Origin: an uncultured Gammaproteobacteria bacterium
Lineage (GTDB): Bacteria > Pseudomonadota > Gammaproteobacteria > Enterobacterales > Alteromonadaceae
DNA length: 64,000 bases
Assembly (NCBI GenBank): GCA_942493115.1
Contig: OW818678.1
Location: forward strand, 3,033,214 to 3,097,213
Direction: 5' to 3'
Part shown: positions 1 through 64,000 of the stretch, in pieces
How the letters are laid out: the number at the start of each line of letters is the position of its first letter
How positions within the stretch are numbered: the stretch's first letter is position 1
Translations under genes and position numbers: made by a program
The notes under the pieces: generated by a model
Databases searched by the model: none
Seen by the model: only the letters and a program-made list of their open reading frames with translations
Told to the model about the DNA's origin: nothing

Positions 1-174
1 AAACAAGTGACAGTGCAGTCGGCTTATCAGATTGAAGCTTTATTAAAAGCGCGTCATCAACCCCATAAAATGGTGATTTACCCTCAGGGCGACCACGGTT
101 TTAGTCAATATCGCGCTGAAATCAAACAGGAAATTTTAAAGTTTTATCCGCCAGCTGCACAAACGGGCAGCTAA
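1..174 (+). CDS. C-terminal fragment of an alpha/beta hydrolase (S9 prolyl oligopeptidase-like), 5' truncated by the window edge
   Basis: Frame +1 reads KQVTVQSAYQIEALLKARHQPHKMVIYPQGDHGFSQYRAEIKQEILKFYPPAAQTGS*. The 'MVIYPQGDHGF' segment matches the catalytic-His loop typical of S9-type hydrolases. Confidence 0.6.
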   Translation, partial: KQVTVQSAYQIEALLKARHQPHKMVIYPQGDHGFSQYRAEIKQEILKFYPPAAQTGS

Positions 175-219
175 AACAAACGCTGACATCCCAAGGGCTT
201 GCAAAGCGCACAAATAACA

Positions 220-247
220 AAAAGCCGGAGCAAAAACTCCGGCTTTT
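220..247. terminator. Bidirectional intrinsic terminator between the hydrolase and tyrS
   Basis: AAAAGCCGGAG-caaaaa-CTCCGGCTTTT inverted repeat between convergent genes. Confidence 0.8.
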
Positions 248-301
248 ATTCGGTGCCCGCCCATGCAGTCAGGCGATGATCTCAGTTAAGCCAGTGTCTT
301 T

Positions 302-1504
302 TTAAACCAGCGTCACCTTGGCAAACTTACGTTTACCGACCTGGAAAATAGTGCTGGAGCCTTTGGCAAATTCCAGCTTGGAATCTTCCACTTTAGTGTC
401 GCCATTTAGTTTTACGGCACCTTGTTTAATCATCCGCATCGCTTCTGAGGTGCTTTCTACTAAACCCGCTTCTTTTAATAACTGCGGAATAGCAATAGCC
501 GCAGTTTCAAGAGTTAAGGTCAGCTCCGGAATATCATCCGGCAAAGCGTTTTTAGAAAAACGTTGAGTAAAGTCGGCGTGCGCCGCTTCGGCCGCTGCTT
601 CATCATGGAAACGGGCGATAATTTCTTTGGCCAGTTCAATTTTAATATCACGTGGGTTACGACCATCAGCGGCCTGTTGTTTCAGCGCTGCAATATCTTC
701 CAGCGGGCGGAAACTGAGTAAATCGTAATAACGCCACATCAGGTCATCGGTAATGGACATCATTTTGCCAAACATTTCGGTTGGGCTGTCGGTAATGCCA
801 ATATAGTTGCCAAGTGATTTTGACATCTTCTGCACGCCGTCCAGGCCTTCGAGCAAAGGCACCATAATGACGGTTTGCGGGCGCTGGCCTTCGTCTTTTT
901 GCAGTTCCCGCCCCATCAGCAGGTTAAAACGCTGATCGGTACCACCCATTTCAATATCGGCCTCAAGCGCTACTGAGTCCCAGCCCTGCACCAGCGGATA
1001 TAAAAATTCATGAATCGCAATGGACTGGTTATTGGCATAACGTTTTTTAAAATCGTCACGCTCCAGCATCCGGGCAACAGTCTGGCGTGCGGCCAGTTTA
1101 ATCATGCCGGCGGCTCCCAGTTTTTCCATCCATTCGGAGTTAAAGGCAATACGGGTTTTGGCTGGATCCAGAATTTTAAATACCTGATCCTGGTACGTTT
1201 TGGCATTGGCTAAAACGTCTTCGCGCGTCAGCGGTTTACGGGTAACGTTTTTGCCGGTTGGGTCACCAATCATGCCGGTAAAATCACCAATCAGGAAAAT
1301 AACCTCATGGCCCAGCTGTTGGAAAGTGCGTAATTTATTGATAAGAACAGTGTGCCCAAGGTGTAAATCCGGCGCTGTTGGGTCAAAACCAGCCTTTACT
1401 TTCAACGGTTTACCTTCCTTTAATTTTGCAATTAGTTCTTCTTCTAATAACACCTCTTCACAACCACGCGTGATCTCGGCGAGGGCTTGTTGCCACTGCG
1501 TCAT
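302..1504 (-). CDS. tyrS: Tyrosine--tRNA ligase
   Basis: [13 protein letters not shown] (HIGH motif), KMSKS motif, GGTDQRFN, C-terminal S4-like domain ending FQVGKRKF. Confidence 0.98.
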
Positions 1505-1665
1505 GCGGTACTCCTTCGGATAATTTTTCGCCTGAATTTATAGAACCGCATTCTACTGCAACATTCATCGTGATTAAACGCACAAAAGTCTTGGATCTTG
1601 CAAAAAATCGTTATATGCTCATTTTTTACGTGGTTCTTGTCATAATAATAAGAGATGCGCCTTTC

Positions 1666-2970
1666 ATGTTTTCATCTTTGCCCACAAAACATCGGTTTAT
1701 AATCGCTGGCTTAGCGACCTTTTTGTCTGTACTGCTGCTGATCCCTTCAGATCCTGCCGAAGCGTCAAAAGACTCGGAAAAGAGCAGCCTGGAAATTGGC
1801 AAGCGTTATAGCCTGGCAGTGCCGGTTGTGACAGATTCATTACCGCAAACTCAGGCCACCACCCTGCCACAAGAAGACAACTCGTTAGAGTGGGTTTCTG
1901 TGGAAGTGAAAAAGGGTGATGTGTTAGGCGCTGTGTTCCGTAAAGCCAATATTGACGCTGTCACTATGCAGGCCATTCTGGATACCGGCAAAGATGCCAA
2001 AACCCTGACCCGTTTATTCCCTGGTGAACAACTGGAATTTGGTCTGGCGAGCGATGGCAGCCTGCAAGAATTGCGTTATACCATCAGCAATTTAAAAACT
2101 TTAGTAGTGCAGCGCACTGCCGATGGCAAATTCGAAGCGCAACAACTGCAAAAAGAAATTGAAGTGCGTACCGAAGTGGTTGCTGGTGTTATTAGCGGCA
2201 GCTTCTGGGGTTCGGCGATGAAAGCTGGTTTAACTGAAGCTCAAATCCTTGATTTAGCAAACGTTTTTGGTTACGACATCGACTTCGCTTTAGATATTCA
2301 TTCAGGTGACACTTTCAGCGTGATGTTTGAACGCAACTATGCTGAAGGCCAATATATTGGTAACGGCGCTATTCTGGCGGCACAATTCCAGAACCAGGGC
2401 CAGGTGTATCAGGCAGTGCGTCATACGGACGGTAACTTCTATAAACCAGACGGTGGTGGCATGCGACAGGCATTTTTACGTGCGCCAGTGAACTTCCGTT
2501 ATGTCAGCTCTAACTTTAATCCCCGCCGTTTACACCCTGTTTTAGGTAAAATCAAAGCGCACAATGGTGTTGATTATGTCGCACCTATGGGCACACCTAT
2601 TATGGCGGCTGGTGATGGCAAAGTGATTGAATCCGGTATGAAAGGTGCAAACGGTAACTATGTAGTACTGCAACATGCCAACAATATTCAGACCAAATAC
2701 CTGCATTTATCCAAACGTGATGTAAAACGTGGTGAAAAAGTAAAACAAGGTGACATCATCGGCCGTTTAGGTGCCACTGGCCGTGTCACAGGCGCGCATT
2801 TACATTATGAATTTGTGGTCGGTGGTGTACACCGTAACCCTCGGACTGTGAAGCTGCCGCAAGCCGATCCACTGCAAGGTGTGGCCCGTGTTAACTTCGC
2901 CAACAACGCCAAACAATTGATTGCTCAGTTAAAATCGCATGAACGTGTGGTTCTGGCTGCCAATAACTAA
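1666..2970 (+). CDS. Peptidoglycan DD-metalloendopeptidase, M23 family (MepM-like, OapA/LysM-like N-terminus)
   Basis: HNGVDY (HxxxD) and HLH zinc motifs. N-terminal membrane anchor. ATG 1666 preferred over the track's GTG 1570. The tyrS-M23-anmK order is common in gammaproteobacteria. Confidence 0.9.
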   Translation: MFSSLPTKHRFIIAGLATFLSVLLLIPSDPAEASKDSEKSSLEIGKRYSLAVPVVTDSLPQTQATTLPQEDNSLEWVSVEVKKGDVLGAVFRKANIDAVTMQAILDTGKDAKTLTRLFPGEQLEFGLASDGSLQELRYTISNLKTLVVQRTADGKFEAQQLQKEIEVRTEVVAGVISGSFWGSAMKAGLTEAQILDLANVFGYDIDFALDIHSGDTFSVMFERNYAEGQYIGNGAILAAQFQNQGQVYQAVRHTDGNFYKPDGGGMRQAFLRAPVNFRYVSSNFNPRRLHPVLGKIKAHNGVDYVAPMGTPIMAAGDGKVIESGMKGANGNYVVLQHANNIQTKYLHLSKRDVKRGEKVKQGDIIGRLGATGRVTGAHLHYEFVVGGVHRNPRTVKLPQADPLQGVARVNFANNAKQLIAQLKSHERVVLAANN

Positions 2971-2985
2971 TTCTTTACGATATCA

Positions 2986-4089
2986 ATGAGCAGTGACCAG
3001 CTTTATATCGGCATCATGTCAGGCACCAGTCTGGATGGTGTCGATGTGGTGCTGGTTGATTTTGCCAGCCAATTCCCAACTTTAGTTGCCACTGAACTTC
3101 TGCCCTACCCTGCCCCACTTCGTGCTGAACTTGCGGCCATTAGCCAGCCTGGTGATAACGAAATAGAACGGCTGGGTTTATTAGAAGCTGATTTGGCCGA
3201 TATTTACGCCGCCGCGGTTGAGCGCTTATTGCAAAAAAGCGGTTATCAGACCAGCCACATTCAGGCCATTGGCTGTCATGGCCAGACCATCAGACACAGA
3301 CCCAAGGCTCGCCAGCCATTTAGTTATCAGATTGGTGATATGCACCGGCTCGCCATGCAAACCGGCATTCGGGTGATTGGCGATTTTCGCCGTAAAGACA
3401 TTGCTTTTGGTGGTCAGGGCGCACCTTTGGTACCGGCTTTTCATCAGGCCATTTTTGCCGACACCAACAAAGGCCGTTGTATTCTCAATATTGGTGGTAT
3501 TGCCAATATCACGCTGTTAGTGCCACATCAGCAGCTGCTGGGTTTTGACACTGGCCCCGGTAACTGTTTGCTCGATAACTGGATTGAACTGCAACAAGGC
3601 AAAACTTACGACGCAGATGGCGCTTATGCCACCAGCGGCACTTTGCAGCCAGAACTGCTTAGTCGTTTATTCTCCGATAGTTATTTTCAACAAACCGGCC
3701 CTAAAAGCACAGGGCGTGAATATTTTCAGCTGAGTTGGCTGCAAAACCATCTGGCGGGCAGCAGCTATGCCCCTGCTGATATACAACGCACTTTATGCCA
3801 GTTCAGCGCCGGCACTATGGCACTTGCTATCAGCAAATATGCGGTGTCTGAAGTATTTGTCTGTGGTGGTGGCGCCAAAAACCGCCAGCTGCTGGCCGAT
3901 TTACAACAACTGTTGCCACAGTGCCGTATCAGCACCACAGCAGAACTGGGTGTAGATCCGGATTATGTGGAAGCTATGGCTTTTGCCTGGCTGGCGCTCG
4001 CTTATGATTTACGAATCCCTGGTAATGTACCGGCCGTCACGGGCGCACGCCAGGCACTGGTATTAGGGCAGGAGTTTTTACCTTATTAG
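2986..4089 (+). CDS. anmK: Anhydro-N-acetylmuramic acid kinase
   Basis: YIGIMSGTSLDGVD, GCHGQTIRH, GGQGAPLVPAFH, FDTGPGN, GGGAKN, EAMAFAWLA. Confidence 0.97.
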   Translation: MSSDQLYIGIMSGTSLDGVDVVLVDFASQFPTLVATELLPYPAPLRAELAAISQPGDNEIERLGLLEADLADIYAAAVERLLQKSGYQTSHIQAIGCHGQTIRHRPKARQPFSYQIGDMHRLAMQTGIRVIGDFRRKDIAFGGQGAPLVPAFHQAIFADTNKGRCILNIGGIANITLLVPHQQLLGFDTGPGNCLLDNWIELQQGKTYDADGAYATSGTLQPELLSRLFSDSYFQQTGPKSTGREYFQLSWLQNHLAGSSYAPADIQRTLCQFSAGTMALAISKYAVSEVFVCGGGAKNRQLLADLQQLLPQCRISTTAELGVDPDYVEAMAFAWLALAYDLRIPGNVPAVTGARQALVLGQEFLPY

Positions 4090-4117
4090 ACCTTATCTGC
4101 CTTGTCATCCCAAAAAC

Positions 4118-4148
4118 AAAAAGCCAGTGCTGATGCCACTGGCTTTTT
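4118..4148. terminator. Bidirectional intrinsic terminator between anmK and pqiC
   Basis: AAAAAGCCAGTG-ctgatgc-CACTGGCTTTTT. Confidence 0.8.
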
Positions 4149-4193
4149 ACTTTTGGCTTATCAACCACAAAGCGGAGCTGTGCTCATTTGCGC

Positions 4194-4814
4194 TTATTCA
4201 GCGGCTTTAATTTTAGCGGTATCAGGTTTAAGCAACTGCGCTATATCTTTGCCCTGGCGTTGCCATAACTCACCAAGTGCCGCCACTAAAGCCGGATAAC
4301 CATCGTCAGCCTGCGGCATTTGCAGCTGGAATTGTTGTTGCATAATGCCGCTTTGACCGCCAACCAGTGTTGTGCCCTGCGCCGGCATCAGGCTAAAACG
4401 GCCACTCAGTAGCACTGTGCCTTGTTCAGTGCCATGAAACTGCTCCACCTGCACCAATAAACGTTGCGCACCAGGCACAACACGCTCTGTCACTCTATAA
4501 CCCGGCAATTCAGCCGCTAAAGTACGCAGCAGAATACGGCTTAGTTGTTGATCTAAAGCTTCCGCCCATTGTTGTTGCTGGGTTTTCACCAGCTGCACCT
4601 CTGAGGTTTGTAAAATCAGTGCATTGCTATTGAGGTAACTGGCCACCATCACAGGCTCCACCACCAGTACAGAGGCGTTGGCAGCAGGTACAGCAGTGCT
4701 GATAGCAGGTTGTGGCAGCTGGAAATAATTAATACTCACTGCAGAGCTGCAACCCAGCAGCAACAAAACCAAAGCGGCCACTGCGGCTTGTTGACATAAC
4801 TGACGCTTTTTCAT
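4194..4814 (-). CDS. pqiC: PqiC family outer-membrane lipoprotein
   Basis: Lipobox LLGC, 'QQWAEALD' motif, LLVQVEQFHG. Overlaps the pqiB stop. Confidence 0.85.
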   Translation of the reverse strand: MKKRQLCQQAAVAALVLLLLGCSSAVSINYFQLPQPAISTAVPAANASVLVVEPVMVASYLNSNALILQTSEVQLVKTQQQQWAEALDQQLSRILLRTLAAELPGYRVTERVVPGAQRLLVQVEQFHGTEQGTVLLSGRFSLMPAQGTTLVGGQSGIMQQQFQLQMPQADDGYPALVAALGELWQRQGKDIAQLLKPDTAKIKAAE

Positions 4815-6664
4815 GGTTGAACTCCCTGCTCAGGTTCCGGATCAGCTTTTGGATCTGCACTAATCACCAGTGCGTTGCTTTGTTGATTCATGGTTTGCAC
4901 CACAGGTTGTAAATCCCGCAACACTTTATCCATCGCCTGTAAATTGCTGTTCAGCCGCTCATACACTGGCGAGCCTGGGCTCATGCCCTGCAACGTTTGT
5001 TGTAACTGCTCCAGCGTGGTTTTCAGCTCAGCAGGCAGCTGCTGAGTGCTGTCTTTGCCAATCAGCGCATCCAGGCTTTTTACCAGTTGTTGGCTTTGGC
5101 TCATTAATTCACGGGTTTCATTTAAGGTGGCTGAGCTGTCGGCCAGCACCTGTTCTACCGGTAAGTTATTGATTTTATCCAGTGCCTGTAACACTTTTTG
5201 TTCAATATGACCCAGGCCACTGCGGGCTGTTGGCATTAAACGATAACCGGCAAATTCATCCAGTACGGCGGGCGTCAGCGCTGTTGCTGCAGCAGCAGTA
5301 TTATCGGCGTCGCTGCCGGCTAATTCATGCACAGCGCTTTTTGCTGGCGCTGAAGGCTGAACAGCCAACTGTGCTTTGGCTGCCTGCGTGTCAGCAGCTG
5401 CACCTTCAACAATATTTAGATCAACATACAAACCACCGGTCAGTAGATTGCCTGTTTTTAGCACGGCCCGCAGGCCTTTTTGCACTGCGCTGTCCAGCTC
5501 CTGTTGTAATTCCGGCAAAGTCAGATTGTCATAAAGCCGGCCCGACTCCACCCGGATCAAGACCGGAATACCCCGGTTAAAAGCAATTTGCAGTGGTTTT
5601 TTCATATTAAAAAAGTAAGGCACTGTCATCACAGTACCAATACGCACACCACGGTATTCCACAGGCGCACCAGAGGTTAAACCCCGTACTGATTCGTCAA
5701 AAAACAGCAGGTACTCCAGATATTCGTTATATAAACCGTCCTGAATGCTTTTTTTGTTCTGAAACAGCTGAAATTCACTGTTGTTTATTGCCTGCTTGCC
5801 TTTGGGCCAGCCATCCAGCACGTCAAAAGTAACACCACCACTTAATAAAGTAGCGACTGAGCCCATTTCAATGCGCACCCCTTCGGCCGACATATCCAGC
5901 GCCATGCCACTGGCTTGCCAGAAACGTACGTTTTCGGTGACCAATGCATCATAAGGGGCACGGATAAACAGCTGATAACGCATAGAACGGGCCTTGGCGT
6001 CAAATTCACCCAGCTCCACGGTGCCAACGTCATAACCGCGGTACAACACAGGGTCACCAACAGACAAAGACGTCGCATCACCACTGGTTAAAAATACCCG
6101 TACCCCGGGTGCGTCAGGCGGTGCTATCGGCGGGCTTTCCAGCAATTCAAAATTAAACTTATTCGTGGCACCTTTGCCTGGCTGAAGTTCGATATAAGCA
6201 CCTGATAACAAAGTATTTAAACCTGTGATACCACCACGACCAACGCTGGGTTTCACCACCCAAAGCTGCGATTCATCGTTCAGCAGCACATCAGTACCCG
6301 GATTCATCCGCGCTTTAATCACCACTTGTTTTAAGTCTTGTGACAACTCAACAGACACCACTTTACCGACGTCGACACTACGGCTTTTAATGGCGGTTTT
6401 GCCTGGCACTAAACCTTCGGCCGTACTTGAGAGCAAAGTTAAAGTGGCGCCCTGATTTTTATAGGTGTGATACAACATCCAACCGCCAATCAGCACTGCC
6501 ACCACAGGCACTATCCAGATTGGTGACCATTGGGTAATTTTCCGTACTTTTGCCTGTACTGAATTGGCCTGGGCTGAATGCGCTGTTGCAGCTTTGGCTT
6601 GATCACTATGCTGTTGTTCCGAATGGCCTTTTCCTTTAGAAGGATGCCCCTGCTGTTCAGTCAC
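4811..6664 (-). CDS. pqiB: Intermembrane transport protein PqiB (multi-MCE domain)
   Basis: WSPIWIVP anchor, repeated MCE motifs (GKTAIKSRSVDVG, GDPVLYRGYDVG, GAPVEYRGVRIG), C-terminal coiled coil. GTG 6664 overlaps the pqiA stop. Contains an Ala-rich insertion. Confidence 0.92.
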   Translation of the reverse strand: MTEQQGHPSKGKGHSEQQHSDQAKAATAHSAQANSVQAKVRKITQWSPIWIVPVVAVLIGGWMLYHTYKNQGATLTLLSSTAEGLVPGKTAIKSRSVDVGKVVSVELSQDLKQVVIKARMNPGTDVLLNDESQLWVVKPSVGRGGITGLNTLLSGAYIELQPGKGATNKFNFELLESPPIAPPDAPGVRVFLTSGDATSLSVGDPVLYRGYDVGTVELGEFDAKARSMRYQLFIRAPYDALVTENVRFWQASGMALDMSAEGVRIEMGSVATLLSGGVTFDVLDGWPKGKQAINNSEFQLFQNKKSIQDGLYNEYLEYLLFFDESVRGLTSGAPVEYRGVRIGTVMTVPYFFNMKKPLQIAFNRGIPVLIRVESGRLYDNLTLPELQQELDSAVQKGLRAVLKTGNLLTGGLYVDLNIVEGAAADTQAAKAQLAVQPSAPAKSAVHELAGSDADNTAAAATALTPAVLDEFAGYRLMPTARSGLGHIEQKVLQALDKINNLPVEQVLADSSATLNETRELMSQSQQLVKSLDALIGKDSTQQLPAELKTTLEQLQQTLQGMSPGSPVYERLNSNLQAMDKVLRDLQPVVQTMNQQSNALVISADPKADPEPEQGVQP

Positions 6665-7955
6665 GCTGTTTCTCCATTTGTTCGGCCGGACTTGGGTCCC
6701 ACAATAATCTTGGATCAAAACTCATTGCCGCCAGCATGGTAATAATGACCACACAGGCAAAAACAAAAGTGCCCATGCCGGGATAAACCCCGACCAAAGC
6801 GTCAAACCGCACTAAAGCCGCCAGAATAGCCACCACCAGCACGTCCACCATAGACCAGCGGCCTATCCAGTCCACCACAGGATAAATCCAGGTGCCGTGT
6901 TGATTGCGCTCGTTTAGCGGCAAGGTGGTGAGGTAACACAACCAGAACATCAAGGCGATTTTTAAAATAGGAATAACTACACTGGCCAGCAACACCACAA
7001 TAGCCACAGGATAAGCCTCGTCGTGCCACATTAAAATAATGCCGCTGATAATAGTGGAATGTACACTTTCACCCAGCGACACCGTCTCCATCATCGGTAA
7101 TAAATTGGCCGGAATATATAAAATGGAGGCGGTAACCAGCAGTGCCAGAGTGCGCTGAATACTATCAGGAATACGCTGGCGCACTTTGGTGCCACAACGC
7201 GAACATCGTAATTGTTCAAGCTCCACCAATGCAGTACAACAACTGCATACTTTCAGTTGTTGGCTTAAACCTGTTTCACCGGCAATTTTACCGGCAACCG
7301 GTTGCGGTGCAGGTGCGATGCGCGACCAGAGCTCATGCCGGTCCACCACCTGAAAAGTGCGTAAATGTAATAAACAAAACAAACAAAATGCCCAGAAACT
7401 CATGCCCAATGAAATATCAAAGTGACTCAATAGCTTCACAAAACTAACAATAAGCCCCATCAGGAAGATATCCACCATGCTCCAGGGTTTGAGCATATAC
7501 AGCAGCCTTGCCGTTTGTACCAGCGCAGGTAACCGGAAAAACATACCGAGTTTCAGATAGATAATGGCGAGCATACAAAAACAGGGAATTGCCTGAATAA
7601 ACAACCAGACCAGAATAGCCAACCAGGGATGATCTTCATCCAGCAACACGGCTGAGGTATCAAAAAAGTTCATATCACGATGGCTGCCGGCAGCGTCCAT
7701 ACCGACAAATGGGAACAGGTTGGTTAACAACAACATAAAAAGTGCACTAAGTGCATACAAAATAGGCCGCAGTGCCGACTCGCGTTGCCTGGCGTCCAGC
7801 TCGTGGCCACAACGTTGGCAATCTGCTTCTTCGCCGTCTTTTAAAGCTGGAAGTTGCTGTAATAAATCACAATAACGACAAAGCACCAGCTCAGAGTCCG
7901 GTGCTTTGTGTGGTGGTGCTGTGGCAGTAGCAACCCCGCTGTCGACGGATACCAC
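6657..7955 (-). CDS. pqiA: Paraquat-inducible protein A (two PqiA domains)
   Basis: Two CxxC...CxxC clusters, WSMVDIF and RWSMVDV motifs, ends FDPRLLWD. Confidence 0.93.
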   Translation of the reverse strand: MVSVDSGVATATAPPHKAPDSELVLCRYCDLLQQLPALKDGEEADCQRCGHELDARQRESALRPILYALSALFMLLLTNLFPFVGMDAAGSHRDMNFFDTSAVLLDEDHPWLAILVWLFIQAIPCFCMLAIIYLKLGMFFRLPALVQTARLLYMLKPWSMVDIFLMGLIVSFVKLLSHFDISLGMSFWAFCLFCLLHLRTFQVVDRHELWSRIAPAPQPVAGKIAGETGLSQQLKVCSCCTALVELEQLRCSRCGTKVRQRIPDSIQRTLALLVTASILYIPANLLPMMETVSLGESVHSTIISGIILMWHDEAYPVAIVVLLASVVIPILKIALMFWLCYLTTLPLNERNQHGTWIYPVVDWIGRWSMVDVLVVAILAALVRFDALVGVYPGMGTFVFACVVIITMLAAMSFDPRLLWDPSPAEQMEKQRD

Positions 7956-7959
7956 GAAG

Positions 7960-8307
<348 letters not shown>

Positions 8308-9936
8308 CTACCGCTGTTTGCGCATGGCCGAAGTGATCGGATAGCGTCTGTCTTTACCAAAGTTCCGGCTGGTGATTTTTGGTCCCACCGCCGACTGACG
8401 TCTTTTATATTCATTTAAATCAATCAGATTTAATACCCGCCTGACCGTTGCTTCAGCATAGCCCATCGCCGTTATCTCCAACAGCGATTTATCCTGCTCC
8501 AGATAAGCTTCAATAATGGCATCCAGCTCATCATAAGGGGGCAAATTGTCCTGATCAGTCTGACCTGGCGCCAGCTCAGCTGAAGGTGGCCTGTCGATGA
8601 CACGTTGTGGGATCACAGGTGAAATGCCGTTGCGGTATGCAGCCAAACGGAATACCAGAGTTTTTGGCACGTCTTTAATCACCGCAAAACCACCACACAT
8701 ATCCCCATATAAGGTGCAATAACCAACAGCGACTTCACTTTTATTGCCTGTGGTTAACAGCATTTTGCCGGTTTTGTTCGACATTGCCATCAACAGCACA
8801 CCACGCAAACGGGCTTGCAGGTTTTCTTCAGTAGTATCCACAGCTTTACCGGCAAAAAGCGGCGTCAGCTGCTGCATATAGCTGTCGTACAGCGGTTCAA
8901 TTGACACTATGTCAAACTGAACGCCCATGGTTTTGGCCTGGGCTGTGGCGTCTTCGACACTCATCGACGAGGTATAACGGAACGGCAACATCAGCGCCTG
9001 GACTTTGTCAGCGCCTATAGCGTCAGCGGCAATAGCGAGGGTTAAAGCTGAATCTATACCACCGGAAAGGCCAAGCACAGCGCCAGGGAAACCGTTTTGC
9101 TGAATATAATCGCGGGTGGCCATCACCAGCGCCTGATAAACCTCGCCTTCAAAAGATAAAGGCGCTGGTAAGCTAAGCTGGTGGCTCCCGGACAGATGAT
9201 GTGCGGTTTTATGTAATTGAGCCCGGTAAATATCACGCTCAAAAGCCGGCGCCTGTAATACCAGCTCACCAGTTGGATTCACCAACATAGAGCTGCCGTC
9301 AAACACCAGCTCATCCTGGCCTTGCGCCTGATTGACATAAACAAAACCAAGGTTTAAACGTTCTGCGAGCGTGGTTAACAGGTGCTGACGCTGGGCAATT
9401 TTGCCGGTTTCATAAGGGGAAGCGTTGAGCACCAAAGCCCAATCCGCCCCCGCTGCTTTGGCAGCTGCCGCCGGATGACCGTGCCAGACGTCTTCACAAA
9501 TCAGCACGGCAAAGGTTTGATTTTTAACAGTAAAAGTGCAGATACCTTCGGCATTGCCCGGCGTAAAATAACGTTTTTCGTCAAACACACCGTAATTTGG
9601 CAGTTCTTGCTTAAAATAGCGGCCAATCAGCTTGCCATTTTGAATCACACTGGCGGCGTTATACAAAACACCGTCCTGGCGCCAGGGGTGACCCACCACC
9701 AATACGCCAGCATAAGCAGCTGCCTGAATATCCAGCAAACCAGTTTCAACCAGCTGCAGCAAATCTTCACGAAATAGCAGGTCTTCCGGCGGATATCCGG
9801 TTAAGGTCAGCTCAGGAAAAACCACCAGATCAGTCGCTGCCTGCTCTGCCAGTTCAATCACCCGCAATACGTTTTGCCGCACTGCGCCTATTGGAAACTG
9901 TTGTTGCACCAGACTGATCGAAAGAGACTGCGACAT
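8308..9936 (-). CDS. nadE: Glutamine-dependent NAD+ synthetase
   Basis: N-terminal nitrilase domain with E-K-C triad (FPEL, YFKQELPNY, ICED). C-terminal GLSGGIDS, ENLQARLRG, TGNKSE, PPSAEL. Confidence 0.96.
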   Translation of the reverse strand: MSQSLSISLVQQQFPIGAVRQNVLRVIELAEQAATDLVVFPELTLTGYPPEDLLFREDLLQLVETGLLDIQAAAYAGVLVVGHPWRQDGVLYNAASVIQNGKLIGRYFKQELPNYGVFDEKRYFTPGNAEGICTFTVKNQTFAVLICEDVWHGHPAAAAKAAGADWALVLNASPYETGKIAQRQHLLTTLAERLNLGFVYVNQAQGQDELVFDGSSMLVNPTGELVLQAPAFERDIYRAQLHKTAHHLSGSHQLSLPAPLSFEGEVYQALVMATRDYIQQNGFPGAVLGLSGGIDSALTLAIAADAIGADKVQALMLPFRYTSSMSVEDATAQAKTMGVQFDIVSIEPLYDSYMQQLTPLFAGKAVDTTEENLQARLRGVLLMAMSNKTGKMLLTTGNKSEVAVGYCTLYGDMCGGFAVIKDVPKTLVFRLAAYRNGISPVIPQRVIDRPPSAELAPGQTDQDNLPPYDELDAIIEAYLEQDKSLLEITAMGYAEATVRRVLNLIDLNEYKRRQSAVGPKITSRNFGKDRRYPITSAMRKQR

Positions 9937-10118
9937 GAGGTTTAACCTGTTCAGAAAAATTCCGCGCTATGGTAGCGATTTTTCAGCGTATTCTCAAACG
10001 CCATTGGCAGTGAAAGGCCTTAAACACCAATGAATTCTGCGAATTTCACCACATTTGCCGCAGCTTAAAACTACGCTATGGTTATAACTTAACACTGCGA
10101 CACAAAAAGGATTTTGTG

Positions 10119-10664
10119 ATGCCACTTAAAATACCCAACACCCGCATTTTTGCGATACAGCGCCAGCGCCGTTTTATTGCAGGATTTAGCTTGCTGGAAT
10201 TGATGATAGTGCTGAATTTACTCTTGCTGTTGTTATTAATTGGTATGCCTTCTTTACAGGAAATGATGGCCAGACAACAGGCTGAAAGTTATGTGAGGCA
10301 ATTAAAACAACAGCTGCAATACGCCAGAGTGGAAGCCATCAGCTCAGGCACTACAGTCACTTTTTGCCCTTTGCAGGGCTCTCAATGTGTGAATCAGTGG
10401 TGGCAAATCCCAATTCAGATCCTGCGCCAGACACCAGGTTCCGGTGTGCTGGCCAAGCTGCAGCAGCTGGATCGCCCGCAAAACTCCCATTGGCTTTATT
10501 ACAACCGTGAACTACTGCAATTTCGCCGTGACGGCAGTTTAAACATGTTACAAAACGGCACCTTTATTTATTGTGCCAAACAATACCGCTGGCATTACAA
10601 ACTCAGTATCAGTCAGGCCGGGCGCAGTCAGCTGAACTATGTTGATACACCCTGCCCACAATAA
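10119..10664 (+). CDS. FimT/GspH family minor pilin (set 1, inverted relative to the rest of the set)
   Basis: Class III signal G|FSLLE, 'QLQYARVEAISSGTTVTFCP' typical of FimT/FimU. SD AAGGA 7 nt before ATG 10119. Confidence 0.8.
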   Translation: MPLKIPNTRIFAIQRQRRFIAGFSLLELMIVLNLLLLLLLIGMPSLQEMMARQQAESYVRQLKQQLQYARVEAISSGTTVTFCPLQGSQCVNQWWQIPIQILRQTPGSGVLAKLQQLDRPQNSHWLYYNRELLQFRRDGSLNMLQNGTFIYCAKQYRWHYKLSISQAGRSQLNYVDTPCPQ

Positions 10665-10677
10665 CAACAAACAAAAC

Positions 10678-10707
10678 TCCCCCTGCGGCTTCACAACGGC
10701 AGGGGGA
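10678..10707. terminator. Stem-loop between convergent fimT-like and pilE-like genes
   Basis: TCCCCCTGC...GCAGGGGGA inverted repeat. Confidence 0.6.
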
Positions 10708-10754
10708 TACGTTCACAAAACATCCTGGTCCAGCGGATTTTTCAACCTTGCCAG

Positions 10755-11168
10755 CTACTGCAACCAGCAAGTTGTCTCAGGTTGACTGCTTTTAACACCA
10801 TACTGATCTAACCGGAATAACAAACAATCTTTGTCCTGTTGTTGTACTCCTGTTGCTGCTGCACTGAGTTGGTAACCCTGACTGGTTAATAACGCCGAGA
10901 TGCGAAAACGCCCCGACTCCGTCAAATAACTGCTATCAGGAAAACCAAATTCTGTTAAGTCAGCACTGTATCTGTATTGTTCAGCCAACAACAACTGCTG
11001 CATATTGGCGACTTTTAACAGTTCAGCACAGGCTTCACGCCGGTAGCTACTCAACACATGCTGCTGATAACCCGGTATTGCAACAGACAAAATGATGCCA
11101 ATCAGCGCCACCACCACCATAATTTCAATCAAGACAAAACCAAAAACAACATTTGCTGTGCTGTTCAT
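10755..11168 (-). CDS. Type IV pilin, PilE-like (set 1)
   Basis: G|FVLIE signal, PGYQQHV, C-terminal 'QQQDKDCLLFRLDQYGVK...CW'. ATG 11168 is TGATG-coupled to the upstream stop. Confidence 0.85.
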   Translation of the reverse strand: MNSTANVVFGFVLIEIMVVVALIGIILSVAIPGYQQHVLSSYRREACAELLKVANMQQLLLAEQYRYSADLTEFGFPDSSYLTESGRFRISALLTSQGYQLSAAATGVQQQDKDCLLFRLDQYGVKSSQPETTCWLQ

Positions 11169-12709
11169 CAATGCACCTCTTCCTGACGGTAAGTGGCCAG
11201 CTGCTGCCATTGTGATAATTGCTGCACATTCAACACTTCAGTACAACCAGCGCATGAAGCCGCAACACCACGCAGCGCTTCCAGCACCAGCTTACCATCT
11301 ACACTTTGCTGCAAAGCCAAACTGCCATCCTTTTGAGTTGCCAGACGTAGTGGCAGCTGCATCGGTATTTTCAGCTCCGGATCGGTATATACAGCGGACG
11401 CCTGATATAAGTGCAGTGCCAGCAACACATCAGCCTGACGCGCTTTATCACAGGCTAAAGCAGCGGTGGACACACTTTGCATTGGCAAGTACAACACACC
11501 AGCGATGATCTCCGGCAAAGCCAGCGGCTGTCCTGCCAGGGATTGCACCCAGCCAAATGCACTGCCTGGACTTGTCGTCTGACGGGCTGGCAGCTGAGTG
11601 CCCGCGGCTGCCGGCTGATGGTTTTGCTGCACATCCGCCAACAATAAAGGCGCGGTCATCTGTTCCGGTAAAAACAGCACCATCAACTGATATTGCTGCT
11701 GCCTTTCAGCAAGCAGCACCACCACATCCACGGCTTTTCTGCTGACACTTTGTGATGTTGCCCCCTGTACCGGCAACAAGGCTCTGACTGCAAGCAGCCG
11801 GCTGGCAAATGACAAACCTTGCCCCGCCAGATTAGCCACCAGCGAACTCTGGTAGCTAAAATCACTTGCCATATCAAGCCGCAATAATTGCCCTTGTTCG
11901 TCAATCTGATAAACCCGATCAAAGGCTCCATCACCATCCAAGTCCAAAGTTGCCGGTGGCGCCTTTAACGCGCCAACAGCAACTGCAGCTTGTTGACCTT
12001 GCCGGTAACCACTTTGTAAATCCAATTCAGCAAGCAGTTGGCCTGTTGCCGCACTCAGCAGCCAGAGCGCTGGCTTGGCTGCCGTTGCAGAATTAATCAA
12101 TAACACCGCTTGTTGTTTTTCCAGCCAGGCGAGCACCGGTGTTTGCAACCAGGCATTTTGCTGAGCCGTGGGTGGCGACCAGCGCCACAATAAACGCGGT
12201 GCTTGTAAGTCGCTCAGATCAGCACGCTGGTATTGATCAGCTGCCATATCGTGCCAAACCACATCGGTGGATACCGCACGTGGCTGAGACGTCGCTGCCC
12301 CGGTTTTAGCTGAAGTTGCTGCGGGCAATAACAACAAGGGTGGAGCAATTAAAGAGGCAGCATCAGCTTCAGGCAAAACACCTGTTGCTGGTAGTACGGT
12401 GTCAGATAATAAAACGCCAGTAGCTTCAGCACCAAACCAGCGCAGATTGCCCTGTTCATTGCCAAGCTGCAGCCAGATTGGCTGACCTGCGCTGTTGTTA
12501 AACGGCAGTGGTACTGTATCCGGACGGGGCGCTGCACAAAAAGCGCCGGTGATAGCCGGCGTTGCAGCCAGCTCCTGATAACTTAAATCAGCTTGTGGCT
12601 GATAAAAGCGTATAGTTGCCGCCGCCGTCCCTGCTGCAAATGCCTGAGCAGGCGTGGTCAAAGTGTACAAGGTTGTGATCAACCAAAGCCCAAGAGTCCA
12701 TTTGTTCAT
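11168..12709 (-). CDS. Short, divergent PilY1/PilC-like secreted protein (set 1)
   Basis: Sec signal (MNKWTLGLWL...AQAFA), Ca-loop-like DLDGDGAFDRVY, FGWVQSL segment. Occupies the pilY1 position between pilX-like and pilE-like genes. ATG 12709 is TGATG-coupled with SD GGAGG. Confidence 0.65.
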   Translation of the reverse strand: MNKWTLGLWLITTLYTLTTPAQAFAAGTAAATIRFYQPQADLSYQELAATPAITGAFCAAPRPDTVPLPFNNSAGQPIWLQLGNEQGNLRWFGAEATGVLLSDTVLPATGVLPEADAASLIAPPLLLLPAATSAKTGAATSQPRAVSTDVVWHDMAADQYQRADLSDLQAPRLLWRWSPPTAQQNAWLQTPVLAWLEKQQAVLLINSATAAKPALWLLSAATGQLLAELDLQSGYRQGQQAAVAVGALKAPPATLDLDGDGAFDRVYQIDEQGQLLRLDMASDFSYQSSLVANLAGQGLSFASRLLAVRALLPVQGATSQSVSRKAVDVVVLLAERQQQYQLMVLFLPEQMTAPLLLADVQQNHQPAAAGTQLPARQTTSPGSAFGWVQSLAGQPLALPEIIAGVLYLPMQSVSTAALACDKARQADVLLALHLYQASAVYTDPELKIPMQLPLRLATQKDGSLALQQSVDGKLVLEALRGVAASCAGCTEVLNVQQLSQWQQLATYRQEEVH

Positions 12710-13077
12710 CACACACCTCCTGCAACAACGGACGCTAAGTCCCGCCGCCATACCAAAGTCCCCCAGGGTTCAGCTTCATCCGGCGCTGTAGCGGTATCCG
12801 CCAGCTGTAACAACTGACATTGCTGGCTGGTGTCACTCCAGACCGCCCACTGTGGCGGGCAGGTAATACTGGTAGCTCCGGGTTGTGGCGCTGCGGCCAG
12901 CTGCTGTAACTGGCGTAAATGTTTCACCTTCATCGTCAGGTAACGCTGCGTTTGCAGCTGCCCTGCTATACCTATCCGTTGGCTGAGTTGACTGATAGTC
13001 AAAGCGCTGAACGCCATAGCGCTGACCATCACGATAAAACACAAACAGACAACAAGCACAAATCCTTTGGCCTGCAT
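12709..13077 (-). CDS. PilX-like minor pilin (set 1)
   Basis: KG|FVLVV signal lacking Glu5, the hallmark of the PilX/GspK class. Position after the pilW-like gene. Confidence 0.7.
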   Translation of the reverse strand: MQAKGFVLVVCLCFIVMVSAMAFSALTISQLSQRIGIAGQLQTQRYLTMKVKHLRQLQQLAAAPQPGATSITCPPQWAVWSDTSQQCQLLQLADTATAPDEAEPWGTLVWRRDLASVVAGGV

Positions 13078-13094
13078 CTTGATTGCTCCTTCAG

Positions 13095-14036
13095 TTAATA
13101 GTTGTGAAAGGTGACTGCGCTGGACACCAACAAGCGGCGATAATGATCACCAGGTGCCTGGAACAGCCGTTGTCCCAAGGCGTACTGCTGCACATTGGTA
13201 TAGTGCTTGTCCGGTATCGTACTGCGTACCAGCACAAAAAAACGCAGCTGCAATACCTGACCACTGCGTTGCTGCCAGACATCGGCAGAGATTTGGTCCA
13301 TATCACTGAGATAGTCCACCTGACCGTCAAAATTGCTGTCGATACCGACATCGAAATGCAACATTTCCACCCCATCCAGCACCGAATCTGTGTCCATAGT
13401 CAGCTGGCCACTGGCCTGGCGCACCAGTCGTTTACGCATCAGCACCGGCACTTGCTGCTGACCCTGCGTCTGCAAGGCTACATAAAATAACTGATGCAAA
13501 TATGGCCAATAGGTAAACTGAGCACCGCCCGATGCCTGACTGACAAATTGGTATTGCCGACCCTTTTGTTGTAAATACACTCTGTTATTTTTAGTCTGAG
13601 CGGCAGTCAGCGGAGCCCCCGCCAAGCGTTTTAATTGTAAAAAACCAGAACCTTTGTGCATTGAGGCAATACAATCCGGGGTATGAACTGCCCCCACAGT
13701 ACCGGCAAGCACTGGGACAAAAACTGCAGAAGCCTTTGGAAAACTGCCACTATCAAGTGCACTGCGGCAATCTCCCTGCACTGTAATAGCTGATGGCGCC
13801 GGCAATAAGCCGGCATTGGCACCAGCCCAGAAATTCTGATTCGTCAGTTCCTGCTGGAAAAAACCCAGCACAAACTGCCCACTTTGTTGTAGTTCACTCA
13901 GTTGGCTGGTTTGTTTAAACGCCTGATAATTTACCTGCCAGCTATTGACCAGCAGCAGTGTCAACAACAGGCTCAGTGCCATAGCAATCAGCATCTCAAT
14001 CAAAGTCCAGCCACGCTGGCATATAATGCCTGCCAT
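13095..14036 (-). CDS. PilW-like minor pilin (set 1)
   Basis: RG|WTLIE signal, 'LDGVEMLHFDVGIDSNFDGQVD' and 'VLQLRFFVLVRS...YRRLL' C-terminal motifs typical of PilW. Confidence 0.82.
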   Translation of the reverse strand: MAGIICQRGWTLIEMLIAMALSLLLTLLLVNSWQVNYQAFKQTSQLSELQQSGQFVLGFFQQELTNQNFWAGANAGLLPAPSAITVQGDCRSALDSGSFPKASAVFVPVLAGTVGAVHTPDCIASMHKGSGFLQLKRLAGAPLTAAQTKNNRVYLQQKGRQYQFVSQASGGAQFTYWPYLHQLFYVALQTQGQQQVPVLMRKRLVRQASGQLTMDTDSVLDGVEMLHFDVGIDSNFDGQVDYLSDMDQISADVWQQRSGQVLQLRFFVLVRSTIPDKHYTNVQQYALGQRLFQAPGDHYRRLLVSSAVTFHNY

Positions 14037-14037
14037 G

Positions 14038-14517
14038 TTAAAGTCCCCGCCCCGGTAACAACTCCAGCTGGAAATGACCTGGCCTGACCGGACACAAAGC
14101 AGATTTACGCTGAAATGACGCTTGTTGCAGCGGTTGCCAGCTCAGGTTGACTGCCGGGCCGGCAGCACTGCTGCGAATACAAAGTTGTGCCTGAGGCAAC
14201 AAAGCTGAAGGTGCAAAAAGAGGACTAACACTTGCCATGAGCTGCGCTTGCAACAGCATCTGCGGGTCGCATAAGCCTGCGCTGTTACAAGGTGCCGCTG
14301 CTGGTTTTTGTTGAATATCGGCCTGAAAATGGCCGGAACTGGCTGCAACCGACTGCAGGGATGACATCACATCGGCAGCTACCGCAGCTGCAATCAGACG
14401 TTGTTGGGCTTGCAGTACCTGCTGTCTGGCATAAATCTGACAACTCAGGGCGCCAAGCATGCCAAGACTAAACAGCAGGCAGCAGATCAATAACTCAAAT
14501 AAGGTGAATCCTTTCAT
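14038..14517 (-). CDS. PilV-like minor pilin (set 1)
   Basis: MKG|FTLFELL signal, first gene of the set, Cys pairs. Confidence 0.72.
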   Translation of the reverse strand: MKGFTLFELLICCLLFSLGMLGALSCQIYARQQVLQAQQRLIAAAVAADVMSSLQSVAASSGHFQADIQQKPAAAPCNSAGLCDPQMLLQAQLMASVSPLFAPSALLPQAQLCIRSSAAGPAVNLSWQPLQQASFQRKSALCPVRPGHFQLELLPGRGL

Positions 14518-14605
14518 TGCCGGTGTATCCTTACACCAAAATGATTACCTTAAATTTACAACTTAAAAACAAAAAATCAAACTTATCCTAAAATTTAACC
14601 CTGCA

Positions 14606-15034
14606 TCAACCCCAGCATTTGCGGACTATTGTTGCAGTGTTAGAGCCGGCCGCAGTGCGGAGCCCTGCCTGATTTAAGGTTAAAGTGGCGCAACTGATGT
14701 CTTTTAATTGTGGCCCTTTTGGTGCTGCTGTTAACACAAAAGTCTGAGCAGCAGCATTCAGGCTAAAAGCATAAAAGTTATCCAGATCAATACGGCAACT
14801 GGTTTGCGGTAACACTGTGGTAACCCCGTTGGACTGACCGTAATTCATCGAACCGGTATAAACCCGCTCCATAAACTGCGCCAGTTCATTCATACAGGAA
14901 GTGGCTGCGGCACGCCTGGTTTCCAGTACGTATTTGGCATACGCCGGCATCGCCACTGCCGCAATAATGCCAACAATAGCCACCACCACCATCACTTCCA
15001 TTAAACTAAAACCCTGCTGCCGGCGCATCTTCAC
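14606..15034 (-). CDS. pilE: Type IV pilin PilE (set 2)
   Basis: QQG|FSLME signal, MPAYAKYVLETRRAAA, 'PQLKDISCATLTLNQAG', ends CWG. Confidence 0.88.
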   Translation of the reverse strand: MKMRRQQGFSLMEVMVVVAIVGIIAAVAMPAYAKYVLETRRAAATSCMNELAQFMERVYTGSMNYGQSNGVTTVLPQTSCRIDLDNFYAFSLNAAAQTFVLTAAPKGPQLKDISCATLTLNQAGLRTAAGSNTATIVRKCWG

Positions 15035-15037
15035 TCC

Positions 15038-18000
15038 TTAATTACTGATTTCATGCCAGGACAACATCTGCCGGGCCACTGAAGCATTGACTGCGGTTCC
15101 GCACATATTGACGCCGTCACAATTGGCAAGCGCCAGCACATTATTGCCATTTTTGGCAAAAGTAACCACGCTGTTTAAACTGCCCACTCTGATCCCACTG
15201 ACGTCAGTGGCAGTGCCTGACACCTGTACCTTATCGGCATGATCAAAGTTTTTATCTTTTGAGCTGTCAAAAAAGACTTTTTTCAACCTGCTGCCGCTAT
15301 AAGCCGACAACGCCATGATGTAACCTGAACCACTTGGGTTACACACATTGGTATCGGGAATAGTGGTATTGAGCACTAAATCGCCGCCCAACATTGAAGG
15401 CATATCAACAATACGTTCGTGAGCGTCCACCAAATCCATATACCAGCCTTTTTTACCTGTTGTCAGGCCTGCGGCATAACTGACCACCCGCTTATCACCC
15501 ACAGTGGTAATAACACGAGCATCCAGCTCGGCTCTGGATGCTACTGCAGGGCCATCCATAATGCCGTACATACTTTGTTGGTCGGGATTTGACGGATCAT
15601 CCTGATTTAAATAACGTCCGGTGCCAAAAAACAACCAGGCTTTGCCGGTTTTAGGATCCACATTAGCCAGTATGCCGCCGGTAATCATCTGACGTTTACC
15701 GGCGCTATTGGTGGCCGAAAACAAAGGCTGACCATTATTGGCGATAGTCCAGCCGGCTTCGTTTGCCGCCGACAGATCAAACTTCCAGACATGACCATGT
15801 AAATCGCCGCCATATACCCAATCGACATTGCCGTCATTATCAATATCCAGAGTACTGATTTCAGACATGCCATTGGTGTCTGTGGACGTGCCTTTGCCAG
15901 TTGGCAGTTTTTTAATGATATTTCCGCTCAGGATGTCAATCACCAGAAGGCCGGACTGTTCAGTACTGTTGTTATAGCCATAACCTGCAATGAGCGCCCA
16001 ATGTCCGCTTTCCATCCGGAATACCTGGGGCTCACCAAGATAAACGCCCAATTCAGCAAAAGTTTTATCCCACAACACATTGTTGCCGCTAAAACTGTCA
16101 GGGCTGGTTACATCCAGCGCAAAGAGCGCATTGCCACCACGGCCCTGACTACCAATCAACACACTTTTCCAGTTGTTACCATCATAAACATCCACCACTG
16201 TGGGTGAACCATCAACCGAAAAAGCATGCTGATAGTTTTGTTCCGAGTATTTTTTCAGGATGTTGGCCTTACCATTACTGCCGCTTAGTGGCGCCATTAC
16301 AGCAGCCGGAATAAAAGCCAGCAGCTCCCGGCCGGTGTCGGCATTAAAACCATGCAACATACCGTCGTTACCACCCACATAAATCACCGGGGTGCGTCTT
16401 TTTACACTGCCTTCCAGAAAACTGCGATATGACGCAGCACCAGCCCAGCTATACCTGTGATAACTCATGTCTACAGGCGCAGAAACCAACTCAGGCGAAG
16501 AGTTCACTAAGTCACCCAACAAGCTGGTTCTGTCGCGCAGCAATCCACCGTTTTTCTTTTCTCTGGCCTGATCACCCCGGATATAGTCAATCAAAGTCTG
16601 ATCATTGTTAAAGGCTTTTTGCTCGGCCGCACTCATCTCACTCCAGACAAAAGACTTAGCGCCGCCACTACTACTGCCAAACCAAATGTTACGGGCCGCA
16701 GGCGCTGGCAATTGTTCACTGGCTTTCCACACTGGCGTACTGACATCATCCACTTTGTAAGACCATAAATCGCCAGCCCAATCACCTGCAACAAAACGCG
16801 CCTGATAGACATTGGATTCGGTTTGCAAAGAGTTAATGGCCGTAGCGGCGATATTGGACGCTGAGCCTGCCCGCGCTGAAATATTGGCTAAGGTATTGGC
16901 AAGACCTGTGGAAAAAACACTGTATTTATTGGCACTGAAAAAACCACCCCGACCATTGACACTGGCATGCAATAAATCGTTAATTTTGTTTTGTTTTTCA
17001 CTACCGCCCCACCAGTTCACCGCACTTTTACCACCGATGGCATTAAAACCCTGCTCTGCGGTGACTGTACCCGTCACCCCAAGACCCACCCCAAAGGTCA
17101 CCATATGTTGCCAGAAAGCCGGGTTCAGATTTGGCATTGGCACAGGCACTGAATTCTCCATGTCAGGGCGCAAATCGTTTTTCCAGTATTTCATCGCCAC
17201 ATCGGCCAGTGTATTGCCGTAACCATCCCGGAACGGGTCGCTGGCTTGATAAGTGTAATCCGGGTTATTTGGCCCCGTCATAGTGACACCGTCAGTGCCA
17301 TCCTGATTGCCACCCGCGTCCACTGTGCCGTCGTAATAACCGTCCGTCATCAGAATGGTAAAATTCTGCCGGCATTCTAATTTTGCCGAGTTTGGATCTG
17401 ATGGCACTGTAAGCCAGGGTTTGTCGCTTTGATAATATTGACCTGCTTTATCAAGAGCAGCCAGCAAAGGGGTGCCGCCGTCGGCTTTTTTGCCATGTAA
17501 CCAGCTGAAAAAACCACTACGATTGCCACCGCCAAAAGGCGCAACATCGGCGGTCACAACACCGCTGTTAATAGCACCATAACCAACACGCATAGATGTT
17601 AACTGACTTTGAAAAGCGCCTGAAACACCGGCCTTGGCCAACATCAGCCGGGTACGGTAAAACGAAAACCAGTTGGCGAATTTTTGTTTTTCAGCAGCCC
17701 CAAGATTTGCAACATTGACGTACTCATAGCAACTGTCGCTGCGTTCAGCCGAAGTACAACCAGTGTTGTATTTAAAATAAAAGGCCGGACCCGCAGTCCG
17801 GTTGCTGGCACTGCCACTAATAGCAAAACCATAAGTGCCATTACGGTTTGGATAATAAAAATCGGCAATTAACGCGTAATATTGGCTGCTTAAATTGACT
17901 GTTCCCGAAGTAGGGCTATAGCCATTATTGGGGGCCGCATCAAAAGAGGGTTCAGGATAAGGCGTCACACCATCGGCCTGTAGTGGTAGCGGATAATCTT

Positions 18001-18352
18001 CTGTCGGGTCAAAATAGACAGTATTGAGCTGACTGGAAGCTAGATATTTGCGGCCACTTGCACTGCAGGCCAGCGCTTTGGCACCGGCGTAGTTAATTGT
18101 TGATCCACTACAATCGTGACTCAGGTTAAAGTCTGTATCCAGTTCATCCGGCATAAAACCCCAGCGCATTGAGCCGGAGTCGTCCAGAATAAACAAAAGG
18201 TTTGGCGCTACCGCAGTCCCTGTTTCCAGCGGTGCCTGAGCAATATCCACTGCAGCTTGTGCTGTACTTACAGCAAAACAAGCACCGAGTAGCAGCCACT
18301 GGCCGCGGACAGCAAAGGTTTTTTCGCAAATGACATCATTGTTCTCCTGCAA
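15038..18352 (-). CDS. pilY1: Type IV pilus tip adhesin PilY1 (vWA + beta-propeller); 5' end possibly frameshifted (see findings)
   Basis: PNLLFILDDSGSM (MIDAS), GGTPL, WQHMVTFGVGLG, LGDLVNSSP, YVGGNDGMLHGF, VDGSP, Ca-loop DIDNDGNVDWVYGGDLHGHVWKFDL, FFGTG, GWYMDL. Confidence 0.92.
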   Translation of the reverse strand: MQENNDVICEKTFAVRGQWLLLGACFAVSTAQAAVDIAQAPLETGTAVAPNLLFILDDSGSMRWGFMPDELDTDFNLSHDCSGSTINYAGAKALACSASGRKYLASSQLNTVYFDPTEDYPLPLQADGVTPYPEPSFDAAPNNGYSPTSGTVNLSSQYYALIADFYYPNRNGTYGFAISGSASNRTAGPAFYFKYNTGCTSAERSDSCYEYVNVANLGAAEKQKFANWFSFYRTRLMLAKAGVSGAFQSQLTSMRVGYGAINSGVVTADVAPFGGGNRSGFFSWLHGKKADGGTPLLAALDKAGQYYQSDKPWLTVPSDPNSAKLECRQNFTILMTDGYYDGTVDAGGNQDGTDGVTMTGPNNPDYTYQASDPFRDGYGNTLADVAMKYWKNDLRPDMENSVPVPMPNLNPAFWQHMVTFGVGLGVTGTVTAEQGFNAIGGKSAVNWWGGSEKQNKINDLLHASVNGRGGFFSANKYSVFSTGLANTLANISARAGSASNIAATAINSLQTESNVYQARFVAGDWAGDLWSYKVDDVSTPVWKASEQLPAPAARNIWFGSSSGGAKSFVWSEMSAAEQKAFNNDQTLIDYIRGDQAREKKNGGLLRDRTSLLGDLVNSSPELVSAPVDMSYHRYSWAGAASYRSFLEGSVKRRTPVIYVGGNDGMLHGFNADTGRELLAFIPAAVMAPLSGSNGKANILKKYSEQNYQHAFSVDGSPTVVDVYDGNNWKSVLIGSQGRGGNALFALDVTSPDSFSGNNVLWDKTFAELGVYLGEPQVFRMESGHWALIAGYGYNNSTEQSGLLVIDILSGNIIKKLPTGKGTSTDTNGMSEISTLDIDNDGNVDWVYGGDLHGHVWKFDLSAANEAGWTIANNGQPLFSATNSAGKRQMITGGILANVDPKTGKAWLFFGTGRYLNQDDPSNPDQQSMYGIMDGPAVASRAELDARVITTVGDKRVVSYAAGLTTGKKGWYMDLVDAHERIVDMPSMLGGDLVLNTTIPDTNVCNPSGSGYIMALSAYSGSRLKKVFFDSSKDKNFDHADKVQVSGTATDVSGIRVGSLNSVVTFAKNGNNVLALANCDGVNMCGTAVNASVARQMLSWHEISN

Positions 18353-18361
18353 TCATTTTGC

Positions 18362-18862
18362 TTAGATCCGCCAGATAGCCTGGATGGTTACACTGGCGCG
18401 GCCTGCCACTGGAGCTGTTCTGGCCGTCACCCGGTAGGTTTGTTTTTCACACAATGGGTCTGTCACTTTACAGGTTGGATTTTGTGGATCCGGCCACATA
18501 CCAAGGTTTTCCACCATAAATTCACCTGTGTAGTTGTTGCCATTTACCGCCAACGCAACCTGGCCGCGGTTGGCCCAAGCCACCGGGTCCTGCCATAAAT
18601 CCGGGGCTCCGGCCACCGGTGCCGGTAAGGTTGCGCGATACCAGCCAGACCCGGCTGGTGGTGGCAATAAGGTGGCCCCCACCTGCCTGACTGTCGCTTC
18701 TGCTACCTGTTTGGCAATTTCCCTGTCGTTAAAATTAGCCGCCATTTTTTCCTGCAAAGTGGTGCTGCGCATCGCGCTGACTGCCAGCAACGTCATGGCA
18801 ACCAACAATAATAAACTGACCACTAACGCCATACCGCGGCTGTTGGATCTTGAGTGTTTCAT
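18362..18862 (-). CDS. pilX: Minor pilin PilX (set 2)
   Basis: SRG|MALVV (no Glu5), 'RSTTLQEKMAANFNDREIAKQVAEA', YRVTART. ATG 18862 directly follows the pilW stop. Confidence 0.88.
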   Translation of the reverse strand: MKHSRSNSRGMALVVSLLLLVAMTLLAVSAMRSTTLQEKMAANFNDREIAKQVAEATVRQVGATLLPPPAGSGWYRATLPAPVAGAPDLWQDPVAWANRGQVALAVNGNNYTGEFMVENLGMWPDPQNPTCKVTDPLCEKQTYRVTARTAPVAGRASVTIQAIWRI

Positions 18863-18863
18863 C

Positions 18864-19826
18864 TCAAATCTCCCTTCTGTTGCGTAAATTAACAACCTGA
18901 CTGATTTGCCGCATGCCAAGGGCCATTGGTGTTTTGATATTGTCTTCCAGGGTTAACACCGCCCGTACCGACATCACAGTTTCCCAGTCCACAACAGCAG
19001 GCGCATCCACATAGTTGGCGTTGCCTCTTTGCAAATACTGCAATTGCAGGTTGGCAACCCCCGGAATAATTTCTTCCACCCGGAGCTGACCTGCCACCAC
19101 CACCACCCGGTACAACGAATTCAGATTATTGCGGGTGCCGACAAACCAGGCCGCCGACTCCATTGGCATCACAAAACCGGCATCACTACTGATATTGCGC
19201 TGATAAGGTGTGCCATTGGGCGCTACACCAAACTGCAGGATGCGGTTGCCCGGTGTACCGGCGCCTACCGCATGACTCAGGGCATTGCCTGCCACTGCTG
19301 TCACCTGAAAAATCAGCCCCCATTTGGAGTCGCAGGACATCACTATATCGTTGGCGACTATGCCTGCCAGATTCTGATTAATCGTCATGGCCGGGTTGCC
19401 GGCGGCATTATGCGAAACCACAGAAGCACTGATACCACGGCCATACATCACCATCAGCGCATCAGTATTGGCCAGTGGCACCACAGCGCCATTACTGAAG
19501 TTTGGAAAAGCGCCAAATTCAAAACCCTGTAAACCACCAGTCCAGTTGTTCCACCAGTCCAGGGGCGGATTCAGCGCATTAAACACTTGAGGCACCATGA
19601 CGTTACTGCAACCTGAGTAGCCGGCATGCTGGATATCCTGACTTAACAGCTGAAAACTGACCTGACTGGCTTGTTGTAACTGACTGATTTGCTGATTCAC
19701 TCTGTTGGTTGTCTGATTGGAGATATAAACCCCAATCACACCGGCCACCAAAAAGGTGCCAAGCAGCAGCGCCACCATCAGTTCAGTCAGAGAAAAACCC
19801 TGCGCCCTTTGAAAAGTCCGGAACAT
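18864..19826 (-). CDS. pilW: Minor pilin PilW (set 2)
   Basis: QG|FSLTELMVAL, DIQHAGYSGC, EEIIPGVANLQLQY, WETVMSVR, ends VVNLRN. Confidence 0.9.
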   Translation of the reverse strand: MFRTFQRAQGFSLTELMVALLLGTFLVAGVIGVYISNQTTNRVNQQISQLQQASQVSFQLLSQDIQHAGYSGCSNVMVPQVFNALNPPLDWWNNWTGGLQGFEFGAFPNFSNGAVVPLANTDALMVMYGRGISASVVSHNAAGNPAMTINQNLAGIVANDIVMSCDSKWGLIFQVTAVAGNALSHAVGAGTPGNRILQFGVAPNGTPYQRNISSDAGFVMPMESAAWFVGTRNNLNSLYRVVVVAGQLRVEEIIPGVANLQLQYLQRGNANYVDAPAVVDWETVMSVRAVLTLEDNIKTPMALGMRQISQVVNLRNRREI

Positions 19827-19828
19827 GA

Positions 19829-20311
19829 TTAAATCCTTGCCACGTGGGTAATGGTCATAGTGGTGCTGCCGCCAAGCGCTCTGGAGTCATCCCATTGCAC
19901 TGTCACAATGTAAGTGCGTGTGCCGGCGTTATAAGTCACACCACCACAACTGGTGCCGGAGTCCCCAAAGGTGGTCAGAATTTCATTCAGCCAGTTGGAC
20001 TGCTCAACACTCTGAATGGAAGCGCCGGCGGACAGCTGAGTGCATTGTAATGGCAACACAAAACTGCCGTTGCCGGCAGCTGCCGCATTGGCCCTGATGC
20101 GCTCGGCCATACTGCTGGCTAATAACACCGCCATGGTGCGCTGGTGGGCACTTTGCGTATTACGGATATTGGCCGTCTGCAAACCGGCAACCCCCAATAA
20201 ACCAACAGAAAGCACCAACACCGCAATCAGCACTTCCAGCAGGGATACGCCTTTTTGCAGTTTCAGGCGGGCGCTCAAACCGTCTTGCCCGCGGCGAAGA
20301 TTCAATTTCAT
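19829..20311 (-). CDS. pilV: Minor pilin PilV (set 2)
   Basis: KG|VSLLEVLIAVLVLSVGLLGVAGLQ, RTMAVLLASSMAERIRAN, VQWDDSR. SD GAGG before ATG 20311. Confidence 0.9.
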   Translation of the reverse strand: MKLNLRRGQDGLSARLKLQKGVSLLEVLIAVLVLSVGLLGVAGLQTANIRNTQSAHQRTMAVLLASSMAERIRANAAAAGNGSFVLPLQCTQLSAGASIQSVEQSNWLNEILTTFGDSGTSCGGVTYNAGTRTYIVTVQWDDSRALGGSTTMTITHVARI

Positions 20312-20340
20312 CGACAATTCCTCAATGATTAGTTTTCCGA

Positions 20341-20913
20341 TCAGGTGCAAACACCCGAAGCATCGGACGACAACACCTGAATACGGCCACCGGAGTCAAA
20401 CTGCAGATCACGGATATTTGGCTTGGTTTGTGGTTGGGCGACACAAAAGCGGATTTGTGCCGACAAAGGTGTATTGTTGGCAGGCATTCTGGCCAACCCC
20501 TGAGGGGTAAAACGAACGGCATGGCCTGCAGCCGCCAGGCTGGCATCTGAACTGACTTTCATCGGTGCCTGCGGAAACAAACCCGAACGCAAAGCCGGCA
20601 CTGTTGGTGCAGCCATGGCAACAGCGGCGGTTTGTACTATCCAGCCTTCCCAGCCGCTGGCTGCCGGCACAGTGCAGGTCATATTGTTATTGGAGTGACA
20701 AAAAACAACGGCTTGATTCAGCCGGATGGCTTCGCTGCGGGCATAAACCAACGCGGTACGGATTTCATCCGTCTGACCACTGAGTTTATTACCGCTGATC
20801 AGGGAGCTAAAAGAAGGCAACATAATGCTGAGACTGACAATAAGTACCGTCATCGCAACCAGCAATTCAATTAAGGTGACGCCACGCTGATACTGCTGTT
20901 GTTTCACCGGCAC
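20341..20913 (-). CDS. fimT: FimT/FimU family minor pilin (set 2)
   Basis: RG|VTLIE signal, ALVYARSEAIRLNQAVVFC, WEGW, VRFTPQG. SD GGGAG before the GTG start. Confidence 0.85.
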   Translation of the reverse strand: MPVKQQQYQRGVTLIELLVAMTVLIVSLSIMLPSFSSLISGNKLSGQTDEIRTALVYARSEAIRLNQAVVFCHSNNNMTCTVPAASGWEGWIVQTAAVAMAAPTVPALRSGLFPQAPMKVSSDASLAAAGHAVRFTPQGLARMPANNTPLSAQIRFCVAQPQTKPNIRDLQFDSGGRIQVLSSDASGVCT

Positions 20914-21009
20914 TGCAAAATCTCCCTTGTCACTTGATTAGCACAGGCAACATATTTGTTGCCGAAGCGTAATTTAATGTAACAAGATGGCGAAATAACA
21001 GCCTTTTCT

Positions 21010-21044
21010 GACCAGCGGTAACAACAGCCGACAAACGGTAACAA
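21010..21044 (-). promoter_or_regulatory. Two tandem AlgR/LytTR-type boxes upstream of the fimT-pilVWX-pilY1-pilE operon
   Basis: Plus-strand GACCAGCGGTAACAA (21010-21024) and GACAAACGGTAACAA (21030-21044), 13/15 identical, 20-bp period. Minus strand contains ACCGTTTGTC and ACCGCTGGTC, resembling the P. aeruginosa AlgR site (A/G)CCGTT(C/T)GTC. Confidence 0.6.
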
Positions 21045-21060
21045 GAGAAAAAATGGACTT

Positions 21061-21777
21061 TTACAGCGACCCCGCCAGCAACTGCCGGATTTTTGCCAGC
21101 TCACGCCGGCTCACTTCCAACCGCTGACTACACTGCCAGAGTTCGAGCAGATGTTTACCGTCGCTCTGATGGTGCAGGGCTTTAATCCGACGTTTTAACA
21201 CCAGCGTATTGCGGTGAATACGCACCAGCTCTTGCCCAAACTGCTCTTCCAGCTGTTTCAGGCTGAGATCACTTAAAGCTTCACCGCCGGCAAAGACAAA
21301 ACGGACATATTTGTCTTCAGCCTGCAGGTAGAACATTTGTTGCAGCTCAACCCTTTGTAAACTGTTGCCACTTTTGTAGCTTAACCATTGCTGCGACTGC
21401 TGTTTTTGCAGATGAGCTTTGGTGGTGAGGCCAATACGTTGCAAAGTGGACGCCAGCTGTTCAGCACTGACAGGCTTCAGCAGATAATCGGCAGGCGCCA
21501 CCTGATAAGCCTCCAGCGCATGTTGTGGATGAGCGGTCAGAAACACCACTGCAGGTGGCAACGACAGATGTAACAATTCAGCCGCCACACTTAAACCATC
21601 ACGGCCCGGCATTTTAATATCGAGAAACACCAGGTCGGGCTGTAAACTGGCAGCCAGTGCCAGGGCTGTTTCGCCGTCACTGGCCTCTGCGACGACCTGA
21701 TGCTCAGCAAAAGCGGACAACAGGCGTTGTAATCTGGCTCTGGCTAAAGGTTCATCATCAACAAGCAGAATTTTCAT
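21061..21777 (-). CDS. algR: LytTR-family response regulator, AlgR-like
   Basis: REC domain (VDDEPLAR, FLDIKMPG, FLTAH, DYLLKP) plus LytTR domain (AEDKYV, LKQLE, VRIHRNTLV, VSRR). Confidence 0.78.
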   Translation of the reverse strand: MKILLVDDEPLARARLQRLLSAFAEHQVVAEASDGETALALAASLQPDLVFLDIKMPGRDGLSVAAELLHLSLPPAVVFLTAHPQHALEAYQVAPADYLLKPVSAEQLASTLQRIGLTTKAHLQKQQSQQWLSYKSGNSLQRVELQQMFYLQAEDKYVRFVFAGGEALSDLSLKQLEEQFGQELVRIHRNTLVLKRRIKALHHQSDGKHLLELWQCSQRLEVSRRELAKIRQLLAGSL

Positions 21778-22823
21778 CAGACATTCCCGACAGTAGTGAT
21801 CAATGGGACCACCAGCTTGACGCGAAATTCACCTTGTTGGGTGCTGGTGCTGAGCCTGGCTGCTGCACCAAATTGCAACTCCAGCCGACGTCTGATGTTG
21901 TCCAGCGCCATACCATTGCCGCCACGCCCCGGCAATTCAGGCAATGGATTGGTGACCAAAATGGTTAAAAATGCATTGGATAACAGCAGTTCAACACTAA
22001 TGGTGCCACCTTTATGGCAACGCTCCACCCCGTGATGTACTGCGTTTTCCAGCAGCGGTTGTAACGTCAGGCAGGGCAACTGCGCTTTTGGCAATTGCGC
22101 CGGCACCTGCCATTGCAGCTTTAATCTGTCACCAAGCCGCCATTGCTCCAGCGCCAGATAACGTTTTGCCAGCGCCAGCTCTTCCTCAAGCTCAGCCACA
22201 GTACCGGCATTTAGCGCGGCACGGAACAAACTGGCAAGATCCAATAACGCCGCTTCAGCAGCCGCCGGATCCTGTTGGGTCAGCTCAGCCACCGTATTGA
22301 GGCTATTAAATAAAAAATGCGGACGAATTCTCGCTTGCAAAGCATCCAGTTCTGAACGTGATTGCGCCTGCAAACGCCAGCTGTGCTCAATATAAAGCGC
22401 AAATAGCTGTATCCCCATGCCGCCGACCAACAACGCAATCAGCAAGGTTTGCAAAATAAAAGCAAGATAATCGGCGCGACTTTGCCAGCCATGATGGCTC
22501 AACAACATAAAAGCGGCAGTGCTGACCAGCAGAGTTACCAGCAACAACAACAACAAAGCAACGCCACTGAGTTGCCGCGGCGGCAGATGTAATAAAGGTT
22601 TTTTAAACTGACACAACAAGGCAACTGTTAATAAAGCCACCCAGTGCACAAACAACGACACCAAACCAAGGCGGGCCCAGAAATCCTGATCCAGGGTGGG
22701 CGCCAGCGACAATAAAATGGCCAGCGCCTGTGCCAATACCAGCACACGAACCACAATACGGCCCTGACAAAAAGCCGGCAACAATTGCTCAAACTGCAGA
22801 TTTAACGCCGATTGAGCTGTCAT
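21777..22823 (-). CDS. fimS: LytS-type sensor histidine kinase, FimS/AlgZ-like
   Basis: N-terminal LPAFCQ followed by TM helices, ELDALQARIRPHFLFNSLN, EELALAKRYLALEQWRLGDRL, LQPLLENAVHHG, GNGMALDNIRRRL. Confidence 0.78.
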   Translation of the reverse strand: MTAQSALNLQFEQLLPAFCQGRIVVRVLVLAQALAILLSLAPTLDQDFWARLGLVSLFVHWVALLTVALLCQFKKPLLHLPPRQLSGVALLLLLLVTLLVSTAAFMLLSHHGWQSRADYLAFILQTLLIALLVGGMGIQLFALYIEHSWRLQAQSRSELDALQARIRPHFLFNSLNTVAELTQQDPAAAEAALLDLASLFRAALNAGTVAELEEELALAKRYLALEQWRLGDRLKLQWQVPAQLPKAQLPCLTLQPLLENAVHHGVERCHKGGTISVELLLSNAFLTILVTNPLPELPGRGGNGMALDNIRRRLELQFGAAARLSTSTQQGEFRVKLVVPLITTVGNV

Positions 22824-22834
22824 GCTGTTGTTCC

Positions 22835-23764
22835 TTAACGAAGTTCTGCCGGTACAGCAAAAACCACGTTTTCTTCACGGCCCGGGTGTTCAATCACTTG
22901 TTTGCCACCCCAGACTGTCAGTTGCTGCACCACCTGCTGCACCAAAACTTCAGGTGCGGAAGCGCCGGCGGTCACACCCACAGCCTTCACCTCAGCCAGC
23001 CAGCTTTGTTGAATATCTGCTGCGGTATCAATTAAATAAGCCGTACAACCCATTTTTTCGGCCAGCTCACGTAAGCGGTTGGAGTTACTGCTGTTTTTAG
23101 CCCCCACTACCAACAATAACTGCACTTTAGCCGCCAGTTCACGTACCGCATCCTGCCGGTTTTGCGTGGCGTAACAAATATCGTCTTTACGCGGGCCTTC
23201 AATATCCGGGAATTTTTTCCGCAGTGCATCAATCACATCAGCGGTATCATCCACCGACAAGGTGGTTTGACTGGAAAAGCACAAATCAGCCGGGTTTTTC
23301 ACCTCCAGCTGTTCGACATCTTCCACCGACTCCACCAGATAAATACCACCGGCCGGGTTATCGTATTGGCCCATAGTGCCTTCCACTTCAGGATGGCCGG
23401 CATGACCAATCAGAATACACTCCACCCCTTTGCGGCTGGCGCGAGTCACTTCCATATGCACTTTAGTCACCAGTGGACAGGTGGCGTCAAATACTTTTAA
23501 ACCCCGTTGTTTGGCATTTTCCCGCACCGCCTGCGACACACCATGAGCGGAAAAAATCACAATGTTGCCATCCGGCACTTCATCCAGTTCGTCAACAAAG
23601 ACCGCACCGCTGCGACGCAAACCGTCTACCACAAACTTGTTATGTACCACTTCGTGGCGTACATAAATCGGCGGTTCGTACAGCTCTAAAGCGCGGGAAA
23701 CAATGCTGATAGCACGGTCAACACCGGCACAAAAACCACGGGGATTGGCGAGAAAAATATCCAT
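22835..23764 (-). CDS. ispH: 4-hydroxy-3-methylbut-2-enyl diphosphate reductase
   Basis: [50 protein letters not shown]. Confidence 0.98.
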
Positions 23765-23766
23765 CT

Positions 23767-24198
23767 TTAGTTTGTTACCTGCACAATTTCAACGTTAAAG
23801 GTCAGCGTCTGGCCGGCCAAGGGGTGATTAAAATCTACCGTCACTGAATCACCCACTACTTCGCGGATAAGGCCCGGCAATTCAGAGCCGTCCGGCATGG
23901 CAAATCCAACAATCATGCCAACCTGAGCCGGCGCTTCCATGGAAAACTTGCTGCGGTCGACATAATAAATATTATCCGGGTTTGGCATGCCGTAAGCATC
24001 TTCAGGCGCCAGCGTAAAAGTTTTTTTATCACCGGCAGCTAAACCCGCAAGTTCAGCTTCAAAAGCCGGTGACAAAGAACCATCACCCATCTGCAACCTT
24101 GCCGGTTTGTTATGCACCCTTGTACTTTCTGCGGCGCTGCCATCAGACAGTTTGATATCAAAGTGAAAAATGACAGTACTGCCAGCTCCAATCAACAT
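23767..24198 (-). CDS. fkpB: FKBP-type peptidyl-prolyl cis-trans isomerase (SlpA)
   Basis: [20 protein letters not shown]. Position between lspA and ispH. Confidence 0.95.
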
Positions 24199-24211
24199 AA
24201 CTCAACCACTC

Positions 24212-24706
24212 TTATTTAGTTTTATCTACCACATCGGGTGAAAAGCTGTCCCAAATCAACAGGCCTGCGCCAATGGTAATAGCGCAGTCGGCAATATTAA
24301 ACACAGGGTAATGCCACTCTTGATAATAAACATGTAAAAAATCAACAACATAACCATAGAGGCTGCGGTCAATCAGGTTGCCGATAGCACCGGCAACAAT
24401 CAGCACCAGCGCCAGCGATAATTTCCATTCGGCCCGTTGTAACCTGGATAACCAAACACTGAGTACGATGGATACCACCACGGCGATCAGCGTAAACAAC
24501 CAGCGTTGCCAGCCACCGGCATCACCCAGAAACGAAAAAGCGGCGCCATAGTTGCGGGCATAAGTAAAATTAAATACCGGCAACAGCTGAATAGATTCAC
24601 CCAGCTCAAAACGCTGCAACACCCAGATTTTGGTCAGCTGATCCGCGACCAGCACCAGAAGCGCCAGCCACCAGAAACGCCAGCCGGACTCTTTAAATAA
24701 CACCAT
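24212..24706 (-). CDS. lspA: Signal peptidase II
   Basis: DQLTK, NYGAAFSFL, GAIGNLIDR, VVDF, FNIADCAI. Confidence 0.98.
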   Translation of the reverse strand: MVLFKESGWRFWWLALLVLVADQLTKIWVLQRFELGESIQLLPVFNFTYARNYGAAFSFLGDAGGWQRWLFTLIAVVVSIVLSVWLSRLQRAEWKLSLALVLIVAGAIGNLIDRSLYGYVVDFLHVYYQEWHYPVFNIADCAITIGAGLLIWDSFSPDVVDKTK

Positions 24707-27534
24707 TATGCAAAGATCCTCGGTTCACCTGCACCTTCAACGTTGTCGACACAACGCAGACAAATCAGCGGATGAGCGGCATTGGCACCGACATCGTGAC
24801 GATGATGCCAGCAGCGATCACATTTAGCTGCCGTTGAGGTATGCACCTGCACCTGCAAACCGGCAATGCCAGTGGCAATAGCATCGGCAGGGGCAGCACC
24901 TTCAGCCACTGTTGCAGTGGAAGTAATCAGCACAAAACGCAGCTCGTCACCCAACTGGCGCAACGATGTTGCCAGCGCTGCCGGAGCATATAAGGTCACT
25001 TCAGCCTGTAAAGAAGCACCAATACGGCCTTCTTTACGCACAGTTTCAATGACCCGGTTCACTTCGTCACGCACCAGCAATAACTGTTGCCAGAAGGCAT
25101 CATCGACTTTACCTGCCGGCACAGCGGCAAAACCCGGGTACCAGACGCCGGTAAAGACAAAGGGTTCGCGACGCTCTGGCAAACTTTCCCAGATTTCCTG
25201 CGCGGTAAAACTCATCACAGGCGCCATCCAGCGCACCATAGCTTCAATAATATGATAAAGCGCCGTCTGACAAGAACGACGGGCCAAACCGTCAGTTTTG
25301 GCGGTGTACTGGCGGTCTTTAATCACGTCCAGATAAAAACTGCCAAGCTCAACAGTACAGAAGTTCATTAATTTCTGACTGACCTGATGGAACTGGTAAT
25401 CGTCATAATCGGCAATGATTTCCTGTTGCAGCGCTGCAGCGCGTTGCACCATCCATAAATCCAGCTCTACCAGTTCGTGCAGCGGCACTAAATCAGTGGC
25501 CGGGTTAAAACCATTCAGGTTGGCCAGAATAAAACGGGCGGTATTGCGAATACGGCGGTATTTATCAGCGGCGCGGTTCAGGATTTCATCCGACACTGTC
25601 ATTTCGGAGGTGTAGTCGGTGGTGGCAACCCATAAACGCAGAATATCGGCGCCCAGTTTGTTCATCACATCCTGCGGCGATACCACGTTGCCTAAAGACT
25701 TCGACATCTTGCGGCCTTCACCGTCTACGGTAAAACCGTGGGTTAACACTTGTTTATAAGGTGCGTGATTTTTAATAGAAACGCCGGTCATTAACGATGA
25801 CATAAACCAGCCGCGGTGCTGATCCGAACCTTCTAAATACAAATCGGCCTGAGTGGCGCCGCCAAATTCAGGGCGAGGGTCAATCACACAAGCGTGGGTG
25901 ACACCAGAGTCAAACCACACATCCAGGGTGTCAGTCACTTTGACATACTGTGCAGCTTCGGCGCCTAACAAAGTGGCAACTTCTAAATCAAACCAGGCCT
26001 GAATGCCTTGTTGTTCAACCAGTTTTGCCACCTGCTCCATCAGATCTTTGGTATTTGGATGCAAAGCACCTGTGTCTTTGTCGACAAAAAGTGCAATAGG
26101 CACACCCCAGGTGCGCTGACGGGAAATACACCAGTCCGGACGACCTGCCACCATTTTTTCAATACGCTGTTGACCCCAGTCTGGGATCCAACGGGTATTT
26201 TCAATTTCACTCAATGACTTGGCACGTAAACCGGCCTGTTCCATGCTGACAAACCATTGCGGCGTGGCACGGAAAATAATCGGCGTTTTATGGCGCCAGC
26301 AATGCGGGTAACTGTGGTTATAAGCTTTATGCACCAACAGCGCACCGGCGGCTTTTAACGCTTCCACCACAGAGTCATTGGCTTTAAAAACATGCTGACC
26401 GGCAAAAAGTGGTGTGTCCGGCAGATACACACCATTGGCACCCACAGGGTTCGCCACTTCCAGGCCATATTGTTGACCGACCACAAAGTCTTCCTGACCA
26501 TGGCCAGGTGCAGTGTGTACAGCACCGGTACCTGAATCTGTTGTGACATGAGAGCCAAGCACCACAGGCACGTTAAAGTCATACAGCGGGTGTTTTAACT
26601 GCGCCAGCTCCAGCGCGGCACCTTTGCAAAAACCCAAGGCATGGTATTTTTCAATGCCGGCACGGGCCATCACGTCTTTGACTAAATCAGTTGCCAGCAC
26701 CAGACGTTCAGCACCATTCGGGCCTTCTTCGACCTGCACCAGGCTGTAATTTAACTCGGCATTCAGCGCAACGGCGCGGTTGGCCGGAATAGTCCAGGGG
26801 GTTGTGGTCCAGATCACCACTGATACCGGGCCATGACCACGATGACCTTCTGGATGGTCAAATTTGTCGGCAACGGCTTCGTCAACAAAAGCAAAACGCA
26901 CATCAATGGCCGGAGAGACTTTGTCCTGATATTCCACTTCAGCTTCAGCCAAAGCAGAACCGCAGTCGGTACACCAGTGCACCGGCTTAAAGCCTTGTTG
27001 TAAATGACCATTTTCGATAATACGTGACAAAGATCGGATAATATTGGCTTCAAAAGCAAAATCCATAGTGCGGTATGGATTGTTCCAGTCCCCTAATACA
27101 CCTAAGCGGATAAAATCAGTTTTTTGCGCTTCAATTTGCGTTAAAGCGTATTCACGGCATTTTTCACGAAATTCTGCCGCAGATAACTTCACACCTGGTT
27201 TGCCGTATTTTTTCTCTACCACCAGCTCAATCGGCAGACCATGGCAGTCCCAGCCAGGTACATAAGGCGCGTCAAAATCATCCAGCGTTTTGGCTTTTAC
27301 AATAATGTCTTTCAGAATTTTGTTCACCGCGTGACCAATGTGGATGTTGCCGTTGGCGTACGGCGGGCCGTCGTGCAGAATAAAGGTTTTTTTGCCTTTT
27401 TTAGCAGCCCGGATTTGACCGTATAAGTCGGCCTGGGTCCAGTTCGCCAGCATTTGCGGTTCACGCTGCGCCAGGTTGGCGCGCATGGCAAAAGCCGTAT
27501 CCGGTAAGTTCAGCGTTGCTTTATAGTCTGTCAT
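24706..27534 (-). CDS. ileS: Isoleucine--tRNA ligase
   Basis: [50 protein letters not shown]-terminal CDRCW...CLRC zinc finger. Confidence 0.99.
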
Positions 27535-27588
27535 CCGTTTATTTCCGTGTTAGTTCTGTATTGACCCGCTTTGGCGTGCCGGCAAATT

Positions 27589-28521
27589 TTAATTGTTTTT
27601 GTTGCTGAAAAACTGCCGCGCCGCGGCAGCGTCCAGCTGAATTTGTTGTTGTAACTCGTTGAGCGACGCAAACTTGCGCTCAGCGCGGATTTTATGCCGC
27701 AGCAGCACTTCAATCTGCTGACCGTATAAATCCCCCTGGAAATCAAAAAAATGCGCTTCCAGCTGTTCTTGTTTGCCCTGCAACGTCGGTCTCGCCCCTA
27801 TATTGGCAACACCGTGAAAATGGCCATGAGCAGTCAAAGCTTCAATGGCATACACACCCCGTACCGGCAATTTATTGCGGTATAACCAGACATTGGCCGT
27901 TGGAAAACCGAGCTGACGCCCGACTTTTTCACCATGGCGCACCCGCCCCATTAACGAAAACGGCCGCCCCAACATCTGCTCAGCCTGCTCAAGCTCATTC
28001 TGTTCCAGCGCTTGCCTGATCAAAGTGCTGGACACTCTTTTATCATCTTGTTTTAAGCTGGCTGTGCTGGTCAGGCCAAAACCAAACTGCGCAGCGGCCT
28101 GTTGTAACAAGGCATAGTTCCCGGCGCGGTTTTTGCCAAAACAAAAATCATCACCCACTATTAAATGGCGCACCCCGAGTTTGCCAAGCAATAACTGCTC
28201 GATAAAACCTTGTGGGTCCTGTCCGGCAAAGTCAGCATTAAAATTGACACAAAGCAGTCGGTCTAACCCCAGCCTGGCGAGCCAATGATACTTCTCACGA
28301 AAGCGGGTCAGGCGCGCTGGCGCAGCTTCTGGCTTAAATAACTCCAGTGGCTGCGGTTCAAACACCATCACCACAGCAGGCAAATTTAAAGCAGCGGCAA
28401 TCTGTTTTACCTGAGCAAGCACCGCCTGATGTCCCAGATGTACACCGTCAAAATTACCTATGGTCAGTACACAATCACGGTGACCAGGTTTGATATTATG
28501 CAGGCCGCGAATTAGCTCCAT
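27589..28521 (-). CDS. ribF: Bifunctional riboflavin kinase/FAD synthetase
   Basis: IGNFDGVHLGHQ, VGDDFCFG, VSSTLIR, GRQLGFPTAN, LEAHFFDF. Confidence 0.97.
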   Translation of the reverse strand: MELIRGLHNIKPGHRDCVLTIGNFDGVHLGHQAVLAQVKQIAAALNLPAVVMVFEPQPLELFKPEAAPARLTRFREKYHWLARLGLDRLLCVNFNADFAGQDPQGFIEQLLLGKLGVRHLIVGDDFCFGKNRAGNYALLQQAAAQFGFGLTSTASLKQDDKRVSSTLIRQALEQNELEQAEQMLGRPFSLMGRVRHGEKVGRQLGFPTANVWLYRNKLPVRGVYAIEALTAHGHFHGVANIGARPTLQGKQEQLEAHFFDFQGDLYGQQIEVLLRHKIRAERKFASLNELQQQIQLDAAAARQFFSNKNN

Positions 28522-28571
28522 GCCGGATTAACTACTCTGTGTTGCTGTCTAAACGGCCGATTATAACTGCA

Positions 28572-30149
28572 TCAGCTTTTAGTTTCAGCAATTGTCTGTC
28601 TTTTCAGCTGACTCAAACGCACGCCAAACAGCCAGAGCAGACCAAAATACACCGGCACTGCAAGTAGCACCAGCCACAATAGGGTCAAGGCTTTGCTGGC
28701 AAAAGCCATATTCAGCCAGCCGTGCAATGAAGGTGAACACCAGAACATTAAAGTGGCCATCAATGCCGCTGCCAGCATGGCTTTACCAAGCAACCACAAG
28801 GTGGTGTTATTGATCCGGTAGATATCACGTTTGACTAGTCCCTGATATAACAACCAGGCGTTTAACGAACCAGACAAGGCGGTGGCCAGTGCAAGGCCGA
28901 CATAACTGATAAAAGGCGCCAGCATCAGGTTAAACACCATATTGGCGACCATGGCAATAATACCAATACGCACCGGGGTTTTAATGTCTTGTCTGGCATA
29001 AAAAGCCGGTGCCAGCACTTTAATCAGCATAAGAGGCACTAAGCCCGATGCATAGGCAATCAGACTTAAACTGCTCTGACTGGCATCAAAGGCGGTAAAT
29101 TTACCGTGGGCAAACACCGTTAGCAAAATGGGTTCAGCCAGTACTATTAAGCCCGCCATCGAGGGCAATCCCAATAAACAAATCAGGCTGACAGACCAAT
29201 CTAATGTGCGTTTAAATTCATGTTGATCATCGGTGGCAAACTGACGCGACAAACTTGGCAATATCACAGTGGCAATAGCAATACCAAAGATGCCAAGCGG
29301 AAATTCCAATAAACGGTCAGAGTAATACAACCAGGCGACTGAGCCTGTCATCAGAAAAGAAGCAATGACAGCATCAAGCAGTAAATTAATCTGACTGACC
29401 GACACCCCAAACAAAGCAGGTAACATCAGGGTCCGGATCCGGGTGACATGTTCATCTTTCCAGGCCCAGCGCGGTTTGACCAACAAACCGGCTTTGGCCA
29501 AAAAAGGCAACTGAAACACAAACTGCAACAAACCACCTAAAAATACCCCCCAGGCTAAGGCAGTGGATGCATCGTCCATGTAAGGTGTTAACAACAAGGC
29601 GGCTGCTATCATGGCAATATTCAGAAACACCGGACTAAAAGCCGCCACGGCAAATTTGTTGTAAGTGTTCAGAATGGCGCCGGATAACGCGACAAAAGTA
29701 ATAAACCATAAATATGGAAAAGTGATTTTTAATAAAAAACTGGCATGTTGGTATTTTTCACCGTCAGGGTTGCCCTGCAAATAATCCTGAAACCAGCCCA
29801 TACCAAACAGCGCCATCAGCACAGGGGAGCCAATCATACCAAGCAGAGTCACGACAGTGACTATCAGACCCAGAGTCCCTGAAGCTTTAGCCATGAGCTC
29901 ACGCACAGCGTCATCACCGTGTTTGGCTTTGACTTCAGATAACACAGGCACAAAAGCCTGAGAAAACGCACCTTCGGCAAATAAACGCCGTAAAAAGTTC
30001 GGAATGCGGTTGACCATCAGAAAGACGTCAGCCATAGCACCGGCCCCCAGCACATTAGCGGTTACGACATCACGGACCAGACCAAGCAAGCGCGAAATTA
30101 ATGTCATTACACTGACAATCATGCCTGATTTTAATAACTTAGCTGACAC
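28572..30149 (-). CDS. murJ: Lipid II flippase MurJ (MviN)
   Basis: SRLLGLVRD, IPNFLRRLFAEGAFSQAFVP, YYSDRLLEFPLG, FYARQDIKTP. GTG 30149 with SD AGGAGG. Confidence 0.97.
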   Translation of the reverse strand: MSAKLLKSGMIVSVMTLISRLLGLVRDVVTANVLGAGAMADVFLMVNRIPNFLRRLFAEGAFSQAFVPVLSEVKAKHGDDAVRELMAKASGTLGLIVTVVTLLGMIGSPVLMALFGMGWFQDYLQGNPDGEKYQHASFLLKITFPYLWFITFVALSGAILNTYNKFAVAAFSPVFLNIAMIAAALLLTPYMDDASTALAWGVFLGGLLQFVFQLPFLAKAGLLVKPRWAWKDEHVTRIRTLMLPALFGVSVSQINLLLDAVIASFLMTGSVAWLYYSDRLLEFPLGIFGIAIATVILPSLSRQFATDDQHEFKRTLDWSVSLICLLGLPSMAGLIVLAEPILLTVFAHGKFTAFDASQSSLSLIAYASGLVPLMLIKVLAPAFYARQDIKTPVRIGIIAMVANMVFNLMLAPFISYVGLALATALSGSLNAWLLYQGLVKRDIYRINNTTLWLLGKAMLAAALMATLMFWCSPSLHGWLNMAFASKALTLLWLVLLAVPVYFGLLWLFGVRLSQLKRQTIAETKS

Positions 30150-30248
30150 AAAACCCTCCTTTTCCTGCTGGCTTGCTATTGTCGCCTGAGCGTCTTGTGA
30201 ATACCAGTACAACAAGGATTTAATTCTGCTTTGCGCTCGTAAAATCAT

Positions 30249-30277
30249 TTGACAAGGGCCTACAAAATAGGCATATT
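30249..30277 (+). promoter_or_regulatory. Sigma70 promoter of rpsT
   Basis: TTGACA-17 nt-CATATT followed by a GC-rich discriminator (GCGGCC), typical of stringently controlled r-protein promoters. Confidence 0.75.
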
Positions 30278-30322
30278 ATGCGGCCTTTAAAGAGTCCCGG
30301 TTTAGTTTTTAGGAGTGTTACC

Positions 30323-30595
30323 TTGGCTAACATTAAGTCTGCTAAGAAACGCGCTATTCAATCAGAAAAGCGTCGTCAGCAAAACGCAAGTCAGCGCTCA
30401 ATGATGCGTACTTTCATCAAGAAAACCTACGCAGCAGTGTTAACTTCTGATGCAGTAGCTGCGCAAGAAGCGTTCAAGAAAATGGTTCCAGTGATTGACC
30501 GTATGGCAGACAAAGGTCTGATCCATAAGAACAAAGCTGCACGTCATAAGTCACGTTTAAATGCCCACGTTAAGGCATTGGTAACTGCTGCTTAA
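30323..30595 (+). CDS. rpsT: 30S ribosomal protein S20
   Basis: TTG start with SD AGGAG; [32 protein letters not shown]. Confidence 0.98.
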
Positions 30596-30606
30596 TTGAC
30601 ACCAAC

Positions 30607-30632
30607 AAAAAAACGCCGAAAGGCGTTTTTTT
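30607..30632 (+). terminator. rpsT intrinsic terminator
   Basis: AAAAAAACGCC-GAAA-GGCGTTTTTTT. Confidence 0.88.
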
Positions 30633-30729
30633 GTACCTGCAGTTTTGCTGATTGATATACATCCAACACCGGCATATTTGGCTGGTAGCAAAATGTAGTC
30701 AGGTCTATTCAGCATCATCGGATAAAATA

Positions 30730-30755
30730 AAAAAGCCAGCGAAAGCTGGCTTTTT
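30730..30755 (-). terminator. Intrinsic terminator downstream of hlyU
   Basis: AAAAAGCCAGC-GAAA-GCTGGCTTTTT. Confidence 0.8.
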
Positions 30756-30799
30756 ATTATCCGAATACGAATGAACAGTCGCAGGCATTAGCCTCAATG

Positions 30800-31105
30800 T
30801 TATAACGGCATTTTAGCGCAATATAAATTGTGCATTAAACCAATCACAGCTTCCGCTTCTTTACTATTCATACTGTAAAACACTGTTTGAGCTTCTTTGC
30901 GGGTTTTTACCAGCTTGTTACGACGTAACAGCGCCAAATGCTGTGACAATGCCGATTGGCTGAGACCAAGCTTGTCATTCATTTCACCAACAGATAACTC
31001 CCCTGCCAGCAAATGACACAGAATGAGCAGTCGACGTTCATTGGAAACAGCTTTCAGTAGCTTTACCGCTTTTGCTGAATTATTCAACATATCTTGTAAG
31101 TTCAT
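30800..31105 (-). CDS. hlyU: ArsR/SmtB family regulator, HlyU/BigR/YgaV type
   Basis: MNLQDM..NSAKAV.LLKA..NERRL.ILC, LSQSALSQHLA, TRKEAQTVFY, LYC closely follow Vibrio HlyU as I recall it. Same rpsT-murJ-ribF-ileS neighbourhood as in Vibrio. Confidence 0.8.
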   Translation of the reverse strand: MNLQDMLNNSAKAVKLLKAVSNERRLLILCHLLAGELSVGEMNDKLGLSQSALSQHLALLRRNKLVKTRKEAQTVFYSMNSKEAEAVIGLMHNLYCAKMPL

Positions 31106-31520
31106 TTCAGTTACACCGTGCATGTCTAGACGTCTCATTATCTACCAGTAGCAACAAAAAATACAATAGATTAACTAGAAACAAATATATTTTTAACAAA
31201 AAAGATAAAGAAGCTTGAACTAATATTTTATTTTCATAAAAAGAACTGCTTCTCCGTGGCCTTCCATAGCCGTCAGCCTGAATGTTCAGGCTTGCTGACC
31301 GAAGAGTTGCTTATTATAACCCGCTAATACAGCAAAAACACACCTACGTTTTGTTAACTTTTGTTTCTATTCTTCTGCAACAACCCAAACATGACAAACA
31401 GCAACACGCAGAAATGAGTTAAAAACCACAAATACACCGATATGTTTGCTGTTAGCCCATCTGAGTCGCGTGTTAGAGTCAGTCACTCTTCTTAGATATA
31501 AATCCACACGAGCGCTCATC

Positions 31521-32852
31521 ATGTACCATCAAAAACTATTACTGACCGCGGCAGCTGTCTGGCTGGCGACATCGCCTCAAGCTGCAGTTGCCAATAATCA
31601 GCTGGCCTATCAACTGGTAGAAGAACTCACTGTTGAAATCGGCCCCCGCCTTGCAGGCAGTCCGGAAGATGCCAAAGCGGTAGCCTGGGCCACCAATAAG
31701 TTTAAATTGCTTGGTTACGACAAAGTCTGGACTGAGGAGTTCAAAACCCCGTTCTGGCAGCGTGGTCAGGCACGGCTACAGATCACCTCGCCTTTTCCAC
31801 AATCGCTGGTCCTGACAGCACTTGGTGGTTCAGTGGGAACAGATGCCGGGGGTATTGAAGGCAGCGTGGTGATGTTTAACAGCCTTGACGAACTGATGTT
31901 GGCAAAACCTGAACAAGTACAAGGAAAAATTGTATTTATAAACAAGGCGATGCAAAAAGACAAAATGGGCTCACAATACGGCTCTGTTGTTGGCGCGCGC
32001 TCCAAAGGTGCCGTTGAAGCTGCCCGGCTTGGCGCTAAAGCACTGCTGATTCGCTCTGTGGGTACCAGCAGCAACAGATTTGCTCACACAGGCAAAATGA
32101 GTTACGAAGAAGGCGTGGCAAAAATCCCGGCTGCGGCCATATCAGTGCCGGATGCAATTCAGCTCAGTAAAATTTTAAACCGTGCGCCTGAAGCAAAAAT
32201 CAATTTAACAATGCAGACACAAACGGAAGATGCAGTCAGCCACAACGTTATTGCCGAAATTACCGGTTCAGAGCGTCCCGATGAAATTGTATTAATCAGT
32301 GCACACCTCGACTCATGGGATCAGGGGACTGGTGCACTGGACGATGGTGCTGGTGTGGGGGTGGTGATGGCTACAGGAGCTTTATTAAAAAAGGCAGGCC
32401 AACCCAAACGCACAGTCAGAGTTGTACTTTATGGTAATGAAGAAGGTGGTCTGGTTGGTGCCAGAGCTTATGCGGCTAAACACGCATCAGAACTGAACAA
32501 ACACATACTGGCGTCAGAATCTGATTTTGGTGCTGGAAAAATCTGGCAGTTTGAAACAAAATTTGGTCCGGAGTCTTTAGCCAGCGCTGCACAAATCCAA
32601 CAACAACTTGCACCTTTAGGGATCAAGCTAGGGGGGAACAAAGCTTATGGTGGTCCTGATGTTTCGGTGCTGGCCGCTTTAGGTGTGCCTGTTGTTTCTC
32701 TTGAACAGGATGGTACTGATTATTTTGATTACCACCACACACCAAACGATACGCTGGACAAAATTAATCCAGCTGATTTAGAACAAAATTTAAAAGCATG
32801 GTTGCTGATGACCAGAGCTGTGGCAGATTCTTCCACCGATTTTCGAAAATAA
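31521..32852 (+). CDS. Secreted M28 family metallopeptidase with PA domain (carboxypeptidase Q-like)
   Basis: Signal peptide, GPRLAGS, SAHLDSWDQGTGALDDGAG, NEEGGL, ESDFG, YHHTPNDTLDK. Confidence 0.9.
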   Translation: MYHQKLLLTAAAVWLATSPQAAVANNQLAYQLVEELTVEIGPRLAGSPEDAKAVAWATNKFKLLGYDKVWTEEFKTPFWQRGQARLQITSPFPQSLVLTALGGSVGTDAGGIEGSVVMFNSLDELMLAKPEQVQGKIVFINKAMQKDKMGSQYGSVVGARSKGAVEAARLGAKALLIRSVGTSSNRFAHTGKMSYEEGVAKIPAAAISVPDAIQLSKILNRAPEAKINLTMQTQTEDAVSHNVIAEITGSERPDEIVLISAHLDSWDQGTGALDDGAGVGVVMATGALLKKAGQPKRTVRVVLYGNEEGGLVGARAYAAKHASELNKHILASESDFGAGKIWQFETKFGPESLASAAQIQQQLAPLGIKLGGNKAYGGPDVSVLAALGVPVVSLEQDGTDYFDYHHTPNDTLDKINPADLEQNLKAWLLMTRAVADSSTDFRK

Positions 32853-32865
32853 AAAGCCAGCCAAT

Positions 32866-32896
32866 AAAAAGGCCTGAACAACATCAGGCCTTTTTT
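32866..32896. terminator. Bidirectional intrinsic terminator
   Basis: AAAAAGGCCTGA...TCAGGCCTTTTTT between convergent genes. Confidence 0.8.
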
Positions 32897-32916
32897 AAGT
32901 TTTGCTAAAACAACAA

Positions 32917-33306
32917 TTACAGGTGTGACATACGTTGTGCCTGTGGCACCTGATGTTTACGCTGACTGGAGCGCATAAAGAAAATCTGGGCTCCAACAAC
33001 GATAAAAATCAGAGCAAAAGGATAAACAAACTGGTTTTGCGTTAACTGCCAGCACAATAAACCGGCAATAACATAAGCAAAAGGTTGCATCTCGTAAAGC
33101 CAGAATGGTAACCCTCCTGCTTTGAGATAAAATTTTTGCCGATCACCACGACGATGATCAGAACGCAGGATCCATACCAGAGCACCAGCCAGAATTAATA
33201 TAGCGCCAGACAAGGCCGCGACATAACCTGGTGTAAATACAACAGCGGCAGCGCCTGCTGTCATATAGCCATAAGGCAGGGTTTCATACAGATAGCTTGG
33301 TAACAT
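32917..33306 (-). CDS. Small membrane protein of unknown function with an internal tandem duplication
   Basis: SD AGGAG before ATG 33306. Two similar halves, LPSYLYETLPYGY...WILRSDHRR and LPFWLYEMQPFAY...FFMRSSQRK. Confidence 0.7.
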   Translation of the reverse strand: MLPSYLYETLPYGYMTAGAAAVVFTPGYVAALSGAILILAGALVWILRSDHRRGDRQKFYLKAGGLPFWLYEMQPFAYVIAGLLCWQLTQNQFVYPFALIFIVVGAQIFFMRSSQRKHQVPQAQRMSHL

Positions 33307-33488
33307 CGGAAACTCCTGAATCAGCGGTAGTACAAATCTCAGTGTAGAGCAAAAAATAACCAGCGCCAATGCAAAATTTATTTAAGCTGATCCAGGCTGG
33401 TGGCTTGATGGTAAAACCACAGACTAACTTTGTTTGTCGATCGGCTGCCGGTATAATCCGGTAAAAGTAAAAACTGGGATAAATAAGC

Positions 33489-34067
33489 ATGGCCAATGAT
33501 GATCTTGAGCTGTTTTTACAGGAAATGGCCGACGTAAAACCTCTCAAAGCCGATGTACTCACTGACGTGAATGGCGAACATGCCCCAACTTTGGCGCAAC
33601 TTGCCAGACGCAAAGCGGCGGAATTAGAACCGGAATATGACGCCAACTATCTGAGTATGGAATATGTCGATTTGGTGGCGCCGGATGAAGTATTGGCCTA
33701 CAAAAAAGACGGTGTGCAGGAAGGGGTTTATAAAAACCTGCGGCTTGGCAAATATCAGGTGGATGCAACCCTGATGCTACTTGGCAAAAACCTGACTGAA
33801 GCCCGCCGTGCCTTGTTTGAGTTTGTCGCTGATTGCCACTTGCGAGGCATCCGCACTTTGCTGCTGCATCATGGTATGGGACGCGATAGTAAACCCCATC
33901 CAGCCATTTTAAAAAGTTATTGTTTTAAGTGGTTACAGCAAATTCCGGAAGTACTGGCTTGTCATAGCGCACAAAAAATTCATGGCAGTTCAGCCGCCAC
34001 TTATGTGTTGTTACAAAAGAACTCCGAACAAAAAAGGGAAAACCGAGAAAGGCATCAAAAACGCTGA
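33489..34067 (+). CDS. smrA: Smr-domain endonuclease SmrA
   Basis: LFLQEMADVKPL, DGVQEGVYKNLRLGKY, HHGMG, WLQQIPEVLACHSAQKIHGSSAATYVLL. Confidence 0.85.
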   Translation: MANDDLELFLQEMADVKPLKADVLTDVNGEHAPTLAQLARRKAAELEPEYDANYLSMEYVDLVAPDEVLAYKKDGVQEGVYKNLRLGKYQVDATLMLLGKNLTEARRALFEFVADCHLRGIRTLLLHHGMGRDSKPHPAILKSYCFKWLQQIPEVLACHSAQKIHGSSAATYVLLQKNSEQKRENRERHQKR

Positions 34068-34133
34068 TTAAGTTCTTCAGAATAGCATTAGTGGTTTTTG
34101 CTGTAGCGTCGCAGTAACTTATATACCGGATAT

Positions 34134-34161
34134 AAAAACACCCTCAGCTGAGGGTGTTTTT
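34134..34161. terminator. Perfect 28-bp palindrome, probable bidirectional terminator
   Basis: AAAAACACCCTCAG|CTGAGGGTGTTTTT between smrA and a convergent small ORF. Confidence 0.78.
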
Positions 34162-34187
34162 TTACCAAGACAAATCAAACATCTGCC

Positions 34188-34298
34188 TTAAAACAGGTTG
34201 CAAGCCTCGGCTGTGGTCAATACTGCCGATAACGCCATCAAAATCACCAGGATAGCGATTGCGGTAAAGCCAAAACCACGACTGGACGCTTTACTCAT
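34188..34298 (-). CDS. Putative 36-aa hydrophobic small protein (not in the ORF track)
   Basis: MSKASSRGFGFTAIAILVILMALSAVLTTAEACNLF*. SD AGAGG 6 nt upstream, terminator palindrome 26 nt downstream. Confidence 0.5.
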   Translation of the reverse strand: MSKASSRGFGFTAIAILVILMALSAVLTTAEACNLF

Positions 34299-34452
34299 AA
34301 AAAACCTCTGCATTTTTATTTTTTTTATCACTCTTTTGGCCGCCTGTTAAACCAAGTCGACCTTAACGTCAAGCAGTGTAGACAGTTTTTTCGTTGGATA
34401 CAACTGAGAAACACGGCTAAGTGCTTCATCTCCTGAGTTTTTTCGATTGCAG

Positions 34453-35028
34453 TTATTTTGTATGAAAATAATTCAGCCTGGACCATACATAAGGACTGGC
34501 CAAAGCAGCTTCGGGATAATCATCCGGCATTTTTTCTTCATGCTCTTTCTTGCTGACAATACTAAAACCGGCTTGTTGATAGGTTTTAAGTGCAGATGGA
34601 TGATCTTCGCTGCAAGTATGCAGCCAAACCCGGCTTGTCTGCCATTGTTGCGCCAGTGCTATGGCAGCTTGAGCCAGCATTTTGCCAAGACCTTTGCCAA
34701 TAAAAGCAGGCAATAAACCAAAAAACTTCAGCTCCACACTTAAATCATCATGCCGGCGCAGTTCCACAAAACCAGCCGGTGTGCCTTGTTGATACAACAC
34801 AAAGGTGCGCACTTGCGCTGAGCTGACATAATCCAGCCACTGCTGATAATCCCAGCTCAGGCGGCTAAACCAGCGCCAATGATGACCAACAGCACAAAAC
34901 AAAAACTGACTGAACTCCGGACTTGGCAACTCTGCTTCTGTTAAAACAACATCTTGTGGCCACTGAGGTAATTGCAGCTGCGGCCCCTGATAATCCAGAT
35001 ACCAGGTAGTAATTTTTATCAACGACAT
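34453..35028 (-). CDS. GNAT family N-acetyltransferase
   Basis: GTPAGFVEL, FFGLLPAFIGKGLG (acetyl-CoA loop), RVWLHTCSEDHPSALKTYQQAGF. Confidence 0.88.
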   Translation of the reverse strand: MSLIKITTWYLDYQGPQLQLPQWPQDVVLTEAELPSPEFSQFLFCAVGHHWRWFSRLSWDYQQWLDYVSSAQVRTFVLYQQGTPAGFVELRRHDDLSVELKFFGLLPAFIGKGLGKMLAQAAIALAQQWQTSRVWLHTCSEDHPSALKTYQQAGFSIVSKKEHEEKMPDDYPEAALASPYVWSRLNYFHTK

Positions 35029-35034
35029 AAAACT

Positions 35035-35799
35035 TCAAATTTTCCTTTTGATTTTATCGATAAGGGCAGCAATATGCTGCTGCGCTTCAGGCTGTTGTAA
35101 ACTATGGAATTGTTGACGGAACTCAAAGGCAACAGCGTCATCCTGTCTGGTGCAATGACGCATCGCCAACATGGTATTTTTGGTTTGCCGTACCAGTTCT
35201 GTTGGCAAAGATTTTAAGCCGGCTGTCAGTTGTTTGGCCCGGGTAAGTAGTTGTTCTTCCGGCCATAACTCTTTGATAAAACCAGCATCCAGCGCCTGTT
35301 GCGCCGATAATCTTTCACCACAAAAAATCATTGCTGCCGCCTGTTGCCAGCCAACCAGTTGTGGCAATAACCAGGTGTGGCCGCCACCCGGATGAATAGC
35401 CAGCTGGAAAAAGCGGCTTTCAAACCAGGCCTGTTCACTGGCAAGGCGAATATCACAAGCCATCGCCAGATTCATACCAGCGCCTAAAGCCGGGCCATTT
35501 AACAAGGCGATAGTGAACAAAGGGCTATGTGCCACTGAGGTAAAAGCGGCATAAATTTGCTGCAGTTCTTCACCATCTCCCAGCGACGCATGTTGTAGAG
35601 CGGCTAAATCTGCACCTGAGCAAAATGAATCATCACGGCCTGTCACAGCCAAAGCTTTGATATTCGGGTCCTTTGGTAAAGCGCTGACTGCTTCAGCAAT
35701 GGCCAAAGCACTTTGTGGTGTCAACAGATTGCGTTTTTCCGCACTGTTGAGTGTAAGAACCGCCAGGTGATCGTATTTTTCCAGTTGAAACGCAGCCAT
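35035..35799 (-). CDS. Enoyl-CoA hydratase/isomerase family protein
   Basis: FCSGADL, NGPALGAGMNLAMACDIRLAS, PGGG. Confidence 0.9.
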   Translation of the reverse strand: MAAFQLEKYDHLAVLTLNSAEKRNLLTPQSALAIAEAVSALPKDPNIKALAVTGRDDSFCSGADLAALQHASLGDGEELQQIYAAFTSVAHSPLFTIALLNGPALGAGMNLAMACDIRLASEQAWFESRFFQLAIHPGGGHTWLLPQLVGWQQAAAMIFCGERLSAQQALDAGFIKELWPEEQLLTRAKQLTAGLKSLPTELVRQTKNTMLAMRHCTRQDDAVAFEFRQQFHSLQQPEAQQHIAALIDKIKRKI

Positions 35800-36719
35800 T
35801 AATAACCTCGTTGTTTGTCGACCAGATTGAGCATGGGTAAACCAGCCTGCACCCTTTGATAATTTTCAGCAATTTGCAAAACCGCAGTGTCGGCGTTGGT
35901 CACAGCAGAAATATGGGGGGTCAGCTTTATCGCTTTATGTTGCCAGAACGGGTGTTCTGCCGGCAAAGGTTCGGTGCGAAACACATCCAGACAAGCAGCA
36001 CTAAGCTGGCCATTGTCAAGATACTGCAATAATGCCAGGTCATCTACTATAGCGCCTCTGGCTACATTCACCAGAATAGCGCCTGGCTTAAACTGCGATA
36101 ACCTTTGATCATTCAGCAGATTTTCGGTTTGGGCTGTCAGAGGCAATAAACAAATCACTAAATCAGCCTCAGCCACAGCCTGTGCAAATTCAGCTTCGCC
36201 TGCATAACAATGTACACCGGCAATTTGTTTGGCTGTGGCAGACCAGCCACTCAGCTGATAACCAAGCTGCTGAAAATACAACACCGCAGCTTTACCCAGT
36301 TCACCCAAACCCAAGACACAAAGCTGCTGAATTTTCCGCGGGCTGCGGGCTTTCCATTGTTGTGTTTGTTGCTGAAGCTCAAATTGGTCAAAACGCAGCT
36401 GATAATGCAGCAGCACGCCATGCAGATAATTCAGCATAGATTTGGTTAAATCCGGGTCGACAATACGCGCCAGCGGCACATCCGGCAGGCTGCTATCACA
36501 CAGAATACTGTCCACTCCGGCGCCAAAAGACTGCAGCGCTTTTAAATTGCTAAAAGTAGCCAGGCTCTGTGCAGGCTGGCGCCAGACTACAGCAAAATCA
36601 ACAGCTTCAGGCTGATGAATATCAGGCCAGATTTGAATATCAACACCGGGCAGTTGCTGTTGCAGTTTTTGTTGTAATTGTTCAAGTTTACGGTCCGGGA
36701 TCACCAGGGCAATAGACAT
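35799..36719 (-). CDS. ghrA: Glyoxylate/hydroxypyruvate reductase A (D-2-hydroxyacid dehydrogenase)
   Basis: GAGVD, LGLGELG, NVARGAIV, LDVFRTEPLPAEHPFW, TPHISA. TAATG overlap with the next gene. Confidence 0.85.
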   Translation of the reverse strand: MSIALVIPDRKLEQLQQKLQQQLPGVDIQIWPDIHQPEAVDFAVVWRQPAQSLATFSNLKALQSFGAGVDSILCDSSLPDVPLARIVDPDLTKSMLNYLHGVLLHYQLRFDQFELQQQTQQWKARSPRKIQQLCVLGLGELGKAAVLYFQQLGYQLSGWSATAKQIAGVHCYAGEAEFAQAVAEADLVICLLPLTAQTENLLNDQRLSQFKPGAILVNVARGAIVDDLALLQYLDNGQLSAACLDVFRTEPLPAEHPFWQHKAIKLTPHISAVTNADTAVLQIAENYQRVQAGLPMLNLVDKQRGY

Positions 36720-36931
36720 ACATACTCCTTCGGCCAATACCGCATTCTAACAAAGCAGCTCTGTGCGTCCAGCCTGTTATCGGCCGCGGCGCTCTAACCC
36801 ACGTTCAGTTGCATCGCAGCTCTGCCCAACACGGTTCTGCAAAATGTTCAGCAAACTGCCATAAATTTGTGACCTTTATGTCATACAGCCCGCTTAGCCT
36901 GACACCAGTTACCGGCAAAGTGGAGTGGGCA

Positions 36932-38662
36932 ATGATTAACGTTGATCAGGTAGTGGCACAACATCTGCCACAGTTACAGCAAAAACCCTGGCTGGAAAAA
37001 CCAGTCAAAGGGGCGTTAAAACATCTGTTACATGAGCAGGAATTTACTGCCTTTTCAGAGCGTTACCCACATTTACAAGGCATTGAATTTATTGAGCAGG
37101 TGCTGCAATATTTTCACTTTAGTTATGCAGTGCGCGACAACGAACTGGAACGTCTTCCCACTCAGGGCCGGCTGGTGATTATTGCCAACCACCCTATTGG
37201 TTCACTCGATGGGTTGGCACTGGTGAAGTTGGTGCACGAAGTAAGGCCGGACGTCAAAGTGGTGGCCAATCAGCTGCTAAGCGCTGTGACACCACTGCAC
37301 CAGCTGTTGTTGCCGGTGAATAATATGCAAGGCGGCACTGAAAGGCGTTGTCTGGACCGTATCAGCCAACATCTGGCCGCTGAAGGCGCTGTGATTGTAT
37401 TTCCGGCCGGTGAAGTGTCCCGCCTGAAACCTAACGGTATTCGTGATGGGAAATGGCATGCCGGTTTTTTACGTTTTGCCAAAACCGCCAAAGCGCCGGT
37501 GCTGCCGGTGTATATCGACGCCCGCAACTCGGCGCTGTTTTATGGCGCTTCAATGCTCTACAAACCTTTAGCCACTATGTTGCTGGTGCAGGAAATGTTT
37601 AAACAAAAACATAAAAGCATTGGCATTCGTATTGGTGAACTGATCCCTTATGACAGCTTTGCCCAGCTGCCGCTGGAAACTCAGGCTTGTGTAAAGCTGT
37701 TTAAAAAACATCTGTACCGGCTTGGTAAAGACAAAAGTCCGCTGTTTAAAACCCAAACTGCTATTGCCCACCCGGAAGACCGGCTGGAGCTGAAAAAAGC
37801 TATTCAAAACTGCCCCTTGCTCGGTGAAACCAGTGATGGCAAACAAATTTATCTGTATCAGTCGGCGTTAAGCTCGCCCATTTTGCGGGAAATTGGCCGG
37901 CTGCGTGAAATATCCTTCCGTGCTGTTGGTGAAGGCAGTGGCCTGCGCCGCGACATCGACCGGTTTGACAGTTATTACGAGCAGCTCATTTTATGGGACA
38001 AAGACGAGCTGGAAATTGTAGGTGCCTATCGTTTTGCCAATACAGCCCATGTTTTAGCAGAGCATGGCATCGAAGGTTTATACACTGCGTCCTTGTTTCG
38101 TTTTAGCGATGAAATGACGCCTTATCTGGCGCAGGGACTGGAGCTTGGCCGCAGTTTTGTGCAACCCAAATACTGGGGCAAACGTAGCCTCGACTATTTG
38201 TGGTATGGCATTGGCGCTTATTTAAAACGCCAGCCACAAATACGTTATTTATTTGGTGGTGTCAGTTTATCCAATGCTTACCCCAAGGCTGCCCGCGATT
38301 TGCTGGTATATTTTTACACTTTGTATTTTTGTGAAGAAAACGACAGTGCAGTGCCTAATCTGCCTTATCAGCTGCCTTTTGAAACTTTAGAGCAGCTACA
38401 ACAACACTTTAGCGGCAATAACTATCAGGCCGATTTTACCCAGCTGAAACATTTGCTGGCGCATATGGGGTTAAACGTACCCACCCTTTATAAACAGTAC
38501 AGCGAAATTGCCGAACCCGGTGGTGTGCAGTTTTTAGCTTTTGGGGTGGATCCGGATTTTGCCGATTGTGTCGATGGCCTGGTGCTGGTGGATTTAACTA
38601 TGCTTAAACACAGCAAAAAACAACGTTATCTTGGTGAAACAGAGCCGGAGCCGGCAACCTGA
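36932..38662 (+). CDS. Bifunctional PlsC-type acyltransferase plus GNAT/OlsB-type N-acyltransferase (OlsF-like)
   Basis: N-terminal ANHPIGSLDG (NHx4D) and FPAGEVS. C-terminal EIGRLREISFR, D-RFD, VGAYR, LELGRSFV..Y, LYKQY, FGVDPDF. SD GGAG before ATG 36932. Confidence 0.8.
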   Translation: MINVDQVVAQHLPQLQQKPWLEKPVKGALKHLLHEQEFTAFSERYPHLQGIEFIEQVLQYFHFSYAVRDNELERLPTQGRLVIIANHPIGSLDGLALVKLVHEVRPDVKVVANQLLSAVTPLHQLLLPVNNMQGGTERRCLDRISQHLAAEGAVIVFPAGEVSRLKPNGIRDGKWHAGFLRFAKTAKAPVLPVYIDARNSALFYGASMLYKPLATMLLVQEMFKQKHKSIGIRIGELIPYDSFAQLPLETQACVKLFKKHLYRLGKDKSPLFKTQTAIAHPEDRLELKKAIQNCPLLGETSDGKQIYLYQSALSSPILREIGRLREISFRAVGEGSGLRRDIDRFDSYYEQLILWDKDELEIVGAYRFANTAHVLAEHGIEGLYTASLFRFSDEMTPYLAQGLELGRSFVQPKYWGKRSLDYLWYGIGAYLKRQPQIRYLFGGVSLSNAYPKAARDLLVYFYTLYFCEENDSAVPNLPYQLPFETLEQLQQHFSGNNYQADFTQLKHLLAHMGLNVPTLYKQYSEIAEPGGVQFLAFGVDPDFADCVDGLVLVDLTMLKHSKKQRYLGETEPEPAT

Positions 38663-38691
38663 AACTGAGTGACAGCATCACAACAGCCAAT

Positions 38692-38717
38692 AAAAAACCG
38701 CCGGATGGCGGTTTTTT
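38692..38717. terminator. Bidirectional intrinsic terminator
   Basis: AAAAAACCGCC-GGAT-GGCGGTTTTTT. Confidence 0.85.
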
Positions 38718-38747
38718 ATTGGTTTATGTTTTAGCTATAAATGCTGC

Positions 38748-40007
38748 TTAGTTTTTAGGGACTGAACCTTTTAAACCATAAAAGCAGATATAAGCATAAC
38801 AAAACACCGGCAAAATAAAGGACAGCTGCAAACCAATGGTATCAGCCAGCACACCTTGCAGCAGCGGCACTATAGCGCCACCCACTATCGCCAGACACAA
38901 AACACCACTGCCCTGACTGGTGTATTTACCAAGGCCGGTCACAGCCAGACTAAAAATGGTCGGGAACATAATAGAGTTAAATAAACCTACCGCCAGAATG
39001 GCCCACATCGCCAGAGCTCCAGAGCTGCTCATCGCCAGCAGCACTAAAACCGCAGCTGCAATAGCATTAAAGGCCAGCACTTTTCCTGCCGCAATTTTTT
39101 GCATCACTAAAGCGCCAATCACCCGGCCAACCAAAGCACCACCCCAATAATAACTAATGTATTTGGCAGCATCGGCTTCAGCTAAACCGGCAATGTCCGG
39201 CTCACCAAGGAAATTTACCAAAAAGCTGCCGATGGCCACTTCACCACCGACATAGACAAAAATACCCAATGCGCCCAACATTAAATGGCTGTATTGCCAG
39301 GCTGAACCCGGGTTGGCATCTGCTACTTCTGTTTGATGATGTTCTGTTACTTTTGGCAGTTTTAAAATCGCAAAAATAACCGCCAGCACTAATAACGCAG
39401 TCGCCAGCATCAGGTAAGGCACCTGCACAGCCGCAGCTTCCTGGGCTTTAAATTCGGCTGTGCCAACTTCGGCAGTAGCAGCAGCCAGAATAAGTAAACC
39501 ACCAAACCAGGGGGCAATAGTGGTGCCAAAAGAGTTAAAAGCCTGGGTCATGGTTAACCGGCTGGACGCGGTTTCTGCTTTGCCAAGGGCTGTGACATAA
39601 GGGTTGGCCGCTACCTGCAAAATAGTAATACCGGATGCCAACACAAAAAGTGCACCCAGAAACAACGGGTAAAGCTGCGCTGAAGCTGCCGGATAAAACA
39701 ATAAACAACCGATAGCCGCAATAATAAGGCCTATAACAATGCCTCTTTGGTAACCGGCTTTTTTCACCAATATACCTGCCGGTATCGAAACCAGAAAATA
39801 AGCACCAAAAAAACAGAACTGGATCAACATGGCCTGGGTGTAGTTCAGGTCAAAGACGTTTTTCAGATGCGGAATTAAAATATCGTTTAAACAGGTAATA
39901 AAACCCCAGATAAAAAACAAAAAAGTCAGGCTGGTCAGAGCAAAATGATAATTTTGTCCGGCTTCGCCCTGCGCTGCGCTTGCGCTGGTCGGTGTGGTTA
40001 CTGACAT
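38748..40007 (-). CDS. MFS sugar transporter, FucP/GluP (glucose/galactose) family
   Basis: [56 protein letters not shown]. Confidence 0.9.
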
Positions 40008-40218
40008 ACAATTTCTCTTGTTATGGTGTGTCTATCCTGTGATGTACCCAGGGTGCGCTTTTGCAGTTCTCTCCCCTGCCAAGCTTGATTGCCAAGGCCT
40101 GCACGCACATTGAGCTGTTTGTACTATACGCGCAGGCAACAGGAATGCAAAGCACCGCTCCTTGCATACGTATGTAATTTTTCAACAAAGTGCGGCAAGT
40201 GCAACACATCACTAAACT

Positions 40219-40310
40219 TTGTTTTACATCAAATTCTGCCCGGAAAATGAGGAATACCTCCATTGTTCTTTGATCCAGCCCAAAGTTTTTTATCTGCCAC
40301 AGCGCACAAT
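40219..40310 (+). promoter_or_regulatory. Candidate FNR-dependent promoter of ompW (two FNR-like boxes and a -10)
   Basis: TTGTT-ttac-ATCAA (40219-40232, 9/10 to TTGAT-N4-ATCAA), TTGAT-ccag-CCCAA (40270-40283, 8/10), -10-like CACAAT at 40305-40310. Confidence 0.5.
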
Positions 40311-40352
40311 GCCCGCAGTTGCAAAGACGCACAAATCCCAAGGAAAACAAAG

Positions 40353-41054
40353 ATGAAAACAGCTATCAGCGCCATTGTTCTGGCTATCGGAACTCTTTCA
40401 GCAACCCCTGCTTTTGCCGGCTTTTCTGTAAATCTTGGTGCCATCAATGTGGCACCAAACGACAGCAGCAGTTCACTTAATGTGGTGGAACAAGTGGCTG
40501 GTTTACCGGCAGGCTCTACTGCAGTATCAGTCAATAACAATACTCAGCTGGGTTTAACGCTGGATTACAGCATCAACAAAAACTGGACTGTGGAGCTGAT
40601 TGCCGCCACACCTTTTAGCCATGATATTGAAGTGAAAGGCTCGGCTATTGATGGCCTGGATATCGGCAATACCAAACATCTGCCACCTACTTTATTGGCG
40701 CAATATCACTTTGATTTAGGCGACAGCAAGTTTGACCCTTTTGTTGGTGTTGGTCTGAACTACACCAAGTTTTTTGACTCTTCTGCTTCCGGCACCTTAA
40801 AAAACACCCTACAGGCACTGAAAGTCACCACCAGCGCTGATGATGTGGATCTGAAACTGGATGATAGTTTTGGTTTAGCCTTACAGGCCGGTGTGAACTA
40901 TCAAATAAACCCAAACTGGGGTGCCCATTTTATGGTCAGCAAAATGGACATTGATACCACAGGCGAAGTGAAAGTGAATGGCACCACTATTCAAAGCGTT
41001 GATGTGCAAATTGATCCGCTGGTGGTGATGCTGGGTGTACGCTGGACCATGTAA
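40353..41054 (+). CDS. ompW: Outer membrane protein OmpW
   Basis: Signal peptide, NNTQLGLT, VELIAATPFSH, KHLPPTLLAQYHF, PFVGVGLNYT, DPLVVMLGVRW. SD AAGGA before ATG 40353. Confidence 0.92.
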   Translation: MKTAISAIVLAIGTLSATPAFAGFSVNLGAINVAPNDSSSSLNVVEQVAGLPAGSTAVSVNNNTQLGLTLDYSINKNWTVELIAATPFSHDIEVKGSAIDGLDIGNTKHLPPTLLAQYHFDLGDSKFDPFVGVGLNYTKFFDSSASGTLKNTLQALKVTTSADDVDLKLDDSFGLALQAGVNYQINPNWGAHFMVSKMDIDTTGEVKVNGTTIQSVDVQIDPLVVMLGVRWTM

Positions 41055-41090
41055 TGGAAAAGGTAACCAGCATTTAACTACAACAAAAAG

Positions 41091-41118
41091 AAAAACAGCG
41101 GCATATGCCGCTGTTTTT
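41091..41118. terminator. Bidirectional intrinsic terminator between ompW and purL
   Basis: AAAAACAGCGGCA-TA-TGCCGCTGTTTTT. Confidence 0.85.
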
Positions 41119-41146
41119 ATATGGTTCGATCAGAGATTGATGGGGA

Positions 41147-44100
41147 TTAACCCAACCAGACCCGCGCGTTACGGAACATGCGCATCCACGGGCTATCTTC
41201 CTGCCACTCATCCGGATGCCAGCTGTTGCTGACAGCGCGGAACACCCGCTCAGGGTGCGGCATCATAATGGTGGCCCGGCCATCAGTACTGGTCAGTGCG
41301 GTAATACCCTTTGGTGAACCGTTCGGGTTGTTCGGGTATTGCTGCGTCACCTGACCATAGTTATCAACAAAACGCAGCGCTATGGTGCCGCTTTGTTCTG
41401 CTGCTGCTAAAGCGGCGCTGCTTGCAAACTCAGCATGACCTTCACCGTGCGACACCGCAATTGGCATCTGTGAACCGGCCATGCCAGCCATCAGCACCGA
41501 CGGGCTTTGTTGCACTTGCACTAAGCTAAAACGTGCTTCAAAACGGTCTGATTTATTGCGCACAAAACGTGGCCATAACTCAGCACCAGGAATAAGCGAC
41601 TTCAGGTTCGACACCATCTGACAACCGTTACAAACACCCAGCGTGAAAGTGCTGTCGCGTTCAAAGAAACGGGCAAACTCACTGCGTGCTTTGTCGTTAA
41701 ACAGAATGGACTTGGCCCAACCTTCACCGGCGCCTAATACGTCACCGTAAGAAAAACCACCACAAGCCACTAAACCGTTAAATTCCTCGAGACCACGACG
41801 ACCCGACAGAATATCGGACATATGCACGTCAACCGCAGTAAAACCAGCGCGGTTAAAAGCAGCCGCCATTTCAACATGAGAGTTCACACCCTGCTCACGC
41901 AGCACGGCAATGCGTGGTTTGGCGCCTTTGAGGATATAAGGCGCAGCTACATCTTCATTTAAATCAAAGCTTAACTTCACGTTTAAGCCCGGATCTTGCT
42001 GATCCGACTTCGCATCAAACTCTTGTTTGGCACAATCCGGGTTATCCCGCAGCGCCTGCATCTGATAGGTGGTTTCTGCCCAGATAGAACGTAAACGGGT
42101 GCGTGAATCGCTGAAAATAACCTTACCGGCACGTTGTACCACCAGCTCGTCGCTGTTGTTTACAGCGCCTAACAAATGGCTGTTGGTGCTGAGGTTAAAG
42201 TCGGCCAGCACTTGCTGCACATACGCAAGCTCAGTATCAGCCACCTGAATCACAGCACCTAACTCTTCGCTAAACAACAGCGCTAAATCGCTTTGGTTGT
42301 TTTGACCTAAAGCAGCCACGTCAACAGTCCAGCCTGCTTTACCGGCAAAGGCCATTTCTGCCAGTGTCAGCAACACACCACCGTCAGAACGGTCATGATA
42401 AGCCAGCAGTTTTTGCTCTGCGGTCAGTTTCTGCATAGCGTTAAAGAAGTTGATTAACAAATCTGGCGTGGCTAAATCCGGTGCCGTTTGGCCAAGCTGT
42501 TTGTACACCTGTGCTAAACAAGAAGCACCTAACCGGTTTTCACCAAGGCCTAAATCAATCAGCAATAAAGACGAAGCACCTTTGTCAGTACGTAGTTGTG
42601 GCGTGACGGTTTTACGCACATCTTCCACACGGGCAAAAGCGGTGATCACCAATGACAATGGTGAAGTAACAGCTTTGTCTTCACCGTTTTGTTGCCACTT
42701 GGTTTTCATCGACATCGAGTCTTTACCCACCGGAATAGTGACTTCCAGCGCCGGACATAACTCTTCACCTATGGCTTTTACAGCAGCATATAAACCAGCG
42801 TCTTCGCCCGGGTGACCGGCGGCTGACATCCAGTTGGCAGACAATTTAATGCGTTTTAATTCACCAATATCAGTGGCGGCAATGTTGGTAATAGCTTCAG
42901 CAACTGCCAGACGGGCTGATGCGGCAAAATCTAACAACGCAACAGGCGTACGTTCACCCATCGACATGGCTTCACCATGATAAGTGTCCAGTGCAGCTGT
43001 AGTTACAGCACAGTTAGCCACAGGCACCTGCCATGGGCCAACCATCTGGTCGCGTGCCACCATACCTGTGACAGAACGGTCACCAATGCTGATTAAAAAG
43101 GTTTTTTCGGCAATCGTTGGTAAACGTAATAAACGCTCAGTGGCATCTTTAATGCTGACACCGGCAAAATCTAACGCCTTACCGGCCGTTTGTTTTGATT
43201 CCACATCGCGGTGCATTTTTGGCGCTTTACCAAGCAGCACTGACAGCGGTAAATCAATTGGCGTATTGCCAAAATGTTTATCCGACAGCGTTAAGTGTTT
43301 TTCAGCAGTTGCTTCACCCACAACGGCATAAGGTGCCCGCTCGCGTTTACAAATCTGCTCAAACACCGGCATTTTGTCAGCCGGAATGGCCATCACATAA
43401 CGCTCTTGTGATTCGTTACACCAGATTTCCAGCGGCGACATGCCTGGCTCATCATTTGGCACGTTGCGCAGTTCAAATTTACCGCCGACACCACCGTCGT
43501 TCACCAGCTCAGGGAAAGCGTTGGATAAACCACCTGCACCGACGTCGTGAATAAAGACGATGGGGTTGTCGCTACCCAGCTGCCAGCAGCGGTCAATCAC
43601 TTCCTGACAACGGCGTTCAATTTCCGGGTTCTCGCGCTGCACTGAGGCAAAATCTAAATCTTCCGCCGATTGACCTGACGCCATTGACGAAGCAGCACCA
43701 CCACCCAAACCGATATTCATCGCCGGGCCGCCTAATACCACCAGCTTAGCGCCAACTGGTAAATCACCTTTTTGTACGTGTTCAGCACGAATGTTACCAA
43801 GACCACCGGCCAGCATAATTGGTTTGTGGTAACCACGAACTTCGTCGCCGTTATGGCTTGGCACCATTTCTTCGTAAGTACGGAAATAACCTAAGATATT
43901 CGGCCGGCCAAATTCGTTGTTAAAAGCAGCACCACCCAATGGGCCTTCAATCATGATATCGAGGGCCGTCACTATACGGTCTGGTTTGCCAAAATCGGTT
44001 TCCCAAGGTTGTTCAAAACCCGGAATACGTAAGTTCGACACTGAAAAACCAACCAAACCGGCTTTTGGTTTAGAACCAACACCTGTTGCGCCTTCGTCAC

Positions 44101-45049
44101 GGATTTCACCACCAGAACCAGTGGCAGCGCCAGGGAATGGCGAAATTGCTGTTGGGTGGTTGTGGGTTTCTACTTTCATCAGCACATGAATGTCTTCATG
44201 GTGATATTGGTATTCTTGTGAGTCTGGTTTTGGGAAAAACCGGCCGGCTTTTGAACCTTCCATCACGGCGGCGTTGTCTTTATAAGCCGACAACACATAA
44301 TCCGGCGTTTGTTCAAAAGTGTTTTTAATCATTTTAAACAGCGATTTAGGCTGCTCTACACCGTCAATGGTCCAGTCGGCGTTAAAAATTTTGTGACGGC
44401 AGTGCTCAGAGTTGGCCTGCGCGAACATATAAAGTTCGATGTCGTTTGGGTTACGACCCAAAGTTTTGAAGTTGCTGACCAGATAATCAATTTCATCGTC
44501 AGCTAACGCCAGACCTAAACGGATATTGGCTTCAACCAAAGCATCGCGGCCACCGGTTAAAATATTGACCGACGATAATTGGGCAGGTTCAGCTTTACGG
44601 AACAAAGCTTGCGCCTGAGTCAGTTCAGTAAATACCGATTCCATCATGCGGTCATGTAATAACGCCGCCAGCTGCTTATGTTCATCCGCCGTTAACGCGC
44701 GGCTGCTATCAACATAATAAGCCAGGCCACGTTCTAACCTGTTGATTTGGTTTAGACCACAGTTATGAGCAATGTCGGTGGCTTTGGACGACCATGGCGA
44801 AATAGTGCCTGGTCTTGGCGTCACCAACAGCAAAAATCCTGTTGGTTGATGGCTGGTGATGGTAGGTCCGTAGGTCAGTAATTTATCCAGTACTGTCTGC
44901 TGCTGGGCGGTTAATTCCCCTACAACATCAGCAAAATGGACAAACTCGGCATAAATTGCAGTGACAGGTAACGCCGCTTTGGCGCATTGATCGATGAACT
45001 TTTGAATTCTGAACTCGGACAGTGCTGGTGCACCACGCAGGATCAACAT
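41147..45049 (-). CDS. purL: Phosphoribosylformylglycinamidine synthase (large type)
   Basis: [62 protein letters not shown]. Confidence 0.99.
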
Positions 45050-45201
45050 AGGCTTTTTTCCCGTGGGTTGAACGTCGATGGAACCTCAAATCAGGCGCTG
45101 CATTATATAGAAGAACCAACACAAAGGGTATGAGTAAAAACTGACGACAAGGCGGATTTTTGATATAACTGGCGGCTCAATTTTGGTGAAGGCAAAAAAT
45201 A

Positions 45202-46710
45202 ATGCGTTGTAAATTGCTGTTGATAGTACTGATGATAGTGCTGATGCTGAGCCTGGCTGCTTGTACGCCAGCGCCAGAACCTATGCATTTACATCAGATT
45301 TATCAACGCGATAGCATCCGGGTCGGCATCTTAAACGGCCCTACTAGTTATTATGTTACCGCAGATGGCGCCACAGGTTATGAGTATGAACTGGCGGTTG
45401 CACTGGCCGACAAACTGGGGGTGAAATTAGATCTGGTCCCCAGCTTTCATTTAGAAGAATTGCTGGAAAAACTGCGCACCGGCCAGGTGGATGTGATTGC
45501 ATCCGGCTCCACTGTTTCAGAAAGCCTGCGTCAGCAATACCGTTTGGCCCCGGCTTATCAGTGGAGTGATGAAGTACTGGTATTTCGCCAAAGTGACAAA
45601 AAGCCCAAATCACTGGCTGAACTTGCCGCCCCTGTGGTGGTGTTAAAAGGCTCAAGTCAGGCCGAAACTTTGCTGCATAAACAAAAAGAGCTGCCTGAGC
45701 TTGCCATTCAGTTAAATGAAACCGATGACGCCACTGAGTTATTACAACAAGTGGCAGACGGCAAAATTCAATACACTGTCGCCGACTCGCATTTATTGGC
45801 CATTAATCAACGTTTTTATCCCAACCTTGGCACGGCCATGGTGTTAAAAAGTCAGCAACCGGTGGCCTGGTTATTGGCCAAAAATAATGACGACTCTTTA
45901 ATGAGTGTGCTGGTGGAGTTTTTTGGCCGCAGTTACGAAGGCGCTGAGTTATTAAGTTTAGAAGATAAATATTTTGGCCATGTCAGGCGTTTTAACTACG
46001 CCGATACGCTGGATTATATTGAAGCTATTGATAAAACCCTGCCGCGTTACCGTGCTTTATTTGAACAACATTCCGGCAATTTAGACTGGCGTTTGCTGGC
46101 CGCAATTGCTTATCAGGAATCACGTTGGGACCCTAAAGCCCGTAGTCCACAAGGTGTAGTGGGCATGATGATGTTAACAGTGAACACCGCCAATTTAATG
46201 AAAGTCACCAGCCGGGTTGATGCAGCGCAAAGTATCAGAGGCGGCAGTAAATACCTGCAAAAGTTAATCGACCGTATACCGGAGAGGGTTCAAATGCCGG
46301 ACCGGCTTTGGTTTGCTTTGGCTGGCTACAATATTGGTTATAACCACGTGGAAAGCGCCCGCATGCTGACTGAAAAAGATGGTGCCGACCCTGATAAATG
46401 GGCAGAAGTAAAACAACGTTTGTCATTATTACGCCAACGCAAATATTACAGCCAGACCCGTACCGGTTACGCCAGGGGCGATCACGCTGTTTATTATGTG
46501 GAAAATATCCGCCGTTATTTTGATACCCTGCTGTGGGTGGATGAGAAAAAACAGGCCGAGCTCAAAGTTCAGCAACAAAAACAGAAGCTTGCGGAAGAAT
46601 ATAGCGAACAGCTTGAAGCTGCTGCCAATAAACCTGTGGTGAAAGACCATAAAAAACCAGCCAAAACCGGCAACCAGACTGATAAATCAGGCCCTGGCAG
46701 CAAAAATTAA
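45202..46710 (+). CDS. mltF: Membrane-bound lytic murein transglycosylase F
   Basis: Lipobox LAAC, periplasmic binding domain (GYEYEL), SLT domain (AYQESRWDP, GMMML, ALAGYNIG, GYARG..AV.YV.NI). Divergent from purL. Confidence 0.92.
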   Translation: MRCKLLLIVLMIVLMLSLAACTPAPEPMHLHQIYQRDSIRVGILNGPTSYYVTADGATGYEYELAVALADKLGVKLDLVPSFHLEELLEKLRTGQVDVIASGSTVSESLRQQYRLAPAYQWSDEVLVFRQSDKKPKSLAELAAPVVVLKGSSQAETLLHKQKELPELAIQLNETDDATELLQQVADGKIQYTVADSHLLAINQRFYPNLGTAMVLKSQQPVAWLLAKNNDDSLMSVLVEFFGRSYEGAELLSLEDKYFGHVRRFNYADTLDYIEAIDKTLPRYRALFEQHSGNLDWRLLAAIAYQESRWDPKARSPQGVVGMMMLTVNTANLMKVTSRVDAAQSIRGGSKYLQKLIDRIPERVQMPDRLWFALAGYNIGYNHVESARMLTEKDGADPDKWAEVKQRLSLLRQRKYYSQTRTGYARGDHAVYYVENIRRYFDTLLWVDEKKQAELKVQQQKQKLAEEYSEQLEAAANKPVVKDHKKPAKTGNQTDKSGPGSKN

Positions 46711-46752
46711 CCAAACAAAAACTGTATCTGCGCTGTTAGCCATCAAGCCAGC

Positions 46753-46781
46753 TTGAGATAAAATGCAACGCTGTTTATAGT
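46753..46781 (+). promoter_or_regulatory. Sigma70-type promoter of the small basic ORF
   Basis: TTGAGA-17 nt-TATAGT followed by GC-rich GGCGGGC. Confidence 0.6.
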
Positions 46782-46813
46782 GGCGGGCTGTCATACCGGA
46801 GCTGGAGTGCTGA

Positions 46814-46981
46814 ATGCTCAAACGTAAAAGACCCAAAATGTTAAGAAAACGCCGCATTATGGATGTTGGCGCAGTACGTCGTCGTATTAAACGTAATGTG
46901 GCTGTGATGAAACTGCATCGCAGACAACGTAATTTCCAGACTATCCTGCACACCGAACAACAAAACGAAGCTGCGTGCTGA
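46814..46981 (+). CDS. Putative 55-aa Arg/Lys-rich small protein (not in the ORF track)
   Basis: MLKRKRPKMLRKRRIMDVGAVRRRIKRNVAVMKLHRRQRNFQTILHTEQQNEAAC*. SD GGAG 6 nt upstream, own promoter, fills the mltF-tadA gap without overlap. Confidence 0.7.
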   Translation: MLKRKRPKMLRKRRIMDVGAVRRRIKRNVAVMKLHRRQRNFQTILHTEQQNEAAC

Positions 46982-46990
46982 AATTTTGTG

Positions 46991-47593
<603 letters not shown>

Positions 47594-47668
47594 CTATTTT
47601 CTGGTGAAGTTGCCAAAGAGCTCAGATACCAGCTTTTGCAACACATTGTTTTCATTGAGTTATAACTT

Positions 47669-47684
47669 TGGTATAACAATTGCT
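47669..47684 (+). promoter_or_regulatory. Sigma54 (-24/-12) promoter of the PspB-like gene
   Basis: TGGTATAACAATTGCT has exact GG-N10-GC spacing with TGG and TTGC, 35 nt before the ATG. Confidence 0.6.
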
Positions 47685-47719
47685 ATTCTTCAAATCATTT
47701 CAACAAGAAGGGAAACATC

Positions 47720-47938
47720 ATGGGTGTATTTGATATTGGTTTTGTCGCAGTAGTTCTGGCTTTTGCCTATGCATTTTATGAACAACGTAATAAAACGAAA
47801 GTGAAGTTACAAAATGCCGGCGCCGGCAGTGAAGCATTACAGCAAGAAATTGCAGATTTAAAACAGCGGGTTGCAACGCTGGAAGCCATAGTGACCGACA
47901 AATCTTATAACCTGAAACAACAAATTAGCCAGCTTTGA
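47720..47938 (+). CDS. Small single-pass membrane protein with coiled coil, PspB-like
   Basis: 72 aa; N-terminal TM, C-terminal EIADLKQRVATLEAIVTD resembling the PspB R-I-x-x-L-E-x-I-L-D motif. Confidence 0.7.
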   Translation: MGVFDIGFVAVVLAFAYAFYEQRNKTKVKLQNAGAGSEALQQEIADLKQRVATLEAIVTDKSYNLKQQISQL

Positions 47939-47960
47939 GCCAAGCGCAAGAGCAAAAAAC

Positions 47961-47984
47961 AAAAGGAGCCTGAAGGCTCCTTTT
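47961..47984. terminator. Bidirectional intrinsic terminator
   Basis: AAAAGGAGCC-TGAA-GGCTCCTTTT between the PspB-like gene and guaA. Confidence 0.85.
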
Positions 47985-48026
47985 ACGTTTTTACGCAGAT
48001 GATGGCAATAGCCGCCAATACCGGCT

Positions 48027-49604
48027 TTATTCCCACTCAATGGTCGCTGGTGGTTTACCGGAAACGTCGTAAACCACACGGGAAATGCCGTTTACTTCAT
48101 TGATGATGCGGTTCGACACATGACCCAGCAGCTCGTATGGCAGGTGTGCCCAGTGCGCAGTCATAAAGTCGACGGTTTGTACTGCACGCAGAGAAACCAC
48201 CCAATCGTATTTACGACCATCACCCATCACACCCACTGATTTTACCGGCAGGAATACAGTAAATGCCTGGCTGACTTGCTCGTACCAACCGGATTTATGC
48301 AATTCTTCAATAAAAATCGCATCGGCTTTACGCAATAAATCACAATATTCTTTTTTCACTTCACCCAGCACCCGCACCCCTAAACCAGGGCCAGGGAACG
48401 GGTGGCGGTACAGCATGTCGTAGGGCAGACCCAGTGCCAGGCCCACTTTGCGCACTTCGTCTTTAAAGAGTTCACGCAGCGGCTCAACCAGACCCATTTT
48501 CATTTCCGCTGGCAGGCCACCAACGTTATGGTGTGATTTAATCACATGGGCTTTGCCGGTTTTAGAAGCAGCAGATTCAATGACATCAGGATAAATAGTG
48601 CCCTGAGCTAACCATTTGGCATTGGTTAACTTTTTCGCTTCTTCGTCAAATACTTCCACAAAAACACGACCAATAATTTTACGTTTGGCTTCTGGTTCTG
48701 CTTCTGAGGCCAAAGCATTCAGGAAACGATCTTCAGCTTTGACATGAATAATGTTCAGACCAAAATGGTCACCAAACATATCCATCACTTGCTGGCCTTC
48801 GTTTAAACGCAATAAACCGTTATCAACAAAGACACAGGTCAGGTTTTTGCCGATAGCGCGGTGTAGCAGCATGGCCACTACCGAAGAGTCAACACCACCG
48901 GACAGGCCTAAAATGACCTGATCGTCACCCACTTGTTTTTTGATGTTGGCAATAGCGTCATCAATGATGGTGGCTGGGGTCCAGAGTTTTTCACAACCGC
49001 AGATATCAACAACAAACTGTTCCAGCATGCGCAAACCCTGACGGGTATGGGTCACTTCAGGGTGGAACTGTACACCGTAGAATTGCTTGGTTTCATTGGC
49101 CATAGCGGCATGCGGGCAAGTTGGCGTTTGGGCAGTGGTAACAAAACCAGCTGGAATTTCAACAACTTTATCGCCGTGGCTCATCCAGACGTCCAATAAA
49201 CCGTGGCCTTTGTCATTCACGTGATCTTCAATGCCGGCAAACATCGGGTTATTGGCAATAATTTCTACCTGCGCATAACCAAATTCACGTTTGTCAGAGC
49301 TGGCAACTTTACCACCTAACTGCTCGGCCATGGTTTGCATGCCATAACAAACGCCTAATACCGGCACATTGGCTTCAAACACATACTGCGGCGCCCGTGG
49401 TGAACCGGCTTCGGTCACACTCTCAGGGCCGCCAGATAAAATAATACCGGTCGGGTTAAATTCAGCGATTTGTTCAGCTGTGACATCCCAGGCCCAGAGT
49501 TCACAATAAACGCCAATTTCGCGGACACGACGCGCGATTAACTGGGTATATTGCGAACCGAAGTCGAGGATCAGAATACGGTGGAAATGGATATTTTTGC
49601 TCAT
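48027..49604 (-). CDS. guaA: GMP synthase (glutamine-hydrolysing)
   Basis: [56 protein letters not shown]. Confidence 0.99.
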
Positions 49605-49704
49605 ATCAACCTTGTGTCGGTAGCTGGCCAGTTAACACTGGCCGGAAAAACCACGCTGGCACGCACCAGCGATAAAAACCACACCAGCATAGCTGCCAGC
49701 GCTT

Positions 49705-49855
49705 TATCCCCATCATCCCTGAAGCCGCGGGGGCTGCTTTCACTCACTGGGAAACCAGCCGCCCTATCGCATAACTCACTACGCTCATGGGTCGGACTGG
49801 CGTTCCAGAACCGTTCAATTGCCGCCTACCCGCATCATCAATGATTTAGGGGATA
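49705..49855. repeat. ERIC/IRU-like miniature inverted-repeat element, 151-bp variant
   Basis: Terminal inverted repeat TATCCCC...GGGGATA. Internal segments GGCTGCTTTCACTCAC and TTGCCGCCTACCCGCATCATCAATGATTTAGGGGATA follow the ERIC consensus as I recall it. Long nested hairpin. Confidence 0.75.
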
Positions 49856-49858
49856 TCA

Positions 49859-51400
<1,542 letters not shown>

Positions 51401-51473
51401 TCACAACGCATTTTTTACTTTTGTGGTAGATTAGCAAAAGTTTTCGTTAAAGCGCTTTGCCAGAACCCCAGCT

Positions 51474-52814
51474 ATGCAACAAGCCGATATCTACACAGTT
51501 TCCCGGTTAAACTCCGAAGTTCGCCTCACCTTAGAGCTGCAATTCCGTCAGTTATGGCTGGTCGGTGAAGTGTCAAATTTTGTCGCTGCCAGCTCAGGTC
51601 ACTGGTATTTTTCACTGAAAGATCAAGCGGCTCAGGTCAAAGTTGCGATGTTTAAAACCACCAACCGCAACGCCACTTTTACCCCACGCAATGGCCAGCA
51701 AGTGATGGTGCGTGCCCGCATCAGCGTGTACGAGCCGCGTGGTGAATATCAGTTATTGGCCGATTTTATTGAACCGGCCGGTGACGGATTATTACGACAA
51801 CAATATGAACAACTGAAAGCCAAATTGGCCGCCGAAGGTTTATTTGCGCCAGAGCGGAAAAAGCCACTGCCACAAAACGCCCAAAAAATTGGTGTGATCA
51901 CCTCACCAACAGGCGCTGCTATCCGCGATATTCTGACGGTGTTAAAACGCCGTGCGCCAGGTATTGAAATTGTTATTTACCCCTCTTTGGTGCAAGGTGC
52001 TCAGGCTGCCAGCGATTTAACTGCTGCGCTGAATCATGCCATCCGCCGCAATGAATGTGATGTGTTGATCATCGGCCGTGGGGGTGGTTCATTAGAAGAT
52101 ATGTGGTGTTTTAACGACGAAACGCTCTGCCGTACTATTGCCCATTGCCCCATTGCTATTGTCAGCGCTGTTGGCCATGAAATTGATTTTTCCATCAGCG
52201 ATTTTGTTGCCGATTTACGTGCTGCCACCCCTTCGGCAGCGGCTGAACTGGTATCACCGGATCAACAACATCAGCTTGCTACTTTATTGCAATTAAAACA
52301 GCGTCTTAGCCAAAGCATCAGGCAAAAGCTCGGACAAAAAGCCCAGCAGTTTTTACATCAGCACAGTAAGTTGCAGTTATTACACCCGGCCAGACGTTTG
52401 CAACAGCAACAACAACGGTTGGATGAATTGCAAATCCGCTTGCAGCAGTCGGTGTTACATAAATTACAGCAAAGCCAGCAACAGCTTCAGCTGCAACAAA
52501 AAGCTTTGTGGTTATTGTCGCCGGAGCAACAACTCAAACGGCAGCAACTTAAACTGCAACAGTTACAGCAGCGTTTAGAACGTGGCTTTAGCCAGCAGCT
52601 GGCGAAAAAACAACAAAGCTGGCAGGCACTTAGCCGCGAGCTGCATACCGTCAGCCCGCTAGCCACCTTACAACGGGGTTATAGTATTGTGTTTGATGCA
52701 AACAACACTGTGGTGAAATCTGTATCCCAGCTGCAACAAGGTGATTTAGTGCAGATGAAACTGGCGGATGGTGAGGTTCAAGCGCAAATTAGCGCAGTCA
52801 AGCCACAACAATAA
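51474..52814 (+). CDS. xseA: Exodeoxyribonuclease VII large subunit
   Basis: GEVSNF..ASSGHWYFSLKD, GVITSPTGAAIRD, GRGGGSLEDMWCFN, SAVGHEID, AATPSAAAE, SPLATLQRGY. Confidence 0.97.
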   Translation: MQQADIYTVSRLNSEVRLTLELQFRQLWLVGEVSNFVAASSGHWYFSLKDQAAQVKVAMFKTTNRNATFTPRNGQQVMVRARISVYEPRGEYQLLADFIEPAGDGLLRQQYEQLKAKLAAEGLFAPERKKPLPQNAQKIGVITSPTGAAIRDILTVLKRRAPGIEIVIYPSLVQGAQAASDLTAALNHAIRRNECDVLIIGRGGGSLEDMWCFNDETLCRTIAHCPIAIVSAVGHEIDFSISDFVADLRAATPSAAAELVSPDQQHQLATLLQLKQRLSQSIRQKLGQKAQQFLHQHSKLQLLHPARRLQQQQQRLDELQIRLQQSVLHKLQQSQQQLQLQQKALWLLSPEQQLKRQQLKLQQLQQRLERGFSQQLAKKQQSWQALSRELHTVSPLATLQRGYSIVFDANNTVVKSVSQLQQGDLVQMKLADGEVQAQISAVKPQQ

Positions 52815-52855
52815 CAGCAACAAGTATAAAAAAGCCGGCAACATTAGCGCTGCGC

Positions 52856-53374
52856 TTATTTCCGTTGCTGCAGAAAAGTTTGCAGCAATAACACCCGCTC
52901 TGATCTGTTAAACAGCTGGTACAGTTCCAGCCAGTCTAACGCTGTCATCCAGGGCAATTGATGGCGCCATTCAACTTGTTCTGGCCTGAACTGCCAACAC
53001 TGCTGCTGATGTTGTTTTACTCTGATGCCCGCCATTAAATCCACTTCAGTGCCATCCGTCGCGACAAAACGGGCAAAAGCTTCACTTTGGTATTCCGGGT
53101 GTGCTGGCACCGCAACGGGGGTCAGCACATGGCCTAGCGTAGCTGCTATCAAAGGGAAATCTTTTTGGCTACAGACTAAATCCAAATCCCGGGCTTGAGT
53201 TAATAAACCAAGTTCCAGCAGCAATAAACTGCCGCCAATACCAAATTGCAAACCGCTTAAAGCCGGAGTGAGTTGTCTGGCAAGCTGAAAAGGCACACTT
53301 TGCAGCAGAAGCTGAGGAGTTGCCGGCTCGCAGGTCAAAGGTTCGGTTGATGTAGAATGATTAGCTGTCGTCAT
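52856..53374 (-). CDS. Putative stand-alone nucleotidyltransferase (Pol beta superfamily)
   Basis: GIGGS-x13-DLD signature and a later EVDL strand carrying a third acidic residue. Confidence 0.55.
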   Translation of the reverse strand: MTTANHSTSTEPLTCEPATPQLLLQSVPFQLARQLTPALSGLQFGIGGSLLLLELGLLTQARDLDLVCSQKDFPLIAATLGHVLTPVAVPAHPEYQSEAFARFVATDGTEVDLMAGIRVKQHQQQCWQFRPEQVEWRHQLPWMTALDWLELYQLFNRSERVLLLQTFLQQRK

Positions 53375-53501
53375 TTTGCTTACCTGTTACATCCGGTTAT
53401 TTCCAACATCAGCACAAAGTACAGCCTGATCAATCACTTTTGCTGCTGTTGAAGTGTTGTGCTTTTGTTCAGCCTTTGTTTGAGAAGAAAGACGACAAAA
53501 C

Positions 53502-53527
53502 AAAAAACCGCCAGCAGGCGGTTTTTT
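53502..53527 (-). terminator. Intrinsic terminator after der
   Basis: AAAAAACCGCC-AGCA-GGCGGTTTTTT. Confidence 0.85.
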
Positions 53528-53543
53528 GTTCTCCAGCCGCCTG

Positions 53544-55022
53544 TTAACCAGGCTGACCAGGTTTCTTTTTATTCGCCAGATTTGCCCGCGCTTTTAAAAT
53601 ACGTTCACGTTTATATTGCTGGTTTGGCGTTAAGGTATTACGACGCTCGGCAAATGGGTTATCACCACCACGGAATTCCACCCGCACCGGTGTGCCCATC
53701 ATCTGCAACGACTTACGGAAGTAGTTCATCAGATAACGTTTGTACGAATCCGGTAAATCTTCGACCTGGTTACCGTGAATAACAATCAGCGGTGGGTTAT
53801 AACCACCGGCGTGGGCATATTTCAGCTTGACCCGACGGCCTTTCACCAATGGCGGCTGGTGATCTTCCTGCGCCATGGTCATTATTTTGGTCAAAAGCGC
53901 GGTGCTGACACGGCGGGTGGCAGAATCAAAAGCTTCTTCTACCGATTCAAACAAATTACCGACACCAGAGCCATGCAAAGCAGAAATAAAATGCAAACGG
54001 GCAAAGTCGATAAAACCTAAACGACGGTCAAGTTCACGTTTGACTTCATCTTTGATGCTATCGTTTAAGCCGTCCCATTTATTCACAGCAATAACCAGAG
54101 AACGACCGGCATTCAGCACAAAACCTAAAATGCTTAAATCCTGATCAGAAATACCCTGTTGTGCGTCCAGCACTAAAATCACCACGTTGGCATCTTCAAT
54201 GGCTTGCAGCGTTTTCACCACTGAGAACTTCTCAACAACGTCATCAATTTTGCCACGACGACGTACACCGGCAGTGTCAATCAGGGTGTATTTACGCTCG
54301 CCCCGCTCCATCGGAATATAAATAGAGTCGCGGGTGGTACCGGGCATATCATAAACAATCACCCGTTCTTCACCGAGAATACGGTTGGTTAAGGTAGATT
54401 TGCCCACATTAGGACGGCCAACAATAGCCAGTTTAATATGTTGATCCCGCGCCAGTTTTTCGGCTTCTTCATCGACAGGTTCCAGTTCTTCCCCTGCTTC
54501 AAAAGCCGCCAGACGGGCTGCTTGTTGTTCAGACAACAACGGCACTAAAGCCCGTTGCAGTAAGTTAGTGACACCACGGCCATGCGCAGCTGCTATCGGG
54601 TACACTTCACCAATACCAAGACTGTAGAAGTCGGCGATGGCGGTGTCGGCATCCAAACCATCGGTTTTATTGGCCACCAAAAACACGGTTTTATTGATTT
54701 TGCGAATGTGATTGGCAATAGCACTATCGGCACCATTCACACCGGTACGGGCATCGACCATAAACAGCACAATGTCGGCTTCGTCGATGGCGCGCAGTGA
54801 TTGTTCGGCCATTTCCAGCTCAATACCTTCTTCACTGCCGTCGATACCACCGGTATCCACCACAATAAATTCCAGGCCTTCGTAATCGACAGAGCCGTAT
54901 TTACGATCCCGCGTCAACCCCGGAAAATCCGCCACTAAAGCATCGCGGGTGCGGGTGAGACGGTTAAATAATGTAGATTTGCCGACATTAGGACGGCCAA
55001 CCAGGGCGACTACCGGTAACAT
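53544..55022 (-). CDS. der: Ribosome biogenesis GTPase Der (EngA)
   Basis: Two G domains (GRPNVGKS x2, DTGG/DTAG, NKTD/NKWD) and a KH-like C-terminus. Confidence 0.99.
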
Positions 55023-55167
55023 GTAAATTCCTCAATACTCAGGGCTACCTGATACAGGTAGCTGGATTTTTACCCTTTGGGGTAAAGTGCAGCAGCATGC
55101 TGCCTGATACAGCTTTAGTGCTGCCATCAGTAAAACTACGGGTGTTTTATAACGGGTCTTTTACAAC

Positions 55168-55197
55168 AAAAAAACAGGCCTGCAAGCAGGCCTGTTT
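55168..55197 (-). terminator. Intrinsic terminator between bamB and der
   Basis: AAACAGGCCTGC-AA-GCAGGCCTGTTT with an A7 run giving a U-tail on the minus strand. Confidence 0.78.
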
Positions 55198-55219
55198 CTG
55201 CAAAACATATTTTTTGCGG

Positions 55220-56416
55220 TTATTCAGGCACATTCAGCAAGGTGATTTCACCATTGCGACTTTGCAACAATAAATGCTCGCTGGTGGTAACAGCTTCAGC
55301 ATAAAAGCCTGAACTGTCAAACTCATGCCGCGCCAGATATTCACCACTGCTTTTGTTAAACCAATGCAGGTTGCCTTCGTTGTCACCTACCACCAGATAA
55401 TTTTTATACACAGCAGGGGCAGTGACAAAATGTTTATGCAACGTCAGCTGAGCCCAGGTTTCCAAACCGGTGCGGGCATCCACTGCATACAATTTACCTA
55501 CAGAATCAACCAGATAAAGAACATTATCCTCTAAAACCATATCGCGGAAACTGGCATATTCACGCTTCCACAAAGTGCGGCCACTGCGTAATTCCATCGC
55601 CACCAGCTGACCGTTATAGGCAATGGCGTAAATTGTACCATTGTCCACTATAGGTGTCGCGTCCACATCGATGATACGGGCTAAATCAGTGGCGCCTTTG
55701 GCCACAGTAATAGGCTCTTCCCAGGCTGGTACCCCTTTGTCTGCAATCAGGGCGCCAACTTTACCGTTGCCACTGCCGTAAATGACACCGCCACTTTGTG
55801 CCGACACCTGGCTGATGCCACGCAAGGTTAAAATAGCGTTTTCGGTTTCGTGCATCCAGCGTTGTTCGCCAGTGTCAGGTTGCAACGCAAAAATACGGCC
55901 ACCACCGGTATTCACCAGCAATAAACCTTCACCTGCAACAGGTGCTGACAACACTTCACCTTTGATATTCACTGACCAGACTTTTTCGCCGGTTTGCGGG
56001 TTCAGCGCCAACACCTGACCGTCTTCAGTACCGACAAACACTTTGTCAAAACCAACGGCTACGCCACCACCAATTTTGGCAGAACGGCCGTTCCACCAGT
56101 GGCTGATACCACCAAATAACGGCGCATCGTCACCGTCGCGCAAATCAATAGACCAGAGCGTGTCGCCAGAGGCCAGATCAAAAGCTGATACCATGCCATC
56201 ACGGCTGGCGGCATACACTTTGTTATCAAAAATGGCAGGCTTTAACCGTGAATCGTAATGGTCAATACCATCACCCACTGCACTGCTCCAGACTTCTTCT
56301 GGTTCTACTTTGTTACTGATTTCCGGCAGGACTAACTCTTCTTCATCTTTAGAGGAACAGCCAGCCAACGCCAGCACCAACAATACTGGTGCCCAGGTTC
56401 TTACCGATAACTTCAC
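55220..56416 (-). CDS. bamB: Outer membrane protein assembly factor BamB
   Basis: Lipobox LAGC, PQQ-like beta-propeller repeats, RIIDVDATP, position yfgM-bamB-der. Confidence 0.95.
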   Translation of the reverse strand: MKLSVRTWAPVLLVLALAGCSSKDEEELVLPEISNKVEPEEVWSSAVGDGIDHYDSRLKPAIFDNKVYAASRDGMVSAFDLASGDTLWSIDLRDGDDAPLFGGISHWWNGRSAKIGGGVAVGFDKVFVGTEDGQVLALNPQTGEKVWSVNIKGEVLSAPVAGEGLLLVNTGGGRIFALQPDTGEQRWMHETENAILTLRGISQVSAQSGGVIYGSGNGKVGALIADKGVPAWEEPITVAKGATDLARIIDVDATPIVDNGTIYAIAYNGQLVAMELRSGRTLWKREYASFRDMVLEDNVLYLVDSVGKLYAVDARTGLETWAQLTLHKHFVTAPAVYKNYLVVGDNEGNLHWFNKSSGEYLARHEFDSSGFYAEAVTTSEHLLLQSRNGEITLLNVPE

Positions 56417-56425
56417 AGCAACCTC

Positions 56426-57064
56426 TTAACCGGCGACGTGGGCCAGTTCATTTAATTTAACTTGTAACAGCGGATTTTTACCCGCTTCAGAAGCAGTTAA
56501 CGCAGCCTGATAGGCCGCTTTGGCTTTGCTTTCGTCACCTGATTTCAGCAGCACATCACCTTTCAGTTCTTGCTGTTGTGCCACAAAACTTTCAGGCAAT
56601 TTTGCTTCCAGTGTTTTTAATGCGGCTTCGTAGTTGGCTTGTTCTAATTGCAGCCGTGCCTGACGCAAAGTTGCCAATGCAATCACCTCAGGTGCTTTAC
56701 TGCTGGCAATCACAAAGGCCAGTTGTTTTTCTGCTGCGGCGTAGTCTTTCAGAAAAGCAGCTTCTTTGGCGGCAAGCAAAGCAGCAAGTACGCTATAGCT
56801 ACTGCTCTTGTTGGCATCAATAAATTTTTGCGTTTCAACCAGCCAGGTCGCTTTATCAGCACCTTCAGCACTGACCTGCTCAACTAAGGCGGCATATTGG
56901 CCAGACTGAGCTTCAATTGCGCCTAGTTGTTGCGCCTGGTAATAACGAAAACCATACAGGCCAGCCAGACCAATAGCGATACCAGCCAGAATAGAGGTAC
57001 CGTTGTTTTTCCAGAAACGTTTAATCGCTTCAACCTGTTGTTCTTCGGTGTTGTAAATTTCCAT
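56426..57064 (-). CDS. yfgM: YfgM family SecYEG ancillary subunit (TPR)
   Basis: MEIYNTEEQQVEAIKRFWKNNG, ELKGDVL, AKAAYQAAL, LQVKLNEL. Confidence 0.92.
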   Translation of the reverse strand: MEIYNTEEQQVEAIKRFWKNNGTSILAGIAIGLAGLYGFRYYQAQQLGAIEAQSGQYAALVEQVSAEGADKATWLVETQKFIDANKSSSYSVLAALLAAKEAAFLKDYAAAEKQLAFVIASSKAPEVIALATLRQARLQLEQANYEAALKTLEAKLPESFVAQQQELKGDVLLKSGDESKAKAAYQAALTASEAGKNPLLQVKLNELAHVAG

Positions 57065-57067
57065 CCA

Positions 57068-58348
57068 TCACTCCGTTACGACTGCATTCAGCACTGTGGC
57101 CAGCTCAGTTATTGCGACTGTTTGTTGTGGTTTATCAGCTCTAAGCCATTTTAAGGTCACCTGACCTGTGGCCAGTTCTTCGTCACCCAATAACAAACCC
57201 ACAGCTGCACCGGACTTATCAGCCCGCTTTAATTGTTTTTTCAGGTTGCCGCCACCGCAGTGCATCACAATACGCTTGCCCGGTAAGGCGTTGCGAAGCT
57301 GTTCGGCAACTGAAACTGCGGCAAGTTCCGCCGCTTCGCCAAGTGGCATTAAATAAAGGTCTGCATTGTTACTGACAGCAGGCACTAAGTCCAGACTTTG
57401 CAGCAACAACACCAGCCGCTCCATGCCCATGGCAAAACCAACAGCAGGGGTGGCTTTACCGCCCAGTTGTTCTACCAGACCGTCATAACGGCCACCGGCG
57501 CAGACAGTACCTTGTGAACCTAAATTGGTGGTGACCCACTCGAACACTGTTCTGTTGTAATAATCAAGACCACGCACCAGCCGTGGATTAATCTCAAAAC
57601 TAATGCCAGCAGCTGTTAACCTTTGTTTTAAGCCTTCGAGGTGGGCCGCAGATTCTTCATCCAGATGATCAAGTAACTGTGGTGCTTTCGATAACATCTC
57701 TGCCATGGCCGGGTTTTTGCTATCCAGTACCCGCAGTGGATTGCTGTGCAAGCGGCGCTGGCTGTCTTCATCCAGCAGTTCCTGATGCTGTTCCAGATAA
57801 GCCACCAGCTTGTCGCGGTAAGCTGCACGGGCAGCATTGGAGCCCAGTGAGTTCAGCTCCAGCTTGACATAAGGCGCCAGCCCCAGCTGCTGCCATAAAC
57901 GGGCTGTCAGAATAATAACTTCAGCGTCAATATCCGGGCCCTGCATACCAAAGGCTTCCAGACCAAATTGATGGAACTGACGGTAACGGCCTTTTTGTGG
58001 TCTTTCGTGACGGAACATCGGGCCCATATACCACAATCTTTGTTCCTGATTGTAGAGCAGGCCATGCTGATTACCGGCGCGCACACAACAGGCTGTGCCT
58101 TCCGGGCGCAAAGTGAGGCTGTCGCCATTGCGATCTTCGAAGCTATACATTTCTTTTTCAACGATATCAGTGACTTCACCGATAGAACGTTTAAAAAGTT
58201 CAGTCATTTCGACTATAGGAAAACGAATTTCGTCATAACCGTAGCTGCTGACGGTACTTCTGATCATTTGTTCCAGATACTGCCAAACCGGCGTATCCTG
58301 CGGCAGGCAATCGTTCATGCCGCGAATCGCTTGAATATCTTTAGACAC
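57068..58348 (-). CDS. hisS: Histidine--tRNA ligase
   Basis: [57 protein letters not shown]. Confidence 0.99.
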
Positions 58349-58416
58349 TTTAAACCCTGATTATGCGTGTGCTACCCACTGCTGAGGGCAACACTTTGTT
58401 CAAATTCAACAATCGT

Positions 58417-59529
58417 TTATTCAACAGCTTTGATATCAATCAGCTGCTTTTGCTGCGCCAGATAAGCGCGGATTTGTTGTTCCAGCTGCTCGGCCACACT
58501 GTCGTTATCGATGCGTAGTTTTTGTCTTTCACCTTTGAGGTAAAAACCACTTTTACGGTTGGCGCCAGCCACGCCTAAATCGGAAATGAGTGCTTCACCC
58601 GGGCCATTCACCACGCACCCTATCACAGAGACAGTCAGAGGGTCGATGATATCTTCCAAACGCTGCTCCAGCTCATTCATGGTTTTAATCACGTCAAATT
58701 CCTGCCGTGAACAACTTGGGCAAGCGATGAAGTTAATACCACGGGAGCGGATGCGCAGAGATTTTAAAATATCAAAAGCAACTTTCACTTCTTCAACAGG
58801 GTCAGCCGCCAGCGAAATACGTAAAGTGTCGCCAATACCTTCGGCCAATAACATGCCTAAACCTATGGCAGATTTGACGGCACCGGCACGGGCGCCACCT
58901 GCTTCGGTAATACCCAGATGCAAAGGTTGTTCAATTTGTTTGGCAAGCAAACGGTAAGCACCTACTGCTAAAAATACATCAGACGCTTTGACACTGACTT
59001 TAAAATTATCAAAATTCAGCCGGTCTAAAATCTCGACATGGCGCATCGCAGATTCCACCAGCGCTTCAGGCGTTGGCTCACCGTATTTTTCCTGAATATC
59101 AGCTTCCAGCGAACCGCCGTTGACACCAATACGGATAGGAATATTGTGGTCACGTGCTGATTCAACCACAGCACGGATGCGGTCTTCACGGCCGATATTA
59201 CCTGGGTTAATGCGCAGGCAATCGACCCCATATTCCGCCACTTTCAGCGCAATACGGTAATCAAAATGAATATCTGCCACCAGCGGAATAGGCGATTGTT
59301 GTTTAATCAGTTTAAAAGCTTCGGCCGCTTCCATAGTGGGCACTGACACCCGCACTAAATCAGCGCCTGCTTTGGCAATGGCCTGAATTTGTGCAACTGT
59401 TGCATCCACATCTGTGGTTCTGGTGTTGGTCATCGACTGCACCGCTATAGGTGCATCTCCGCCAATCAGCACATTGCCAACACGAATTTGTTTTGATTTG
59501 CGGCGGATAATAGGACTTTCTGCAAACAT
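58417..59529 (-). CDS. ispG: (E)-4-hydroxy-3-methylbut-2-enyl-diphosphate synthase
   Basis: [54 protein letters not shown] 59529 directly after the rodZ stop. Confidence 0.98.
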
Positions 59530-59530
59530 A

Positions 59531-60577
59531 TTAAGGCTGTCCACCTAAGGTTAAACGTGCGACCCGTCCGGCAGCATAACCAGACAAATCAACAGCAACA
59601 TCATTCAATTGCACTCTGGCCGCTGCTGCATTACCAAGCAGCACTTTAAAGGGCGCAGTGCCGGTTAATCGTTCAGACTGGCCAGCCTGGCGGGTGCCAT
59701 AAGCCAATCGTTTTCCTGTAGCGTCTGTCACTTCCAGCCAACATTCAGCACTAAATTGCAAAGTTAACAGCTGAGCATCAACAGCTGCGGCATCAGTGGC
59801 CGGCTGCTCTGTTGTCACAGGCGTGGTAATATTTGCTGCAGTGCTGTCCGTTGTGGCAGTGACTGGTGCTGCAGTGGCCGGGCTTGGCTGTTCCGGCAAA
59901 GGTGCAGCGGATTGTTGCAACGACTCTGGTTGCACCTGGTTAAGTTGTGGAGCTTCTGCCACTGGCGCTTGTTGAGTCTCAGCACTAAGCACAGCAGTTT
60001 CACCAGCCACACTGGTGTCGTCCGAATTCTGGCTCTGGGACTGTTCAGTAGCGGCGGCAACTGTATTTTCAGCTACGCCGGCCGGCTGCTGGTCGTTCTC
60101 TGCAGGCACCGCCTGTGGATCTGTCACTGTCACCACCGACATATCAGGCAAGGCAGTCACAGGCTCAGAATCAAGCAGATGGGTTTGCCAGAACCAAATC
60201 AAAAATAAACCAATTAACAGCACTATCAGCATATAACTGGCCAGCATAAATCTGTTATCAACGGCGTCCAGGCTGGCTTTGTTAGAAAAGCTGTGCATAG
60301 GTTTGGCCTGGTTTCGCAGGTAAGCGGCTTGCAATTCAAAATTGGCCAGAATTTCCTGTTCAGGCAGTTTCATCAATTTGGCATAAGCCCGCAAATAACC
60401 GCGGATAAAGGTAGCGGAAACGGCCGGATCCCATTGTTCTGCTTCAATCTGTTCAATCAGACTGACTTTCAGCCGCAACTGACTGGCAACTTCGGCAGTC
60501 GTCAGGCCGCGTTGCTCGCGGCTTTGTTTTAACAGGGCGCCGACTCCGCCGGCTTGTGATTGCGCTTGAGTACTCAT
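59531..60577 (-). CDS. rodZ: Cytoskeleton protein RodZ
   Basis: N-terminal HTH ([11 protein letters not shown]), single TM, low-complexity linker, C-terminal [11 protein letters not shown]...GNAAAARV domain. Confidence 0.9.
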
Positions 60578-62343
60578 AATGACGGTGTGGCAGGATCCCG
60601 AAGATTAATCGTTTGACCGATCGACAGTGGCTGATCCACCGTCATGTTGTTCCATTTTAATAAGGTATCAAGTTTGATGTTGTATTTATAAGAAATGCTA
60701 AACATCGACTCGCCATCTTTCACCTGATAGGTCGCTGGAATCTCTGCAACCTCAGTGTTGCCGGCATCCGGCGCTTTTACTGCGGCATCTGCGGTTAACT
60801 TCAGTATCTGACCGGTTTTTATCAGCGCAGCATTACTCAAATTATTGATGGCCTGTAACTCGGACACCGATAAACGGTAACGACTGGCAATACTATAAAG
60901 AGTTTCCCCGGCGGCTACCTGATGGCTGCTGACATCTTCTGCAGCTGTTTCAGTCACAGTACTGCCGGTTTCGGTGATTGTGCTATTTGTGTCAGTCGTG
61001 TCAGCTACAACCGCAGTGCTGCTGGTGTCGTTTGCCGGGGGGACGCTATGCGTTGTGTCATGCTGCATCGCTGTCGTAGTGCTTTCAACCACAGTGGTGA
61101 CAGTTTCTGCCGGCATAGGCTCAGGCGCCTGCAGCGCAGCCAGTTCTTCAGCAGCAACAGACGACGTCTGTTCCTGCGCTGCTTCAACGGGCTCTTCAAG
61201 ATTTGTAGTAGTTGCCGGCGGCACCGCTGTTATTTGGGCAGTATCCACTGCAACAGTTGCTGGTTGCTGTATTTCGGCGGCTTTGCTGAACTCTGCAGTT
61301 GTGTCGTCTGATAACACCTGGTCAGTTACAGCACTATCGACGGCCGGGCTGACTGAGGTCTGTGCTTCAGTTGCAACCATCTTCGCTTCATCAGCGGGCA
61401 AGGCTGCAGCCACCATAGGCGTGACGGCCGCTTTGGCAGTAGTGGCCGACTTGCGTTTGATAATTTTCATCTTAGGTTTATCAGCGCTGGCTACTGCCGG
61501 CGAGGTTGTGCCAGCCTCCTGCACTATCGAACTTTTATACGCCTTGCGCATTTGTTCAGGTTTACTCTGGCTAAAATCACTGGCCAGCAACATGGCAGCT
61601 TCTGAGCTGCCCGGGTATACCGACAACAGGAATTTTTCGGCGGTTTGTTGTTCTGCAACGTCACCACTGTAATAGGCCACTATATAACGCAACAAGGTGG
61701 CTTCAGCCGATACCTGTCCCAGCTGATGCAAGCGGTTTTGCCATCTTTTGGCTTCCGCCAGATTACCCATAGCGTATTCCATCACCGCCATATTGTATAA
61801 AGCTGAGCTGCGGTTGCTGTTGTGCTGCAGTGACTGTTTCAGGTACTGATGATATTTCACATAATCTTTTTGTTCGAGCGCACAAAAAGCGAGGTTTTCA
61901 TAACTGTCGGCCACCCGGATATAACCTGGTCTTTTAATTGCCGCCAATAATAATTCTTCAGCTTGCTGGTATTTCTGGTGCTGACATAAAAAAGCACCAA
62001 AATTGTTGTAAGTGTCGGCGTTATTGCTGTCTTTACGTAACGCGTCGCGATAGGACTCTTCTGCTTGTTTTAGCTCACCGACCTGCTCGTAATAATAAGC
62101 CAGTGCATTATCAACTTCGGCCAGATCCGGTGCCAGTTGTTTGGCTTTTTCCAGATTATATTTGGCCTGGGTATTATCACCACGCTGCAAATAGTTTAAA
62201 CCAAGCGACATCCGGGTGCGGGCGGCTTCTTTCATGTCCGTGCGGGGTTGCCCCGGCCTGTCATTGCCAACAATGGTAGATTCAGACACACAGCCGCTTA
62301 AAAGCAGCAGGAAAACACAACCAGCAACCGAAATTTTTCGCAT
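60574..62343 (-). CDS. pilF: Type IV pilus pilotin PilF/PilW (TPR lipoprotein) fused to two C-terminal LysM domains
   Basis: Lipobox LSGC, 'RMSLGLNYLQRG', 'NNFGAFLC', 'YENLAFCA' TPRs. Long A/T/E/P-rich linker. LysM motifs HQVAAGETLYSIASRY...GQILKL and YQVKDGESMFSISYKY...GQTINL. Position rlmN-pilF-rodZ. Confidence 0.85.
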   Translation of the reverse strand: MRKISVAGCVFLLLLSGCVSESTIVGNDRPGQPRTDMKEAARTRMSLGLNYLQRGDNTQAKYNLEKAKQLAPDLAEVDNALAYYYEQVGELKQAEESYRDALRKDSNNADTYNNFGAFLCQHQKYQQAEELLLAAIKRPGYIRVADSYENLAFCALEQKDYVKYHQYLKQSLQHNSNRSSALYNMAVMEYAMGNLAEAKRWQNRLHQLGQVSAEATLLRYIVAYYSGDVAEQQTAEKFLLSVYPGSSEAAMLLASDFSQSKPEQMRKAYKSSIVQEAGTTSPAVASADKPKMKIIKRKSATTAKAAVTPMVAAALPADEAKMVATEAQTSVSPAVDSAVTDQVLSDDTTAEFSKAAEIQQPATVAVDTAQITAVPPATTTNLEEPVEAAQEQTSSVAAEELAALQAPEPMPAETVTTVVESTTTAMQHDTTHSVPPANDTSSTAVVADTTDTNSTITETGSTVTETAAEDVSSHQVAAGETLYSIASRYRLSVSELQAINNLSNAALIKTGQILKLTADAAVKAPDAGNTEVAEIPATYQVKDGESMFSISYKYNIKLDTLLKWNNMTVDQPLSIGQTINLRDPATPSL

Positions 62344-62368
62344 CTTGGTGCACTAATCCTTGTTGTTA

Positions 62369-63493
62369 TCACACTATTTTTACGGAAATCGCCTCACCTT
62401 TCATCTGTTTTTTCTCCAGACGTTTAGTGCGGTCAATCACATCACCAACCAGCTGTCCACAAGCGGCATCGATATCATCACCTCTTGTTTTGCGCACCAT
62501 CACGGTAAAACCGTGTTCCTGCAGCACTTTATTAAAGCGGTCGATACGCGAATTGCTTGATCTTTTATATGGCGACCCCGGATAAGGGTTAAATGGAATC
62601 AGGTTAATTTTGGACGGCGTGTCTTTTAACGCTTTTGCCAGTTCATGTGCCTGTTCCATGCTGTCATTGATGCCTTCAAGCATCACATATTCAACCGTCA
62701 CTTTATCATTGGCTCTCGAATCTTGCACATATCGTTTTGCCGAGGCCAGAAATTCTTCCATCGGGTACTTTTTGTTGACCGGCACCAGCTGGTCGCGCAA
62801 CTCGTTATTGGGTGCATGTAACGAAATAGCCAGAGCCACATCAATTTTATCTTTTAATAAATCCAAAGCCGGCACCACACCAGAGGTACTTAAAGTAACG
62901 CGGCGTTTGGACAGACCAAAACCATAATCTTCCAGCATCAGCTCCATCGCCGGCACCACGTTGTTCAGATTCAGCAAAGGTTCGCCCATGCCCATCATCA
63001 CCACGTTGGTGACAGGTTTTACGTCGGTATCGCCATAAGAGCCGATGATTTGGCTCACCCGCCAGACCTGACCAATAATTTCTGACACACTCAGGTTACG
63101 GTTAAAACCTTGTTGTGCCGTTGAACAAAAAGAACAGTCCAGCGCACAACCGACCTGAGAAGACACACACAAAGTACGGCGGTCTTTTTCCGGGATCCAG
63201 ACAGTTTCGACTTCCTGACCACCTTTGAGGCCCATCACAAACTTAATGGTGCCATCGGCGCTGTCCTGGCGCGTAACCACTACCGGCGCTTCAATCACAC
63301 AACTGCGTTTTAGTTTCTCACGCAAGTCTTTGTTGATGTTAGTCATTTTGTCAAAATCATCAATACAGAAATGATAAATCCATTTCATCAGTTGATCAGC
63401 CCGGAACGGCTTTTCGCCCAGAGACACCAGAAACTCTTTCATCTGCTCGCGGGTTAAATCTAACAGATTGATTTTGTTTTCAACTGCGCTCAT
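62369..63493 (-). CDS. rlmN: Dual-specificity RNA methyltransferase RlmN
   Basis: [15 protein letters not shown] (radical SAM), MGMGEPL, STSG, SLHAPN, EYVML, NLIPFNP, AACGQL. Confidence 0.98.
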
Positions 63494-63613
63494 TAATGGT
63501 CACTCCTGATGCAACTTAGCGGTCTTGCGGCTGGATTTTGTCTGTGCCATCAACGGGTTGAGACAGATAAAATACAACCGGGTTCAATCATTTAAAAACA
63601 GTACAACAAATAG

Positions 63614-63642
63614 ACAGAAAGGGGGCCAGGCCCCCTTTCTGT
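63614..63642 (-). terminator. Stem-loop downstream of ndk
   Basis: ACAGAAAGGGGG-CCAGG-CCCCCTTTCTGT. Confidence 0.7.
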
Positions 63643-63677
63643 TATTCAACCCAATCCCGGGCTGAATTCACTTTAAC

Positions 63678-64000
63678 TTAGCGAGTGCGTGCACACAGCT
63701 CAGCGTCAGTGAAGAAGAAAGCGATTTCACGGGCAGCTGAAGCAGCAGCGTCAGAACCGTGTACCGCGTTTTCGTCGATGCTGGCAGCATAGTCAGCACG
63801 CAGAGTGCCGGCAGCAGCGTCTTTCGGGTTCGTTGCACCCATGATTTCACGGTTTTTACGCACAGCGTCTTCACCTTCTAACACCTGAACCATGACTGGG
63901 CCAGACGTCATGAAAGATACTAAAGCGTTGAAAAATGGACGCTCTTTGTGTTCGCCGTAGAAACCTTCAGCCTGTTCGCGGCTCAGGTGTAACATTTTAG
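63678..64000 (-). CDS. ndk: Nucleoside diphosphate kinase, 5' truncated by the window edge
   Basis: [38 protein letters not shown]. The frame stays open to the window edge. Confidence 0.97.

Follow-up and report, generated by a model that had tools for sequence, protein, structure and literature searches.

We propose that two boxes between a LytTR-type response regulator gene and a minor-pilin operon are, with good probability, the tandem operator of this regulator, a putative AlgR orthologue, which from there would activate fimT/U-pilVWXY1E. The boxes resemble the AlgR sites of Pseudomonas aeruginosa, and their cores and spacing are kept in related lineages in which the rest of the intergenic region has diverged. 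All coordinates refer to the window, i.e., the whole 64-kb stretch of DNA that was analysed.

Organisation of the locus

The whole module from lspA to pilE is encoded on the minus strand and is listed here from its upstream to its downstream end.

24212-24706, minus strand: lspA
23767-24198, minus strand: gene for an FKBP-type isomerase, between lspA and ispH
22835-23764, minus strand: ispH, directly 5' of the kinase gene
21777-22823, minus strand: gene for a LytS/AlgZ (FimS)-type histidine kinase, 348 aa (Pfam PF06580)
21061-21777, minus strand: gene for an AlgR-like response regulator with REC and LytTR domains, 238 aa (Pfam PF00072, PF04397)
20914-21060: gap of 147 bp from the regulator stop to the pilin GTG start
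20341-20913, minus strand: gene for a GspH-domain minor pilin of the FimT/FimU family, first gene of the operon (Pfam PF12019, PF07963)
19829-20350, minus strand: pilV (TIGR02523 PilV; NCBIfam/Pfam)
18864-19826, minus strand: pilW (NCBIfam/Pfam)
18362-18919, minus strand: pilX (NCBIfam/Pfam)
15038-18352, minus strand: pilY1 (NCBIfam/Pfam)
14606-15034, minus strand: pilE (NCBIfam/Pfam)

The genes pilV-pilW-pilX-pilY1-pilE (14606-20350) are tightly packed or overlap, and their NCBIfam and Pfam matches comprise TIGR02523 PilV, N_methyl, PilX_N, T4P_PilY1 and ComP_DUS. These gene calls uphold the initial annotation in that regulator gene, candidate operator and pilVWXY1E operon are adjacent, and the ORF coordinates agree with its placement of a direct repeat inside the 147-bp gap between the LytTR regulator gene and the pilin gene. 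Its naming of the first operon gene as fimT holds for the pilin family (GspH), while the choice between fimT and fimU cannot be made from the GspH domain alone. The prepilin leader of this first pilin is MPVKQQQYQRG/VTLIE.

From the ispH stop to the kinase start there are 11 bp (22824-22834), and the kinase and regulator ORFs share base 21777, so that the two-component genes may be co-transcribed with lspA-fkpB-ispH. Neither a separate promoter nor an AlgR box was seen upstream of the kinase gene.

Identity of the regulator and the kinase

The regulator has a phospho-acceptor Asp53 and the LytTR motifs RIHRN and VSRR. The best NCBIfam match over its full length is BtsR; an assignment as BtsR was ruled out, since its 143 bits fall far short of the equivalog cutoff of 246 bits and both the pilin gene context and the box sequence differ. 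Some homologues of the regulator are named AlgR in their source annotations. Homologues with 35-45% identity from Gammaproteobacteria are found in kinase-regulator-hemC-hemD clusters, and PMC5790918 gives the P. aeruginosa arrangement as algZR-hemCD. In both the pilin-linked and the hemCD-linked clade, the LytTR motifs A-D/E-x-KYV, R-I/V/L-HR and VSRR and the receiver aspartate are present without variation. Based on its domains and on the hemCD-type context of its homologues, the regulator is a well-supported candidate for an AlgR orthologue. Among solved structures, matches were limited to the receiver domain, and neither AlgR nor a close LytTR-DNA complex from which contact residues could be mapped was among them.

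In 76 of 80 loci, the gene immediately 5' of the regulator gene encodes a homologous kinase. In the Pfam search the kinase matched PF06580 alone, with no HATPase_c match at E<=0.001, which fits the reported lack of ATP-binding motifs in P. aeruginosa AlgZ.

Two AlgR-type boxes with a 20-bp period

The elements of the gap are as follows.

21030..21038, minus strand: box 1, the AlgR-type core CCGTTTGTC distal to the promoter, with an A before it at 21039
21019..21029, minus strand: spacer GGCTGTTGTTA between the cores, 11 nt, giving the 20-bp period
21010..21018, minus strand: box 2, the AlgR-type core CCGCTGGTC proximal to the promoter, with an A before it at 21019
20994..20999, minus strand: candidate -35 position, GTTATT, 2/6 matches to TTGACA, 17 nt upstream of the predicted -10
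20979..20985, minus strand: GTAACAA heptamer, TTGTTAC when read on the minus strand, located in the promoter spacer shortly before the predicted -10
20971..20976, minus strand: predicted -10 hexamer TAAATT, 33 nt after box 2
20946..20963, minus strand: perfect palindrome GGCAACA-AATA-TGTTGCC with 7-bp arms, beginning at about the predicted +1 (read from the sequence)
20921..20926, minus strand: Shine-Dalgarno sequence GGGAGA, 7 nt before the pilin GTG (read from the sequence)

On the minus strand, the sequence of the gap is TAA-AAGTCCATTTTTTCTCTTGTTA-CCGTTTGTC-GGCTGTTGTTA-CCGCTGGTC-AGAAAAGGCTGTTATTTCGCCATCTTGTTACAT-TAAATT-ACGCTTC-GGCAACAAATATGTTGCC-TGTGCTAATCAAGTGACAAGGGAGATTTTGCA-GTG. Counted from the GTG of the GspH pilin gene, which is followed by pilV, W, X, Y1 and E, the boxes are located 97-125 bp upstream. 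Re-reading the sequence reproduced the 15-bp direct repeat described initially, i.e., GACCAGCGGTAACAA at 21010-21024 and GACAAACGGTAACAA at 21030-21044 on the plus strand, identical in 13/15 positions at an offset of 20 bp, and likewise its two minus-strand readings ACCGTTTGTC and ACCGCTGGTC. A repeat is thus present as described, but its unit is not 15 bp, since the conserved unit spans only the 9-10 bp of (A/G)CCGYNNRTC. The cores of the two boxes agree in 7/9 positions, and the 13/15 identity is obtained with an extension that is specific to the lineage. This TTGTTA extension is already gone from box 1 in L087, whose regulator is 97% identical, and it was ruled out as a part of the site due to its absent conservation among relatives.

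P. aeruginosa AlgR binds 9-mers of the CCGTTCGTC type, and the footprinted variants include CCGTTTGTC, CCGTTGGTC and CCGTTCATC. Box 1 is identical to one of these footprinted sites, algD-RB3. Box 2 matches the AlgR consensus in 7/9 positions and carries C at position 4, compared to T in all 11 published P. aeruginosa sites that were used; such CCGC cores recur in the clade at either box (L001, L005, L007, L008). A weight matrix made from these 11 sites scored box 1 with 13.2 bits and box 2 with 9.2 bits.

The window holds seven direct repeats of at least 13/15 at offsets of 15-40, compared to about one in shuffled sequence, and a 13/15 repeat taken alone is only mildly unusual. The single 9-mer CCGTTNRTC is not enriched in the window (2 seen, 2.1 expected). 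Its other strict match, at 60877, is inside a long ORF and was taken as chance. The tandem pattern CCGYNNRTC-N10-12-CCGYNNRTC occurs once in the 64 kb, at the boxes, and in none of 100 Markov simulations.

Conservation of the boxes in relatives

About 17 related lineages with regulators of 50-97% identity carry the tandem pair, and in 14 of them the 20-bp period is exact. Regulator homologues in this range of identity come from groundwater, freshwater and marine metagenomes, and those from named genera belong to Rheinheimera, Arsukibacterium, Pseudoalteromonas and Nitrincola. By exact-protein look-up, nine closer relatives with regulators of 65-97% identity were retrieved. All nine have the gene order ispH-kinase-regulator-gap-GspH pilin-pilV-pilW-pilX-pilY1, and each of their gaps contains two (A/G)CCGTTNRTC cores with an 11-nt spacer, while the remainder of the gap has diverged beyond alignment. 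The pair was also present in Rheinheimera L007, L008 and L009, in Pseudoalteromonas L005 and in Arsukibacterium L212. The window shares its 11-bp spacer with 13 other lineages; in L001 and L002/L214 the spacer is 12 bp long.

The boxes of the relatives were found independently of any alignment, by a regular expression and by the matrix. Since it was built from P. aeruginosa sites alone, the matrix is independent of the window. Taking the best same-strand pair 19-22 bp apart, it recovered the boxes in 16 of 17 gaps at a distance of 20 bp (21 bp in two), and the pair score was reached by none of 500 shuffles of each gap. The tandem regular expression, run over 707,690 bp of retrieved loci, matched in every pilin-promoter gap and in two other places only. 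Phylogenetic footprinting, which had been suggested initially as a check, bears out the fixed 20-bp period and gave a mean information of 1.69 bits per column for box 1 and 1.60 for box 2, compared to 0.67 for the spacer, 0.33 upstream and 0.40 downstream. The claim that the AlgR recognition code is kept in a distant genus is likewise strengthened, as besides the algD-RB3 identity of box 1, variants in the relatives (CCGTTGGTC) equal the footprinted mucR site of P. aeruginosa.

It is this conservation that places the boxes above chance. A functionless repeat arisen by chance or mutational duplication, or an array of three sites formed by the 15-mer and a third GTAACAA, would be suggested by the seven short-range repeats, which show that such repeats are not rare in the window, by the unenriched 9-mer and by the three occurrences of the TTGTTAC heptamer in the gap. 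We regard this as most improbable, since cores and spacing are kept down to about 50% regulator identity, whereas no such conservation is seen for the flanks, the TTGTTA extension or the third core. The third GTAACAA core of the initial annotation does exist at 20979-20985; it is kept only in L087 (97%), while L088 (89%) has an altered version and the other relatives lack it. Lacking CCG, unconserved beyond L087 and lying in the promoter spacer, it is therefore not a box. The layout kept in the relatives therefore argues for a real regulatory site of the expected kind, as known from P. aeruginosa. The boxes have what is typical of AlgR sites, namely a 9-bp core that matches CCGTTCGTC or a footprinted variant and a position in a minor-pilin/PilY1 promoter region. 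They also have what is typical of LytTR tandem sites, with two imperfect repeats of 8-13 bp on the same strand and a spacer close to the usual 12 bp whose length appears to be under selection, while its sequence is free to vary.

An unbiased scan of metagenomes with the exact tandem pattern gave at least 120 stretches. Most of these were simple-sequence repeats or AT-rich tandem boxes from unrelated taxa, and among them the contig L147 alone was informative; outside the pilin-promoter context the bare tandem pattern is therefore unspecific. Eleven contigs from unrelated taxa carry ACCGTTTATC-N10-ACCGTTC(A/G)TC pairs with a 20-bp period in AT-rich intergenic regions. On three others a matching pair is present on the same contig as a LytTR system with about 30% identity to that of the window.

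Since some of these CCGTTYRTC-like pairs occur next to LytTR systems that are only distantly related, this type of motif is not restricted to orthologues of AlgR, and it may be common to other LytTR regulators. This could mean that another DNA-binding protein, be it a different LytTR regulator or an unrelated factor, occupies the boxes and that the adjacent regulator controls other genes. We hold this to be distinctly improbable, given that regulator gene and boxes adjoin in at least 14 lineages, that the boxes match a matrix derived from AlgR sites only, and that the link between AlgR and fimU is established in P. aeruginosa.

The predicted promoter and further elements of the gap

A scan of the minus strand of the gap found neither a consensus sigma-70 promoter nor an intrinsic terminator, and we therefore infer the promoter from conservation. 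In all 15 lineages compared, a TAnnnT hexamer follows the end of box 2 at a distance of 31-33 nt, compared to a background of 2.8% per position, and it is likewise present in Arsukibacterium L212, as counted by eye. In Rheinheimera and Pseudoalteromonas relatives a TTGnnn is found near the candidate -35 position. The poor -35 of the window, together with the empty scan for a consensus promoter and a terminator, fits the layout of a promoter that needs an upstream activator. Transcription is predicted to start at about 20963, which would put the cores at about -74..-66 and -54..-46, a placement derived from the predicted -10. At AgrA-type promoters the proximal box abuts the -35 element; here it ends 9-10 bp upstream of the candidate -35 and does not abut it.

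In L087 one arm of the palindrome at 20946-20963 carries a mismatch, and in L088 the palindrome is missing. It possibly forms a hairpin at the 5' end of the mRNA or serves as an operator. A terminator function was rejected, because a T run is missing and the palindrome is not conserved. Its half-site TGTTGCC resembles TTGTTACC, which precedes the boxes. The GGGAGA of the Shine-Dalgarno sequence is kept in both L087 and L088.

Since no terminator was found, read-through from the regulator gene into the operon may occur. Public RNA data comprised low-depth metatranscriptome contigs and none from an isolate, too little to place the transcription start. In contigs from one dataset, the pilin gene is covered up to 20939, within the predicted 5' UTR, and the regulator gene is uncovered, which weakly hints at pilin gene expression separate from that of the regulator gene.

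Do the boxes belong to the pilin promoter or to the regulator gene?

The boxes could also act negatively or in autoregulation, either as a roadblock or repressor site that limits read-through from ispH-algZ-algR or by repression at the pilin promoter itself. Their position 8-60 nt after the regulator stop, with no terminator between the genes, would suit such a role, and AlgR does repress some promoters in P. aeruginosa, e.g., rhlA. In the Rheinheimera sp. MAGs L002 and L214 (R. tilapiae-type) the boxes at ~4745-4790 are on the strand opposite to the pilin gene and have a 21-bp period. This inverted pair overlaps a near-consensus promoter-like sequence, TTGACC-N17-GATATA, a geometry typical of repressors, and represents a different and possibly repressive architecture within the same genus. 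For the window we nevertheless consider a negative role unlikely. The fixed distance of 31-33 nt to a -10-like hexamer in 15 lineages, combined with a weak -35, is the geometry of an activator site, AlgR activates the homologous operon of P. aeruginosa, and two loci, L001 and L147, have no upstream regulator gene from which read-through could start.

In the R. texasensis MAG L001, the regulator gene is followed by a convergent cluster, and the boxes are found about 3 kb away on the other strand (7820-7900), before a rearranged pilE-fimT-pilV-pilW operon. The pair reads CCGCTGGTC-N12-CCGTTCATC, followed after 31 nt by TAATAT, so that boxes and -10 spacing have moved together with the operon. 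The metagenome contig L147 has CCGTTTATC tandem boxes between ispH and a GspH pilin gene (262-483) with no kinase or regulator gene in between, which suggests that the link of boxes and promoter exists also where the algZR genes are located elsewhere. Both cases speak against a function linked to the regulator gene's 3' end and fit a pilin-promoter site for a diffusible regulator. The boxes thus go with the pilin promoter and not with the regulator gene. Nitrincola has one recognisable box only, which overlaps the regulator stop codon.

A second pilin-like gene set

Directly downstream of pilE, a second set of pilin-like genes occupies 10116-14517 of the window.

14038-14517, minus strand: PilV-like gene
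13095-14036, minus strand: PilW-like gene
12709-13077 and 11168-12751, minus strand: two ORFs with no Pfam hit
10755-11210, minus strand: second ComP_DUS/PilE-type pilin gene
10116-10664, plus strand: second GspH FimT/FimU-type gene

Tandem AlgR boxes were not found near this set (10116-14517). With an offset of 20 bp, the window has just one further direct repeat of 13/15 or better; it is found at 11361, inside the 527-aa ORF at 11168-12751.

Proposed mechanism and implications

Activation of the operon by the adjacent putative AlgR orthologue could proceed as follows. The regulator would be phosphorylated at Asp53, with the AlgZ/FimS-type kinase as its partner, and would then bind as a head-to-tail dimer to CCGTTTGTC and CCGCTGGTC, which are two helical turns apart. 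The dimer would recruit RNA polymerase to a sigma-70 promoter whose -10 (TAAATT) is good and whose -35 is poor. By this, fimT/U-pilV-pilW-pilX-pilY1-pilE would be switched on and type IV pilus assembly primed. We infer binding, activation and the transcription start from the sequence, and the dependence on phosphorylation from the work on P. aeruginosa.

With these boxes, the link from AlgR to minor pilins appears to reach from Pseudomonas to distant freshwater and marine gammaproteobacteria, with an essentially unchanged recognition sequence, although hemCD-linked regulators are only about 40% identical to that of the window. The element adds no new mechanism; its value lies in a clean and very regular promoter architecture and in the compact grouping of kinase and regulator genes with the operator and its target operon. 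Due to this compactness and regularity, the module offers a simple system for studying DNA binding and activation by AlgR-type LytTR dimers, and it could be used to address a possible feedback of PilY1 and the minor pilins on the kinase, as described for P. aeruginosa. In genome annotation, CCGTTNRTC-N11-CCGTTNRTC located 31-33 nt before a -10 hexamer should predict minor-pilin promoters in these genomes.

Tentatively, and with less confidence than not, we extend this to the view that AlgZR is a dedicated minor-pilin/PilY1 regulator in the group related to Rheinheimera, Arsukibacterium and Pseudoalteromonas, that this was its ancestral job, and that the geometry reflects the canonical binding mode of an AlgR dimer. 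If so, the global virulence regulator of Pseudomonas would have begun as a regulator of a pilin operon, and the invariant geometry of a 9-bp core, an 11-bp spacer and 31-33 nt to the -10 would represent that canonical mode. It would also provide a model for why AlgR sites in P. aeruginosa are usually not tandem repeats of the LytTR type, a question left open by a review of AlgZR.

Comparison with known systems

The closest counterpart is the AlgZ(FimS)/AlgR-fimU system of P. aeruginosa, which likewise combines a LytTR regulator and a PF06580 kinase with two AlgR-type 9-mers in front of a minor-pilin/PilY1 operon. According to PMC4064291 and PMC8787478, AlgR acts at two sites upstream of fimU and thereby activates fimU-pilVWXY1Y2E, for which it must be phosphorylated; the sites are given there as ABS1, CCGTTTGGC, and ABS2, CCCTCGGGC (Belete et al. 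2008, cited in PMC4064291; PMC8787478). The core consensus CCGTT(C/T)GTC is common to this operator and to ours, and both boxes described here are far nearer to the consensus than is ABS2. The arrangement differs in that the two-component genes immediately precede the operon here and are flanked by ispH and the pilin gene. Furthermore, a single FimT/FimU-type gene heads the operon and is preceded by the boxes, whereas the P. aeruginosa sites lie between fimT and fimU. Unlike in P. aeruginosa, no Vfr/CRP-like site was seen by eye near the boxes. The literature searched contained no description of AlgZR beside a minor-pilin operon or of the boxes outside Pseudomonas.

Among the enterobacterial LytTR regulators BtsR (YehT) and YpdB, BtsR is the best family match of the regulator, whereas the pilin gene context and the box sequence set the system apart. 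As a review summarises, LytTR regulators in general recognise a pair of imperfect direct repeats separated by about 12 bp, and this spacing is critical. The operators of AgrA, ComE, PlnC/D, VirR and FsrA resemble the boxes in that each consists of two such repeats (8-13 bp) at a distance of about two helical turns, with critical spacing; they are located upstream of an activator-dependent promoter, as is predicted for the boxes. They differ in a spacer of about 12 bp, compared to 11 bp (period 20) here, where the core is of the AlgR type. The review of AlgZR states that the AlgR sites at algD, algC and other promoters deviate from the rule of LytTR tandem repeats, and compared to the fimU operator the canonical LytTR geometry is strictly kept here. 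Since the AlgR sites at algD and algC are not tandem, the promoter class described here brings AlgR-type cores into the canonical LytTR layout.

What the first reader, a model, noticed from the sequence alone, without database searches (positions are those of the whole stretch)
49705..49855. ERIC-like element with mutually complementary insertions in both arms
Seen: 151 bp bounded by TATCCCC/GGGGATA. Relative to the 127-bp ERIC consensus as I recall it, the left arm gains TGGGAAACCAGCCG (49748-49761) and the right arm gains TCGGACTGGCGTTCCA (49792-49807). These are near reverse complements, so the long hairpin is extended rather than broken. Known: ERIC/IRU elements are described mainly from Enterobacterales and Vibrionaceae, sit in transcribed intergenic regions and affect mRNA processing. 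Inference: a distinct ERIC subfamily in another lineage whose structure is under selection, here placed 3 nt after the guaB stop inside guaBA. Only one copy is visible in this window.
Basis: partly seen in the sequence, partly recalled or inferred. Interest (0 to 1): 0.62.

Follow-up and report, generated by a model that had tools for sequence, protein, structure and literature searches.

The report
Long-form ERIC repeat in Rheinheimera guaBA
The 151-base hairpin just after the guaB gene is a genuine copy of the ERIC mobile repeat, living in the aquatic genus Rheinheimera, whose middle part was swapped for a longer version with two mirror-image 17-base hairpin cassettes; it is a new variant of a known kind.

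Summary
Window 49705-49855 is a 151-bp imperfect palindrome (TATCCCC...GGGGATA). It starts 3 nt after the guaB stop and has extra 14-nt and 16-nt stretches at mirrored positions.

It is a true ERIC/IRU element. The genome holds 21 copies, and their 127-bp consensus is 104/126 identical to the published E. coli ERIC consensus. The host genus is Rheinheimera.

The two inserts are cassettes of a Rheinheimera long-form ERIC series (127, 143, 158, 172 and 176-193 bp). They occur in 8 of 43 species and never outside ERIC in this genome.

Three other species carry a plain 127-bp ERIC at exactly this guaBA site, and most species have it empty. The arms of this copy match those orthologs, but its centre matches long-form paralogs. 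Ectopic gene conversion is therefore the likeliest origin.

The paired cassettes add about 16 kcal/mol to the predicted RNA hairpin. However, they show no copy-specific covariation, one-armed copies are common, and this copy's left cassette is decayed. Selection on the extended helix is not supported.

Nineteen of 21 copies face the same way relative to flanking genes. That fits a co-transcribed hairpin affecting mRNA fate, but no RNA data were available.

The parts
49705..49855 (-). ERIC/IRU element, 151 bp, long form. The guaBA mRNA (- strand) carries the orientation of the original Hulton consensus. The + strand is the orientation printed by Delihas 2007.
49808..49855 (-). Outer arm, 5' in the mRNA, including the terminal TA and the TIR TATCCCC. 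It starts 3 nt after the guaB stop.
   Evidence: arms 79-84 of 91 identical to the orthologous copies
49792..49807 (-). Cassette b (TCGGACTGGCGTTCCA on +). It is identical 16/16 to cassette b of copies in five other species. Its core CTGG-CGTT-CCAG is self-complementary.
49762..49791 (-). Apical stem-loop of ERIC (CCCTATCGCATA..TACGCTCATGGG). It is more diverged from the orthologs than the arms are.
49748..49761 (-). Cassette a, decayed: 14 nt (TGGGAAACCAGCCG) against the family's 17-nt CTGGRRCGYCAGYCCGR.
49705..49747 (-). Outer arm, 3' in the mRNA, ending GGGGATA. It has a small deletion (TGTTG) relative to the orthologs.
49856..49861 (-). guaB stop TAA followed by a second in-frame stop TGA. 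All filled alleles have TAATGA. The six empty alleles aligned have a different sequence after the first stop codon.
49859..51328 (-). guaB, IMP dehydrogenase
49654..49702 (-). Two tandem terminator-like hairpins with T-runs (49702-49681 and 49671-49654), directly downstream of the ERIC.
   Evidence: conserved in part in relatives
49624..49645 (-). Third hairpin (CCGGCCAGTGTTAACTGGCCAG), about 20 nt before the guaA start codon.
48027..49604 (-). guaA, glutamine-hydrolysing GMP synthase

Best explanation
The element is a resident copy of the ERIC/IRU miniature inverted-repeat element in a Rheinheimera genome.

Shown:
- It sits at a TA a few bases after the guaB stop codon, upstream of the terminator-like hairpins that separate guaB from guaA.
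- The same insertion, in the plain 127-bp form, is present in three other Rheinheimera species. Most species have the site empty.
- In this genome the central 60 nt consist of the apical stem-loop plus a mirrored pair of 17-nt cassettes (consensus CTGGRRCGYCAGYCCGR and its inverse). This architecture is typical of a Rheinheimera long-form ERIC subfamily.

Inferred:
- The centre was copied into the resident element from another ERIC copy by ectopic gene conversion. It was not built here by two independent insertions or by selection for a longer helix.
- The element is co-transcribed with guaB, and probably guaA, in the orientation that almost all copies in this genome show.
- It folds into a long RNA hairpin, lengthened by about 12 bp by the cassettes. 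Like ERICs studied in Yersinia, it acts at most as a modest modulator of mRNA processing or decay at the guaB-guaA junction. The cassette pair itself is probably close to neutral.
For: ERIC membership:
- 21 dispersed copies with TA ends.
- The 127-nt consensus is 104/126 identical to the published E. coli consensus, with the same length and TIR.
- A covariance model built from them finds full-length copies in 42 of 43 Rheinheimera species and in at least 9 families of the order.
- Rfam's V_AS5, whose consensus is visibly a Vibrio ERIC, matches a consensus-like copy over the whole model at E = 1.5e-8.

Mobility:
- Empty guaBA sites in most species, including six aligned here (G044, G015, G013, G004, G006, G051). 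Filled sites in G000, G020, G048 and G046 at the identical position.

Cassette family:
- The cassette b pattern occurs in 8 of 43 species (5 to 40 copies). The reversed-pattern control gives 0. Among about 185,000 species genomes, all 32 matching stretches come from Rheinheimera records or from metagenome bins that the genome search places in the same genus.
- Length classes are 127, 143, 158, 172 and 176-193 bp.
- At 1 mismatch or fewer, neither cassette b (or its reverse complement, i.e. cassette a) nor cassette c is found outside ERIC in this genome.

Conversion:
- The arms are closest to the orthologs (84, 83 and 79 of 91; best paralog 77).
- The core is closest to paralog c3224950 (51/60) and to a R. 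riviphila copy (50/60).
- The central 30 nt match 19-22/30 to orthologs and up to 26/30 to long forms. Arms against centre: Fisher p = 0.0004 to 0.10.
- The closest relative by flanks, G020 (92.5% identity), has the 127-bp form.

RNA role:
- 19 of 21 copies (15 of 17 loci, p = 0.002) place the same strand in the sense of co-directional flanking genes, often within 25 nt of a stop codon. That strand folds better for most copies.
- For this copy the fold is -64.9 kcal/mol sense against -54.7 antisense.
- The Vibrio ERIC-like AS5 RNA was seen on northern blots (PMC2665243).
Against: - Co-transcription and any effect on guaB/guaA are therefore inferred.
- The polarity of the change (gain in G000 or loss in the other three alleles) rests on parsimony. 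The filled state is patchy on the flank tree, so the spacer has probably recombined between species.
- No near-identical donor copy exists in this genome; the best is 51/60.
- The centre-against-arms contrast rests on only 30 + 91 positions.
Confidence: 0.7

Rival explanations
1. One reading: the two inserts are a co-adapted pair kept by selection, because the longer RNA or DNA hairpin has a function at guaBA or for the subfamily.
For: - The pair adds about 16 kcal/mol, whereas a single insert adds only 2-5.
- 34 of the 52 cassette-bearing copies sampled have both.
- Mismatches between a and b are almost all transitions, which give G.U in one strand.
Against: - There is no copy-specific covariation: 427 Watson-Crick cells observed against 433 +/- 4 with shuffled partners.
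- The variable positions form mismatched haplotype combinations more often than matched ones.
- 17 copies have b only, 1 has a only, and some have two tandem a units opposite one b.
- The only clear double change (CTGG..CCAG to CTGA..TCAG) preserves the hairpin inside cassette a while breaking two a:b pairs.
- The guaBA copy's cassette a has lost 3 nt.
- Sampling was biased towards b-bearing copies.
Confidence: 0.12
2. The cassettes arose in place at guaBA. One arm gained an insert, and intrastrand template switching in the hairpin (quasipalindrome correction) copied it onto the other arm.
For: - The mirrored position and near-complementarity are what template switching produces.
- Each cassette is itself an inverted duplication-like mini-hairpin.
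- Cassette c forms a hairpin with its own flank.
- This may be how the cassettes first arose in the family.
Against: - Cassette b here is identical 16/16 to b in five other species, and a is homologous to the family's a. The sequences therefore pre-existed elsewhere.
- The intervening apical stem-loop also changed towards long-form paralogs.
- a and the reverse complement of b carry family-wide fixed differences, not copy-specific identity.
Confidence: 0.08
3. A long-form ERIC inserted independently into the same TA in this lineage, or the long form is ancestral at this locus and both cassettes were lost in the allele shared by the other three species.
For: - The filled state is patchy on the flank tree.
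- An unrooted four-allele comparison cannot give polarity.
- ERIC prefers TA sites close to stop codons.
Against: - The arms share locus-specific variants with the three orthologs (TATCCCC/GGGGATA ends, TTCAATTG) and the flanks are identical, TAATGA|TA..TA|AAGCGC.
- Losing two separate 14-17-nt segments precisely and also changing the centre needs a conversion event anyway.
- G020, the nearest relative, has the 127-bp form.
Confidence: 0.1

Closest known systems
ERIC / IRU / RU-1 (enterobacterial repetitive intergenic consensus; Sharples & Lloyd 1990, Hulton et al. 1991; consensus of Wilson & Sharp 2006 as printed in Delihas 2007, PMC2759123)
   Same: - 127-bp core, TATACCC...GGGTATA ends and flanking TA.
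- 83% identity of the family consensus to the E. coli consensus.
- One long hairpin.
- Intergenic position next to stop codons, and dispersed copies with empty and filled alleles.
   Different: - The host is Rheinheimera, not Enterobacteriaceae or Vibrionaceae.
- This copy and its subfamily carry 17-nt hairpin cassettes at mirrored sites at the base of the apical stem, plus a third site (c) in one arm.
- From my memory of Sharp 1997 and Wilson & Sharp 2006 (papers not held), the internal insertions described for E. coli ERIC are about 70 bp.
Yersinia ERICs as RNA elements (De Gregorio et al. 2005, J Bacteriol 187:7945; summarised in PMC2229807 and PMC10969869)
   Same: - Orientation bias of copies next to stop codons, and presumed co-transcription.
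- In their model a ribosome terminating close to the element opens the hairpin and exposes an RNase E site, lowering upstream mRNA. Here the element starts 3 nt after the stop, so a terminating ribosome would cover its first bases.
   Different: - Nothing was measured here.
- I could not read that paper, so I cannot say whether this copy is in their A or B orientation.
- The 3' arm here is not particularly A/U-rich.
Rfam RF02818 V_AS5 (Vibrio RNA AS5; from sRNA-Seq of V. cholerae, PMC2665243)
   Same: - The Rfam consensus is an ERIC-like 129-nt hairpin in the same orientation as the guaBA mRNA.
- It matches a consensus-like Rheinheimera copy end to end (44 bits, E = 1.5e-8) and this copy weakly (22 bits, E = 0.02).
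   Different: - Both scores are far below the gathering score of 96 bits.
- AS5 is described as an antisense sRNA and is not called ERIC in the source paper.
Modular or size-variant bacterial MITEs: Correia/NEMIS 107- and 155-bp forms; pneumococcal BOX with variable numbers of boxB (PMC2229807, PMC3049150)
   Same: One family exists as a series of length variants that differ by internal modules, and the variants are dispersed through the genome.
   Different: - Here the modules are short (14-17 nt) self-complementary units placed symmetrically in both arms of a single hairpin.
- One is shown entering a resident copy.

Membership tests
ERIC / IRU | Sequence similarity to the 127-bp consensus | tested here: met
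   The family consensus is 104/126 identical to the E. coli consensus. This copy is 95/119 identical over aligned columns (consensus taken from PMC2759123).
ERIC / IRU | Unit length about 127 bp with terminal inverted repeats TATACCC/GGGTATA | tested here: met
   In this genome 11 of 21 copies are 126-128 bp (13 are 123-131 bp). This copy is 121 bp without the cassettes and has TATCCCC/GGGGATA ends.
ERIC / IRU | Insertion at TA with TA duplication; empty and filled alleles | tested here: met
   TA lies at both ends of most copies. The empty allele is ..TAAGT[TA]AAAAC.. and the filled allele is ..TAATGA[TA]-ERIC-[TA]AAGC... The flanks have diverged, so the duplication is inferred rather than letter-perfect.
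ERIC / IRU | Folds as one long imperfect hairpin | tested here: met
   -64.9 kcal/mol, z = -4.5. The RNAalifold consensus of 19 copies gives nested outer and apical helices.
ERIC / IRU | Multiple dispersed intergenic copies | tested here: met
   There are 21 copies at 17 loci, all between ORFs apart from one 1-nt overlap with a crude ORF end.
ERIC / IRU | Co-transcription with flanking genes | not testable with these tools
The only indirect evidence is the absence of a promoter-like site in the spacer and the terminator-like hairpins downstream of the element.
Rfam RF02818 V_AS5 | Score at or above the gathering threshold (96 bits) | tested here: not met
   22.2 bits for this copy and 44.2 bits for a consensus-like copy.
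IS630/Tc1-type MITE (Stowaway-like, TA target) | Ends shared with an autonomous IS630-family element in the same genomes | tested here: not met
   DDE_3 transposases occur in only 15 of 43 species. There are none in G000 or in the ERIC-rich R. riviphila, and only a broken one in SA_1. The one element inspected has unrelated ends, CTAAATAACTGATCC... Other transposase families were not searched.

The most novel reading that the evidence does not exclude
ERIC elements may grow by taking up short self-complementary hairpin cassettes (CTGG-N4-CCAG plus 5 nt) at a few fixed, mirror-symmetric internal sites.

- The cassettes would then spread between resident copies by conversion.
- A similar cassette (CCGG-AGTG-CCGG plus 5 nt) sits at the same left-arm site in ERICs of another family of the order.
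- This would point to a site-specific process tied to the still unknown way ERIC is mobilised, or to a protein that recognises the cassette hairpin, rather than to random indels.
Probability: 0.12. Interest if true: 0.7.

Novelty: new variant of a known kind. Interest (0 to 1): 0.4.

Why it matters
ERIC is one of the oldest known bacterial repeats and is widely used for strain typing. How it moves and what shapes its hairpin are still unknown.

This locus offers a clean natural series at one site in an essential purine operon: empty, plain 127-bp and cassette-bearing 151-bp alleles. It also shows that resident copies can be remodelled from other copies.

That gives a direct way to test whether hairpin length matters for mRNA processing. 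It also shows that ERIC copies do not evolve independently, which bears on using them as markers.

Finally, it documents abundant close ERIC relatives in Rheinheimera, with copy numbers from 0 to more than 80 per genome. No paper in the searched library describes ERIC elements in that genus.

Tried and rejected
- **blastn against all complete E. coli genomes.** The 151-bp element gave no match at E <= 0.01. This reflects a short diverged query against 28 Gb, not absence. Membership was settled with the published consensus instead.
- **Rfam at gathering thresholds.** Nothing was found in the window.
- **Key ERIC papers.** De Gregorio 2005 and Wilson & Sharp 2006 are not held. Their content is quoted only through reviews or marked as memory.
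- **Autonomous partner.** The IS630-type DDE_3 search showed no correlation with ERIC abundance and unrelated ends. Other transposase families were not searched, and the ERIC-rich genomes were not scanned for ERIC ends flanking an ORF.
- **Independent small repeat.** The cassettes are not found outside ERIC in this genome, so this idea was rejected.
- **Conserved guaBA regulatory RNA.** Rejected because of the empty sites and the dispersed copies.
- **Literature on ERIC in Rheinheimera.** No relevant paper was found.

Full report
**Observation.**
- Window 49705-49855 reads TATCCCC...GGGGATA and is 151 bp long.
- The flanking ORFs are guaB (49859-51328, - strand; TIGR01302, 626 bits) and guaA (48027-49604, - strand; NF000848, 833 bits).
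- On the mRNA strand the junction is GGC TAA TGA | TATCCCC. The element therefore begins 3 nt after the guaB stop, and those 3 nt form a second in-frame stop.
- As RNA in the mRNA sense it folds into one long hairpin of -64.9 kcal/mol (z = -4.5; 0 of 200 shuffles as good). The other strand gives -54.7.
- In the fold they pair with each other over 12 bp.
- Deleting both in silico costs about 16 kcal/mol. Deleting either one alone leaves the element only 2-5 kcal/mol more stable than when both are removed.

**What it is.**
- Iterated nhmmer on the whole genome (4.02 Mb, 47.9% G+C) finds 21 copies. Their core is 122-127 nt and most begin and end with TA.
- The 127-nt consensus (TATACCCTTCATCC...CCCCAGTCACATAG..CTATGCTCCTGGGGATTC...TTTTGGGTATA) is 104/126 identical to the E. 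coli ERIC consensus printed in Delihas 2007, with the same length and ends.
- This is a real ERIC/IRU family, not just a look-alike.
- Rfam has no family that reaches threshold.
- With relaxed thresholds the only hit is RF02818 V_AS5. Its printed consensus is plainly a Vibrio ERIC in the same orientation as the guaBA mRNA. The scores are 22 bits for this copy and 44 bits (E = 1.5e-8, whole model) for a consensus-like copy, against a gathering score of 96.
- AS5 was detected as a small RNA on northern blots in V. cholerae. Its authors did not call it ERIC.

**Host and distribution.**
- A pattern scan of one genome per species (about 185,000 species) returned 32 stretches. All come from Rheinheimera records or from metagenome bins that the genome search places in the same genus. 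This identifies the genus. In NCBI taxonomy it is Chromatiales, Chromatiaceae.
- A covariance model built from 19 of this genome's 21 copies (R1) finds full-length ERICs in 42 of 43 Rheinheimera species. Counts run from 0-1 to at least 81, which is the scoring cap.
- In an even sample of the GTDB order, ERICs appear in 19 of 121 genomes, 11 of 60 genera and at least 9 families. They are absent from the four other sampled genera of Rheinheimera's own family.
- No paper in the library describes ERIC in Rheinheimera.
- Earlier notes of this scan report ERIC-like hairpin repeats in many phyla. I did not check them, and they are only leads.

**The inserts are family-wide cassettes.**
- In the alignment of this genome's copies, extra blocks sit at three fixed sites:
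  - (a) before CCCCAGTCAC in one arm;
  - (b) after CTCCTGGG in the other arm, mirror-symmetric to (a);
  - (c) after TTGCCGC.
- A pattern for cassette b plus its ERIC context, allowing up to 3 mismatches, matches 5 copies in this genome. It matches 14 in R. riviphila, 40 in Rheinheimera sp. SA_1 and 1-7 in five other species. That is 8 of 43 species, with 0 hits for the reversed control pattern.
- Extracted copies fall into length classes: 127; about 143 (b only); about 158 (a+b); about 172 (a+b+c); and 176-193.
- The 176- and 188-189-bp copies hold two tandem a units opposite a single b.
- In the pooled sample of 70 distinct copies, 34 have a+b, 17 have b only, 1 has a only and 18 have none. 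The sample is biased towards b because of how it was collected.
- The typical units are a = CTGGRRCGYCAGYCCGR and b = YCGGRCTGGCGYTCCAG.
- Each unit is itself a small palindrome (CTGG-N4-CCAG) with a 5-nt tail, and b is the inverse of a.
- Close matches to cassette b (or its reverse complement, i.e. cassette a) and to cassette c occur only inside ERIC copies in this genome.
- ERICs of another family of the order carry a similar unit at the same left-arm site (CCGGAGTGCCGGCCCAG and CCGGAACGCCGGCCG).
- Other families have different insertions at other fixed sites, including a 48-nt insertion at site c.

**History of the guaBA copy.**
- Across the genus, the guaB-guaA spacer is empty in most species. 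The six empty alleles aligned are G044 (SA_1), G015, G013, G004, G006 and G051.
- It is filled at the identical position in four species: this genome (151 bp) and G020, G048 and G046 (all 127 bp, no cassettes).
- A tree of 2571 nt of guaA and guaB flanks puts G020 next to this genome (92.5% identity). The other filled alleles scatter among empty ones, so the spacer has probably moved by recombination or been lost repeatedly.
- Segment comparison shows a chimera:
  - The 91 arm positions of this copy match the orthologs best (84, 83 and 79; the best paralog scores 77).
  - The 60-nt centre (a + apical stem-loop + b) matches long-form paralogs best: 51/60 to the copy at genome position 3224950 and 50/60 to a R. 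riviphila copy.
  - Even the 30-nt apical part alone is 19-22/30 to orthologs against up to 26/30 to long forms.
  - The arms-against-centre contrast gives Fisher p = 0.025 (G020), 0.0004 (G046) and 0.10 (G048).
  - Cassette b here is identical 16/16 to b in five other species.
- The simplest reading is that a resident 127-bp ERIC had its centre overwritten from a long-form copy by ectopic gene conversion.
- The polarity (gain here, not loss elsewhere) rests on parsimony and is not proven.

**Is the longer helix selected?**
- In 32 copies with both cassettes, 78% of a:b cells are Watson-Crick. Nearly all the rest are transitions: 68 G.T, 39 A.C and 10 others.
- Pairing a of one copy with b of a random other copy gives as many Watson-Crick cells as the true partners (433 +/- 4 against 427 observed).
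- There is therefore no copy-specific compensation. The complementarity is inherited from the cassettes being inverse copies of one unit.
- The one clear double change (CTGG..CCAG to CTGA..TCAG in a) keeps the hairpin inside the cassette and breaks two a:b pairs.
- One-armed copies are common, and the a unit at guaBA has decayed to 14 nt.
- I conclude that the extended helix is a by-product, not a demonstrably selected structure.

**Likely working.**
- In this genome 19 of 21 copies (15 of 17 loci, binomial p = 0.002) lie between co-directional ORFs with the same strand in the sense of transcription. These ORFs come from a crude ORF call of my own.
- That strand folds more stably for most copies. 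Seven of the 15 same-orientation loci lie within 25 nt of the upstream stop codon.
- This matches what reviews report for Yersinia. There, ERICs are co-transcribed, orientation matters, and an element close to a stop codon can lower the upstream mRNA by exposing an RNase E site when ribosomes open the hairpin.
- At guaBA the element lies between the guaB stop and two terminator-like hairpins with T-runs (49702-49681 and 49671-49654). There is no promoter-like site on the mRNA strand of the spacer.
- I infer that the element is part of the guaB 3' region or the guaBA intercistronic RNA. It would form a stable hairpin that could be processed out or could alter decay. The effect of the cassettes on this is probably small.

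**Mobilising enzyme.**
- IS630-type (DDE_3) transposases are found in only 15 of 43 species. There are none in this genome or in ERIC-rich R. riviphila, and only a broken one in SA_1.
- The one element inspected has unrelated ends.
- The partner of ERIC remains unknown.

**Verdict.**
- This is a genuine ERIC copy of a Rheinheimera long-form subfamily, remodelled in place.
- It is a new variant of a known kind.
- Interest is moderate. Its main value is as a natural allelic series (empty, 127-bp, 151-bp) and as evidence for cassette-wise, conversion-driven evolution of ERIC hairpins.

Noticed in passing
own genome C1:2456447-2456826 and C1:2633919-2634321 (outside the window): There are two head-to-tail arrays of three ERIC copies each. 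Neighbouring units share the junction TA. Two units of the second array are near-identical, differing at one base. ERIC is usually described as dispersed single copies.
   Followed up: no
window 49713-49856 (-) and L002:1500-1623: Rfam RF02818 'V_AS5', annotated as a Vibrio antisense sRNA, has an ERIC-like consensus and matches Rheinheimera ERICs over its whole length. The source paper (PMC2665243) does not mention ERIC. The family may really be a transcribed ERIC copy.
   Followed up: partly
window 49654-49702: Two terminator-like hairpins form a direct repeat (GCTGG...GTGGTTTTT twice). The first is missing in G020 and G046 and partly missing in G048. Only one such unit is left in G006 and G051. 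The guaB-guaA spacer is therefore evolving fast, apart from the ERIC.
   Followed up: partly
window 49654-49671 compared with cassette a of L089 (G051): The second terminator hairpin CGCTGGTGCGTGCCAGCG resembles some cassette a variants (CGCTGGTGCGCCAGTG). The cassettes might derive from local terminator-type hairpins, or this may be chance.
   Followed up: no
L145, L146 (G115, family f24 of the order): ERIC copies of another family carry a 15-17-nt self-complementary insert (CCGG-AGTG-CCGG plus a tail) at the same left-arm site as cassette a, without a right-arm partner.
   Followed up: partly
L147-L152 (families f24, f17, f10): Other lineage-specific ERIC insertions sit at fixed sites. There is a 17-nt insert in the right arm (f24). 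A 48-nt double-hairpin insert sits at site c (f17). An 11-nt duplication of CACATA.. lies at the apical loop (f10).
   Followed up: no
genus-wide and family-wide: ERIC copy number ranges from 0-1 to at least 81 among 43 Rheinheimera species. No copies were found in the four other sampled genera of the same family. This suggests recent bursts and possibly horizontal arrival.
   Followed up: partly
window 49856-49861: All four ERIC-filled alleles end guaB with tandem stops TAA TGA. The aligned empty alleles have TAA followed by GTT.., and G004 has TGA TAA.
   Followed up: no
own genome, 17 ERIC loci: There is a strong orientation bias. At 15 of 17 loci the same ERIC strand lies in the sense of co-directional flanking ORFs, and 7 of those lie within 25 nt of the upstream stop codon.
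   Followed up: yes
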